Source: Octopus vulgaris (Eukaryota). Taken from it: 64,000 nt of DNA. Positions within the stretch are counted from its first letter, which is position 1. Every line of letters begins with the position of its first letter. A model generated the notes under the pieces. That model saw nothing but the letters and a program-made list of their open reading frames with translations. It was not told the origin of the DNA and ran no database searches. The stretch lies in assembly GCA_951406725.2 (NCBI GenBank), contig OX597830.1:248001-312000 (forward strand), in the 5' to 3' direction. Shown one piece after another: positions 1 to 64,000 of the stretch. The position numbers and the translations under genes are program-made.

Positions 1-695
1 ACATTCCAGTATGTCTTTTTATTCAAAGGTATTGGATGAATATACACACATGTATGAGTGAAGGGTATGAAAACATAAGCATATATACTATCCCTTAGTC
101 GGTTTCTCAAGCTCTAACTCACACAAAAATATGTATATATATATATATCTTAATTTGGGGGTTAAGGCGACCACTGACTTCATATTAAAAGAGAAATTAC
201 TTAGTAATTATCAAGCCCACCACATAGCATATTTATCAGGTAGTTTCTTATTGTTTACATTGGTTAGCCAATGGACACTGTAGAGGAGTCTTGAGTTACA
301 TGTATTGTTAAAGCTACTATTGTGAGATCTTTCATCAGAAATGTTCTCTTTCTGTCTATTATCAATATTAGTTGTTGTGTTAGGTATCTCTTCCGTATTA
401 CTTTATCACGTATTTAATATACATGTCCTCCTTTTCAAGCAAGATATTTCAGATTCCTTATATACAAGTCTTGCTTGTTTGCTTTTTTGCTAAAATATCT
501 ATTCTTATTATTGTTTTAATTCTCAGAATTTTCAGTCTTGTTTGTTCTGGTAGATTCGGTGAGAGCAAACAGCAGTCTGCTGTCAGAAATCTCACAGTCT
601 CTTTTGGCACATTATAAGCTTTGATACTTGGTTGTTAATTATCGTGGGAGACATTTAACATCCAAGTACCAGTCTCTAAATCCTAACAATCGAGG

Positions 696-989
696 CTGTA
701 GGTGACTTTATATGTGATCCATCTGTGTGTGTGTGTGTTTATGTGTGTGTGCATGTGTGCGCGCGCGTATGCATGTGTGTGTGTGTGTGTGTTTGCGTAT
801 AGGTGTGCGAATAGAGAGAAAGAGAAAAAGAAAAACAGGGAGCTATTCCTTATGCTCTTTATACAATTCAATCACTGACTACACAAGCGACAAACCAATG
901 TCAGTTTTATTGTTTTGCCCCATGTGGCGAAAATGAGACTACCGGAACTTGAACCCAGATATCCAATATCACACCTAAGCATTGTGTTT
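696..989. repeat. ~294-bp near-identical inverted copy of 7853-8148
   Basis: CTGTAGGTGACTTTATATGTGATCC...CACCTAAGCATTGTGTTT is the reverse complement of 7853-8148, apart from CA-tract length and about one substitution. Confidence 0.95.
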
Positions 990-1440
990 TGCTGCAACTC
1001 TTCTCATTCGCAATTCCTCTCTCAAAATTTGTTGGCAGGAGTTTCAGGACACATCTGATATCAACAAGTTCGTCAAATGTTCGGCAACGGTCCTTCAAGA
1101 TCAGTTCATGAATTTTCGTGAGGTTTCCATTCGTTCGGGAGGTAGACGGTCGCCCTGAAGCGAGAAGTGACCATTCCATAAACTTGTGTTTTGCTCATGG
1201 CAGCGCCTTTGTAAGCCTTTGAAGCATGACAACTATCTGGGCCGCCGTTTTCCCCAGCAGAAAACAAAATTTCACGGAAGCAGGCCGTTCCTTCCTTTAG
1301 CTATGGCCAAAATCGACGAACATGGGAGAAGCACTGCAAAACAAAGACGCACCGCGTGGCAACAGGGCGTCAGAGAACAACTCACCTCGTAGCAGTAAAA
1401 CATCAGGGAACGACTCGATCGGCAGACTGATGCCTGAAGT
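990..1440 (-). mobile_element. Mariner transposase 5' fragment (degenerate)
   Basis: Minus strand encodes ASVKFCFLLGKTAAQIVVML...AAMSKTQVY and SGRPSTSRTNGNLTKIHELILKDR (mariner HTH region) with frameshifts; same family as 15205-16166. The 5' boundary is approximate. Confidence 0.85.
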
Positions 1441-2388
1441 TACTATCAAGTGGCTCCTAGCGGCGGAGGCTTGAATTACAATGGGCACAGATGTAAAATG
1501 AAAATCGAAACTGATTTGGTAATTCTGCTTCCTGGAATGTGAAATAGACCGAAGAAGGAAACTTTACATGGATGCGCTAAAACTAACAGTCAGATATAAT
1601 CTAAGCGGAACCCTAACCTCTTAAATAATGGGTAATACCATTGTGTGTGTGTGGGGGGGGGTACGGTTGGAATACCTTTCATCTTAGATTTCGTTGATCA
1701 CTGTAGTCTAGCTACAACATCGGAATTTGATTGTACACTACAGTTTAATTACTGGTACATCATAAGTAAATGAAAAATTACAAAAAGACTTTAAAACCTC
1801 TATATTTCCGTCAGTGTATTTCGTTGTCATTCCGGAGTTGTTTATATTTAAATGTAATTTCGTGTTATTTGCATTCAGTCGGAAAAATAATAAGCCAAAC
1901 GAAGAATAAATGAAGATATGAAGACGAACAGCATAAACAACAATAAATTGTAGAAAAAAAAATCTCCCCCACATAAAAAGACATTAGCGATACGTTAACA
2001 TTATTAATGAACTGATGAAGGTATAGAAAATAATTAAGTGTACACGGCTTCTCAAATGACGCTGGTCGTAATAGAGACATTTCGTTAACAAACAAATATT
2101 AGCATAATTAAAAGAAATCAGTGATATTAAGTAGCTGTGAGCTGGCTAAATATAATGCAGCGAACATGAGAGTTTTCCATAAGCAACATGTCTGCTATGT
2201 TTATTTTCATTGCAAGCTATTCTGCAGGAATGGAAACGAGGAAAAAGAGCATGCCAAAATCTATTCAAAGAAGGAAGGAAAAACCGAAAACGAAATAATT
2301 GCACACACACACTCACACGAACATAGCAGCAGGCATACATACACATATAAGTACGCACAAGTATACATACAGGTATAATATAATGCCT

Positions 2389-2787
2389 TATATATATATA
2401 TATATATATATACGTGTGTGTAAATACGTATTTACATATATATGCATTTATATATAATTTATACATATGTATACATACATATATATACATAGATACGCAC
2501 ACATATATACATAGATACACACCACATATATACACGCACATATACACACGCACATATACACACATACACACATACACACACATATACACACATATACATA
2601 CACATATATACACACATATATATACACACAGATATATACACACACATATATACACACACATATGTACACATACAAATAAACACACATACACACACATATA
2701 TATACACATACACACATATACATACATACATACTGATGGGTGGATATATACGTGCGTGCGTGTGTGTGTGTGTGTATGTGTATGTGT
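2389..2787. repeat. Compound TA/CA/TACA microsatellite
   Basis: Directly visible; source of the spurious YI/HT/CV-rich ORFs. Confidence 0.95.
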
Positions 2788-3193
2788 AAACAGAAGGTAA
2801 AAACGAAATTATCGATTAAACTAATTCGTTGAAGATATTCACTAAATGAGGCTTCACTGATTCCAATCACATAGCGAAGTTAAAATCTGTTTTTTCTCTT
2901 TTCCGGTTTTCGAATAACTTTTTTATAAATTTCAGTTTGAAAGATTTTAACATTAAAGAACAAAATATAAAATATAGAGAAATTTGAATCAGTATTTAAA
3001 TTTTCCTTTTTGTACTTTGAAATTATACTCTATATCAATGTTGTAATATTTGAATTTAGGGTTGCAAGGGTCTGCAAACATTAAGACGTTCAATTTAATT
3101 ATTAGAGCAAATGATTTTACAGACGGGTTACCTTACTAATCTTTAATTTCGTTTTGACTTGAAAGGCGAGTAATAGTAGTCTATATTAAAGCT

Positions 3194-3305
<112 letters not shown>

Positions 3306-3635
3306 GAACAAACTTACATAGAAATGGATGCGTGCGTTCCGTCATATAATAAATTAATAAATAAAACATATGCATATATACATACATATATGTACTACCT
3401 ACCTCTACATGTATATATACATGCGTATATGGGTACAGGACACCCCCCCCCAAAAAAAACGAATAATAATGACTTTTATGACTCTTATTACTACCTCAGT
3501 CAATCTAAATGTATATAGTTGTCGTTACCTGTCATAAATAGCCTTTTCTTATTTGCAATGTGCATTTTCGTTGGTTTCATATTTTACCCTTACATTTCCA
3601 TGTATATTTTCTATTTTCTTTTTATAACATATTTC

Positions 3636-3698
<63 letters not shown>

Positions 3699-3701
<3 letters not shown>

Positions 3702-3762
3702 AGAGGGAGTGCATCTAATTATATATATATATATATATATAATTAGATGCACTCCCTCTAGA
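3699..3762. repeat. Perfect 64-bp palindrome with (AT)10 centre
   Basis: TCTAGAGGGAGTGCATCTAATT-(AT)10-AATTAGATGCACTCCCTCTAGA. Confidence 0.95.
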
Positions 3763-4959
3763 CGCCGGTCGAAACCCGTCTTCATCTTTCAGATTCCGTT
3801 TATTTCTTAACAGAACAGTGAAGTGAGACTTATTTTACATATCGTCCAGTCTGACTGTAGTTGTGTCTAGAACATAATTTGTGACAATATGAAAGTCACA
3901 TCATAGCAGGTTTCTCTGTGTGTACCTGATCCTGATACAACTGTCATGTACTTCAGAACAGATAAAGGACTCTACGATGATATCACCAACTTTTCCATTG
4001 ACTGACTTACCTGCTGACTGTATAAATGTAAGCAGCTGAATATTCCGTTGATATGTGGACTGTTAACGTAATTTTAAAGTAAATTAGACGTGGCAAATTT
4101 CTAACAGGTAAGTTTCCGAATTCCAGAATCAGTCAGCTGAAAGGTCTTACATACAGCTTCTGTCGATTCACTTTAACTCATGATATTCTAGTCAACCCGA
4201 AATTATGGTAGAAACTATTTGACTCATTGCTGTGCATGGATTCGTACCTTCCGATATGATTGTTAACTAGTTTAGCAGAGAACAGCCTGCACAATCCTAT
4301 ACACTTTCTGTTTTCTTCCTTTCATCAACTGAAATAAAAATACTGACCTAATTTCAGCTTAAATGAATTTAACTGTATAAGTGTACCTCGAAAATATATT
4401 ATGGGATCCGAACGGACAAAGGAACCATTTCGCGGTGAGTTTACCGGTGAGAAATAGACGTCAAATTTTGACTTGCGAGAGAAAACAGCCAAAGTTCTTT
4501 CAGACCACAACAGGTCCTTTTAGAAATGGTTAGGTAATATGACCACAGATCGCCGGTAACCGAAAATAGCGGGATGGTCACGTATTGGATACATTCTATG
4601 GCTATTCAATCAGTGTTATTGTTCACATTCCGGATTGTAATGTACCGGTAAGTATTTCTTTTGCTGTCGTTTGTAATAACAATCACATGAGATTCTTGTT
4701 GCATTAAAGTGTTGCTAGACGCGCCTCATTGACTAACTTCTATTATGTCTATGCGATTACTATACGAACATTCTGGTCTCTTACTCTTTCTTACGGACAG
4801 AAACCCTTACACCAGTTTTAGCATCACATAGCTGGTACCTTTACTGTCTACCACCCACAGATGACATCTGCAAGCACTTCGAGTATGTATTTTCCCAATG
4901 TTTTCTGGTTTTGCATGTTCATCTCTGAATTACTACCATATCCCCTCCTCTCCTGGTGG

Positions 4960-5017
<58 letters not shown>

Positions 5018-6299
5018 CCCCACATACACATTCAGATAGATCTATGTTCAATTCATTCTCTTTATTCTTGATAATGGTAGCTACCAAACAGTAGTTGTCT
5101 ATTTCTGGCGTGACATTCCACACGCTCCACTTGGTTTGTCTTTTCTCTAGAAGAGAATTAAGAAACATTTCTCATTCCATAGAAGCGCAATGATGTAACT
5201 TCATGTCTCTGCCGAATTACCACAAGAAGCGATAATGTTCTGCTTCCATTCTTTCATTCATTTTCAGAGCTGAATTATTGATACGACTGTATTTCGCATC
5301 CATGCACCTGTGTGTTACACAACATCTTTTAACAATGACCACGACTTATGTTGCTCTTAACAAAACATCTATCAGGCTTCTTTCTTTACAAAATTCGAAG
5401 TCTTTTGGAAAAGAAGTCCCTATATTCAGGTATAACTGTGTTGTTGGAGACAACGTAGCTACAATTACAGTTAGGCAAACTATCGTAGTTCTGGTTACGG
5501 TTGTTGTGGTGTGGATATTGAGGTTTGTGCGGTGGAGGTAGTGGCGGTAATTATGCTTCTGCCTTTGACCAATATCTCAGCAACATCACTACTGCAGTCG
5601 CTTTTAATGGCTAAAACTTAGTGTATTAGAATGTTCCAGATTTGCTAATTCTTTATTGATGTAAACTTCCGTTCTTGTATTTGTATCTTTTCCATTTTAT
5701 TCTTCTTGTTGCGATTGTTTTTGGCATTGTTCTTGCAATTACTGTTATGGTTCGCATTTCTCTTATTGTTCTTGCAATGTTGGTGTAGTTGCTACAATCG
5801 CTTTTCTAGTAGTAATAGTAGTAGTGATGATGTTGGTGGTGGTGGGGTTGCATTTTTGGCAACATTACCTTCAACTGCAACACTAGGTGTTTTCTCTTTG
5901 CTACTGTTCCGAACACCGTCAAATTTATTTCTCCCTCGCCTGTTATATCAAAGGTCTTCGTTCACCTCTCATTATTGTCCGTCTCCGTCGAACATTATTA
6001 TCGGCAACTTTTTTTCATTATGATATTTTGAAACCAAAATATCTTTTCCTAAAACAAAACTCAACAACAGATTCCGACAGGCTGGTAGAATTTGTGAAAA
6101 TGAGAACTCGCTAACAGGTAGTAGACTGTCTTTTTACTCTTCGAATTAAAAGAAAATAATGAAAACAACCGAATTCAATCGGTCTTTCCCAGAAAGTTGG
6201 GGGAGCTGATACGAAAAGTTACTCCTCTTTCAGATACAAATGATTGTGTTGATAATAATGATGGTTGGTGATTTAGACACAAAGTCTGACATTTTGAGG

Positions 6300-6400
6300 A
6301 AGAGGTACTTGGCCGGTTCTTTATTTTCTCGAAGGAATGAAAGGGAAAGTTGACCTTGGCAAGATTTGAACACAAAACGTAAAGAGTCGGAAGAAATCTT
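6300..6400 (-). mobile_element. Degenerate tRNA-derived SINE fragment (MetaSINE-like domain)
   Basis: GAATGAAAGGGAAAGTTGACCTTGGCAAGATTTGAACACAAAACGTAA; B-box-like GTTCAAATC on the minus strand; homologous to 8560-8690. Family name is from memory. Confidence 0.55.
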
Positions 6401-7253
6401 CAGGCACAAAGGATTCGAAAAGACATAAGAAAAAAGTTGTTTGCTGACATAGCTAAATTCTTCTATACCTTTTCGTTTCGTTTTGTAGCCATTACTGTTC
6501 TTCAGAGCAAATGCCCTTGGTTTTTAAAATCCCTGAGCTTCAAGCCACTTCCATTGACATATCGAACCTGGTTTATTGTTTAAGATTGTGGGCTTTAGCG
6601 GTCATTAGTACTATTAATCCGTCACGGTTCCTATTGACCATAGTTCAGAGTCCTGCTCACACTGCAGTGAAAAAGGGACGATCTGACACGAATCCAAGTC
6701 ACATTGTTCCAAATAGTCACACTTGTATTTTCTGTTACAATATGCTGCAAAACAAAATGTATAGACGGATGTGTAATTGTATATCTAAGTATTTCTACTT
6801 TACTTTCGCTATACCTTCGATCCTGAGCACAAATAAACTGGTCCACAAGATTCCAGATTCTTCATTCAGTGCTTTTAATTGTTATTTCGATAATAATTGG
6901 AAACTGCCACAGATGTTATTTCTCTCTTTGCCCTCTCTTGGATGAGATTGTTGGGCTGAAGTAGCGCTCTTTGATTTTCTTCGACTTGTTTTACGTGTAG
7001 TCTGTTTCTTTTTCTTTTGCCTTCTTCGAAGTAGGTGTTTATCAACTCAAATTTCGATGTAGTATGTCAAATTGTGAAAGGAGATTAAAAAAATCTCTAC
7101 AGGCAAAAATTTTCAAATTCCGAGGATCGGGGGTAGACGTTCCCAGATCGCTATTATTCTTACTAGCCAGATTTTGTTTTTAAATGATTGAAAAGCCGAG
7201 TTTTGTAACGAAGAAGAAACACGTTTGGGCTTCAAGAGTTAACAATAATCACA

Positions 7254-7273
7254 ACTACTGCTACTACTGCTGT

Positions 7274-7317
<44 letters not shown>
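7254..7317. repeat. (CTA)n microsatellite
   Basis: Directly visible; a similar tract lies at about 11088-11180. Confidence 0.95.
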
Positions 7318-7852
7318 TCTTGCAACAAAATATTAAATTACATTAGTGACGTCTTGCTAAGTTGAATAGTGAAAAAGAATACAATTATCTTTTTTGTCGA
7401 TAAAGTCAAAATTAAAAAAATACATATATTTTGTAAAAAAATTAAATTTTATTTTGTTTTTGAAAATATTGTTTCTCTGCACATAATTAAATTTAGAATT
7501 TAGTGAGAATATGAATGATAAGTGTAATCTCGGAAAGGTTAAAGAATCCTTATAGAGAAAATGTAGCAGTGAAAGTGCAACGGACAGATTGGATTTGTGA
7601 GTATGTGTGTGAAAAAGGTAGTAGTAGCGCATAGCAAATGTTAAATGTCCTTGTATGTCATGATGTAGTTCTTTCACTGAAACCATTGTAAGAGAATCAC
7701 AAATGGGAGCAATGGGGGTAAGAGGAGGAGTTAATGAACAATGAAGTTAGATGATGACATTTGACGCGAAATAGACGGAGAGGAAGTGAAGGAGGAAGTT
7801 AATAGTAGTTGTGAATGAACTTTGAAGGGTAGCGAACAACGGGATTTAGGGT

Positions 7853-8148
7853 AAACACAATACTTAGGTGTGATATTGGATATCTGGGTTCAAGTTCCGG
7901 TAGTCTCATTTTCGCCACATGGGGCAAAACAATAAAACTGACATTGGTTTGTCGCTTGTGTAGTCAGTGATTGAATTGTATAAAGAGCATAAGGAATAGC
8001 TCCCTGTTTTTCTTTTTCTCTTTCTCTCTATTCGCACACCTATACGCAAACACACACACACACACATGCATACGCGCGCGCACACATGCACACACACATA
8101 AACACACACACACACACACAGATGGATCACATATAAAGTCACCTACAG
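7853..8148. repeat. Second copy of the 696-989 inverted duplication
   Basis: Reverse complement of 696-989. Confidence 0.95.
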
Positions 8149-8559
8149 ACATAGGCATTTGTGCATATGTATTTGTGACTGCGAATACTTTAGAAAGTCT
8201 TCGTCGTATAAGTCGCAAAACTAAACGTAGCTTTATAGATACTATGGAAGACTCGTAGTATAACAATAACTTTCTCTCCGTAACTTACAAAGCCTTTCTG
8301 CTTTGTTTACATATATTATATGTAGCATTAGACAGTTTAAGTAAATATTCATTCAATTAAATTTGGCTGAAATTGATGGGTGAGCGTTTGGCCCAATCAG
8401 ATTCGGAAGGAGAAATGTTCGCATTGAGTTACGGGTTTGTTTTCCTATGGGACCACCTGCATTTCGGCCTCTCGTCTCATTCACCAGTTTGATTCAACTC
8501 CATACTTAGCATATATAATAGGGAAAAGGGATGTGTTGATACCTTCCACCCGACACCGC

Positions 8560-8690
8560 CTTCTGTATTTGTTTGGTAATTTATTTTATCGACCTTGGAA
8601 TGATGATTGGCAAAGTTGATCTTGGCTGGACTTGAATTCAGAACGTAAGCGCGTGGAATATGTACCACAACTCGTAAATCATGACCTTCT
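8560..8690 (-). mobile_element. Degenerate tRNA-derived SINE fragment (MetaSINE-like)
   Basis: ATTTTATCGACCTTGGAATGATGATTGGCAAAGTTGATCTTGGCTGGACTTGAATTCAGAACGTAA, homologous to 6300-6400. Confidence 0.55.
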
Positions 8691-9019
8691 GCCATCTTTA
8701 AAAGAAATGATGTATTTTCAAGTCTGAGGAATTACAACCGTGTTTCGTGGTCTGCTACCACAACAGCTCCTTTATAGGAGGAACGACGCTCGGTTTCGTC
8801 CCCTACTCCTCTACCGTTTTGACGTGGCGGGGACCCCCCTTTCGGATGTGTCTTCAGCTCTGGTGTTGGGTGCATGTCTTCTTTCTTCTGTTCCCTGGCC
8901 TCTTCGATGTATTGTCAGCGAGTGTCAGCCGGTGACTGACTGTCTTGTGAAATCTTTCCCTTTAAATACCTGCCGCATAGGCTCCAGCAGGCAGCCCCAG
9001 CAAGTTGTCACGTGACACT

Positions 9020-10260
9020 GTCTCACCTTAACTGTCTAGTGAAGGCGCGTAGTTTTAGCCCGCGCTTTTTCTAAACGACCGTCACCTGTCAGTCAGCGAA
9101 GCTGCTTCAGTCAGCTTGTCTCACCTAATGATGTTATTTCCCGTCGGCGTGTTTATGACTTTCAAGCCATTTTCGGTCTTCCCGCTTCAGCCATATATAG
9201 AAGCTGGCTTTTTCTACCGCCTCCTGTACTCTCCTTATTAGTTTACGCTAGAAAAAACAAATCTTCTTTTGAAAAGCATTGTCATTTTCTTTTCAATGAA
9301 GCCCCTAGCCCCCACTGTCAGGTGATAATATTCGACATTCCATCCCTGTTCTCTGCATTCTTCGATTAGCTTTTCATACCTCTTCTCCCTTCGTTCCTCT
9401 GCATTGCCGATGTTCTCTTCCCAAGGTACTGTCAGTTCTAGTAAAATTCCTATTCTCCGGTCTCTGTTCCATAGAACTAAATGCGGTCTTTTTGCTGTTT
9501 TTATTAGTGGGAAAATTACTTGTCTTTCCATGTCCGTGGCTACCTCCCAGTATCCCTTCCATCTTTCGTCCATCTCGTATACTTTACTTGTAGGCCTGGA
9601 TTTATAACCTTTTCCCCCCTTGTGGAAGTATACTTTCCTGCACTTTTCTACTTTTGGGTACTCTCCCCTATTGTACCTCTCGATCTTCTCCTTGAGTGCT
9701 GCGCTTATGACGCCGAGGACTTGATTATGCCGCCATGTATATCTTTCACGTGTCTAACCGTCGCTTTCTCTCCGCATCTACACTCATCGGTTGTTTTTAT
9801 GTTCCACCGGACTAAGTTCGCCGGTGAGGGTAGAACGTCGAAGGTAGACTTGATCAGGAAGGATGTTCTTGCTTGTTCCCAAGCCCAAAGTTCCTTCCAT
9901 GATATTCTGCGGTTGATCACATATTCCTCCCATCTCAGGCACTGTCCCTGTTGACTGCATTGCATCAAATGTACATTTCGCCTTTCTTCTTCCTCCTTTC
10001 TCACTTAGTGTATCACTGCCTCTTTCATCTCTTTTACACTGCTCTTGCAAAATGGCCTGAAATTTTGCGACCCTAGGCCGGTTCTAGCTTCTTGCGTCGC
10101 TCCGACTATATCTGCGTGCCTTAGTTTTCCGATCGCCCTCTTTACTGCCTCTTCCGCCTTCCATTTCCTCCCTGTTCGTACCTTTGGAGGGTTTTCCCGG
10201 ATGCTCTGATCTTTTGAATACCTTAGCATCATTACTGCCCTTGCCTTTCCTGCCTATATC
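9020..10260 (-). mobile_element. 5'-truncated HERO-like RLE non-LTR retrotransposon
   Basis: Peptides FLIKSTFDVLPSPANLVRW, CRCGEKATVRH (zinc knuckle, partly deleted), RYTWRHNQVL, RPHLVLW...ELTVPWEE (restriction-like endonuclease), VGARGF, AVEKASFYIWLKRE; frameshifted. Confidence 0.9.
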
Positions 10261-11107
10261 TAATACGATGGGATGGTCTCGTATGAAATGGCTGCTTCTT
10301 CAGAACTGATCTGGGCCTGATAGCAGCAAAACTAACAATATTCTTGTTTAAGCCAACATATATGTGTTAACAATTCATCTGGATTACCTTCATCGTTATA
10401 ATTAACATCTCCTCCCGCTCCTCATTCTCCTCCTCCACCACCATCCTCACCACCTCCTCCTCATCATCAGTAACATTGGTAATATTAATGGTAGTAAGTT
10501 CCTCATTGCCAGCAACACAGCTATCACCACCATGACGACAACCACCACCGCCGCCGCTATTGACGACAAGGATGTGATTCTATGAATGGCCTTTACTAAT
10601 AAGGATATTCGCATGATTAGACAAAGATTTTACCCAATATCTTCCTATATTGGAAATACATAACTATCGATGACTAAATTGAAGTGGGTTACTGCTGCTG
10701 CATTGGTGGTGGTAGAAGTAGTAGTAGTTTTCTTTTCTGCGTGGCCAAGTCCACCATGGATACATGACTCGTTAGTGTGATTTTCTAGATTCCAACCTGG
10801 TTAGTTTGTTGATATTAATGAGAACACCTCTTGCTAGAAACCAGAAAAACAAGTGTTAGTAGTGACAGATTCATCGTTGTTTTTATTAAACTTCCCCCTT
10901 GCCTTGCAGATGGCATTGACCCAATTAACACAACAACAGGGATGAAATCGATACAGAGTGTCTTTCTACACTGCCAAAATATGAGTAAAGGTGGGCGGAT
11001 ATTTTTTTTACACTCTCGTGGAAAGGAAGACGTCAACAGTTGCAATGACGGAAGTTTCATTATAGACTTTGAATCATTAATGTAGTTTACTACTACTACT
11101 ACTACTG

Positions 11108-11148
<41 letters not shown>

Positions 11149-11214
11149 GGTGCTGCTGCAGCTACTACAATAACTACTACTGCACGTACGAACCAACCCA
11201 CAAGCTCAGCACAA

Positions 11215-11245
<31 letters not shown>

Positions 11246-11396
11246 GACATGAAACTGGTATATAGGACTATTTGTGACAGGTGTACTTCAGTAAGAAAAG
11301 CGGTGTCGTATAACACTAAACGGCTGCTAGGGCTTTCAACAGAGTAGGTTCCATCGCGATCGTTTTGGTTCGAATTTCCGTCACTTCGCTTTGAAC

Positions 11397-11470
11397 CAGT
11401 GGTTCTCAACTGGGATCCATATGGCCGTTGGAAATCCGTATGGCCGTTGGGGATCCATATGGCCATTAGG
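11397..11470 (+). mobile_element. hAT-like terminal fragment with three ~19-bp subterminal repeats
   Basis: CAGTGGTTCTCAAC (Charlie/hAT-type TIR start) followed by GGRATCCRTATGGCCRTT x3; no partner TIR seen. Confidence 0.5.
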
Positions 11471-11588
11471 TGTTCATAAAAGAAACGTGTTCAAGGCGAT
11501 ATGCTGTGAGTGCAACCCTAAACTGCATGATTGTGAAATCATCTTCCAGCTGTTCGTCTTCTCTCTCTCTCTCTCTTTATATATATAT

Positions 11589-13377
11589 GAGATTAGACGA
11601 ACTTGTAAGGTGGTCAAGGATGCGATTTAGAGCAAAAAAGTCGCGTAGTCTGACATTTGTTAAGGGAGTGCAGAAAGAATTTAAATTTCGAATATCTGAA
11701 GAAAGCATTCCAACAGTCAAGGAAGAGCCCGTCAAGAGCTTGGGACGAGTATACGCTGGAACATTGTCAGACAGAAGTCGTGGGATTGAAATTATGAAAC
11801 AGGCCGAGGCTGGGTTATCAGCGATTGATGTTTCGAAGTTACCAGGTAAATATAAAATTTGGTGCTTGCAGTTCGGCTTGTACCCGCGACTTGCGTGGCC
11901 ACTTTAATATACGAAGTAGCATTGTCACGAGTTGAAAAGATTGAACAAAAATGTAATGTGTTCATTAGAAAGTGGCTATGTCTACCTCGTATGTTGAACA
12001 GCTCAGCTCTTTATCGTAAAAGAGGTTCGTTGCAGTTACCAATAGCATCAATAGTCGAAATATATAAGTTGGGGAAGATACGGACGGTCATGATGCTGAG
12101 AGAATCGAAGGATATGGAAATCAGGCGTAACCCACCAGAGGTGAAAACAGCCAGGAAGTGGAAAGCAGAAGCAGAAACTGACAACATCTTGTCTTCTCTT
12201 ATACACAGAGATATGGTGAGAGCAACGCAGAACCATCGGAAAGGATTTGGTTTTGGCGCAGATCAGTTCAGACCGTTTGCAAGCATGATGCCGTGTGAAC
12301 GCAGATCTGTTGTTAGCAACAGCGTCAAAACAAGAGAAGCAGAGAGAAGAGAGCTTCATTTGATCCGATGTGTTCATCAAGGTCAGATGACGAGATGGGA
12401 AGAACATGTTGTTGAGAGGAAGATAAGTTGGGATGAGATGTGGAAGTGGACGACATCTCGGCTGAGTTTCCTGATTCGTTCATCTTATGATGTTTTGCCA
12501 TCACCTACGAATCTAGTAAGATGGAACGTCTTAGAGAATGACATCTGCAAATGTGGAAAAATCGGTACATTAAAACATATTCTTTCCAACTGTTCATTAG
12601 CATTGAACAGGTACACATGGAGGCACAACTTGGTCCTTAAGGTTATCTTCAATGCTATAAAGAACCAAATTCATCTCAACAACACTGAGGAAAAATCGTT
12701 AAAAGTACCATCAAGAGAGTTCATTACCTTCGTGCGACCAGGTCAGCAGATCCGTTTCAAGAAGAAGACCAAGAAACTTCCTGAGAAAAATGAAAAGTGG
12801 AACGGCTATTGGGAGGTAACTGCAGATTTACCTGGGTGCCAGGTTTTCTTTCCCATCCCAGTTTCGAAAAAACCAGATATTTTGATGTGGTGTGAAAGAA
12901 AGAAAGTTGTAAATATAGTCGAGCTAACGGTTCCTCACGAAGATAATTAAACTGTTATGAAAACCTCCTCGAGGAATGTGAAGACGCAGGCTGGAAAGCG
13001 GAACATTTTCCTATCGAAGTCGGATGTAGAGGGTTTGTAGGACACAGCGTGAGACGACTGTTGTTATCGTTAGGCCTAACTCATCGTAAAGTCAATACCA
13101 CCATGACTGATATCCAATCTACAGTGGAGAAGGCTAGCCACTGGATTTGGTTAAAAAGAGACGATGAGCAATGGCTAGAAGTATATTGAGTTCTTCATAA
13201 CCAGCTGATCTAGCAAGCAGGGCCTCATATCAGTGAGGGGGGCCGGTGCGCATTGATGCCGTCGAGAGGTAGGCCCCGAAACGGCGCGCATTCTCTCCTG
13301 ATGACCCCATACACTTGCTAGCTTCCGATATACGGAGCTTTTAACTGGTAGCACTTGCATGTGCAAGTTGTTTGCAA

Positions 13378-13380
<3 letters not shown>
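11589..13380 (+). mobile_element. 5'-truncated HERO-like RLE non-LTR retrotransposon in (TA)n
   Basis: ORFs 11470-11907 and 11859-12950: RT C-terminus/thumb, FLIRSSYDVLPSPTNLVRW, CKCGKIGTLKHILSNC knuckle, RYTWRHN, KPDILMW...ELTVPHED endonuclease, VEKASHWIWLKRD; 3' UTR then (AT)n. Confidence 0.92.
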
Positions 13381-13431
<51 letters not shown>

Positions 13432-15204
13432 CGTATATGTACGTATATATGTTTATCCATATAAGCATCTATCTGTCAACCACACACATGCACGTCTCTC
13501 CTTTTGGGAACGTGTTAGGAGTAATCTTATCATTCTGAGGATGATTTGGCTGCTGCGTTTGACACACTGCACCATCATGTGGAGGCCTTCATGTGACGTA
13601 ATATACATAAAACGAGATTCTTACCATGAATTGCAACTTTTGTCAATGGGTATTTTGGTAAAAGGTATAATTAGAGTATGTATGCCATATTTCCTGATAT
13701 TAAACTACGAGGGCAAAAGTACACTAAGTAGGAGTTGTAATGATGTGTTCATTTGTAATAGTTTGTAATAGTTTGTAATACACTTTGAAACGAATAAATG
13801 CTCTATGTGCAAAAAAAAAAAAGAACAAAAAAGAAAAGAAAAGCACTTTGCCAAAGAATAGCTTGCTTGAAAAGCAAGCTAAGGAAAATATTCATTACAA
13901 TAGATACTAAATATTTTTCACCTGTAGATAACTAAATTTTCATTTTCACCTGCCCTTCCTCCGCTCTCGATGATTCTTTCTCTCCTAATTTGTGTGAAGC
14001 TTTCCTTTACTCATTCCATGCCACCAAGCCTTTTATGTGCACTCCGCCTACACCTCTTTTGTAAACTATGTATCACGCTTATCACTCTCCCTCCCTCCTT
14101 CTCAGTACGAAACATTTATCGGTTATTATTAAATAGATGCACAAACATACATATACATGAACGTAGACGCATACGCACATATCATCACACTCTTTTTGTC
14201 TCTACTCCCACCCACTCTTTCTCTATGTCTCTGTATGTATGTGTGTATATGTATATACACAGAACACGGTTTACTTTGAACATTTTTGTCAAAATTCGTA
14301 TTTTAGAAATTATTTCGTGTTAAAGCTGTCGTAGTTGGGTAATTTTAACCAATCAGCGGCGTGTAATCAGTTGAAGAAAGCTACTGCTGTTTGCGATAGT
14401 AATCGAAGAGGAACAACTTCCGGGTTATCTCTAGTAAATTTCTCCACTCTGTTCTATTTTATTTTATTGTGTACTGCCTGTGTTGCATATTACACGATTT
14501 TGTTTGGTTGCCGCGTCGGAGTAACAATTAAACATCGAAGAATCAACACCAAGAAGGAAGAAATATTACTTATATATATTTATTCGTTTGCCCAACATTG
14601 GTATTTAAGCTACAGGGCCGAATTTGGGGCAAAATATTGCTTTCATTCACACATACAGGGCACCGTTTAGTTTTAACGATTCTGCCAGTTCACCGCATGA
14701 TATATATTAAGTATATTAAGAAACAATGTCTTTTTGTATAGCTTTATACAAATCTCTATTCTCACTTCCACTTTCAGCAAGATTTGGTCAAATTTATGCC
14801 TTTGATATTCACTTTAAACTTTAAAGATCTGCATGTTAACTACTTCTAGGAAATACCATCGGAATATTTCGAATTTTAATTAATGAATGAAATTAAATAA
14901 TTCTAAAATGCTAATTTCAACCTTTTTAAAAAAATTTTCTCTATAACTATGCAAATATATGTATTCATGTGAATTCAGTTGAAATTTTCAAACTTAAAAT
15001 TCCCATCTTTTCTCAATGGATTCTGAACCTCGTCAATTCAGAATACATTGAGTGAGAAACAAACTATTAACTATTATTTATTTTATTTTACTCTTATACC
15101 AGTTTGTGAATTTAAACACGGTGACAACTAAGTTAACCACCCCACCTTCCACATCATCAGCACCTGCCAAAACTCATTAAAAATAGTTTAGGGCGATATA
15201 CGAA

Positions 15205-16166
15205 TTTTAGGAAAGGTCACTTGTCGCTTGATGACCAGCCTCGTTCAGAGCGACCGTCGATCTTCCGAACGAATGAAAGCATCCCGAAAGTTCACGAACT
15301 GATTTTGGAGAACAGTCGTCGAACTATAGACGAACTTGATATGGCTAGTGCTCTTACCAACGAATTTTGAGCGAGGAATTGTGAAAAGTTTTGCAGCAAA
15401 ATTCGCATGTCAGTTGCTCACGGAAGATCAAAAGCAGACACGACTGAAATCATGCCATGAACTGAACGGACAGATGGAAGTTGAGTCGGACCTGTTTTCG
15501 AAGGTCATCATTAGTGACGAAAGCTGGTCTTACAACTACGTCCAGGAAACGAAGCAGCAATCAAGCCAATGGAAATATTTGGTGTCAATACGCCCCTAAA
15601 AAGCGCGTCGAGTGAAGTCCAATGTGAAGATGATGTTGATTTGTTTCATCGGTGCGAAAGGAATTTTCCCCACAGAATTTGTTCCTCCTTGTTCAATGTA
15701 AACCGGACATTTTGCTTGGTAGTTCTGAAGCGAGACGCAGTGAGACGAAAACGCCCCGATTCGTAGCAAAGTGGAGAGTAGTGGCTTCATCACGACAATG
15801 CGCCTACGCACACCGCCTGGAGTGTGAAACAGCTTATGACCAAAAATAGCATACCCATTTTACCTACCCTCCCTATCTACCCGTTCTCGCTGCCAGCAGC
15901 TTTTTTTTTGTTTCCCCGAACGAAAAATAGTCCCTAAAGGAAATCGTTTTGTAGGTATACAAGAGGTGAAGAAAAGAAACGACGGAGACGTTAAAAGGCA
16001 TTACTTAGCAAGAGTTCCAGGACTGCTTTGAACAGCGGAAAATGCGCCTGGACCAACGCAATGCTTCAAATTGAGAAAACTGTGAAGGCGTTAAAACTGT
16101 AAATATGTAAAACTAAGTGAATAAAATAATATGGCAAAATTTCGGTTTCTTTTGGGTGCCCCCTCG
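15205..16166 (+). mobile_element. Mariner (DD34D-type) element, degenerate, with 3' TIR
   Basis: IISDESWSYNYVQETKQQSSQWK (first D), LHHDNAPTH (second D), decayed YSPDLAP region; ends ...TTTTGGGTGCCCCCTCG|TA. Confidence 0.9.
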
Positions 16167-16822
16167 TAAGTCTTTTATGTGCAATATGCCTGGCAGTGAG
16201 ATCACAGCTATAGAATTACGATGTAAATTTCCAAAGCACATCACCATGTGTTTACTCATGAAGCATGTTGTGTGAGACAATTCTTGAATTCCAGAGAAAC
16301 ACAAATCAGTGACGTAAATCATATTAGCTACTTATTACTACAGATGTAAATATTTAATTATAATTAATATTTATAAGTATCTTATTAATATAGTTAACAT
16401 TTACAATTACGTATTAATTATATTGTTTATAATTATACTATAAACAAAAAGTACTTAATAAATATATTCATACATAATAATAACTAAATATATAACAAAT
16501 TATAAATATCAAAATGTTTTTACCTCAAAACGTCTTATTAATGCCAAAATATGAAGTTGATTAAACCCTTCGAACTTTCAACCGGAAACTGTTCCAAATT
16601 TAAACAATAACAGTAACATATTGCTGTTGATTACACAGAGGTCAGTTATAAAGTCAAAGTCATTCCAACCATGGCTGCAACGCCTTTTTTCACATATCTA
16701 ATGTGCATTAGATCATTTGAAGGATGTACTTTATAAAATCATAACCGACGTGTTTGAAATACTTTAACAATTAACCCCAGATTATTTCAATATATATATA
16801 AGACAAAAGGGTATGTGCCTCG

Positions 16823-16873
<51 letters not shown>

Positions 16874-16874
<1 letters not shown>

Positions 16875-17257
16875 TAGCAGTATCGCCCGGCGTTGCTCAG
16901 GTTTGTAAGGGAAATAACTATAAAGCATTTTTAGAGAGTTATAGCCAAAAAATAGCAAAAAAATGGAAAAAAAATGATGGTAAATTTTTTTTGAGAGTTA
17001 AAAAAGGTGGAGTTGCGTCCCCTAGACGGTCTGTGGTTTGGGTTTCTGATTCTCGACCCCATGTCGAATTTATCGATTTTTTTCAGAACTGGGGGAACTT
17101 TTCAAAATTTTCGCTGCGTTAGTTTTGAATTATGACATTGGGCTATGTGTGTGTCAAGTTTCATCAGAATCGGTTGAAAGCCGTGGTCAGGGTGAGGGTA
17201 CGAGAAAACAGACACACAGAAAACGCACAGACAAACTGCCGTTTATATAGAGAGAGA
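16874..17257 (-). mobile_element. Non-autonomous Helitron (~384 bp)
   Basis: On the minus strand: host A|TC 5' start, subterminal hairpin CCTGAGCAACGCCGGG, 3' CTAG|T; no TSD; adjacent to (TA)n. Confidence 0.8.
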
Positions 17258-17926
17258 TACATATTTCTTTAAACTTGGTACGACTCTATAACACTATCTC
17301 TCCCCCCTCTCCTACTTTTCTCTGCCTTTCACACTTTGCACTTCACTTTAATCTGTCTCTTTCTCGCTCTCTCTCTCTTCTCCTCCTCCTTTGTTCCGTG
17401 TTCCCCTTTTTTCTCTCTCTTCTCCTCCTCCTTAATTCATCTGTCCCTCTTTTCCTCTTTCTTCTCCTCACAGGTGACTGACTGACCGATTGCTGGCCTT
17501 TCGTGCTTAGCAGTCGTCGCGGCAAGATACATTTTTTTCTCTCTGCCCCAAGGCATTTTTCTAACACGCCAGCTCAAAGTTTACTCGTCCTGTCGAAAGA
17601 CGCCTGTCTGTGACGTCCTGTTTTTGTTATCATTATTATCATTATTGTTTTTACGTATTTTTGTATTCTTATTCGTGTAACCTCGTCCGTTTTTCCGTCC
17701 TTGTTTTGTATACATTCGAGGCTTTCTTCCAAGGAATCTAATGCGCTTGGCTTAGATTTTCCTTTGGGGCTGGCCAGAATCGGAGCAATCTCAAGATTAA
17801 TCAGCCGAAATTGCGAGGATGATCCGGTTCTTGACTGAAGATTGAAGGCTTCGAATGTCCCGTCCGTGTTTTTGTATCGTCTTCTAAATGTTTTGCGTTT
17901 GTATCTTTTTACACACACACACACAC

Positions 17927-17989
<63 letters not shown>

Positions 17990-18071
17990 GGTCCCGGGTT
18001 GAGTCGGGGTTAACCACAGTAAATAAGGTACTCAATACATAGCAGAGTAAATTAATTTATTATATAGAAGG

Positions 18072-18122
18072 AGCTTCTACAGGACTAGAACTGTTTCATT
18101 CAAAAGAAATCATCAGGAAGCT
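18072..18122 (-). ncRNA. Type I hammerhead ribozyme motif (left arm)
   Basis: Exact reverse complement of 19159-19209. Confidence 0.75.
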
Positions 18123-19158
18123 AGTAGACAAGAGTTGTTTTGGCATTTATACATTTAGGCATGTTTAAATGGGTGGTGGTGGGGGACTATGTGTATATAT
18201 ATATATGTATATATATGTATATGTATGTATATGTATGTATATGTATATGTATATATATGTATATATATATATGTATATGTGTATGTATATGTATGTATGT
18301 GTATGTATGTGTATATGTATATGTGTATATATATTAATTAGTGTATATGTATGGACTAGTCTTCTGTGGGTGTATTGATGTATGTATGTGTATGCGTGTA
18401 GATATGAATCAGTAGGTACGTGTACGTATGTGAATATACGTGAATGTATGTAGATGTATGCGTGTATGAATATAACACGTGCGTGTGCGTATGAGTATGT
18501 GTGTACGTGTGAGTGTGTGGGCGTGAGTGAGTGCTTGCGTTCGTATCAGTGAGTAGATAGATAAACGGAATCTTTAGATCATCCCTTGAGACCGGCTGAC
18601 CGCGGTCAAGATAAAAATAAAGATATAAACAAAAGTAGTAATAATAAAATTAAAATAAGAGAATAAAAATATGTGTGTATGTGTGTGCATGTATATGCAT
18701 GTGTATATATATATGTGTATGTATATATATGTGCTAATGTGTATACATATGTGTATATATATGTATGTATATGTGTATCTGTGTGTACGTACATGGGTAT
18801 GTGTATATATATGTATATATATGTATATGTATATGTATATGTATGTGTATGTATGTATATGTATGTATATGTGGGTATGTATGTATATGTATAGATATAT
18901 GTGAATATGTGGGTGTATATATATGTATATATATATATGTAGATGTACAAGTGAGAGTCTCCTTACTTACCTAAAACTCTATTTTTCTATTTATTTTTTT
19001 ATTCTTTTATTTATTCTTTATCTACTTTACCACCGATTCCTTTGACCACTCCCCTAATAATGACAGTTTTGCACCATGCCTACCCCCAAAAAAGTCCCCC
19101 ACCACCACCCATTTAAACCTGCCCAAATGTATAAATGCCAAAACAACTCTTGTCTACT

Positions 19159-19209
19159 AGCTTCCTGATGATTTCTTTTGAATGAAACAGTTCTAGTCCT
19201 GTAGAAGCT
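19159..19209 (+). ncRNA. Type I hammerhead ribozyme motif (right arm)
   Basis: Stem I AGCUUC/GAAGCU; CUGAUGA; stem II U-UUC-UUUU-GAA-U; GAAA; stem III ACAG/CUGU; cleavage triplet GUA (predicted cut after 19203). Confidence 0.75.
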
Positions 19210-19217
19210 CCTTCTAT

Positions 19218-19261
<44 letters not shown>

Positions 19262-20316
19262 GGGGGGGGGGGAGCGTGTGCGTGTGTGTGTTTATAGATA
19301 TCTACATATACATACGATACACAGACAATATAACATTTAATGGTTTAAAATATATATGGAATATAAACAGAAAATTGCTGGTCAACGGTGCTCTCAGTAA
19401 AGGTAGTAACAGAACTCAGATGATCGAATTGTGAATATAAGTTGCTACAGTTGTTTAGATCCAGTTCAGACCTGATGGAACAGGACCATCATTATAGGCG
19501 TGTCAATTGACCTCCCTCCACCACCTTCCTCATGAGGACTCTTACCTAGTGTGCCAGTTATTTAAGGTGGAGCAGCGCCATTCTGAGAATAGTTGGCTTC
19601 TATTTCTAGCAGATTATGAGTAAGTAAACACTATCACTTAGGGTAGGTGCTTAATTTGAAAAGCGAGACCCTAAACATGGTCGATGGACCTGTTCGAAAT
19701 AGGACCCAAATATATCTAAATCATATTTTACTTTTTAAAGAAAATACACAAAATCCATTGGTAATGCAATCCTAGATTCTCCTACTCAGACGGATTTGTC
19801 ACGAAAGAAATACGTCTCTAACCTGGAGAAGGGTTGATCTAGAAATACACAAAACCAATCAGTTGTTGAGCTCAGTAACGAAAGTCATTGACACGTGCTG
19901 TTGGTGAGATTGTTAACAATCTACCCTACCTGCTACATTTCAGTTAGTCAATTTGAAGACCGACCAAAAATGATCCCTTGTTCTGTGTAGAATTGCTATG
20001 ACCTATCTAAATTTTTATATTGTTAACAAGAAACCATAAAAAATTATATTGAAAATATTTAAGCTGCTTCGGTTGATTGCACACATACACATGCGCACTC
20101 GTGCTAAATTTGAAAATTTGCATAAAAGGAAAAGAATATAGAATATCCCATTCAAAAATAAATGTACATATCAAAAAATCCAAAAGAATTTTTTATTTCT
20201 AATATATCAATACATGTTTCAGATTGAACAATTTGTATTTTCTCTTAAGTAAACCCATATATGCATGTGTTAATCGTAGTCTGCCTGATTTCAACCTTTT
20301 CTATTGTATCTATTAT

Positions 20317-21900
20317 AAACTTAGATAAACTTAGATGTGTTTCGACCAATGATTGGTCCAGGCCATGTCTAACTTAATAGCACCACCTGATAGGATTATT
20401 TGAATCCTGTTTAAGTCAAGTTTTGTTTATGGTCCATTCAATTAGTGAGTTTTTGTTGGGTGAGTTGTATCCAATTATGGGTGGCTTATCTGGTATTCCT
20501 TGAAAGAATCTATCCAGACTCCGTTTAGAGTTGATGGGATCCCCTTCCTCTTTGATCTCTTTCGGGACAATGTTAAATAGGGCAGGGCCTGTTGAGGAAA
20601 AGAAATTATGTTGTAGTGTACATGTATGCTGTGATCTTGAATTGGGCAGGGGACGTATGGCCCGAGGTCCCAGTCTTGGATGAACCTTGAAGATAATGTT
20701 CAGGTCGTTTGGGCAAAGATGGCGGTATATTCTCCACATCGTACAAAGACATGTAAAGACATCGTACACGGCGACGCTGAAGAGAGTAGAGTTTCAAGGC
20801 TTTAAGGCGATCCCAATAATCGAGAGCAGCCATGCCTTCGATTCGATTAGTGAGTGCCCTCTGGGGTGATTCAATCCTCGAGATGTTTTGTCTTGTAAGG
20901 GGAGACCACAGTGGGCAGCAGTATTCGAGGTGTGGCCGTACAAAGGAGGAGAAAAGTGGTATGGTGACACCTTGTTCTCTGGACCGGAAAGTTCTTAAGA
21001 TCCAGGAACTCATCCTACAGCTATATCGACCTTCTTGTTGATGTGTGCACTCCAACTGAGATCGTCATCAACAATTACACCCAGGTCTCTGATATTGTCA
21101 GAGGCTGTGAGCGGTTCCCCTGAAGGAAGAGAGTATGGCTATTTTAGTGAGGAATTTCTTCCAAAATGCATCAACTCAAATTTTCCCTCGTTCAGTTGTA
21201 TTTTGTTTCTGTCTGCCCATTGAATCACAGCATATAGATCAGACTGGAGTTGAGTTCGGTCTGCTTCTTCATTGACGATTTGCTGGAGCTTAGTGTCATC
21301 AGCAAATATTTTCACTTTGCAGTAATGTACGACACTGGAAAGGTCGTTTATGTAGATTATGAAGAGTAGCGGACCCAAGACAGTCCCCTGGGGGACACCG
21401 CTGGTGACTTTTGCTGGGCTTCAGTGGACTCCATCAACTACAACATGTTGTGTTCTATTCGCCAGGAAATACTTGATCCAGTGTAGAACTTTTCCACGGA
21501 TTCCAACATTTGCCAATTTTGAGAGTAGGATATTATAGTCTACCCTGTCGAATGCTTTACTGAAGTCAAGGTATATGACATAAGAGTTCGAACCTGTTCC
21601 CAAGGCTTTGAGTACATCTTCAATGTGGTGTAAGAGCTGCGTTAGACAGTCCCTGCCACAGCGAAAGCCATGCTGATTTGCATTCAGGAGCTTGTGGGTC
21701 TCCAGGAAGTCAGCTATCCTTGATCTTAACACTCTTTCAAACACTTTGATGATGTGGGAGGTGAATGAGATTGGGCGATAGTTGAGTGCGAGGGATCTGT
21801 TTCCCTGTTTGAAAACCGGGATGACTGACTGGGATAGAAACTGTTTCGGTATATAACCTGCGTCTAACGAATTTCTCCAGAGGTTGGTCAGAGGGACTGC

Positions 21901-21902
<2 letters not shown>
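20317..21902 (-). mobile_element. 5'-truncated CR1-group LINE (RT plus 3' tail)
   Basis: NYRPISFTSHIIKVFER, QHGFR, YLDFSKAFD, SGVPQGTVLGPLLF, FADDTK, HLEYCCPLWSP; 3' tail (ATCTAAGTTT)2; frameshifts; 5' end abuts (TA)n. Confidence 0.93.
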
Positions 21903-21956
<54 letters not shown>

Positions 21957-22144
21957 TTACATACATACACGCATATGCAATTAATACACCAGGATAAACA
22001 ATATTGTTTATATCAGTAAAGAACTTTGCGTACTCTTGTGACAGTTTCCGAGGATATAGTTCACCATTCTTAACCATTCAACTGGGCGATTCAGTGAATA
22101 AGAACCTATAATGACTTCTGGAAACTGCTCTAAGTCAAATTTAC

Positions 22145-22186
<42 letters not shown>

Positions 22187-22242
22187 GTAGTAACTATTAG
22201 TTATGCCATACGTACATACATACACACATCATTTTATTATTT

Positions 22243-22426
22243 TCTTTTAATTGTTTCAGTCATTTGATTACGGCCATACTTGAAGGGTTTTAGTCGAACA
22301 AAATGACCCCAGGACTTATTCTATCGGCTTCTCTAGTCGAACCACTAAGTTACGGGGACGTATACACACCGATACCGGTTTTCAAGTGGTGATAGGGGGA
22401 CACAAGACAGAAAGATACACACAGAC

Positions 22427-22472
<46 letters not shown>

Positions 22473-22605
22473 GAATGGCTTCTTTCAGTTTCCGTCTTCC
22501 AAATCCACTCACAAGGCTTTGGTCAGTCCGAGACAAGTTGCCATGCAGTGAACCTGAACCATGTGGTTGGGAATCTTGCTTCTCCCCACGCAGCCATTCC
22601 AGCCC
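22243..22605 (-). mobile_element. tRNA-derived SINE, diverged uninterrupted copy
   Basis: Homologous along its length to 48054-48427 plus 56057-56094 (GTTTCAGTCATTTGA..., CTAAGTTACGGGGACGTA, TTCTTTCAGTTTCCGTCT, CCATGTGGTTGG). Confidence 0.9.
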
Positions 22606-24136
22606 ATATATATAGAAAAAGCGGGTTTTAAAATTAAATTTCAACAATATCAGTGTATTTTTGTTTGTATGCATGCAGATTTACGTTAGAATATATGTAC
22701 GTGTATATGTACATATATGTGTGGGTTTGTGCGAGTATAACTATATGTATATAAATATACACACACAAACACACATACCTTATACACATACACGCACCTG
22801 TCTTCTTCCCAATGACATTGTATCGACTCCCTTGAGTATATGGTAGACACCATCTACATAGGTTACCGCAATAGGTTACTAAATAATGCGAAACGAACGT
22901 TTTAACCACACAACCAAGTTTACACCCGAATTGCTCCCCACCCCCACATCAGGTGCAAAATACATGAGATCACCTATTGCGGACCTAGCATTCACCATGT
23001 TAATACCGTCTGAAACATGCGTGTCCATGGCAGGGGAATCAAAAGGTCTGAAGATGAAGTTAAGTAATTTCACGAAATTAGTATTGATCCGCTTGATTCC
23101 CTTTAATTGACTGAAATTAGGAGTTGGACTCAAAGGAAAAACACGCCACATAAATAGCAGAAACATTCACAAACAACGGGATATTGATTCTGTATTTTTT
23201 CCTTCTGTAAGATACGAAAACATTGCAATTAAAAGGTGCCAACCGGCAAAACGATGAAATAGTTAAGATCCCCGAGTACACAGTTTCTTTAGAGATAATA
23301 GTTTATAAAACAACAGAAATACTCTTAACTCTAATATTGATTAACAAGTCTTCTATCTCTTCGCTTTGTTTTTCAACATTTCAACCCCCAATGCACGCAG
23401 ATAATATCAGACCTTCTCTCTTATTCTCACTCTCTCAGCTCTTTCCTGTCGTCACACACTCCCCCTTCTGCTTCCATACTAACTCATCCTCCCACTCTTT
23501 CTGCCTTGATTAATCTTTTGCATTTTCCTTTTGTCTTGTTTCGTTTTTGAATTGCTTTATATTTTCCTTTAATTCACTTTCTTTTCAGAGTTTTGATGTG
23601 ATATTTTTGGTTCAGTTTTTAGTTTAAAAGTCGTTGTCGATGTTACATCATCATTTCATTATTAGTAGCAGTGTTGTCATACTTATTTGTATTTTCATTG
23701 ACATTATTACTGTGGTCGCATTCGTAGTTTTAATAAAAGTCAATTAGAGTTACCAGAAACGGAAGAGCGGATAAGGCTTCTGCAAAGAAGAAACTCGCTC
23801 CGCTGACAAAATACTCATATCACATGAAGGCGAATAAATATCCAGCGTGAAGGATTTAACAATTGGCATAAGTAAAATAAAATAAACATGGACTAATTCA
23901 TACGCGACAGGGATAGAGAAAGAACTGGAGTGACATTTGAAAGAGAATAAAACGAACGATGTAGCGAACGTGACCCCTCACTTGCCCAATATAACACGAG
24001 AACTTCTCAAGGACAAACTCAGAATAGTATAGGTATGTAGCACAATGTAAGAGAAATCAGAACTGGTGAGGGGGATGCACTGATAATATATTATTATTTT
24101 CGATATTGTATTTTATCACACTATTTTTTTTAATGT

Positions 24137-24722
24137 TGTAAGGAATATGTGAATATCTCCTCTTGCACTTTTGGGGTGCAAGTTGGTGCAATCACTTTCC
24201 GTTGCTTTTATATCCAGACTCTACCAGTCAAAGAAACACAAAACGCAGACGTAAAAAATAGATATACTTTATTGTTTTATACCGGTGAGAAATCAGTGGT
24301 ATATCTGATGTCCTTGGTTCTGGGCGCGCAAGGCTGAAAGTTAATCGATTGTAATATTTACAATGTTCAGCCGCTAAAAACAGAACGGGTCAAAAATGGC
24401 GTCCGAAGGAAGAAGATGATTTGACTGCAACAATTCAGGTTAAAAGTCTTCGGCCAAAAGGCTGCTGCTATCAAAACCGGAGAGAGAGCGAATTAAACGT
24501 CTGCTTCTATGAAAAGCCTGCCGCTGTCTGTCGGACGCTAATGGTCAACGCTTTACGCTCCCTTGCCTCTTTGTTAAGGCTCGCGCTCCCTTGCCTCTTT
24601 GTTAAGGCTCGCGCTCCCTTGCCTCTATAAGCTAAGGCCACGTCAGCAAAATTCCCTCCTCCGGACTTCGTGTATTCGCGAGAGGGCGTTGCGCGCGCGC
24701 GCTGTTGTATAGGATCACTACA
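24137..24722 (-). mobile_element. Solo LTR (586 bp), probably Gypsy-type
   Basis: TGTA...TACA termini; 4-bp TSD ATGT at 24133-24136 and 24723-24726; AATAAA on the minus strand near 24270; internal 28-bp tandem repeat at 24556-24626. Confidence 0.75.
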
Positions 24723-24794
24723 ATGTCTTTAGCCCAAATGTTTGCTTTACAAATTTCTGATTTATCCAGAGGTCTCTCTCTCTACATACACATA

Positions 24795-24838
<44 letters not shown>

Positions 24839-25000
24839 GTACACATAGTGCGTGTCAGTTTCGGCTTCATCTGCTATACTCTCCAACTATATTCGCCTGT
24901 CTTATTTCCACCGTTACGTCGAACGATTCCTTATTTCTGCGTTACACGTATAATATATGTTTGTTATGGTTGGATCTTGAGTATATCTGAGAATATGCTT

Positions 25001-25105
<105 letters not shown>

Positions 25106-25655
25106 CGTGTATATTTGTTTACATATGTTTATATTTGCGTGCCTATGATTGTATATATGTACAGTGTTATACTTTTAGGTGTATGTCTGCCTAGTTTCCC
25201 TTTCCGTTAGATATTTTGTTTTTTTACCTTCATCTTTTATTTCACTTCCCCCTCTCCCCCCTCTCTCCCCCTCTCCCCCTCTCCCCTCTCTCTCTCTATA
25301 TATATATATGGTGTGCATGTTCTTTTTTAAATGTTATTTTGTCATAACCAAATAACCTATTATTAGAGGAATTGCTTTGTTTCTGTTCTCAGGCCCTGAA
25401 ATTGGGTTACCTCTATTGTCTTATCTTAGTATTTAGATATTTTCTCCCTCATTTTCAACATACATCAATATATGTCAGGATTGTATGCCACTTATTATTA
25501 TTATTACTATTATTATTATATGTTGGACTATTGCTTTGTATTTGTACAAGTTGAATCCAAGTCTGAGTAATGGGGTTATTATATTTTTTGCCCTGCTGGG
25601 CAAAGATCACCCGTACACAAAATTAATTTTCCTTTCAAAATTTGCAAAATTTAAT

Positions 25656-27127
25656 ATGGCGTCGTCTTTGTCAGCGAGTCAACAAGAGAGGGAAGTGAGA
25701 GGAGATGTAGAACGCGAAATTGTCTTCCGTCTTCTCTCTCACCCACTCACTCTAGATGTAAATGATAGTGGTATTAGCAGTAGGAGTAGCAACAGCAATG
25801 ACAACAATAACAACCATACTGGAAGTGTCATGGGTAATGAGAATTCGATCAAGGAAGCACGAAATATAACTAGTAGCAGTCAATTGTGCAAGGGAGATGA
25901 TGATTCCCCCACACACACACACACACAAATCAGGTTCAAATATAAATAACGTTCCCTTCGCAGAAATTACAAATAAGTTTGAAATTATGTCGTTAAAGGA
26001 TAAGGAAGAACATTTAAAAGAAGCTGAGACGATTATAAGACGTGAAGAAAGAAAGTTCACACTAAATGTGCCTCAAAACTTGCTAGAGGCAATCTAAAAA
26101 GAAAAAGAATCAGTCATGTACAGATGACACTCCATGAAAATTAGACTGGAAAAAATACCATCAGATCAAGTCGAGCTCTGCGTGAAAACTATATGGGGAA
26201 ATGTCAGCTTTGTCTGCCACACCCCAAAGTTCGGCTTCATCAAGGTCATATTCCAGTCGGAATCACTCGCACAAAAACACTCAACTGTCCCATTAAAAAC
26301 GGAGGAGTTCGCTTTAATTCCCATCTATCTGGAATAGAAAGTGATCCGAATAAAAATAACATTCCATCAGAAATTGATTTCTGGTGAGTACTGAAAGTTG
26401 TAGTACTGAAAGATCCTAGAAGCCTCCTAGAAATCCAAAAAGGTAAACTGGGTGGAGCAGGGTCGGAAATTCTACTGCAGGTAATACCAAAACTGTAGAG
26501 AAAATTCCCGACATAATAGAAATCCCTGGCGGTCAGCATCTGCAGGTAATCGTGGAAGGAAGAAGGCCAAAATACTACTTCTGTGGTGATTCCGGTCACG
26601 TCAGGTTCTATTGTCCGAAGGAAAGAAAGAAAAGGGGTAAAAAATGAGCCGCATCAACCACTAACGCCACTACAACCACAACAGACAACACAACAAGAGC
26701 AGCAGCAGCAGAAACAACAACGACACCTACAGAGACAACTGGACACAACAGTATCCAGAAAAACCATTTCAGCACCGGCAACTGCTGCAGCGACCACAAC
26801 GGATGGGGTGGAAACGACTGCTGAATGTCAAGCAGGATACAGACCAACATCAGCAACAACAACAGCAACAGGGAGCTCCCAACCAAAAATAATAACAGCA
26901 CTATTAACAACGCCAACAGTAAAACAAATACCTCAGGAAACCCCTCCCCTATTCGGACGACGAAAACGACGGAAATAAGTAGGACCAGGCATGGCGAACA
27001 GTCACACGAAAGGGAAGGAAAAGACGGAAGAGCAGATATGATAACCAGAAAAAACAAAAAACACAAAAAAAAACAGGCAGAGAAAATGGAGGAGGAAACG
27101 AACAGCACACCAGGCATAAACCCACCT

Positions 27128-27158
<31 letters not shown>

Positions 27159-27240
27159 GGCAACAATAATATCATCCCCACCACAACTTGAAGAAACATC
27201 ACAAACACAACAGATGGACTGCATTCCACCAAATGATCAT
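25656..27240 (+). pseudogene. Degenerate Tx1-clade ORF1 (gag-like)
   Basis: EKIPSDQVELCVKTIWGNVSFV, EFALIPIYL, LQVIVEGRRPKYYFCGDSGHVRFYCP (decayed CCHC), then a T/Q/P-rich linker; aligns by eye with ORF1 at 52551-53473; no ORF2 follows. Confidence 0.75.
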
Positions 27241-27319
27241 AAGCCAGACATTATTAATCTCACAGCACAAAAAATAATGAATTAATAGAACACATCCACA
27301 AACACATGTGTATTAATGA

Positions 27320-27735
27320 ATCCAGTTACGTCACATCAGCCAGATTATGCAGTTGAAAAGAAAACTAAAGTTATCACCTTCTCTGCAGACAAAATGATCT
27401 TCATATTCATTGGAGCAGGTGAGGAAGGATCCACTGCATGGATTATCTCTATTGTCTCTTTGTTCTTGTTCAAAGTGATGAAACCAACACTCATCCTGTC
27501 TGAGAAAATGTTCAAGGAAACCAGCTGGATCTGTCTCAAGCATAGTCAGCTTTTCACTTGTTGAGTTCAGCCTGGTGCACTTTTCATCAGGTGTCACAGG
27601 ACGTGGCACACACCAAGCAGAATTCCTCGTCATATCACGTTCATTGGGCAGAATATTCTCAAATCTCTCATAGGATATGCTAATAGCATTGATTATTTGG
27701 TTTATGGTCAATCAGCTGTCATGGTGATCCATGGG
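27320..27735 (-). mobile_element. Mariner transposase fragment
   Basis: ISISYERFENIL...SAWCVPRPVTPDEK (WVPR-like), FLRQDECWFHHFE (first D), SAEKVITLVFF. Confidence 0.85.
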
Positions 27736-27861
27736 GTGAAAGTGATCGCTAAAAGGTAGCTGTAGATCAAATGAATCCCGTGAGCAAAGAATCAATGGAA
27801 AAGAATCTTTCAGCAGCGGACGCGCCTCAGAAGCCAGCAATTCTCACCGATCATATAAAGC

Positions 27862-27916
<55 letters not shown>

Positions 27917-28515
27917 AAATAAGCAACAAGGATATCGTGATGTAATGCAGTACGATTGTTCATGCAACTCCATTTAATTGAAAAATGCAATCATTACATC
28001 AATTTAAAATGCAGAGCAATCCTCAGCTGCGCAAAGACATAGAATTTAATTAAATTAGAACAGATGGACACATTTATATATCTGTACCTAAAATCTCCAA
28101 GAAGTTAAGGAGATAGACAAAGAACATGCTGGCTTCACTCCAGCATAGAAGTTACTAAGTTATCAAGAAGATATACATTGTTACACATTCTGCCTGTCAC
28201 TGATTTTTTTTTGTTTTTGTTTTTATGGGTCAGTGTTAATTTATAGACTAGTTTATCAAATCCTTCTAAGGTTGAGAGAACAAAGGGCAGTTTCTGTTGG
28301 GTTAGGGCTGAGGGAGCAGACAGAAATTATACTTGATATAGTCATAAAAATCAAGATTTATTAGAAGAAATATAATGAAGTTAGGTAAAGGAAAACTTAA
28401 AACAAGATGTTAGCTGACAATTAAGGGTGTCGCCACTAGCAGACCATTGATAATGAAACAGGGGAAGTCTTATCATGTAGTACTATAGTTAAATATTTTA
28501 AATGTTGATATATTG

Positions 28516-30680
28516 TATACATGTCTTCTGTGCAAGCCGTATGCCAGAAATATGTCCCAGAGCACAAGGCCAAAACAAATAGGAGCAAGATTCCAAGAGA
28601 TAGGAAGATCCTCATGAGACGACGGACGAAGGTTGCAAATCGTCTCAACCAACATCCCAAAAGTAGCGAAACGTCCCGCCTAAAAACAACACTGATGGAG
28701 ATCGAAAAAAGGCTGCAACAATCCTATGTGAAAGAGAAAGCAGACAAAGAAGCCTGAGTTATAAAAAGCATTAAATCAAACCCAAAGGCCTTCTTTCATT
28801 ACGCGAAAGAAACAGTCTCAGTACACTACAAGATAGGACCCCTCCTCCAAAAGGATGGCTTCCTCACAGACAGTCCAACTATGATCAGTGAGATGCTGAA
28901 TGACCAGTTCAAAAGTGTCTTTACCACCCCGTTAGAACATAGACAAGTGAACGAACCAGTGGACTTCTTTGCCGTCTCACCTATAACCAGCGAGAATGTA
29001 TTGACATTAGCGAAAAAGATGTCCTACTAGCCATAGATGAAGTGGACACAAACTCAGCTGCTGGTCCAGACGGTTTCCCAGCCATCCTCCTCAAAGCGTG
29101 TAAGCATGCCCTGGCAAAACCCCTCAAGATTCTCTTCCAGAGCCTTCTTGCGAATGGCAAGCTGCCAAACAAGCTGAAGGAGGGAATAATATGCCCAATA
29201 CATAAAGGGGGAAGTAGAGCAGATGCCCAAAACTATAGGCCTATCTCTCTGACTTCACACATCAACAAAGTCATGGAAAGGATAGTCAGAAAGAAACTAA
29301 TCGCATTCCTTGAGGAAAATAACTTGCTGAGTGATACCCATCATGGTTTTCGACCAGGTAGGAGCTGCCTGACACAGATCTTACAACATTATGACTGGGT
29401 GTTGAGACAGTTACTCAACAAATCAAATGTGGACGTAATCTACCTTGATTTAGCAAAAGCTTTTGACAAGGTGGATGATGGTATGATATGCCACAAACTG
29501 CGTGACCTCGGCATTGCTGGAAAACTTGGAGTGTGGTTGCATGACTTCCTGAAAGATAGGAGTCAGGCAGTAGTGGTTAATGGAGCCACCTCTATGAACA
29601 CACAAATAGTGAGCGGTGTTCCACAGGGCACTGTCTTGGGACCACTGCTTTTTATAGTGGCCCTCTCAGATATACTCTCAAATGCACGGATAGCCACTCT
29701 GGCCAGCTATGCAGACGATACGAAAGTCTCGCAGAAAATACAGAACCCCAGCGATGTTGCACACCTGCAGCAGGAGTTGGACTCAATCTACAGATGGGCT
29801 GAGGATAATAATATGCAGTTTAATGCTGAAAAATTCCAGGCCCTGCGCTACCAGTATCCAAAACTTACAGGATACACCGGTCCATAGGGAATTTCAATCC
29901 CAGAGCCTAAGTCTGTGAGGGACCATGGTATCGACATGAGTGATGATACCTCTTTCCAAGTGCACATTACCAGGATGGCGACAAAGTGCAGACGACTGGC
30001 TGCGTGGATCCTAAGAACATTCAGAACCAGAGATAAGGAAACTATGATGGTCCTCTGGCGGACATTCGTCCTCAGCCACCTGGATTACTGCTCACAGCTA
30101 TGGTCATCCACCAGTGTAAAATTAACAGCGGACCTTGAAGCAATCCAGAGAAGATTCACAAAGAAGATCGTCTCTTTGCAACAGCTCAGCTACTGGGAAA
30201 GGTTTAAACAGCTAAGACTCTACTCCCTGGAGAGAAGACGGGAGAGGTATGCAGTAATATATATCTGGAAGATCCTGGAAGGAATTGTGCCAAATTTTGG
30301 CATTGTAAGCTACACCAATGCTAGAACAGGACGACACTGCATAGTGCCAAAGATCCCAGCAATGCCATCACGCTTCAGGACCAGCTTCTGCAACAGCCTG
30401 GGTTTCAAGGGCCCACAGCTTTTTAATATTCTCTCAAAGAGTCTGAGGGACTTGCACAAAGTAGATGTAGCGGTTTTTAAATCAAAGCTGGACATCTTCC
30501 TGTCAAGAGTCCCAGATGAACCTGCCTCACGGCAAGAGGTGCAAATGAGAGTAGCTATATCAAACTCCAGTCTTCACCAAGTGCCACATATTAGACGAGG
30601 TTCGTCGTAATAACAGTGTAGCATAAAACGGCGGTGCATCAGCATGGCCGCAGCTCTGAGCTGAAACTAGAAAAAAAAAA
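28516..30680 (+). mobile_element. 5'-truncated CR1-group LINE with complete RT and 3' end
   Basis: ORFs 29042-29887 (NYRPISLTSH, YLDLAKAFDKV, SGVPQGTVLGPLLF, YADDTK) and 29915-30610; 3' tail GGCGGTGCATCAGCATGGCCGCAGCTCTGAGCTGAAAC plus poly(A). Confidence 0.95.
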
Positions 30681-30689
30681 GTTAAAGTT

Positions 30690-32459
30690 TTGGGTTATTC
30701 AGAGCATTATTAAGAAGAATATTATAACAAAAGGATAGAAATTCATGAATACTTTTGAATATATGCCAAACTTTTACCACGATAGAGGGAGGAAAAGAAA
30801 TTATCCAGAAATAGTTTAATATTTATACATATCGTACACTTAAATACTAACTCATCAGATGGTAGCTGTGAATGCTGATTAATTGGTATATACTGGTATT
30901 AATAAAGGAGTTTTGAGGTAAAAGGACATGCTAATTATATATTAATAAAATTTTAATCTTAGCAGTGTTTGTTTTAATAGTGAATATGCCAATATAGTTG
31001 TATATAAGCTAAGTATGAATTTATAGAGATACAAAAATTAGATTAATTTTATAAATAAATAAAGGCTAACTATAAAATAATAAAGAAATAAAATAAAATA
31101 ATCAAGTAGGGCGGAACATCGTAGAAAAGGAAATAAAATAACTTAATTACTAACACTATGGTAAAGTATATGTAGCTTATTAACACCAATAGAGAAGAGT
31201 TTTAGAAAAAGTATAATAATTCAAAATATATTAGACTAAAAATTATATATTTACTTATTTAGCTAATATCAATAAAAGTCTGATGTCTGGTATCAGCTAA
31301 AGGAATATTTAAGCTATGGAACAATCATATTTTACAATAATCTTTTTTTAAAAACTAAGGGTTATATTATAAGTTTAAGAAGTTATTATTGCTACTCCCT
31401 ACATGATATTTATAGCTTCTTAGTGGCACTTGTTTAGGATGGTTATTCATATAAAGGCCCTTATCAATACTAAGATCAGGAGGGTAGAGCCATTTAAGAA
31501 AGATCACAGGAGGGTAGAGCCATTTAAATCAAGTAATTTCTAAAGATCATAGGGTAATCAAGAAGATTATTAAGAATGAAATTTTAACAAAAGGATAAAA
31601 TTTCTTTGAATATCTTGAATATATACCAAATTGTTTACCACAATGGAGGAAGGAAAAAGAAAATTGCAAAGAAATATTTTAACATTTATTTACTTATTAC
31701 TTATCTAAATATTAACTTATTATATGGTTTCTATGGAGATTAATCAATTGGATTTAACTGGTATTTAATAAGGGAGCAACTGAGCTTAAAGAACATGTTA
31801 ATTATATAATGATTTAATTAAATTGCACTATTTTAAGTTGTTGAGATACCGGTATTACCTTATATAAGCTGAGTTCGAATTAATAGGGTTACAAAGATTA
31901 GATTTAATTAAAATAATAATAATAATAATAACAATAAAATGATCAGTTAGGGTAGAGTCTCATAGAAAAGGAATAAAAACAGCCTAATCACTAAAAACCA
32001 TAATAAAATATCCATACCTTATTAACTTCAATAGCAAATATTTATAGAAAATGTATAATAGTTTAAGTATTATGATTTAAAAATTGTTAATTAACTTATT
32101 TAGCTTATTATAATCAAGACTGAAACCCGGTATTGGTTAAAAGAATAATTGTTGTTAAAAGGACATTCTAATTATATAGGTGAGAGAACAAATTTACTAT
32201 AAATTAGTTAAATTATAATATAAGCAGTTTAATTTTAAGTTGTGAACACATCCATATTGTTCTTTTATAAGCTACGTATAAATTTAAAGGGATACAAAAA
32301 TTTAGGTTTGTCTAAAGGCAATTATAAAGTATTAAGGATATAAAATAGCTTATAAAAGAGAAAAGGATATAAAATAGCTTAATCACTAGAATCATGATGA
32401 AGTATATATACAACTTAGTAACTTCAACAGAGAAGATTTATAGAAAATATGTAATAATT

Positions 32460-32460
<1 letters not shown>
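30690..32460. repeat. Diverged AT-rich tandem duplication/triplication of unknown origin
   Basis: Collinear motifs recur at about 30705-31310, 31565-32150 and partially 32160-32460 (TAACAAAAGGATA, GGACATG/GAACATG-TAATTATATA, TATAAGCT, TACAAARATT, AGAAAAGGA). Confidence 0.7.
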
Positions 32461-32497
<37 letters not shown>

Positions 32498-32499
<2 letters not shown>

Positions 32500-33760
32500 T
32501 GAAGGAAGGTAAAATATGCCCTATTCATAAAAGAGGTAGCAGAGCGGAGGCCAAGAACTACAGACCTATCTCTCTGACCTCACACATCAGCAAGGTCATG
32601 GAACGAATAGTCATAAGGAAATTAATCACCTTCCTTGAAGAAAGTGACTTGCTGCCTGACACCCAACATGGTTTCCGACCAGGAAGAAGCTGCCTAACTC
32701 AGCTCCTACAACACTATGACTGGGTGCTGAAACGACGGCTCAACCACTCAAATGTGGAAGTCATATATCTCGACTTTGCAAAGGCCTTTGATAAAGTCGA
32801 TCATGGAATGATACGTCACAAACTGCGTGATCTTGGCATAGTTGGAAAATTGGGAGAATGACTTTATGAATTTCTGAAGGATAGACGTCAGGTGGTAGCA
32901 GCCAATTCCATTAACAGGTGGCCACTTCCATTAACACGCAAATAGTGAGCGGTGTTCCGCAAGGCACTGTTTTGGGACCAATACTGTTCATAATGGCCCT
33001 CTCAGACATGCCCTCAGCCACGCAGAGAGCCACGATCACAAGTTATGCAGATGATACAAAAGTTTCACAGGCAATACAGAACCCTGAAGACACTAAGCAC
33101 CTGCAATGTGAGCTGGACAAAATATACAAGTGGGCTGAAAAGAAAAGCGTGCAGTTCAATGCTGAAAAGTTTCAAGCTTTATGCTATCAGCATGCAAAAC
33201 TAAATGCAATACCCAATGAATACACTGGACCTGGGGGGATTGCAATCCCAGAGGCACAATCAGTGCGTGACCTGGGTATTTACATGAGTGATGACGCAAC
33301 CTTTCATGTACATGTTGCTAAATTGGCAATGAAATGTAGGCGGCTGGCCGGATGGATTCTTAGAACCTTTAGAACAAGAGACCAAGACACCATGATGGTC
33401 CTCTGGAGGACACTTGTCCTAAGCCACTTTGACTATTGCTCTCAGCTATGGTTACCATCCAGTGTCAAGTTGATCACAGAACTTGAGGCGATCCAACGAA
33501 GCTACACGAAGAAGATAGCCTCTGTGCAGCATATAAGCTACTGGGAAAGACTCAAGAGATTAAGACTGTATTCCTTAGAGCGTAGGCGAGAAAGATATGC
33601 CATAATATACATCTGGAAGATCCTAGAAGGACTTGTCCCAGACTTTGGCATCGAGAGTTACACAAATGCCAGAACTGGGCGCCACTTCGTGGTGCCAAGG
33701 ACTCCAAATTTGCCATGAAGATGTAGAACAAGATACTGTAATAGCCTAGGCTTCAGAAGC
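32498..33760 (+). mobile_element. CR1-group LINE RT fragment (related subfamily of 28516-30680)
   Basis: KNYRPISLTSHISKVMER, YLDFAKAFDKV, SGVPQGTVLGP, YADDTK; 5' end abuts (TA)n; 3' end missing. Confidence 0.93.
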
Positions 33761-35430
33761 TATAAAGGGAAATTACTGTGTTATAATTCTGCTACTTATA
33801 TAAAATAAGATTAAAAGTTCATAGTAAACACGTAAACATGGCTAGTCTCACATGTGCGCTTGCGGACCAACGTGAGTACTTATACGTCACTATGAAAACG
33901 TACAGATCTTCACTCGCATTTTCGCCAAATATATACGCACATATACAAACTCATTCACACACACACGCGTACCGTAAAAGTTCATACATACATCTATATA
34001 TAAAATAAGATTAAAAGTTCATAGTAAACACGTAAACTTATACGTCACTATGAAAACGTACAGATCTTCACTCGCATTTTCGCCAAATATAAACGCACAT
34101 ATACAAACTCATACACACACACACGCGTACCGTAAAAGTTCATACATACATCTATATATAAAATAAGATTAAAAGTTCATAGTAAACACGTAAACATGGC
34201 TAGTCTCACATGTGCGCTTGCGGACCAACGTGAGTACTTATACGTCACTATGAAAACGTACAGATCTTCACTCGCATTTTCGCCAAATATATACGCACAT
34301 ATACAAACTCATACACACACACACGCGTACCGTAAAAGTTCATACATACATCTATATACACACAAGCACAAGAAAAACCATGGTTAAAGGTAACAGAAAA
34401 AAAACAGAAGGAAGTATACAAAGCATAAAAACCACGTTCATATACGGACATGCCCTTATGCATTCATACACACACACGCCCATATATGTACATACTCGCA
34501 CATGTTTATATACTCATACACACACGCGCATATACAAAAAATGAATATACATATGCCCCCACCCCTTCAAACCCTAAAAAAATGGAAAAATACTAAGTAA
34601 AAACGTCTATATATATATGCATCCTTATGCCCGCACACACGCACACATCTAAAACTGCCCACTCATACATATTCACACACGTGTACAAATGAATCTATAT
34701 ACACGTCTATAAAGGCACAGGAAAAAATGCAGGATAGAAGAGTACAGAAAAAATGATTATGTGTGAAAGATATAAAAACATATGAAATAATAAAAGGCAT
34801 AATGAGATAAAAAAAACTTTTTGGGACATAATATAGAAAGCAAGTTCTATCTGTTTTCTTTAGGGAACCAAAGACGTAACAAAAATTTTCTCATATGTGG
34901 GCATGATCCGAAAAGTTCTGTCCTTGAGTTTAGATATGTAGTAGGGTCTAAGCTGCTTTTCCAGATAAGCCATCTCTCCATGTCGCATAGACCGCACTCT
35001 CCGCGGCCGTTGGTGTAGGGCTTACATTTGGCCAAAATCTTCCAATGGATGTTATAATCGACACCTTTATCTTTTAAAGACCAAATATGATTAGATAATT
35101 TTGTCGCTTTCTTTTGTTCCAGTGCCTAAAACTCAAGGTGTGGTTATTGAACCTGGCTTGAAATTACCCTCTGTAAGGCCCACCTATTTCTTCGTCGAAA
35201 CGGTGTCTTAGTGGTTATAGAGTCCACGGTAGCGTCATAGATGATGGTCTCGGACATGCAAGCTCCATTTAGCGGGCACAATTTTTTTATTCCTGCATGA
35301 ACAGCTGTTTTCTTGTTGTGTCAAATTCAACTTGTTTTGTCTGTCATTTTCTGGGCCCTTCCAAATTTCGTCACCAGACTGGTGTGGGAATTGGTTTACA
35401 TACCAACCGCCTAACCATGAAAAATGATAT
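33761..35430 (-). mobile_element. 5'-truncated Penelope-like element (GIY-YIG C-terminus plus 3' region)
   Basis: SCSCRNK..PLNGACMSETIIYDATV, VGLTEGNFK, NHIWSLKDKGVDYNIHWKILAKCKPY..CGLCDMER..LNSRTELFGSCPH; stop at 34847; boundaries approximate. Confidence 0.85.
33801..34358. repeat. Tandem triplication, 200-bp unit (middle copy lacks 42 bp)
   Basis: TAAAATAAGATTAAAAGTTCATAG starts at 33801, 34001 and 34159; copies are near-identical. Confidence 0.95.
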
Positions 35431-36289
35431 ACTACATTACACGGTAGCAGTGGATCCAATCGATGGCTTGATCTACTTTACACACACACGCACACACCTA
35501 TTAATATGCATGCATAATTTCACATTAGTACATTTGTGCAGTAGCGTATATACATAGACAAATATATAGGTGTTGCATCTGTGAAACAGCATTGCAATTT
35601 TATGTGTGTTTGAGGACGTATTTTTTTTTCTTTGCTTGCATGTATTACTCTTGTTCTCTCTTAGTTTGTCTCTGACCAACCGTTGTAACTTAGCAGTTAG
35701 GCCAAAGAGGTGTGCATAGATGTATTGGCTCCGGAAGTGGAGTACAACGACATCTTAGAGTACTGGTTTGATGAACTTTGGAACATTGTAATTAAAGGTT
35801 CAATGCGACCGCTCGGCAGTGGCGCACGAGTGGTCGTCATTCCATCTTTTCATTTTTACATAATTTCATTTTTCATTCGATTTTATTTTTCCCCTTCATC
35901 TATGTTTTTTGTGTCCTTTGCTGTCGCATGTGTGTTTTCACCCTAGTGGTTAATTAAAAATAAAGTTCATGCTAAAAGACGATGTGCGAAGTTGACGTAT
36001 GATGTGCTGGAAGCCAGTGTCAACTGTTTTGTGTAGTATCCGGTGCCATGCAGTCGATGTGAGCGATGGTGCCGGGCAATTACGTATGGAACAGTTGACA
36101 CAGTATTTGGTGTAGAGTGAAGTTGGTTTCGGTGGTTAATGCGAATAGTGGCCGCTTCTGAACTGCCTGCGGAAATAATGTGGACTTGGCAACGTAAAAG
36201 ATGTCAAATAGTTGCGTAAATTCGGAAGTAACAAGAATTCAGTCGAAAATAAAAAGATTTAAAAAAGATAGAAAATAAATCATTAAACT

Positions 36290-36353
36290 GGTCAATAAAG
36301 GAGCTCACCAAAAGAGGTGATAAAGGTCAATAAAGGGGCTCACCAAAAGAGGT
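36290..36353. repeat. 35-bp-period tandem duplication
   Basis: GGTCAATAAAGGRGCTCACCAAAAGAGGT twice. Confidence 0.85.
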
Positions 36354-37430
36354 CTCCACATTTCAGAGGTAAATGAAAGGACTCTCTAAAAACTGTCTAA
36401 AGGACTGTTTATTTATTCCATACATGTTTATTGGCATCTTAATTAAAGTTCGTTTATTTTAGTTATACTCAACGGTTCTGTTTGTTATTTTTAACACTTT
36501 CTTTGACTACTGCTTTTGCTGAGCTCGCCTATGGTCTTCTGAGCTTCTGGACACAGACTGTTAAAGCCTGTGGGTGGTTTGAAAAGGCTTCCACCGACGC
36601 TCATGTTTTATGATTTCCTTTATTTTCTATTTAGAGTTTGGTTGTACTACGGGACTTACTAAAAATAGAATAAAATAATGCCTTTCTAAGGATGAGGTGG
36701 CACATATTTCAGTTTGACATTAAACGCAAAGAAATGACAATCTAAGAGACATACATTTCAATATAAATTTGATCGAAATACGCTAAATAATCAGCAGCTT
36801 GACACATACGAAAACAAAATATGGTCAAAAATATTAAGATTAAAACCAGTAAATTGCAATTGGATCTTATGATAAACTATACACGAACAGAGGAACAAGG
36901 ACAAAGTATGTCATTTTACTCGAATAAAACTGAATAGATATTTCCACGTATAAGTTCATCATAGTGGAACTAATAATAAAATTTCCTTAATTTTACGGAA
37001 ATCTTCGTATCGCTAACCCACGATGCAACAGAGAAATACCTAGGGACTCCGAACGCAACTCAAAGTTGATAGCAAACATGCTTTATTCGTTTACATCCAG
37101 CAATCTTTTACAAGGCAATTCAGTTAGTCAGGCTAAACTATAGGTTTGCGAAATAAAAATAATGGCTCCAGCACAGCCATTAACTTCTGAGAGAAATCCT
37201 TTGTCTGCTAATAAGTTGTCAAAATATATTCGTGGTGTTTTGGTCTATGTTCTTTAGCCAATACAAACACATGTGTACACTGGGAGGGGGTGCGGGGATG
37301 TTGTTTTGTTTGTTTCTGCGTGTGTGTTCATTCCACCTTGACAAGAATAAATGAACAATTTAAATAACTGTTTTTTCTCACGTAGCTTCTCAATGAATCT
37401 GTGTCTGTCTGTCTCTCTCCTTCTTTCACT

Positions 37431-37464
<34 letters not shown>

Positions 37465-37896
37465 GTATGTATGTATGTATGTATGCATACATACATACAC
37501 ACATATTTACTCATAATCACTCGTATTTTACATTGCTTTTGTATATAGTTGAGCATGTTGTGTTTGTGCGTGCGGTGTTTTATTAGATATTTTTCCTAAT
37601 ATTCAATGGTCCACCTAACACTGTGTGAAACAGACTTTTGGTGTATGTTGTATACACATCAGAAACTTTTGTAATTTATATGTTCACTGAGTTTCTTTGA
37701 TAGTTGTTATACTTCATCTAAACAGCGTGATATGATGCTGGCGGCGGCGGGGACTATGATGTTGATGGTGACATTGTAAATGGTGCTAGTTGTGTTTCAA
37801 CAGCTGGTGTCTCGGTTGATGTGCGCTTTATCTGATGCGAATTAGATTGCCGGATAAAAAGAATCAAACACAATATTACGTACGCACCAATCTAGC

Positions 37897-37963
<67 letters not shown>

Positions 37964-38259
37964 ACACACACACCAAAAGACATACACAACTACATTTACA
38001 TAACGAACAAAATAGAGAATAGTGGGGTAGTTGGAAAACAGCAACCCACATAACTCAAGTAAAACTGTTTTGAAAGAAGAAAGGGAGTTTAAAATACCAT
38101 TATTTCAAATAATTTGTGTACATACACACACACACACCTGTATTGATCGATCGATCGCTTGATTGATTGTTGTTTACACTAAACTTGTGAATATATATGC
38201 TGTGTGCTTTGTATGTTTGGCAGCATCTCCATGTAACGTTACAATACAATTAACAATAG

Positions 38260-38294
<35 letters not shown>

Positions 38295-38297
<3 letters not shown>

Positions 38298-38338
38298 GGT
38301 GACCCACCATGGCCACAGCTCGTGAGCTGAAACTAGAT

Positions 38339-38342
<4 letters not shown>
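38295..38342 (+). mobile_element. Isolated CR1/SINE-type 3' tail (~48 bp) within (TA)n
   Basis: GGCGGTGACCCACCATGGCCACAGCTCGTGAGCTGAAACTAG matches the 3' end at 30630-30670. Confidence 0.8.
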
Positions 38343-38371
<29 letters not shown>

Positions 38372-38376
<5 letters not shown>

Positions 38377-38706
38377 GAAATGAAGAAAATGCTGACAAAT
38401 AATTGAAGTAATTTAAGTAATTTAATTAGGTGAAAGTTCTTTTTACCGGTTGCGCATTTGTTATGCTTATCAAAATATAAAAGAGAGATTAGAGTTCCTT
38501 TCTTATAGAATTTTTCCTCTTGTCAGATAAGAGGAAAAATTCTATAAGAAAGGAACTCTAATCTCTCTTTTATATTTTGATAAGCATAACAAATGCGCAA
38601 CCGGTAAAAAGAACTTTCACCTAATTAAATTACTTAAATTACTTCAATTATTTGTCAGCATTTTCTTCATTTCCTTTTTTATATATCACCACTCGTGTTC
38701 GACATC

Positions 38707-38710
<4 letters not shown>
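38372..38710. mobile_element. Near-perfect 307-bp palindrome (38372-38678, centre 38525) in (TA)n, with degenerate hammerhead-like motif and short tail
   Basis: Arms are exact reverse complements except one central mismatch; each contains UUGAUAA-GCAU/AUGC-GCAACCGGUA; unpaired tail CACCACTCGTGTTCGACATC. Confidence 0.8.
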
Positions 38711-38765
<55 letters not shown>

Positions 38766-40087
38766 CCAGACACATACACACATTTCATATGTGCGTATAC
38801 GTATGTATATTGGTGCGTATATACATTTGCTTACACACACCTCTATGTACGTGTATGTATGCATTTTTAAACATTATGGGGTGTACCTCTGTGGATGAAA
38901 TTAAAATATAAGCGAAATATTATGTATTTAAAAAGCGAGGAAAACAAAAACTGGCGAACCAGTTGATGTATCGGTTTACGGTTTGTTCACCACTCTTCAG
39001 GGTACTCGAAGCCAATATCCATTCCTAAACCTGAAGATGGTATATCTTGCTGTTATATAACGCAGTTATAAATTAGGCTAGCACAGCAGTGGATAATTTT
39101 ACATAAGTGTACTTTCTTCCGTTGAAATCGCTCGGGCAATTAATGCTAGAGTAACCTCAAGATATCAATGCAAATATTATAGCTATTCTTGTCGTTGGTT
39201 GTTATTGTTGTTGTTATTATTGATCTTTGTGGTGTCATTACAGCGATGTTGATGTTTATACCGATGAAACACGAATTATCCACCGAGGGGCACGATTCAT
39301 TAGAAACGATTCAAATAACAGCCAAATCTTCCTCCAATTAATGTTTGTCATCTATTTTTATAAGGCATGACTAATTAGAGGCTTCTCTAGATATATAAGC
39401 AGACGTGAAGGTCAAGGATGGAAATTAGTTAACCATACCTCTTCTTTATTTGTGACATTTGAAGATGAAACAATTATAGCGAAAATTCAGGTATATTTCG
39501 AATCCAGCACAATTATCAGAGTTTTAACAGGAAAATATATTAAATACTATTAAAGTAGGCGTTGACAAAAGTCGACCTCACCAAAGAATCCATGTCAACT
39601 GATCGCTAGGATTTCAAATCAGGTTTTATCAATATTTATAAAGAGATATGATAAAGCCCCGAGCAGTATACAAGTTGCAAGCGACTCGAGTGTCTGACAA
39701 CTTTTCCTCGATACCTAATGGTACAGGCCACCCAAAAATTTATATCTAGTTCCTCTAGGTACCTAGAAAGTGATAGCTAGTACCACTATATATGCTAGTA
39801 CCTATTACAAAATATGGATTTTAAAAATAAGCCAGTTCTACTTAGCTTACCTGAACTATACTCAAAGCTACGTTAAAGGAAAATCTTGTCTAAAGATTTT
39901 TGTTATGAGTTATTAGGTTTTAGAGAATAAAGACAAAGTTTTAGAAAAAAGTATTCAGGAAGAATAGAAATTATATTAACTAGAAATTGAAACTGGATCT
40001 CTACATCTGTGAAACAACGTCATCTTTTCTAGCGCAATCACCAAAATAAATGAACATTTTATAACTACTAACAATAATAGTTATATA

Positions 40088-40960
40088 CAGGGTGTCCAAA
40101 AAGTCACTGATGGGTTTCAATTTTCAATAAATTCCATAACTTTACAAATAAATGCATGGAATCTTGATACAGAACAGAATGGAAATTAATATGCACAAGT
40201 CAAATTTTGCAACACCATTTCATCACATGAAAAATGACATTGCTTAAATGGCAGCCATTTTCGGCTTGGCACGGCCATACTCTTTCCAAAACTTGCACCA
40301 TAACACTCTCAAGAGTTCAGATCACATTTCTGATTTCTCTATTGATGTTCTCCTTCAGTTGTACCAGGGTCTCCGGTTTGTTGACGCAAACCCTCTTTTA
40401 GGTATCCCCACAAGAAAAAATCCGGGCTAGTCAAGTTTGGAACACATGAAGGCCATTCAAAGTAGACCTCACTCATGTTTCCAGCAAGATGTGTCAGCTG
40501 CTCACACCGCAAGAGAAACAATACTGTTGCTACGGCAGTGGTTTGGACAGAGAATAATCTCCCGTTACGGTAATGTCAACTGGCCTTCACGTGCCCCAGA
40601 CTTGTTGAATAGCCCAAATTATTTTCTTGTGGGGATACCTGAAAGAGAGGGTTTACGTCTACAAACCGGAGTCCCTGGTGCAACTGAAGAAGAACATCAA
40701 TAGAGAAATCAGTCAGAGAAGTGGGGTCTGAAACTCTTGAGGTGCAAGTTTTGGAAAGAATACGGGCGTGCGAATCCGAAAATGGCTGCCATTTAAGCGA
40801 TGTCATTTTTCATATGTGATGTAGTAGTGTTGCAACGTTTGACGTGTGGGTATAAACGTCTATTGTGTCCTTTATATTGTTTCAAAATACCATGCATTTA
40901 TTTGTAAAGTTAAGGAAGTTATTAAAAATTAAAACCTATCAGTGACTTTTGGGACACCGG
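40088..40960. mobile_element. Foldback element derived from a DD41D (rosa/Visitor) Tc1-mariner
   Basis: TA|CAGGGTGTCCAAAAAGTCACTGAT...ATCAGTGACTTTTGGGACACCGG|TA; ~370-bp diverged inverted arms, both carrying WPS..PD/NL..SPDFFLWGYLKE; 41 residues between FQQD and the last D when the two arms are combined. Confidence 0.88.
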
Positions 40961-41317
40961 TATTGATAAACCATTCGAAGATCAATGGTTTTGGAACATA
41001 TCAGAAGATAAATGTTTTAATTTCTAATTTATGGAATTCATACCACGTACAGGTTCCATACGTTAATGCTGATGAGTGGAACCAACTTTTCAACTTCCTC
41101 AGTTAAAATTTAGAATCCCCCCCCCCACATACAATGCTGTGGTTGAAAGATAGAAAAAATAGTAAATAACTATTATGTGTCACCAGCTTTGATTGGTTAA
41201 AGGAAACCAGAATTTTTTCTGTCTAAAAGCTGAAAATAATCAGAAGTGAAAAGATAGCCGTAGCTTAAAAACGAAACCAAAATACAAATATGCCATTTTG
41301 TTTTAATGTGTACACAC

Positions 41318-41354
<37 letters not shown>

Positions 41355-42584
41355 CCAAAGTAAAACTAAGTAGGTAGTTAGCTTCTATTGGTTGAAAATG
41401 TCAGGAAAAACCGTTAAACTCATTTGATTGGTTAATATGAAAAGGAAGCAAAAAAAAAAAAATGAGACCAGAAGAAAAGCATGAAAATAAATGGGAAAAG
41501 CAAAGAATAACTAATAGCACGATGTTATTCTTTAGGACTTGACAATTCGATTGAAGTTTAAAGTTTGAAGGTGATTCTAATAATAAATGGGTTACGAAAA
41601 TATTTTTAACCGTTCTTCAGGCTGTTGGTGCTTTCAGCTTAGGTAAACCGAAATAACTTCAGTCCAAACATGAAGGTTTTTGTATGAATTGCTTTATATT
41701 TTCGTTTCCTTTCTTTTCTACTCTTGCTGATTTCAATGGAGCAGATGATAGTTGCTACAGGAAAACAAATACATGAATATGGATGATTAAGACGACCAGA
41801 AGAGAGCTATAGGTTTCCAAGCTGATAGCAACGAGCACCCAATAGAGACAAGGTCATGAGTTCTTGTTTCCATTCAACCAGCATGCATTTTCTATTGTCA
41901 AACATTTTAACCCTCCACTTCTGGCTTTCGGGGTAATTTTACCAATGAATTCCTTGTTCCGACATGATTTCTTTTTTGTTTGACGTATCAACCACTCTGG
42001 TCGATAAAGCGCTAGATAATTGGGAACTCATTCGATGCAAGGTGTCCAAAGAAGTGACAATGCTAGTTGTTTGAGGAGAAAAACAAAAAAAAACGCCACC
42101 AGTAACTTAATAACACTATGCAGGTGCAACAACTACGAAACTAGTTCCTAACACATTATGTGAAAACAAAGAGTATTCGTATCTATAGACAAGTAAATTT
42201 ATTTTCTTAAATTATCTCCTTTTGTGGATTTCTAATGATTGCCGATAGGTTTTATCTCTTCGTAAGATCGAATGTCAATGAATTGTAAGGCTTTGCGTAC
42301 ATCATCACCTTGCATAAAGAGACCACTTCAGTGAATTTTCTTTGTTAAAATAATTGTTTCAAAGAGTCAAGTTTTGGTTGGTCAAAACACCCCGTTCCAC
42401 TTTTTCTAAGTATAAAAATGTAACGTTGACTCCGACGTTTATTAATGCCAAGCCATATCCGCATATATCCACCCCTGCCTTAGGTTAGATTCATCTATAA
42501 ACATAAATTCTTAATTTTTCGGAATTGCCTTCCTTTTCTTTGAGCGTTGATAGCAACTTCGACCGATACTTAGGATTCTTTCCC

Positions 42585-43215
42585 CATTTCGATACCTGCT
42601 TCTCTTCGCTTTCAATCAAGGCTTCAAAGCTGTCAAAGATGCTAGAGATATTTGCACTACGAACAGAGAAAGCACCATTACTGACAGAACTGCTCAGAAA
42701 TGGTCTTCCCACTTCGAAGAGTGTAAATTCGCACTCGTAGTACATTGAGAATTGAATGAACAATCTCACCTTCTATGATCTGTGTCAGTCGAAAGGAATC
42801 GGAACAGCAGATGAGACGCTCTCATAAGTCACCCCTCACTTTCACTCGGCGCGTAAGGTCTAAAAGCAATAAATGGGTGCCACACGTTCTAAACGCAAGA
42901 GACAAATTCCAGCACTCCTTTATTCTTTGTCGCCACTAGTTTGCTCGTCCAACACCAAGCCCCTCGTAGACAGACGTGCACACACACAGATACACACGCA
43001 CTTTTTTTTATCACATCAAAACCGGCGCTGAAAAGGGTTTCTTTAACTTCAATAATGAGCAAAAGAAAGAATAGCTGAGTTCCGACAAGCAAGCAACAAA
43101 TGGAACCAAGTCAGAATTACTATTACGCAACGTGATGTGTGTTTGGTAGGATTCCGAAGAGCAATATATATGTTCAACTTCTTGCCTTGGGCGAGCCCAT
43201 AGCAATATCATATCT
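42585..43215 (+). mobile_element. Degenerate mariner transposase (not in ORF track)
   Basis: HFRYLLLFAFNQGFKAVKDARDIC...TAQKW (HTH), KWVPHVLN, HIKTGAEK (decayed TGDEKW), CVW*DSE. Confidence 0.8.
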
Positions 43216-43569
43216 TCTCCACTATTTCAGTATTACGTGTTAAAAGTGAAACAAAAACATTTCTCTGTTTTATGTCAGATACTTTCACTTTAACAATAAA
43301 AATTAGAGATGATAATAACAATTGAATTATACGTAGTAAGTAATAATTAAAATCAAACTAAAGTATAATATAATCGTAACATAACAAAAGTAAAAATAGT
43401 AATTGGTATAAAATTGCATCAATGACTTGAACTTGAAAAAGTGGTTTCACATGAATGGGAATAAATTAAAAATAAAATTAGTGTGCCGAAATGGAATAGT
43501 CCAGATGGAGCCGTGCACATTTACCACGGCTTTTACATTAGATTATCTGCTAATTAGCTAGCATTAAGT

Positions 43570-44400
43570 ATCTATATGAAGTTTGGCTGTATGTAATGTC
43601 TGTTTTCTCGAACAGCCGCTTCTACTGAGTACTGCTGTTGGTTTATTTCTTATACATAAAGGACTATAGCTTCAACTGCGTACTGCTTTTTGATTTACCG
43701 TAAGGTTTGTTATTATAATTACTGTTTAACTATTGTTATCACGTTTGTTGGTTCCTCGTAAGGGAAACGTTGTTGTGTTGCATTTGTTAAATAATTGTAA
43801 ACTGTAACCCTCCCCCTTTGGGAGAAGGATCTTTGGTTATTGTTTAAAAATTGAATTGTGTCCCTGTTTGGGGAAATTGACAATATTTTCACCGTTTACA
43901 CGGAAGCATTTTTGTTAGAATGCCTTCGATAGAAGAAAGTCCAAAAATGAATTTCGCTGTAACCGTCGGCGGGCGCGAACTCATTAAAATTAAAAGGGAA
44001 GAAATACAAACCTATTTCGGATTGATCACCGACAAAGATGGTGAATCTAGGATAACACCACCAAACGAAATAAAAAATTAAATTAAAGAAAAGACTATTG
44101 TCTATAAAGTAAACAATGTAGAGAAAAAATAGATTTGAACACCTGGAGGAAAGCACCATCGAAAAGTGTCTTGGTGCGACTATGAAAGATATTCGCCACA
44201 ATAGAAGCAAGGTTCGAGTCAACGGAGCGTGCAAAGTGGAAATATTTTATTTTTACCTTCATATCTGGGACGTAGGATGTCCCGGATAAAAATTAAAAAT
44301 GCACCCCCGGAAGTAGAGGTAGGCTGGATTGTAGCCATACTTCTACACAAGAGGAAGGACAAGATACAATTGATCGAAATTGCAAGAGACGGGCCTACAA
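43570..44400 (+). pseudogene. Tx1-clade 5' UTR plus degenerate ORF1 N-terminus
   Basis: NRFEHLEESTIEKCL and LFLPSYLGRRMSRIKIKNAPPEVEVGWIVAILLHKRKDKIQLIEI match RRFKHFEKSTIEKCL and LFPSYRGRRSSRVRIVEAPPDVDPVEVVAALLYKRADKIKILEV of the element at 48428-53862. Confidence 0.8.
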
Positions 44401-44793
44401 TTCCAGTCTGTTATATATTTTGAGTATTGTTATCACTAGCGATATCAAGATATAACTTTGTATTTTGTATTTTATGTGTAGATGTATATATATAGATGCA
44501 CATGTAATACATACACATATATACATGCACTAGCACTATGACCCGGCAACGACGAGTCATGATGCTAGTATATATATAAAAAGATATTAAACTATATGAA
44601 ACGAAGGCATTTCCCTTCCACTTTTTATATTTTTCCCCACATATTTTCCCCACATAATTTTGCCACGTGGTGTATACTGAATCTTTACACCTTGTATATA
44701 TACATATATCACGTGACCGACCAGCTATCAGTTGTTGAGCTTCGCATTGTTTTAGCTCTCAAATGACGCCACCCTGCTGGCTAAGCGAGCAGG

Positions 44794-44853
<60 letters not shown>

Positions 44854-45001
44854 TGAGAAAGTTAGTGTGTGAAAGCACGTGGTTGGATATATAAAAAATA
44901 GATAAGAGTGAAAAAACTACAGAAGGCTTGTTTTATAAGGCTAAAGAATATATTTAAGTCGTTATGTTAGAAAAATGTTTCTAAATATACATAAAATCAT
45001 T

Positions 45002-45514
45002 AAAAGCTACAAATAACCTAAATCACTTAAAAAGATTCTCACAAAGGCAAAATTGTTTTCTGAAATTACGGATGCAAAAGTAAAAAAATGTGGTAGACCA
45101 AACTGCGCAACATGCCCAAACCTTCTAGAAGGATCAGAATTCCGTTTCAAAGAGGGACAAAAATTCAAGATCACATCTAATTTTACTTGTGCTTCTGAAA
45201 ACATAATTTATGTCATAAGATGCTCGGGCTGCCACCAAAACTACGTAGGGTCCACGGGATTATCACTCAGACGCAGATGCACTCTGCATCGACAACAGAT
45301 TGCATTCCCAGAATACAGAATGATACCCTTTAGTGAGCATATTGAGAAATGTGCAAAGCAACTACTACCAAATTTTTTAATCTTTCCATTCTATCAATGT
45401 GCTATTGGAACACCAACACAAATTAGATTAAACAAGGAAACATTCTTCATTGAAAAATATAAGCCTGAACTTAACCATCCTAACATCCTTATACAGAGAA
45501 ACTCATCTCATTAA
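45002..45514 (+). CDS. GIY-YIG endonuclease domain of a Penelope-like element (5'-truncated, open frame)
   Basis: CGRPNCATC zinc-finger-like linker; FTCASENIIYVIRCSGCHQNYVGST; RRRCTLH; RLNKETFFIEKYKPELN. Confidence 0.85.
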
Positions 45515-45628
45515 AAAAAAGCGATTATCTCCCCTATATCGGAAGAAATCCGTTATTACCTCCCCCTGCCTGGAACTCTACTTTGCACTCCATAACGAAG
45601 ACATGACACGATGTAGGTAAAGACATTT

Positions 45629-45667
45629 GAGAAATTTGAAAAGTTTACACGAAACCGGTTATTTCTC
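45629..45667 (+). ncRNA. Minimal type I hammerhead, U3:A8 core variant
   Basis: Stem I GAGAAAU/AUUUCUC; UUGAAAA; stem II GU-UUAC-AC; GAAA; palindromic stem III ACCGGU; GUU triplet; lies in the pLTR just after the GIY-YIG ORF. Confidence 0.7.
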
Positions 45668-45815
45668 CAAAAACTATGTTACTATACACAACATTTTTCT
45701 AACATAACGACTTAAATATATTCTTTAACCTTATAAAACAAGCCTTCTGTAGTTTTCACTCTTTTCTATTATATATATATAAACAAAGGTGACACCAGAA
45801 GAAACAAAATGTTAT

Positions 45816-45901
45816 AAGGAATTACAGCTGTTTCTGCTATAAGATGTAGTGCACTCTTAGTTTAGTACCAGGATAACATACCATAGCTTCATCAGAGCCT
45901 T
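45816..45901 (-). ncRNA. Type I hammerhead motif with extended stem II (stem I degenerate)
   Basis: Minus strand: AAGGCU-CUGAUGA-A-GCUAU...AUAGC-A-GAAACAGCUGUA-AUUCCUU; palindromic ACAGCUGU stem III. Confidence 0.6.
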
Positions 45902-46841
45902 CAATGTGAAGCACACTTTATTGCGGGGGGGGGGTGGAGAAACTATATGCTGTATTGCTTAATAAAATTGATTATTTCAACTTCTCGACGAAATAAAACC
46001 GAATAAATGGTGCAAGTTTATTAATTCTAGTCATTTTTTACATGACTATATTAACTTGTAACAGTTTTTAATAAAACAATTAAGGGTTCGTCGATGAGTA
46101 ACTAAAGAATGACGAATTTCTGGTTTATGATTGTGTTTTACACTAAGTATATACTTATCAAACATTTCGCATATGACTTTTGTGGACATATTTATTGAAA
46201 GCCATGTCAAATGCGAATTGTGTGTGTGTATACATGTGCTTCGTGTGCGAGTATGTAGCTCAGTGTATGTATATATATAATCAGCTTGAAACTGTCTACT
46301 GTCAACCCTTGAATATTAATATCAAGCTGACAGCATCAATGTTTCCACAATGAAACCGTAATCAACTGTTCAATAGCATTGAAGTGAAACATTAATAGAA
46401 ATTAATTTAATTATTAGGCATTATCTAATGTCTACCTTCAGCTACCATTATTTCAATTTCTCCTGTCAGTTGGAGTTGGACATTCAAGATCAGCAGTTAA
46501 GTTTATTCATAGAATACACGTTACCATGTCATTTATATCACACATCAAATCGACAGTTTCAAAGACCTTGATAAATAACTTTTTTTATTTTTAAATCCAT
46601 AGAAACCGATTCCATAATTTCTGAACAAAAAAGTAAGTAGGCATTGTCAGAAGGTGAGTAGATCCGGTCTAAAAGTATTTCAATCTCCAAACATCATATG
46701 ACATATATGACTGCTTATATCCTGGGTGTTTGGGTATATACGAAAAATACTTCTATAGATATACATATAACAATACATATACCAATATATATATATATAC
46801 GTTGCTCCCGCATGGCCGCAATAAAAATGACTGAAACAAGG

Positions 46842-46916
<75 letters not shown>

Positions 46917-47716
46917 TAAAGATTAGAGACAACTATTCTCTGTATAGAACATATTTCGTAGCGTTCAAGCGATTTGAATTTTTTCAGGTAGAAGAGTGAA
47001 TGTAAGAACGAGTAAGAACTAGATGCAGGAACAACTATTCACATTCTGCCACTTGACATATGTCTTAAAGCAAAAGCAGGACTTGAACTATTACATTGTT
47101 TTCGACACTCATACACTATTCTACATAGTTGAGTCCTGTCTCTGTTTTGGACTGAAAGCCTACGATAAATTTCGGCCATTGAAATACATTCCAATTTGAG
47201 AAATCGGATCACTAAGCACTGTATTTCTTTGGTTCACACTGCAGGCGGAGCGGCCATATTTACTCTGTAACACAAGAAAGAAAACTAGATTGACCAAGAG
47301 CAAACCTCGCTTACGTAGCCACAGTAGTATCTCCCCCTAGCAAGCGAGCGCTGAAGGTAGAGTAGCCAAACCAAAATTTTTCAGTTGCTACGAAGATATT
47401 CGATAATGTAATATAGATTGAAACTGTCTGTAATATGAAGTGCTGGGGATGTATGGAATGTCTATGCGCAACGACGGCCACACGATCGGGGTTGAAACGG
47501 AGAATCTGACAGAAAATTTACTCTCCAATTCAAGACCGTATGGCTGCTATTCTAAAATCACTGTTTAAAGGAAAACAGGTTTTAGTTATATTGTGTCTAC
47601 GATACGGTAACTGACTGAATTAGAAAAGAAATAGAAAACACACAGCATCAGAAAACTGTTAACATATCTATACATAGAACTCTTATAATCTTTATACACA
47701 AATACACATCCACACA

Positions 47717-48053
<337 letters not shown>

Positions 48054-48427
48054 ACTCTTTACTCTTTTACTTGTTTCAGTCATTTGACTGCGGCCATGCT
48101 GGAGCACCGCCTTTAATCGAGCAACTCGACCCCGGGACTTATTCTTTTGTAAGCCTAGTACTTATTCTATCGGTCTCTTTTTTGCCGAACCGCTAAGTGA
48201 CGGGGACGTAAACACACCAGCATCAGTTGTCAAGCAATGCTAGGGGGACAAACACAGACACACAAATACACATACATACATATATACGACAGGCTTCTTT
48301 CAGTTTCCGTCTACCAAATCCACTCACAAGGCATTGATCGGCCCGGGGCTCTAGCAGAATATACTTGCCCAAAATGCCACGCAGTGGGACTGAACCGGGA
48401 ACCATGTGGCTGGTTAGCAAGCTACTT
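48054..48427 (-). mobile_element. tRNA-derived SINE, body and 3' part (split by Tx1 insertions)
   Basis: B-box-like GGTTCAGTCCC; CR1-type tail GGCGGTGCTCCAGCATGGCCGCAGTCAAATGACTGAAAC plus (AAGAGTA)n; continues at 56057-56094. Confidence 0.93.
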
Positions 48428-48655
48428 TATTTCATATAATTTGCCATTTAGGCATTTACAAAGAGGGGACAAACAAGGACAGACAAATATAAAGGGTGAA
48501 GTAGCTTAACACAGTTACAATTTTCGAATGAAATTACGGATAAGATTATAAACAATGAATTTTACGAAGGCAATGTTTAAAAATATTAATGATCATGTCG
48601 AAGGACGGACACCCAGCCATCCGGGTAGAACCTTTACTTTCTGATCCGGTCACAC

Positions 48656-51600
48656 TTACCTGGTGCCAAACATACCCATCTTGTATGCCACAGGCTTCCA
48701 TCTTTTCACAAACATATCTCGTGACAGACACCTCTTCTCCAGCCTGATTTTGCTACTGAGGTGGTAACTAAAAAAGTTAATCAACCCCTGGCCGGAGACA
48801 AAGGTGCCTGTCATTATACCTTTCGTACGCGTCTTCCATACTGTTTCTTTCAGTATGGCTACTACACAGAAAAAACAAGCCTTTCTTTCCCTGTTAAGGA
48901 AAGGGGGCGGCACAATCTCGATGATAGACTCAGCTGATAGCTGTACTCTTCCCATCACTGACAACAGTTGTTCTACAAAAGCTATCAGTCCCGATAACTC
49001 CGGACACTCCACGAATGCGTGCAAGACGGTCTCCCTATCCTGCTCACATCGCGGGCATGTCGGCGAGACGGCACTACCGTGCCTTGACAGCTTGTCGCGA
49101 ACAGGTAAAGCCGCACGGAAACACTGCCAGGCTAAGGATTTCTGGTAATTATCCAGATACCCCGGCCCGAACGTCCTCCGGAACAGGTTGATCAACTGAT
49201 TTTCATCGTAGCCCAGGGTCTCCCCCAAGGCGTCTTCGGACTTAATCTCCACTAACCCGCTATAGAAATCCGTGGTGGAACTCCTGTTGCCGGCGTTGCC
49301 CACCCGAGATAGTAGCTGGAGCGCCTGACGGCACTCCAAATGCCATTCACTCAGTTTAGGTCTCCGCTTGATCCATGCACCGATGTCCGTTAGGGATGTT
49401 AACTGGGGAAGGTAGAACCGGACGTGCGGCGACCACACCTGCTCTCCATCCAGGTAAGGCCAGAGGTGCCTCAACCTTAACGCGAGTTTTCGCATCCTCA
49501 GCCAAGGCATCCCTAGCCCACCCTTTAGCGGTTTCTGGCAGCAGACAGAGCGCTTTACAAGTGGCTTTCCTCCTTTCCACAAAAATCGGAAAAGGATTCT
49601 CTCCAACTTGTTCAGCCACAAATCGGGGCAAGGCACCACGGTCAGACGGTAGGTGATTACTGATGCTATAAACATCTGCACCACCTCCGCCTTCCCTAGA
49701 AGGGATAACGCCCGCCCAGACCAGGTCTGGGTTAGAGCGGTCACCTTATTGGCCACCTCACTCCAATTTTTCTCAATCTGGAGGTCTGGCCCGAACCAGA
49801 CTCCGAGCAGCTTAACAGGACCTTCCGTCCAACGCCCTACGACGTTATTGGACGGCATCGGCTTGCCCCTCCTGGTGCCGAGTTGCAAACCGACCGACTT
49901 GTCCTTGTTAACCTTTGCTCCTGCACCGCCTCGTAGCTTTTTATGGCCTCTTCCACCACTGGAAGCTGGCCTTCGTCTGCCACGATGATGGAGGTGTCAT
50001 CCGCATATGCCGTAGCTCCTCTTCCACACCATAGATCATGCGGCGCGCCCCCTAGTGCCTCCAACTTCCGCAGCAAAGGCTCAAGAGCCAATACATATAG
50101 GAGCGAGGACAGGGGACACCCTTGACGAACTGAACGCTCGATCCTGAACGGCTTCGAAAAGGAACCGTTCACCTTGACTACAGACTCGATGTCGCTATAC
50201 AAAGCAGCGATCCAACCTCGAAAGGTCGGGCCTAGGCCAGCCTCTCCGAGGACCGCCGCCAGGTACCGATGGTCGACCCTATCAAATGCTTTGGACTGGT
50301 CTAAATGTACCAGTGCTCCCCCTGCGCCAGAAAGCTTCCCCACCCTCTCTAAGGAGTAGCGTATAAGGTGGAGATTGTCGTGGATCGTTCTGCCGGGGAT
50401 AGCGCACGTTTGCGCTTCCCCGACAAGTTTGTCCACGACCCGCGCCAACCTTTTTGCTAGCACCTTGGCCAGAATCTTTAACTCTGTGTTTAACAGAGTT
50501 ATGGGCCTGAAGTTCCCTATCTCGTCCCCCTTGTTCGGGTCCTTCCTGATCAAGGTCACCGCCCCCCGGCTCGCAGACTTGGGAATTCTCCCATTCTGCT
50601 GCCAGTTGGCGTAGACGCTAGCCAGCAGGTGCCCGAACAAGTTTGGCATACTTCTATAAAATTCATAGGGCAGACCATCGAGACCCGGCGACTTCTCCCC
50701 GGGGCACTTGCCCAACACCTCGATTACTTCCTCGGCTGTGATTGGCCCTTCACAGTACTCAGCCTCTCGTGTCGAGAGGCGCGGGCCACCAGACAGGAAG
50801 TCCCTAAGGGCCTCACCATGATCCAGCGTCCCGCACCTCCCGAACAACTCGGCGAAGTGCTTGTGGAGTGCCTCACACATCTCGTCCCGCTTCTTGATCG
50901 TGCATCCGTTTTCATCAACAAGAGACCCAATTGTGGCATCGTTTCCACGCTGTGTTTCTATCGTACGGGCCCATCCGGCAACATTAATTCCCTCACGGCC
51001 CAATGCTCGTACTTTAGCCCGGACTCTACATCCCTCATGTTTGGTTTTGAGGTGACGGTCTAATGCCGTTCTCGCCGCTAAAATGTGAGATGCAGAGCCC
51101 AACCTCAACGCCTCCTCTAAGTTCTTAACTAGTTGCCCTTCTATTCTAGCCCTATCTAGTCTTAGTTGTTTACTAAATCTAATGGACTCGAATCGAATGG
51201 CTCTTTTGAGGGTGAACCACCACCGGTTATTAACCACGGCTCCGGTTAACGCCCTCTGCACTAACACCTTAATCCGGATACGGTATGCCTCGCGTGTCAA
51301 AATAGACTTGTTCAGCTTCCAGTAGCCGGTTCCTATCTTAAGTGTGCTATCTATGTCCAGTCTACACGTGACCATTCTATGGTCAGTATAGGGCACCTGG
51401 ACGAGCTGTGGACAACTAAAACTAGACTTATCTCTAGTTCTTATCACTATCCTGTCTAGATAAGACTTGAACCTTCCGTCGCCACTCATCCAGGTCCACT
51501 CTGGGACGTTCGGATGGTCAAGTCTGTAACGATCTGCTAGCTGAAACCGCTTAAGCAGATCCACGAGACGTGAGTTCACTTTCCTATAGATCGAGCCAAC

Positions 51601-52056
51601 GCTATCGATGTGTACGTCAACGATAGCATTAAAGTCCCCTAATATCACTAAAGTCTTCGACGTCACGAGAAAGCCCTCTAGGCGCCGATAAAAATCAGTT
51701 TGGAAACCTCTAGCACAAGGTGCATAGAGTCCGATCAACCTGAAGGCCTTACTGCTGTATGTCACATCAAGGACGACCAGCCCACCTTCTGGGTCTACAT
51801 AGACTGTACTTGTCTGTAGAGCCAAGTCTTTACGGATCAGTACCACTACGCCCCCTCGCCCTCCGGTCTGGCCAGGAGACATGATTTTCTCGTAGCCATT
51901 CAGGAGAGGCGAGAAGGTTTGTAGGCTGTCCAGCTTGGTCTCTGTAGCAACCATCACATGTATATCATGTGATCTGAGGTCGTCGAGGAAACAAGCCTGC
52001 TTCCATTTCGAACTCAGACCACGCACATTTAAACAACCAAGGTTAAGCGAAGCCAT
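48656..52056 (-). CDS. Tx1 ORF2: APE endonuclease plus reverse transcriptase (one frameshift near 49925)
   Basis: LNVRGL, GDFN, SYLDRIV, TDH (APE); KSPGLDGL, NFRPITLLNTELKILAK, LDQSKAFDRV, VRQGCPLS, AYADD (RT); CPRC..ETVLHAFVEC. Confidence 0.93.
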
Positions 52057-52072
52057 TACAAAAGTAAAGGTT

Positions 52073-53473
52073 CTACTTACATTTCGTTGGAGAGGTGGGG
52101 GCCGACCTCACCACACGTTTGTGGGTCCCTTCTTTCTCCTCTTTCTTCAGATAGTCCGGCAAGTTCGCGATATGCCGGATGGCGTTTGGGTGTCTGTCTT
52201 TTAATTGTTTGAACGTTGTTTCCGCAATCCACGCGTGTCTATTTCGATCTTTGTATTTGTTGTACAGTCTTGCTGACTGATGCTGAACCACAATATCGTT
52301 TATGTATTTGTCTTGTGTGTCGAATTCAATTAATATGAGTTCATTTTCTTTTTTGTCTTCTTTTTCTGGGCCAGTTGAGCGGGATTTTTTTTCCGTGTCT
52401 GTGGTGTGTCTTTGTTTTTATTATTTTTTGTAGGGGATGTGGACGGGGATGCTGCACGAATTCTTTTACGAACTGGTGTAAATCCCCCCTCTGATACCTC
52501 CATGGTATCGTCTGTGGTAGCAATAGTTTGTTCGGTAGGCGCCGCAGTTTTTAGGGGGTGGGAGGTTTTAATAGTGTAGGGGTTTGTGAGTGCGAGGGCT
52601 GGGTTTTTTCTTCAGTCTGTTTTGGGGTTGGCACCGTAACAGCAGGAGTGGGATTTTTTGTTTTTGTAGGGGTAGGTGTGTTTGCAAGGGTAGGGACTTT
52701 TTTATTATCTGAGGGGCCTGGTGTCTGCGGTTTCTTTTGCTTGTCTGGACAGTCTACACGAATGTGGCCCTTTTTGCTGCAGGCGTAACAGGTGGGTTTT
52801 CGGCCTTCGACCTGTACCCTGAGGGCTACGTTCTCGCCCACGAGCACCCTCTCAGGAAGGAGCTGCAGGTCCTCCGCTGTTCCTTGAATTAATATATTAA
52901 TGTTACGCCCGAGCCAAAATCGAGGGGTAGAGCATGTTACTTCTAGTATTTTTATTTTGTCCGCCCTTTTATATAACAGGGCGGCCACTACCTCTACCGG
53001 ATCTACGTCCGGCGGGGCTTCTACAATCCTGACCCGGGACGACCTGCGTCCCCTATAGCTTGGAAAAAGTACCACCTCCTTGGTTTTTAGGGGGTTCACA
53101 GAATGCCCGCGGGCCATTTCTTCCCCGAGAAGCGGACATCCACAGTGCCATATGCCCGTCCCCTGGCGACGTACACGATGTTCTTCCAAATCGGGGACAG
53201 GCATTTCTCGATGGTGCTTTTTTCAAAGTGTTTGAACCTTCTGCTTTGTGGACAGAAAGTTTTAAACACTACGGTCCGCTTCTCGGTCTCCACGATACTG
53301 ACGGAGGGTGATATTTTAACATCACCACCCTCCTCTTGCATTCTTTTAAATAGCTCGACGAGCTGGTTGACATCGATGTCAATCTTCTCGGTAGCCACTG
53401 CGGCTACCTCAGAAAATTTTTTAACATTGCTCTCCTCAAGAGCACTACTTTCGTGAATAATTTCAACAGACAT
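52073..53473 (-). CDS. Tx1 ORF1 (gag-like, CCHC zinc knuckle), broken by homopolymer frameshifts
   Basis: MSVEIIHESS...RGRAYGTVDVRF / EEMARGHSVNP...VEGRKPTCYACSKKGHIRVDC, P/T-rich linker; ends at 52073, just before the ORF2 ATG. Confidence 0.85.
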
Positions 53474-53878
53474 TATTCTGTTGAAATTAGACAACACAAA
53501 AATTACGAATATTGGTTTCCCACAAAACTGGGAAACCTATAGAAAGTTTTTCTTCCAAAGTAGTTCAAAAAAGCAGTTCAAAAATTCCAATTCCCACCCC
53601 CATTCGGGGGAGGGGCACGAAAATAGTCTGGCAGGACTATATATAGTCACGTAAATAAAAAGCCACAGTGGCTAACAGTTCAACGGTAAGAAATTATTCA
53701 ATTATTTCCCGGTAAAACCGGAGAACAAGACAGTTCAGCAACGTTTAAAGGCAAATTTTCAGTAGTAGGAATTCAACAATTAACAACACAGCAAAACTCT
53801 TACCGGGAAGAAAACGCGTCCAAACCATAGTACGGTAGGCAAAGTCACTCTTCTGTCAGTGAGGTTAGCAAGCTACTT

Positions 53879-56056
53879 TATTTCAAAACATTTGCCATAA
53901 AGGCAGTACACAGATTAAGTTAGCTTTGCGGGCTGGACGAGGACATTAATGAGGTGAATGATAATGAAAGAAAGATGATAAGGATGGGAGAAGACAGAAA
54001 GCGCCCGCCGACTTTTGCTTCTCTAAAACATTGTTCTTTTTAAAAAAGATTAACACAAAACGAGGTATTAATCCTCTTACAATTTTTCAATTTTTGGACT
54101 TAAGTCCATTACTAATAATACATATCGTCCTCGAAATAGCTTGTGCCCGCGCCCTCCACCATCAACCACGCCTCCATCAGAACGTAGTCAAGTTCCGAGT
54201 TCGCGTCGCCCGGGACCAAGTTATAGTCTTCATTGAGCTCCTTTAGCCCTAGCGTCACGTCGAACGCCACGGCCTCCACAGCTACCTGCGGAGGCCATTC
54301 GGGGTCCTGTGTGAAGGCTAAAGGTGCTCCCTTGTAGTGCTCTTCCATCACTTTTTCAATTTCTCCTCCTCTATAGAAGAGGACCAATACATTCAGTTCT
54401 TTCGTTGGCGGCACAGTTTCCGCCAACGGTATTCCTTCTCTTGTCGGTGGCACAACCCCAACCGACGTAGTTCCGCGACATTCCGGTGCCACACTGACAG
54501 CCGGCAACGTCCCGTTTTTCTTCCTCTTTTTCTTTTTTTTCCCTTTTCAACTGAGGGAGGGTGCGTCTCCTCCGTGGCTGGAAGATTCGCCCTCCTCTCC
54601 TCATCCCTATTATCCTTTGGTGAGCACCCATTGTTGCTCACCTTCCTCTTCGGCCTCTGCTTGAGGAGTCCTCTGCTTTCTCGGCCGTTATCGTTCCCTC
54701 TTCTAGAGGGGTTTTACTTAACTGTTCCGGGATCCTATTTTGTTCCCGAGGACAGTTCTTCTTTATGTGGCCGGACTCCAAGCACCGATGACACTTAGGG
54801 GGGCGACCCTCAAGCATCACCGGGTACCTGCACCCGGCCATTTTCAAAAAATCTGGAAAAACCAGATTGGCTGATTGGGTCCACAGGGTCAAAACTGCTT
54901 TCGAGCCAACCCAAGCAGCCGCAGGAAGAACTTTTACATTGAGGAGCTTAGTTTCGCTGTCACCCAGACCCCGGCGGATAGTCTCCTCTATCCACTCGGG
55001 TTCTATGTCGGGTGGCAGTCCGCAGATCCAAGCTTTCATCAATTTCTTTTTTTTGTAAGTGGGCAGGAATAAGATTTCCTTACCCTCCCAGGGTTCGCTA
55101 GCAAATTTGCAAGCCTCTTCAGGGGTGTCAAACAGCAACCACACCGTTCCATATTTGACACCCCTGGAAATGAATTTAATTGTTGGCAAATACTCCTCCA
55201 ACTCCTCCTCAATTGCCGTCTTTTCGAATAGGGCGATGGTGTCAAGTGCCTTGGAGTAGGTTCTCAACACCACCGTCCTATCTTCACGGTCCTTCAACCA
55301 CTTTTTGGGTGGTATGATTTCCCACTCCAAAACTTTGTTATTTTTCATTGCCATGTTTTTTAAGAAATATATTCAAATTAGACTCAAAAGCAGGAAGAAA
55401 AAAGTTCAAAAGTCTAAATAAATTTGATAGATTTTTGAAAAAACAAAAAGGAGAAAGCACAACAGAAGGGAAGAAATTAACGGAAAGTCGCAATAAAGAA
55501 AAAACAAAAGGGGGGGGGGGTAAATGAAGTTCAAAAGAAAGTTAATAAACAGAAAAAACACAGCAAAAATATTCTGGCCTTGCGGTACTCCCGGCCTGGG
55601 TTGAACCTGGAACACCGCAACTGCAACACAACCTCCACAAAAAGGTCCGAAAGGTAATCCAATAGTGGCTTATTTTTATACTTTTCTTGCGAAGTACTCT
55701 GACAAGGGAATAAATTCAACAAATCCAAACACAGCACTGGCTACCGCCAACGGTGATTTTAACAGTAACTGTATTGAATTCTGAGGATACGCCCCTCCAC
55801 TGTTTTTTCTTTTTTTTTTTTTTTTTCAATGAACACAAAAACGGCAGCCGCCTAGCGCAGGCGAAATTGTCTCAGAGTTGGACACAACCTACTGAAATAA
55901 TAATTGGCACGCAATAAATTATGCCCAACTCACAATAAACAAAATCACTTACCTCGACAACTTTCCGTTTTTGGTCTTTTTTCTTTAGTTGGAAGGAGCT
56001 TGTTACTCACGTCCACTCTAGCTCAACAGGAAGCAACCGACTAACTGCGCATGTGT
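53879..56056 (-). mobile_element. ORF1-only Tx1-related non-autonomous element (~2.2 kb, HAL1-like)
   Basis: ~700-bp 5' UTR, ORF1 homologue, no ORF2; 3' end similar to that of 48428-53862; flanked by the same 16-bp direct repeat. Confidence 0.85.
54112..55354 (-). CDS. ORF1 homologue of the ORF1-only element (interrupted after aa 238)
   Basis: RTVVLRTYS, RGVKYGTVWLLF, FLPTY, GLPPDIEPEWI, VMLEGRPPKCHRCLESGHIKKNC; C-terminal segment 54112-54507 is in another frame. Confidence 0.8.
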
Positions 56057-56092
56057 GGTTAGCAAGCTACTTACCACACAGCCACTCCTGCG

Positions 56093-56094
<2 letters not shown>
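56057..56094 (-). mobile_element. 5' head of the split SINE (A-box region)
   Basis: GGCGCAGGAGTGGCTGTGTGGTAAGTAGCTTGCTAACC on the minus strand; matches the head of the copy at 22243-22605. Confidence 0.9.
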
Positions 56095-56128
<34 letters not shown>

Positions 56129-56994
56129 AATATATACACATAGTAATTATTATATATATATATATTTATACATGTATGTTTATATGTGTATATATATCAA
56201 TTTATATGCATACCTTATATAAATATATATATATTCGTACAAATGCACATTAATGCACACACGTAATATTTGTAACTTTCATGAAAGTTTTAACATGTTC
56301 AAGAGTTTTTTCTTTTCATTATGTTAGCTTTATATTAACCGCTTATGATGATGTCTTACTGAAGATTGCTGATAAAATCACATTCGTAGAACCGATGTTT
56401 CACAAATGTGAAATAGCTGAAAGACAGAATTCAGTTTGTGGGAGGAAGAAAAACATTGAATGTACAGATACATGAAAAAGAAAATATAGAAAAAGAATAT
56501 TCTTTTGTTATTTCGAATCTATTTTTCTCCTCTACTTTCTAAAGCCGATTCAATTGTGTTTCTTCTAAATAAAATAGGAATTTGTGTTGAGTATCTTGTG
56601 ATGAAATAGCAGTGGGATATATTCCGATTCAGGCAATGAATATACAGAATGAATAAGCAGAAGGTTCCCTTATATTGATGCAAACTAATACAATATTATT
56701 TCGGTGATGGCATCCACATGGTCGATTGACGTGCTAGATCCCTTACCACCTTCCTACAAATGAAATACATTATTTAAAGTTTATGCTACAAATCGCAGAC
56801 CACACGGTCCCGGCTGGACTGTTTTTGCTTTTGAGTTTTCCGATCAGAGTTAGAGCGAGTGAAAAATATGCTGAAACAAGTCCTCCTTGTCTCCCTCTTC
56901 TATTTCCCTGCATCGACTACAGTCACGCCGATCTAGTATTTTCATGTTCCTTTTTGACTTCTTTCCTCTTTGTCTATCTCATATCTTGACTTTA

Positions 56995-57420
56995 TAAAGG
57001 AACAGTCTTATGTATTTTTTTTAGTTGACACAATGATGAAGGAAGCCAAGATCAAAGACATCGCCATACTTGGGTCTGTACGAGTGGAGGACAAAGAAGC
57101 AGAAAAGACTGCAAAGCACAAGCCACTAAAATATGTGATTCCAAAATATGGGCAATGAAGAAAGAAAGTGTCATCCCAGTAGTTTTTGGGGTGCTGGGAG
57201 CATTAACAGCTGGGCTTGAGACATTTGTTAGAGAAACTGGGATTGACATGAGGATAGAACACGCTCGGAAAACATTTGGGGACAGCAAGGGTTTTCAGGT
57301 AAGTAATAATGTGTTAAAATATCGTGGAAAGAGATCCTGCGAGACCCTTGGCAACAGGTTGTTGCCCGCTTTTACAGAATTAGCCGGAGCAGCTGAAGTC
57401 GAAACTCTGGGAAGTGAAAT
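56995..57420 (+). mobile_element. 3' fragment of an R4/Dong-like RLE non-LTR element
   Basis: KEAKIKDIAILGSVRVEDKEAEKTAKHKPL, VIPVVFGVLGAL, IEHARKT..GTARV (degenerate PD-(D/E)xK region). Confidence 0.75.
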
Positions 57421-58125
57421 GGTAAAACTAATATTTACAACAACAAAGTGTAACATATGCAATGACATTATTCTTAAGAAATATATTTCATAGAAAGGCA
57501 AGAAGATATAGAATTAAGGGAAAATTTCATCGACGAACGGTACACATGCCCAGCCAATAAATCGTGTAACCTGGTGACAGACTGAGACAGAAATAAATAT
57601 CAAGGAAACTACTTATTTGAATCATATCTTGTGTATAAGTTGCAGCAATGTCTCATCAAATCGGTTTAATCGAAATCAGTGTTGGTGTTGAATTAAAAAC
57701 CATAAATGTTGTTATTTATTTCAGAATGAAGATATACATACATTCATGTGTATGCGTGTGTGTATAATGTGTGAATATACGTATATTTTCATGCTATCCG
57801 ATCCCCTATCTCTGAGTATATATGTTTTATACACTCGCACACACTATTTATATATAAATATGTAAAAATTGTTGTTTTATGAGGGGCATAGGCTAGTAAA
57901 ATTGCCAGACATAAAGAGTTGATATAGAGATTGTAGTAGCTCCCCACCCGTTGTGACTGAGGCTGAGCTAGTAAACAAGATTCCAGCAATTTCATTAACG
58001 TCTTTATATACATACATATATGCCTATACTTATGTGTGTATATATGTGTATGTATTTATGTATATATATTTGCATATTTAAAATACGCACTGTTACATGC
58101 TTGTAAATGAAATATACGTTTATAC

Positions 58126-58195
<70 letters not shown>

Positions 58196-58310
58196 ATGTG
58201 TGTATACATGTACAGAGAGGGAGAAACATTTATGGGTGCATAAAAGTTGTCTTTTCCCTTCATAACTCATTTACAGATAACTACTTACAGACACATATCT
58301 TGAATACCTT

Positions 58311-58371
<61 letters not shown>

Positions 58372-58846
58372 GCATGCATTGCATGTACGTAAATACATAC
58401 ACAGTGTGTGTGTATGTGTGTTTGAAAGTGTGAAAAGGAGAAAGCAATTTATGTAATCATAAACGTGTTTTTTTCCCTTCCTCGTATCTCATTTCGATTA
58501 ATTTTCCAACATTAAATATATTTTCCATTACTACCATTTACCATGACACAACCATTTATAATATTTTTTCATCCCCGACAAGACACTTTTTCCTCCATCT
58601 TGGATACATTCCTTTCTTGTCATAACCATTTTATAGACTTTCAGCTCTTCTTGCTATGTTGATGATAACTTGCGATTGATCACAGTTGTTGGCACTTGAG
58701 ACTATTATTTTTTGTCATATGTCTTAGAGACTTAACTATGTTATTGATTGGAGTGTCTGCAAGACAAAGATAACGAAATACATACACATCCAAATGCGCA
58801 CGAGCGAGTTGTGTGTGTACGTGTGTATCTGTATGGGCGTGTGTGC

Positions 58847-58904
<58 letters not shown>

Positions 58905-59789
58905 TCGTCTGCTTCTTTGTTTATTAACTAATAAACCGAACCTGAACTAGTCTTGCATATGTGATGAACATTTTAACCAAAACGGTAACGAGTAGTAAAC
59001 ATTTTTCTCTTTTTAGATAGAATTTAATCTGAAGAAAATCAATTTTCTGTATTCAAGCAGAAAATCTAATGAGTAGAATGAGTGCATATGTTTTGTCACC
59101 TCTCTGCTGTTGAAATGTATTAATAGTTTCGTTATTGAAGCAATATTTTGAAACTAAGATCATAAAAAGTTTTAGTCATTCATTCCGTTTTCATCACATC
59201 ACTGTTATTGTAAATATGTAATTAGATTTAAATAAATAGATGACAATCCTGTGACACTAATTTTCGCCCTATATTTGTCAGTGATCTAGGTTCTATTCCC
59301 ACTTGAGTCCTTTCATTTCTTTCCACCGGCACTCCGTCTGTTGCGAGGAGGGTTCCAGTTGATCCGATTCACTGAACAGTTTTCTTGTGGAATTATCGTG
59401 CAAGTGGCTCAATGGTCGTCGTCTTAGCATTTTCGAGTTTATCCTCGATGTGTAATGAAACTCAGTTTTGTATATATACAGATTCAGTCTACTATATAAA
59501 CCGTTTTTTAAAACGGCTACAAATAATCTCGAGTCTAAATAATCTGATTTATATCATGGGATGGGTGAGGAGGGCTTAGACACCTTTCAATCTACAAATT
59601 CAGATTTAAGATTCTCTTAGTATTTCTATGCAATGGATATGTTTAGGAAATTTAGAATTATAATTTAAAAGATAATAATATAGTCTCTTGCTAATTTTTC
59701 AATAAATAGAGAAGTCCTGGCAGATGATGGCCTCAGAAACAAAATTGCAGACATTATCGCATCCAAATTCAAAGATTTTCTCCACAAAC

Positions 59790-60668
59790 TGAGGATGTCA
59801 AAATCAAGTGGCGATTTCATTAGTTTTATGAAATGGATTATCATGCGCAGCCGTTGTTGAAGTGACTTCATACACTCGGTGGGTGTAGGATCGATTGCTG
59901 GTATTTGCAGATGCTATGATGCTACTCGACTTCATCAGAAGGTGATGTCCAGCATACACTGAATGGGTTTGCTGTCGCTTGTTGTGCAACAAGAATGAAA
60001 ATTATTGTTGTGAACGCTGGGACATTGATCTCACCAAGAAAGTCTTCCTGGTGAGCTCTGCATATTAGTGGAACATCACTGAAGAGCCTGTGTTCACGGG
60101 TGATGGGGAGGAGCAGGATGTTGAATGGGATGCTAGAATTTGAGGTGCTCGCAGCTTCAGCATTTGATCCTCAAAAGAGAATTCGGCAAGAAAGCCAAAT
60201 TCGCTATTTCATTTTATGTATCAATCCTCATCTATGGTCATGAATGTAAGGTAATGACCGAAAATGTACGATCGTGATTACAAGCAGCCGAAATGGGGTT
60301 ATTCGGAAAGACCTCTGAAATAGCATTATTCGACAGGGTGCGTTACTCGGGGATTGAGAATGCTCGCCAGTTCGAGGTGTTACTTCTCCGCATTGAGAGG
60401 CCGCAGCTCTAGTACTACAAACATGTGATAGAATGTCACAGACAAGAATCACAGGATCGATTCTTCAAGCCATGATAACTGACAGAAAACCCAGGGTCTG
60501 ACCAAGAACGAGATGGTTCAAGAACATCCATTGTCACAATTGGAATCAAGCTGAAGGTGTAAGGGCGGTTGTTTCTGATAGGACTCTATGGGGGAGGGAC
60601 ATAAGGACACCAACCATCCCATCGAACCCCCAGGAATGGTAGGCGAAGAAGATGGATGGATGAATGGT
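59790..60668 (+). mobile_element. Degenerate RTE-clade LINE 3' portion
   Basis: LVFADAM..SSEGDVQHTLNGFA, ILIYGHEC.VMTENVRS*LQAAEMG, LLLRIERPQL*YYKHVIRM, RKPRV*PRTRW; tail GATGGATGGATGAATGG. Confidence 0.8.
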
Positions 60669-62530
60669 CATTTTCACCTCGCAAGTTGCGTTATACATAT
60701 TTAAATTCTAAAGTTAGTTGTGTGTTATTAAAATGAAATTTGTTGAGATTTACCACAGAAAATACCGAAGTCGTTCTCTGTAGTCACAATGGGAAATAAA
60801 AGATCATTTTTAGGGTAACTACAGTTGGAAATACGTTACTTCTTTACATGGCTTTAATTCTTTTCTTCTTCATTTCGGCCTAAAGCCCTAACATTTCATT
60901 ACGACATCAATATATAAGAATTCTATCGTAGAAATCGACTTGATTTTCTGGAATTTAACCTCGCAGAGAAATGGTTTTCCATCCTAAATTATCTGCATCT
61001 TTTCTAAGGTTGCCATAATCAAATATTTTGATTAATATCGGGGACAGAATTGATTAATTCCTTATATATCCAGTTTATTATTTAATTCTTTATTTTTATG
61101 GAATCTTAAAAATGGCAACTGCCTCGATATATTGATATTCGAACAAACTGCTCTGCCTTTTGGTCAAAAGGAATTGCAACAACTACTGAAAGGAGTATAT
61201 TTTTTACAATATTATTTACTTCTAACAACGTTACTATTTCAAATTCTGTTGCTAGAATGGTGATAAAAAATAACTTCGAACTGAAAATCCGAGTTACTTT
61301 CAGCATTTGTGACTTCAAAAACGACTCAAGTTAAATTCGCGACTAAGTTTTCTGATTTCATTCCGTGCTAACAGAGATTTCTCCGTTGAAATATTCATGC
61401 AATTGGAATATTTTCGAAAAGATCCAAAATATGTTTTCCAGTCGTTATTTGATAGTTTTACCAAATCGTCTCGTTCAAGTTTCGCGAAGAAAAACCATTC
61501 AGATTTGTAAAATAATTGCGATGATTTTCGTAATGGTGTCCTGTTAATGATGGTTGGGTTAATGGTCGTGATGATGGCGATGGCAGTGATGGCTTATGTG
61601 ATTGTAGGAGCACTGTATTTGTGGCGATGGTGCTGGGGGTAGTAATGACGATGTTAATTGTAGAATGGTTGTTTTAATGGTAGATCAGTTGTATGATATG
61701 ATGGAAGATCAAAGCAAAATGCGTGGAATTATTGAAACAAATTAAAAGTTACGCCATAAGTGAACATATTCAGGTATTCCATCATTTTGCACCTGCTTAC
61801 TTCTCGATTAAACATACTTGGACCCCGGCAGTAGCTACCATAATTGGATAATGATTACAAATATCAGATGGCGGAGGAGCTGTCTCATTATCTATTCAGA
61901 TAGACATTTCCAAACACTTCACAAGAACAATATCTCGGGTCACATACAAGAATGCACACACACACACACACTGCAAAACGAGCATGCTCCTTTAAGAACT
62001 ATATTTTTCACAGTTCTGTAGATAACAACGGGAATGTTTATGTCGATTAAATACCGAGAGCTCGAAAATTTGCGCAAACAACATTTTGCCTTGTATCCGT
62101 GACAAGAAATAAATATCAACGGTTAAGCATACTCTTACAGGCCCCTTATCTATTACACATATTTGCTATAGCTACACGGATACAAATGAATCGATGGACG
62201 ATGTTTGACTTGAAGGAAGACAAATAAAGCTAGGAATTAATAGACTGGACAAAACTCATCGCCAGAGGAAACTGAAGATGGGTGAGGTGTACTCGTCTCT
62301 CATATACAGAACCAATTTGTTCATCAGAAAATCATTAGAGATAAGTATCCATACAAAAATCAATTATCAATAAAAAACTATAACAAGCGTTAGCCAGATT
62401 GTTGCATAATGTTTGCCTGACGTTGGATATAGCAGCCAAATCTTCCTTAAGTGACACGTTATCGTATAAAAAGGACGCACATATATATACAGGTGGGGTA
62501 AAAAAGGCTAACTTAACCCCGGAGTCGGGG

Positions 62531-62563
<33 letters not shown>

Positions 62564-62806
62564 TTTATCAATTTGTGGTGATGTGAAATATGTTGAAACA
62601 GATATTGTTGCATTTCGGGATGATCATTTTTATTTTTTGCCGAATAAACACACGCACTATATATTTGTTCTTCACTTGTTTATTACTGTCCTTTTTCTTT
62701 TTAACTCATGTCCATTGTACGGACAATGGACATGAGTTAAAATAAAAAAAGAGAACAATAATAAACGAGTGAAGAACAAATATATAAAATAACACTCCCG
62801 AAATAA

Positions 62807-62890
<84 letters not shown>

Positions 62891-63129
62891 ACGAATATAG
62901 AAACTGGTAGAATGACCGCAGTTAAAACGCCGTTGACAGTAGAACTCTTCGCTTTCGATTTCATGCATGACAGTTAACAATATTAACGACATCACAAAGA
63001 GCAGCAGAGACATCTTTGTTCTAAAATACAGGGTTTTTCAAAGGAATTCTCAATCTATGTTAAGTATCATAATATTTTAATTCTGTAAATATAAAGTAAG
63101 GCACTTAGAATATTTTGATCTTTGCTCCT

Positions 63130-63690
63130 GTTATATTTTATAGTTGCACGAATATGTGTGCATATACACACATTTATACACATATACATATGTACGTTTA
63201 TATATATACTCGTACGTTTATATATATATATATATGCACACACATTTATATACATACATACATACACACATGCAAACAATATTTATGCAGTGTGTGTGTA
63301 AGCCTGGAACAATTAAGCATAAACCATAGGCAAGAATTTAATAAAAGAAAATTGATTTCGAAATTGTTCAATAAAATTGTTGCTTTTTATTACATGTACT
63401 CGTACTCCATTCTGCTTACTTCATATGAAAGAATTCATGTATGTGTGTGCATATGCATACATGTAACACATACACATATTTACACGTGCATATGTAGACA
63501 AGCATACACACATATGTACTTATACACACACACACACACACATACACACACATACACATACACACACACATATATATATATATATATAGACATATATATA
63601 TATATATATATATAGACATATATACATACATACACATACACACACACACATATATGTACATTTACACATATATATATGCATATATACGGT
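63130..63690. repeat. Compound TA/CA microsatellite region
   Basis: Directly visible. Confidence 0.9.
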
Positions 63691-64000
63691 TACATCTATT
63701 TGAGTATTCCTACAGATACAGTCGAACATGATTACAAGGTGTTTGTGTGTCATCTGCGTTATGTGTGCCTAAATCTATGAATGCATCTAAGATTACTGAA
63801 GAAATGCTAAAACGGAGTTGGAAGCTAAACCAGCCTTCAGCAATTCGTTTGCAATATTTTAACAAATCGTCTAAGTTTTAGCTTTCGATTTCATATATTA
63901 CATTTTCGACTCAACGAAATATACATATACTTCTCACCAAAACGAATATACATATACACACATACACACACAATTGTGAAAACGCCATCTTTATACATAC

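Follow-up and report, generated by a model that had tools for sequence, protein, structure and literature searches.

A LINE and several ORF1-only families insert at one base of an abundant tRNA-derived SINE in Octopus vulgaris

A young autonomous LINE of Octopus vulgaris, here called E1, and several families of ORF1-only elements insert into an abundant tRNA-derived SINE at a fixed base just past its A-box. We put the probability that this targeting of one SINE base is real at about 0.97. Insertion rebuilds the site, at which the elements stack, and one such stack lies in the window analyzed, a stretch of 64,000 nt (assembly GCA_951406725.2, contig OX597830.1, positions 248,001 to 312,000 of the forward strand) whose own coordinates are used throughout (Table 1). 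The initial annotation had described three copies of the 16-mer GGTTAGCAAGCTACTT in this window, flanking two different elements of the same orientation within a SINE broken between its A-box and B-box, and this description is confirmed. A scan of the window returned these three copies and no further match with up to 3 mismatches; the chance expectation is 0.33 matches, and three copies were reached in 0/100 shuffles. Both inserts, E2 of 2,178 bp and E1 of 5,435 bp, lie on the minus strand, and they are distinct elements, with ORF1s 28% identical and DNA likeness confined to the final ~36 nt. When the outer halves of the SINE were each aligned alone to natural uninterrupted copies (L255 and L258), their overlap was exactly the 16-mer; against L255 the SINE head matches subject positions 26-61 and the remaining part 46-430. 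The break falls 1 nt past the A-box, with the B-box further downstream. An empty allele of this locus was considered and set aside: joints across the insert are many in contigs of four runs, yet any other SINE copy yields an identical joint, so these joints are uninformative.

Table 1. Features of the stacked insertion, in window coordinates
Feature	Position	Strand	Basis
SINE head 5' part, tRNA-derived, A-box 56074-56084	56073..56094	-	Sequence; alignment to natural SINE copies and tRNA genes
5'-most 16-mer: target duplication plus element-borne 5' tag of E2	56057..56072	-	
E2, ORF1-only non-autonomous element	53879..56056	-	
E2 ORF1, CCHC zinc knuckle; two frames in window copy, break near 54.6 kb	54112..55354	-	
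E2 3' UTR segment, target-complementary	53917..53929	-	
E2 3' hairpin TGCC-N5-GGCA, common to whole group	53893..53905	-	
Middle 16-mer: E2 3' junction and E1 5' junction	53863..53878	-	
E1, full-length two-ORF LINE of L1 superfamily (Tx1-like)	48428..53862	-	
E1 ORF1, CCHC knuckle; three frame pieces in window copy	52073..53473	-	
E1 ORF2: APE endonuclease, RT, zf-RVT; frameshift near 49.9 kb in window copy	48656..52056	-	
E1 3' UTR segment, exact complement of target nt 1-9	48499..48507	-	
E1 3' hairpin TGCC-N5-GGCA	48442..48454	-	
Original target 16-mer of recipient SINE; AATAAA formed with last 4 nt of element	48412..48427	-	
SINE 3' remainder: B-box 48386-48396, body, short-repeat tail	48054..48411	-	

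Evidence of targeting comes from flanks across the genome, which bear out the earlier proposal that the elements are directed to a SINE site. All 60 of the fetched 3' ends are on target (30/30 for E1 and 30/30 for E2, two of them the window's own), and 100/100 of the E1 3' ends listed, of 110, begin the target; a single off-site E1 copy was found outside that listing. At 75/75 fetched loci the target lies on the 3' side, with either a SINE head or a sister element on the 5' side; in one E1 copy (L001) the SINE head is missing from the 5' side. A census of the wider group gave 775 + 366 + 71 = 1,212 related 3' ends, samples of which were on site in 30/30, 16/20 and 13/30 cases, respectively, from which we estimate that ~92% of the 1,212 lie at the main-site base and ~8% off it. 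One copy (L208) sits at a mirror-image motif on the opposite SINE strand. The off-site flanks, for their part, look like the target motif. Elements are 96-100% alike over their full length (one E2 copy is 92% alike over its 3' end), while the SINE parts that flank them are 90-91% alike, with identical pairs at 1/1,194; the elements being more alike than their flanks, the insertions are therefore independent. The 3' junction is fixed and lacks poly(A), the 3' hairpin is common to the elements, and an AATAAA arises from the element end and the target.

E1 is an APE-RT element 5.4 kb long, with two ORFs, ~110 copies and no poly(A) tail, and the window copy is 99.5% identical to its closest copies. 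Its ORF2 matches PF03372, PF00078 and PF13966 (an N-terminal APE endonuclease, RT and a C-terminal zinc-binding region), with human L1 ORF2p as closest solved relative (E=1e-66, compared to E=2e-19 for R2), and we classify E1 from these predicted proteins as an L1-superfamily LINE. Its membership of the Tx1 clade is plausible. ORF1 in the Tx1 clade carries a CCHC zinc knuckle, unlike the mammalian L1 type. As expected of that clade, a zf-CCHC match is present in ORF1 of both E1 and E2, the latter under the Pfam cut-off, and ORF1 look-alikes in the Atlas fall in RNA-binding clusters of CCHC or ZCCHC3-like type (0.90-0.93), a lead only. Target preference among Tx1 elements has been defined by more than 20% of flanks being of one type (PMC4494074); here the shares are 100/100 among the E1 ends listed and, by estimate, ~92% for the group.

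The initial view of two different stacked elements holds, but E2 is not a second autonomous LINE. It is a full-length, HAL1-like unit from a family that encodes ORF1 only and measures ~2.24 kb, and the window copy is short of one ~69-bp repeat unit. Nearly all of 39 copies have ~2.2 kb between junctions, ORF2 is absent, and ORF1 is read as a single 414-aa frame in three of the copies (L086, L087 and L097). At least five ORF1-only families coexist. Derivation of E2 from E1 itself by loss of ORF2 was rejected, their ORF1s being 28% identical. The target SINE was likewise rejected as a passenger of E1, with no match to its 3' part in the E1/E2 stretches of 40 loci. A SINE with an E1-like tail belongs to another family than the target SINE. 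A search for a 5'-end ribozyme gave only miRNA matches in Rfam, driven by microsatellite sequence. An HDV-type fold requires more than 11 nt between its hairpin strands, and such a ribozyme at the E2 5' end was dismissed, since the hairpin formed with the target has just 11 nt there (fold z=-0.7).

The 16-mer had been read as a target duplication and not an element terminus, which is only partly correct. Its left part does come from the recipient, but the 5' copy is a hybrid whose last 4-8 nt are usually element-derived: at positions 11-16 of the 5' copy, 13/14 informative differences match the element and not the recipient, and T at position 13 occurs on 35/100 3' sides compared to 8/100 5' sides (p=4e-6). 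In a target-specific LINE with a TSD of fixed length, each flanking copy should stem from the recipient, which does not hold at these positions. The three 16-mers of the window are identical because its recipient SINE copy is of a subfamily that agrees with the 5' tag carried by the elements. Where the recipient mismatches the tag, 9/18 joins have an extra T, compared to 6/38 otherwise (p=0.011), and inheritance of this T from donor variants was rejected, as these junctions are unclustered on the E1 tree (9 changes compared to 9.9 when shuffled, on a weak tree with good support on 3/27 branches). In 11 truncated copies, duplications measured by eye span 6-17 nt, so a top-strand cut fixed at the mirror motif, which would give 13 nt, is unsupported.

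The 3' UTRs bear 7-9 nt of target complement, matching target nt ~2-10, located 78-79 nt before the element end in tails of LINE type and 40-51 nt before it in those of passengers; the differing distances argue for at least two switches. Complementarity along the SINE peaks at the insertion site (6.4, compared to a mean of 4.5, sd 0.7). The segment covaries with the SINE subfamily, with UTR A and target T in 88 copies, T and A in 7 and discordant pairs in 2 (p=5e-9), or 9/0/1/3 when counted by clusters (p=0.014), although these p values overstate independence because the clusters are related. With the UTR as sole anchor of the search, the counts were T/A 20, A/T 5, discordant 1 and other or unparsed 12 (p=9e-5). 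Target variants carry T or A at position 4, and positions 11-16 occur in three forms. Such covariation points to RNA-assisted choice of site. Given the greater age of the T-type family (87% pairwise), the subfamily switch could also stem from a changed endonuclease. The E1 read-through fold alone is not significant (z=-1.5).

We favor a joint determination of the site, in which the endonuclease probably nicks at a short motif and pairing between element RNA and target contributes to the choice. The steps, which as a whole we hold at about even odds, would be as follows. The transcript would read through into the SINE, and its target-like 3' extension would anneal to the nicked bottom strand, such that reverse transcription begins exactly at the element end, while the 3' UTR segment may pair with the read-through target copy inside the RNA. 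RNA starting within target sequence would produce a cDNA end able to anneal to the top-strand overhang, and passengers may borrow ORF2p through the shared tail. There is precedent in R2Ol, whose insertion is raised by read-through RNA annealing to the target (PMC6530143).

A less probable but serious reading, and the mechanism put forward in the initial annotation, is that protein alone selects the site, the APE domain or ORF2p recognizing at least ~10 bp of the SINE head, with RNA pairing tidying the junctions and the UTR segment passive. A ~10-bp motif, mostly supplied by the SINE, suffices to explain the preference. Targeting by Tx1-type elements is stated to be endonuclease-determined (PMC4494074). 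The insertion of L208 at the mirror-image motif, the similarity of off-site flanks to the motif, and a passenger family (E4; L119 and L193) that is on target yet has no complementary segment within 330 nt all favor this reading. Passive tracking, however, leaves the repeated compensatory changes in the UTR unexplained, and the endonuclease hairpin loop is of human L1 length, unlike the extended loop of the Tx1L-loop chimera (PDB 2v0r).

Doubtful, in our judgment, is a full internal RNA guide, whereby the UTR segment on the top DNA strand and the read-through end on the bottom strand would together program the site. In its favor, all 9 nt of the E1 segment are complementary to the top strand, the covariation extends across families, the base that the segment predicts is retained at off-SINE sites of either type (L282, L292, L298 and L300), and the target variants used differ between two sister subfamilies of passengers that are close in age (87% and 89% pairwise). 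Were it true, single-base RNA changes could let the whole passenger guild direct the ORF2p that it shares to new SINE subfamilies. The same covariation is nevertheless explained by pairing within the RNA, E4 manages without the segment, and our literature search turned up no precedent.

That the landing site is a SINE and not a tRNA gene, as originally claimed, is also upheld. The target has, as a SINE should, A and B boxes in a tRNA-related head, a short body, a repeat tail and a high copy number; 76,668 exact uninterrupted heads are present in the genome, and the natural target variants number tens of thousands of copies each. In 3/3 copies tested, the alignment of the head to tRNA genes of this genome extends from end to end and outscores all 200 shuffles. 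This tRNA-like setting, and the possibility of an ancestral tRNA-gene target, lend something to the idea that tRNA genes are the real target and SINE matches spill-over, but we consider it very improbable: in a search that scored 63 candidates, the motif occurred in 0/35 tRNA genes and element ends at 0/30 tRNA loci (~8 isotypes only), and no tRNA gene was among the fetched element flanks. Amplification of a composite LINE and SINE unit as a whole, with the shared flank inherited, would account for flanks that are all of the same repeat and for a transducible stretch past the 3' end, but is scarcely tenable given that SINE flanks differ by ~10% and come from different subfamilies while elements differ by 0-4%, that 5'-truncated copies share the insertion base, that the L095 stack repeats a private recipient variant at all three junctions and that many unrelated families have the site in common.

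Transposon-targeting Tx1 elements have already been published. Crocodilian Tx1-Mar LINEs and SINEU-3 target Mariner-N4_AMi, Tx1-8_Crp and Tx1-4_AMi target LTR elements, Tx1-9_AMi targets Harbinger, and Tx1L of Xenopus targets the Tx1D transposon, while Keno targets U2 and Kibi and Koshi microsatellites (PMC4494074). Our search, conducted outside Repbase, Dfam, subscription reviews and the flank tables of that paper, found no SINE-targeting LINE in the literature, and SINEs can be added to the landing pads of site-specific LINEs. Tx1L, Keno, Kibi and Koshi resemble E1 as sequence-specific APE/RT LINEs on multicopy landing sites and differ in target class (PMC4494074); in addition, the Tx1L loop grafted in 2v0r exceeds the E1 endonuclease loop by two residues. 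In R2 (R2Ol), exact priming is likewise aided by an RNA 3' end that resembles the target, and the junction lacks poly(A), but R2 employs a restriction-like endonuclease in rDNA, and the consulted portions of PMC6530143 describe no internal target-complementary UTR segment. As the octopus families track natural target variants, the shares of endonuclease and RNA-DNA pairing in the targeting of APE-type LINEs become testable. Should the RNA segment steer insertion, this would bear on RNA-templated gene insertion tools. The SINE offers about 100,000 probably harmless sites and no unique safe harbor.

Mammalian HAL1 (half-L1) is, like E2, a non-autonomous L1-type element encoding ORF1p only (PMC5753468). 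Unlike HAL1, E2 is site-specific and lacks poly(A), at least five such families coexist, and its likeness to E1 lies in the ~36-nt tail, with ORF1 28% identical. Tx1-Mar and SINEU-3 likewise combine an APE-type LINE and a non-autonomous passenger that insert into another abundant mobile element, with tandem copies sandwiching a 16-nt duplication and ~90% of copies on target (PMC4494074). Compared to that pair, the octopus elements use one base in the head of a tRNA-derived SINE, and several ORF1-coding families, instead of a SINE, are the passengers. Part of the 5' duplication comes from the element, and the UTR segment complementary to the target changes along with that target. The octopus elements form a community of one autonomous LINE and several ORF1-only parasites, which have a single base in common, rebuild it and accumulate there.

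The three-part nest in the window is the work of a real, young, site-specific guild of LINEs with an unusual target. As claimed in the initial annotation, the 16-mer occurs there at exactly three places and at no others with up to three mismatches allowed (0.33 expected), and the order along the minus strand is SINE head, 16-mer, E2 (2,178 bp), 16-mer, E1 (5,435 bp), 16-mer and SINE remainder. The claimed interruption of one contiguous SINE is borne out as well: when the two halves are aligned separately to uninterrupted copies, they overlap by the 16-mer exactly. End-to-end alignment of the SINE head to the genome's tRNA genes beats 200 shuffles in 3/3 copies. Other retroelement traces in the window, including three RT-like pieces that match E1 ORF2 at 25-29%, are collected with the remaining features in the table.

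Features located in the window
Feature	Position	Strand	Remark
Relative of the target SINE	22243-22530	+	diverged, 66%
E1-ORF1-related fragment	26170-26617	+	35-67% identity over short stretches
E1-ORF1-related fragment	44131-44396	+	35-67% identity over short stretches
Other retroelement fragment	28943-30607	+	this and next four rows include the three RT-like pieces, the rest by eye
Other retroelement fragment	32373-33715	+	
Other retroelement fragment	20609-22077	-	
Other retroelement fragment	9241-12947		
Other retroelement fragment	45017-45511		
E1 3' UTR segment	48499-48507		exact complement of target nt 1-9
E2 3' UTR segment	53917-53929		near-complement of target
DPE-like motif	53817-53821	-	presumed
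E2 leader with upstream 16-mer	56020-56072	-	first 30 nt can pair, ~14 pairs including G-U

The stacked elements are indeed different and in the same orientation, and E2 proves to be a complete member of a ~2.24-kb family encoding ORF1 only. E1, the two-ORF LINE, has a CCHC knuckle in ORF1 and APE, RT and zf-RVT domains in ORF2; its closest relative of solved structure is human L1 ORF2p (E=1e-66; R2, 2e-19). Among named ORF2 relatives, the nearest come from Argonauta (63%) and a cuttlefish (48%), which makes the genome octopus-like. The window copy carries frameshifts in both ORFs. Nevertheless, the E1 family is young, as an uninterrupted 1,133-aa ORF2 is present in 4 of 20 copies checked and identity between the window copy and the four copies compared is 98.9-99.6%. 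ORF1 identity between E2 and E1 is 28%, with DNA likeness confined to the last ~36 nt. This common tail consists of a TGCC-N5-GGCA hairpin and an AATA terminus without poly(A), which joined to the target reads AATAAA, and the same ending is found in more ORF1-only families and in related LINE-type tails.

Tabulating the flanks of the element 3' ends, a check proposed beforehand, with queries that left out the 16-mer, placed the target directly after 30/30 E1 and 30/30 E2 matches, each set counting the window's own copy and three stacks. Excluding the window copies, one array member and two short truncated E1 copies, 36 of 40 E1 and 39 of 40 E2 matches were fetched at full length. Each of these 75 loci is followed by the target, and what lies upstream is a SINE head in 69 and a sister element in 6. 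Of the two truncated E1 copies set aside, one (L002) retains a SINE head with a 2-nt loss, and the 5' side of the other (L001) has none. A census pattern of E1 3' ends with non-G at flank position 14 gave 110 in total, and the target begins at 100/100 of those among the matches listed, one diverging after 7 nt. One off-site E1 copy (L141) came from a separate pattern.

Targeting extends to the whole group sharing the hairpin, with 1,212 such ends in the genome and 0 in the control. AAGTAG continues 775 of these, with a SINE site or stack in 30/30 fetched. Another 71 have a non-G third base, and 30 fetched were assigned by eye, 13 as on site, 11 as off site and 6 as another family. The remaining 366 were sampled through the first 20 among the 22 that lie on contig C1, read by eye: 16 share the base, and most of these lie in an older SINE subfamily whose position 4 is A (A4); 2 are elsewhere in the SINE and 2 off site. 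Scaled from these samples, read partly by eye, the on-site share of the group is about 92%. Hitchhiking is ruled out, as elements are 96-100% identical to the window copies along their length (92% for one E2 3' end) yet the SINE parts beside them reach 90-91% on average, and of 1,194 pairs just 1 is identical; the 100% identity of the last 150 nt of E1, a selection effect, is excluded from this argument. Separately, one element lies in reverse orientation at the mirror-image motif in a SINE head that has a mutated main site (L208:6618), and another uses a second site, located past the B-box (L203). Members of another family ending in the shared 3' hairpin run into (AAT)n or other AT-rich sequence (L179, L182, L187, L194, L196 and L201), in two cases directly upstream of the head of the second SINE described below.

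At the 5' junction, target and element sequence are combined. When positions 11-16 of the recipient depart from the usual 16-mer, the 5' copy matches the element (13/14), and genome-wide, among the E1 ends listed, position 13 is T on 35/100 3' sides and 8/100 5' sides (p=4e-6). At several loci (L086, L095, L080 and L103) the two sides share variants at positions 7-11, so a true duplication exists. The concern that the 16-mer is part of the elements' own termini holds in part, for the 3' portion of the 5' copy, the element-borne 5' tag. Several other variants, at positions 2-9, are confined to one side and may have arisen by later mutation. In truncated copies the duplications span 6-17 nt (11 copies, by eye). 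One extra T appears at about a quarter of joins, more commonly with a recipient-tag mismatch (9/18 versus 6/38), and such joins do not cluster on the E1 tree, which is weak. The A4 version of the tag is found in older families that sit in the A4 subfamily. We propose that the element RNA would start inside the target and the end of the cDNA would pair with the top-strand overhang.

Leader features were also noted. The pairing of the E2 leader with its target is not significant against shuffles. What we take to be a DPE-like motif, also seen at L210, L095, L093, L216 and L161, lies +28 from the target's second A in several short-leader families and +57 to +59 in E1, E2 and E3, and a split promoter may exist with its start site supplied by the target. 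A degenerate second target copy is found ~30 nt inside the E1 leader.

How much sequence is recognized can be gauged from the genome. Exact empty SINE heads number 76,668, so site occupancy is at most ~1.5%. An 8-mer core with the pattern's flanking-base limits occurs 208,931 times (reversed control, 91,365), and by eye 19 of its first 100 rows fall outside the SINE, only 1 of them with the full 10-mer. From these counts a 10-bp recognizer would fit, whereas an 8-bp one would miss the SINE far oftener than E1 does. Because 10-bp recognition would suffice, the proposed SINE targeting is better described as a preferred site in the SINE head with specificity for the motif that the SINE supplies. 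Against a background of 100 SINE copies from the first 3 Mb of C1, E1 and E2 favor the tag-matching subfamily (46/70 versus 30/100, p=5e-6) and avoid A4 (0/70 versus 18/100, p=5e-5).

Occupied sites are favored. A sister element lies upstream of 20/100 E1 5' ends (among those listed; by eye), more than 10 times the occupancy of empty heads, and mixed stacks reach five or more elements. Possible explanations are open chromatin from an element promoter or co-mobilized tandem transcripts. In L095, a private recipient variant recurs at all three junctions, so its insertions were sequential. One stack (G000:C1:223689313-223706788) holds one E1 and seven E3-type ends ~2 kb apart at one site, and other long head-to-tail stacks (L098/L120, L073/L117 and L119) include mixed arrays of three families.

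The 3' UTR of both elements carries a target-complementary segment, and complementarity along the SINE is highest at the insertion site. Across 142 distinct ends, UTR A faces target T in 88 and UTR T target A in 7, with 2 discordant (one an internal deletion) and 45 unscorable on one side; by cluster majority, covariation is 9/0/1/3 (p=0.014). A UTR-anchored search found target A in 20, T in 1 and G in 2 of 30 T-type copies (7 unparsed), and T in 5 of 8 A-type sisters (3 unparsed, all T by eye). The simplest reading of these comparisons is that the segment would form a stem with a read-through target copy, the read-through end pairing with DNA, as shown for R2Ol (PMC6530143). A bolder one would make the segment a guide paired with the target top strand. 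Against any required role, one family without the segment is still on site, the read-through fold alone is not significant (z=-1.5) and the T-type family is older. RNA involvement in targeting is a testable hint.

A second, different SINE has ~30 nt and a similar hairpin in common with the E1 3' UTR (L073, L083, L084, L088, L215, L182, L201, L002 and others). Of 35 such tails, 9 run into that SINE's own head sequence and 0 into the studied 16-mer site; this SINE probably travels as a passenger of a sister LINE. Gene clusters for tRNA-Cys, tRNA-Thr and tRNA-Arg were also seen (L227, L232/L249 and L222/L223).

Known systems offer partial parallels. HAL1 is an ORF1-only derivative (in the portion of PMC5753468 used), and E2 likewise encodes ORF1 alone. 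A recent octopus repeat annotation reports 13 recently active L1-Tx1 families, and its text, as far as available, lacks the words "target" and "nested" (PMC13282606). No SINE-targeting LINE was found in the literature searched; Repbase, Dfam, subscription papers and the supplements of PMC4494074 may describe one. Tx1-clade elements, in the part of PMC4494074 consulted, have DNA transposons, LTR elements, U2 genes or microsatellites as their targets, and passengers arranged in tandem flank a 16-nt TSD. E1 and E2 resemble them in stacking and in a 16-nt target repeat; unlike the published targets, theirs is a SINE motif, and this SINE-borne landing site for a LINE is what appears to be new.

Follow-up and report, generated by a model that had tools for sequence, protein, structure and literature searches.

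How does an element that codes for an ORF1 protein and nothing else come to share its insertion site and its 3' tail with a complete LINE? The question is raised by a locus in a stretch of 64,000 nucleotides of the Octopus vulgaris genome (contig OX597830.1, positions 248,001 to 312,000; hereafter the window, whose coordinates are used throughout), where a tRNA-type SINE head is interrupted by two insertions and three identical 16-bp repeats on the minus strand delimit them. Here we report an analysis of the shorter insertion, element A, and of its autonomous neighbour, element B (Table 1). We consider it likely that A represents an ORF1-only non-autonomous family of octopus LINEs, which arose from the same L1-group (Tx1-like) radiation as B and is moved in trans.

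Read on the minus strand, the locus consists of the SINE head (56094-56073), a repeat, element A, a repeat, element B, a repeat, and the remainder of the SINE (48411-48060). The window contains exactly three copies of the 16-mer, at 56072-56057, 53878-53863 and 48427-48412, against a chance expectation of 3e-5 for extra copies in 64 kb; all three copies are exact and lie on the minus strand, in agreement with the initial annotation, which had described A as bounded by 16-bp repeats. Since the first two bases of the 16-mer also finish the AATAAA of both A and B, the duplication is 14-16 bp long. Both elements are inserted at one base of one locus. The host sequence is a very abundant repeat, with a summed contig depth in run X1 of about 4 million for the head and 6 million for the remainder, and many contigs fuse the head straight to the body (48396-48412) and represent empty sites. 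An uninterrupted second copy, 66% identical, is located at 22243-22530. ARAGORN found no tRNA, and Rfam returned chance-level matches only. Two SINE motifs, which we take to be box A and box B after their consensus, point to derivation from a tRNA. Octopus OR1, mentioned in PMC4824008, is a SINE of this type and thereby a candidate by name, not by sequence comparison. Elsewhere in the window, the intervals ~700-930 and ~7910-8130 form an inverted duplicate about 7 kb apart, with the same 100-base context on opposite strands.

Table 1. Features of the locus, in window coordinates
Feature	Positions	Strand	Basis
Host SINE 5' head, box A-like TGGCTGTGTGG, upstream of the insertion site	56073..56094	-	empty-site contigs
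Target-site repeat, copy 1 (14-16 bp)	56057..56072	-	
Element A, ORF1-only, 2,178 bp	53879..56056	-	repeats and UTR/ORF layout
A 5' UTR, 702 bp, T-rich	55355..56056	-	
A ORF1 piece 1, 238 aa: predicted RRM (~14-103), RRM (~103-185), CCHC knuckle (187-202)	54638..55354	-	model, Foldseek, Pfam
A ORF1 linker, second frame	54528..54662	-	P0001 match
A ORF1 piece 3, 144 codons, third frame, behind A-rich run; probable C-terminal domain	54112..54546	-	
A 3' UTR, 233 bp, no ORF2 remnant	53879..54111	-	
A conserved tail: 4-bp stem (53905-53902 with 53896-53893), 5-nt loop, AATAAA (53882-53877), no poly(A)	53877..53905	-	
Target-site repeat, copy 2, between A and B	53863..53878	-	
Element B, complete L1-group (Tx1-like) LINE, 5,435 bp	48428..53862	-	
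B ORF1, several frames in this copy	52073..53473	-	
B ORF2: APE endonuclease, RT, C-terminal zf-RVT; one frame break near 49923	48656..52056	-	Pfam
B tail, same stem and AATAAA	48426..48454	-	
Target-site repeat, copy 3	48412..48427	-	
Host SINE remainder: box B-like GGTTCAGTCC, body, tail	48060..48411	-	second copy elsewhere in window

Element B carries a full enzymatic outfit. Its ORF2 matches the Pfam families of the APE endonuclease (E 2.5e-12), RT (E 2.7e-24) and zf-RVT (E 2.9e-9), thus combining the APE endonuclease, RT and C-terminal CCHC of Tx1-type members of the L1 group. The nearest solved protein is human L1 ORF2p (E 5e-53), with R2 at 5e-20, and the nine relatives found, Argonauta and cuttlefish proteins among them, include none with a Tx1 name. 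We regard B as Tx1-like on the basis of motifs that are presumably those of Tx1 elements, of its insertion pattern, and of the L1-Tx1 families of O. vulgaris. Such families number 80 in the accessible part of PMC13282606. In other copies of B, contigs reveal indels in ORF1 at 53122, 52553 and 52384. Fragments of RT genes from other LINE families, 25-29% identical to the RT of B, are present at 28973-29728 (+), 21340-21903 (-) and 32547-32942 (+), and a 165-aa ORF at 45017-45514 (+) resembles, by a motif, the GIY-YIG endonuclease of a Penelope-like element.

Element A has the layout of a LINE from which ORF2 is missing. As stated in the initial annotation, its 5' UTR is long and the interior lacks an endonuclease or RT: a tblastn search with both pieces of B ORF2 against A gave 17 matches, the best with an E of 0.55, and no remnant of either domain. 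The 3' UTRs of A and B are of nearly equal length (233 and 228 bp), and the 5' UTRs have no detectable kinship, with 32 of 300 shuffles scoring as well as the real pair. The first seven bases of the A 5' UTR echo the SINE sequence behind the repeat, and the actual start of A may be 56049 instead of 56056. A splice-donor-like GGTAAG is located near the start of both 5' UTRs (55952 and 53803, minus strand); the same six bases span the SINE insertion site, and at the site in A a contig from run X2 is unspliced. The ORF1 of A begins at the ATG at 55354, is spread over three frames and is broken twice in the window copy. At 55089 and 54176, nearly all contigs examined differ from the window base, and the contig base at 55089 restores the residue of the Octopus sinensis protein P0001; the window bases at the two positions appear to be private changes or assembly errors of this copy.

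The first piece of A ORF1 is recognizable as a diverged homologue of B ORF1, with 35% identity over 63 aa (E 1e-8) and, in a longer alignment, 25% over 159 aa (E 7e-14), and it keeps the CCHC motif, as had been noted from the DNA sequence. The zf-CCHC match has an E of 0.0042, under Pfam's cut-off. A structural model built from a 38-row alignment (A and 37 relatives) reached a pLDDT of 88, and a Foldseek search with this model placed tandem-RRM proteins on top (E 1.6e-4). The structural matches to RRM domains have modest Z scores of 7-8.3, with an rmsd of 2-3 over ~70 residues, and RRM proteins account for nearly all of the top rows. According to the model, this part of the A ORF1 protein consists of two RRM folds followed by a CCHC knuckle. 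The linker continues the homology in the second frame, where it matches residues 236-280 of P0001 (E 4e-7, among 61 proteins), and other copies of A have a one-base indel at 54648 in the contig tables.

The third piece is stop-free (p 5e-4 per frame), its codon-position GC resembles that of the coding parts, and it looks coding; it is probably a C-terminal domain, whose correspondence to the conserved C-terminal domain of the relatives is one of position only. No homologue of it was found among 409 candidates of 215-2000 aa. The initial annotation had proposed modelling the segment 54112-54507, and this was unproductive, the fold model of the piece being unusable (pLDDT 33) and no homology being detected. 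Matches to this piece in the Atlas were bacterial hypothetical proteins (0.91, low shared counts) and were rejected. Octopod ORF1 proteins of this radiation (P0017, P0022, P0020, P0027 and P0006) and the window segment 52076-52417 possess a common C-terminal domain of ~80 aa, which lies behind a low-complexity linker, has no Pfam match and shows a weak resemblance to the ferredoxin-like fold (TM 0.51-0.57, the model being poor). A profile of six such domains recognizes its own members (0 of 200 shuffles as good for each) and misses A, for which 296 of 500 shuffles did as well; pairwise and hhalign comparisons of the third piece with this domain were also negative. The second frame break of A falls in an A-rich run (54513-54549), and the corresponding basic stretch is where P0001 stops; candidate explanations are a slippage hot spot or a break common to A and P0001.

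The closest proteins to A ORF1 come from O. sinensis, namely P0001 (67% identical) and an N-terminal piece inside P0002. They are the only close ones among 61 matches in a protein search of unrestricted length, in which seven of the ten looked up were octopod, and neither carries an endonuclease or RT. Identity between A and P0001 amounts to 70% in the first RRM, 81% in the second and 76% in the CCHC knuckle, against 20% in the linker; this contrast between domains and linker is the one that purifying selection produces. A tree was built from the second RRM and the knuckle, limited to the 21 rows that have this motif, and in it A and P0001 form a clade with 100/100 support on a branch of 1.72 changes per site, compared with a median end branch of 0.61. 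The length of this branch supports a long-separated ORF1 lineage. A broad ORF1 alignment contained no stretch conserved enough to serve as a locus probe. Decayed ORF1 relics of the same family are found at 43918-44390 (+) and 25960-27240 (+), with profile i-E values of 3e-15 and 4e-23, and no related ORF2 adjoins either; since the relics look truncated or interrupted, they are uninformative on the ORF1-only structure.

Contigs from sequencing runs bear on whether A is one of many copies. Part of A is present in 20 of the 24 runs listed, which come from nine studies and carry three organism labels, none of the 20 being recorded as an RNA run, and contigs were mapped from four of them (X1, X2, X11 and X16). 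The summed contig depth of A ORF1 is 87,500 in X1, 58,500 in X11 and 4,760 in X16, or 4.3, 6.9 and 9.3 times that of B ORF1, respectively, and ~650-1,200 times the median of eight long contigs listed per run; as overlapping short contigs inflate the sum, this is not a copy number, yet it indicates many copies. The depth of the A 5' UTR is 1.6-2.7 times that of a bin in the B 5' UTR. The passage from ORF1 into the 3' UTR is covered by contigs with an indel at 54102, ten bases behind the ORF1 stop (depths 2,478, 2,286 and 314 in three runs), and by others with an indel in a homopolymer at 54042, 70 bases behind the stop (depths up to 1,948, 4,879 and 685). Because an indel call needs alignment on both sides, we infer that this passage is common to many copies. 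In X2, a contig of 2,083 nt covers 54049-56064, from the 5' end through the stop, at 99% identity (19 substitutions and 27 gap letters), leaving 63 bases unaligned past 54049 and 23 before 56064. On this indirect evidence, A is very probably a multicopy ORF1-only family.

These data weigh heavily against a deletion confined to this locus, or an error of assembly, as the origin of A. The frame breaks of A and B at or near homopolymers, where copies elsewhere have single indels, do point to errors in the assembly or the copy, but high depth and indel-bearing contigs behind the stop recur in three runs under three organism labels, and A has intact flanking repeats of its own, which makes this explanation extremely improbable. 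The initial annotation had read A as a non-autonomous family and not a single deletion product, and had named as the contrary case an ORF2 between this ORF1 and this 3' UTR in other copies; the depth behind the stop in three runs upholds the former, and the deep contigs at 54102 and 54042 argue against the latter.

A subtler alternative is that A is a recent internal deletion of an unseen autonomous family with the same UTRs and ORF1, and that this parent moves A and supplies most of the ORF1 depth. Elements of this kind are thought to originate by internal deletion, as stated in the available portion of PMC5786205. The X2 contig, from another sample, departs from the window sequence at 63 bases beyond the stop, a distance plausible for a spacer between ORFs, and by bin depths its 63 unaligned bases do not lie on the adjacent A UTR; in addition, depth over the final 150 bases of A exceeds that over its ORF1 by a factor of ~2-3, which fits both 5' truncation and a further element with the same UTR. 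Against this origin, the deep contigs with homopolymer indels at 54042 lie within seven bases of the departure point, so that the window form is common, and no ORF2 remnant is present on either side. P0001 and P0002, the only close proteins of the 61, are also without endonuclease or RT, a weak argument because ORF2 is a separate protein. We consider such a recent deletion unlikely. Among the contig rows listed, none bridges 54025-53879 and none represents a second A copy with both flanks; these rows are the best 24 loose ends (6,083 more) and the best 15 joints (769 more), in which SINE ends dominate. A scan of metagenomes for A-family peptides gave no relatives among 558 stretches, and the tail pattern was found at 5 viral-contig and 74 metagenome loci, in none of which (0 of 79) tblastn or blastn revealed similarity to the SINE or to either element. 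A single bacterial match to the junction pattern in prokaryote genomes was taken as chance.

If A is a family without its own enzyme, it must borrow one; that it has the same junction and tail as B suggests B or a relative as the source. Both tails meet the target at the same base, at the end of AATAAA and without poly(A). Anchored at the repeat, 22 of the last 27 bases are identical between A and B (p 9e-9), and 18 of 23 remain so when the last four are left out (p 6e-7), so the observation that the two 3' ends are alike and keep a TGCC/GGCA hairpin and AATAAA is confirmed. A local alignment of the two 3' UTRs scored better than 2000 of 2000 shuffles, and 85 of 2000 reached the score when AATAAA was removed. 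The TGCC-N5-GGCA stem is present in the predicted fold of the last 64 nt of both tails, whose stability is not unusual (z 0.37 for A and -1.79 for B). As the stem is invariant between A and B, it offers no covariation and the pairing is unproven; the probability that all five tail differences spare the stem by chance is 0.09. In PMC3747384, stem-loops in 3' tails are described as typical of LINEs with stringent recognition. With considerable probability A is moved by a B-type ORF2p through this tail, and the chances that the stem itself is the recognition signal appear to be even. One joint row in X11 (48457 to 56062, depth 318) reads as a SINE head followed immediately, at this site, by a B-type tail of ~30 bases, and hints at such insertions elsewhere, joints with short sides being unreliable. 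That the preference for the SINE site holds genome-wide is, in our judgement, probable.

The three identical repeats and the tandem arrangement would also be expected if A and B had moved jointly, by read-through or template switch, in which case A would need no targeting of its own. However, A ORF1 is 4-9 times as deep as B ORF1 and the A 5' UTR 1.6-2.7 times as deep as the bin in the B 5' UTR, which means that a full B does not accompany most copies of A, and A has its own tail and junction. Joint movement is therefore very improbable, and we return to separate insertion in trans. A would be transcribed from its own long 5' UTR and would make its own ORF1p, which would coat A RNA in cis. The ORF2p of B or a relative would bind the last ~30 bases (the stem, then AAUAAA) and nick the SINE head on its bottom strand, at a T/A step that immediately follows box A. 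Two A:T pairs formed by the final AA of the RNA would prime reverse transcription, and the duplication would result from a further nick at a distance of 14-16 bp. Site choice would be a property of the borrowed endonuclease. The chemistry of TPRT is established, and a nick at a T/A step is as for the L1 endonuclease. Each insertion would regenerate the site, and hence A and B would stack head to tail. The initial annotation had proposed that A is mobilized in trans by a Tx1 ORF2p via the hairpin; the same junction base and the similar tail favour this proposal, and from them we infer the trans step and the role of the hairpin.

A further reading, which we advance tentatively and at slightly less than even chances, is that A is a long-lived Tx1-group ORF1-only lineage that has survived the loss of its parent, is more numerous than its helper and persists with no more than a 30-base tail, which any of several SINE-targeting ORF2 proteins can read. 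Age had been claimed for A from the start: the long branch of its ORF1 lineage (1.72) is in favour, and the 99%-identical copy in another sample, which points to recent activity or to an allele, is not. If the lineage is indeed long-lived, the locus displays three layers of parasitism, a half-LINE on a LINE on a SINE, with arrays growing in SINE heads. In that case A would also provide a natural system for asking why ORF1p is needed in cis and an instance of stringent 3' recognition in an animal L1-group element. Since A and B have just 27-39 terminal bases in common, the pair points to a minimal RNA signal for ORF2p and makes it testable. The unannotated repeat family also yields false gene models in Octopus (P0001 and P0002).

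Mammalian L1 ORF1p has a coiled-coil/RRM/CTD architecture. HeT-A, an ORF1-bearing non-autonomous LINE, occurs at a fixed target in head-to-tail arrays together with autonomous partners, and is added to chromosome ends without TSDs. Bao and Jurka are said to have described, in 2010, a faster evolution of ORF1 in HAL1, which the long branch of A would fit. The ORF1-present non-autonomous LINEs named in the accessible text of PMC5786205 are HAL1 (L1), HeT-A (Jockey) and Ag-Sponge (CR1). HAL1 encodes ORF1p without ORF2p and has originated several times from autonomous elements, according to the part of PMC5753468 available. A resembles these elements in that ORF1 is kept, ORF2 is absent and the 3' end is common with an autonomous partner, and by contig depth and indels in three runs the ORF2-less form is multicopy. 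A differs from HAL1 in its octopod relatives, its RRM-RRM-CCHC ORF1p, as predicted, and its lack of poly(A), and in having a defined 3' tail and a specific insertion site common with its autonomous neighbour; A works like HAL1 and is not a HAL1 member. HeT-A (Drosophila) and Ag-Sponge (Anopheles) belong to other clades. Unlike HeT-A at its chromosome ends, A is inserted into a SINE head and flanked by a duplication of 14-16 bp. If the family is what it appears to be, it would be a fourth origin of ORF1-only LINEs, in a sequence-specific mollusc lineage, and the loss of ORF2 with ORF1 kept would be a general strategy.

In the available portion of PMC4494074, the target-specific Tx1 clade comprises Tx1L, Keno, Kibi, Koshi and Tx1-Mar, whose targets include a piggyBac, U2, microsatellites, Mariner, Harbinger and LTR elements, and target preference is assigned when >20% of flanks lie in one sequence type. 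B has the same APE endonuclease, RT and C-terminal zinc finger and, at this one locus, lies at the same base of a multicopy sequence as A, but a tRNA-type SINE head is absent from the targets in that portion and would be an added landing site. In the open literature we found neither a Tx1 element reduced to ORF1 nor a cephalopod Tx1 that targets a SINE, and a Repbase or Dfam entry may exist. Non-coding elements that inherit a LINE target are known: SINEU-3 of crocodilians borrows the target of Tx1-Mar and forms tandem stacks around a 16-bp TSD inside another transposon (PMC4494074, in part), and the R2 and R2/R1 SIDEs of Drosophila keep a 3' UTR signal (PMC3414825, in part). A would inherit its target as they do, but keeps an ORF1 with conserved domains, and the new part is this ORF1-only passenger.
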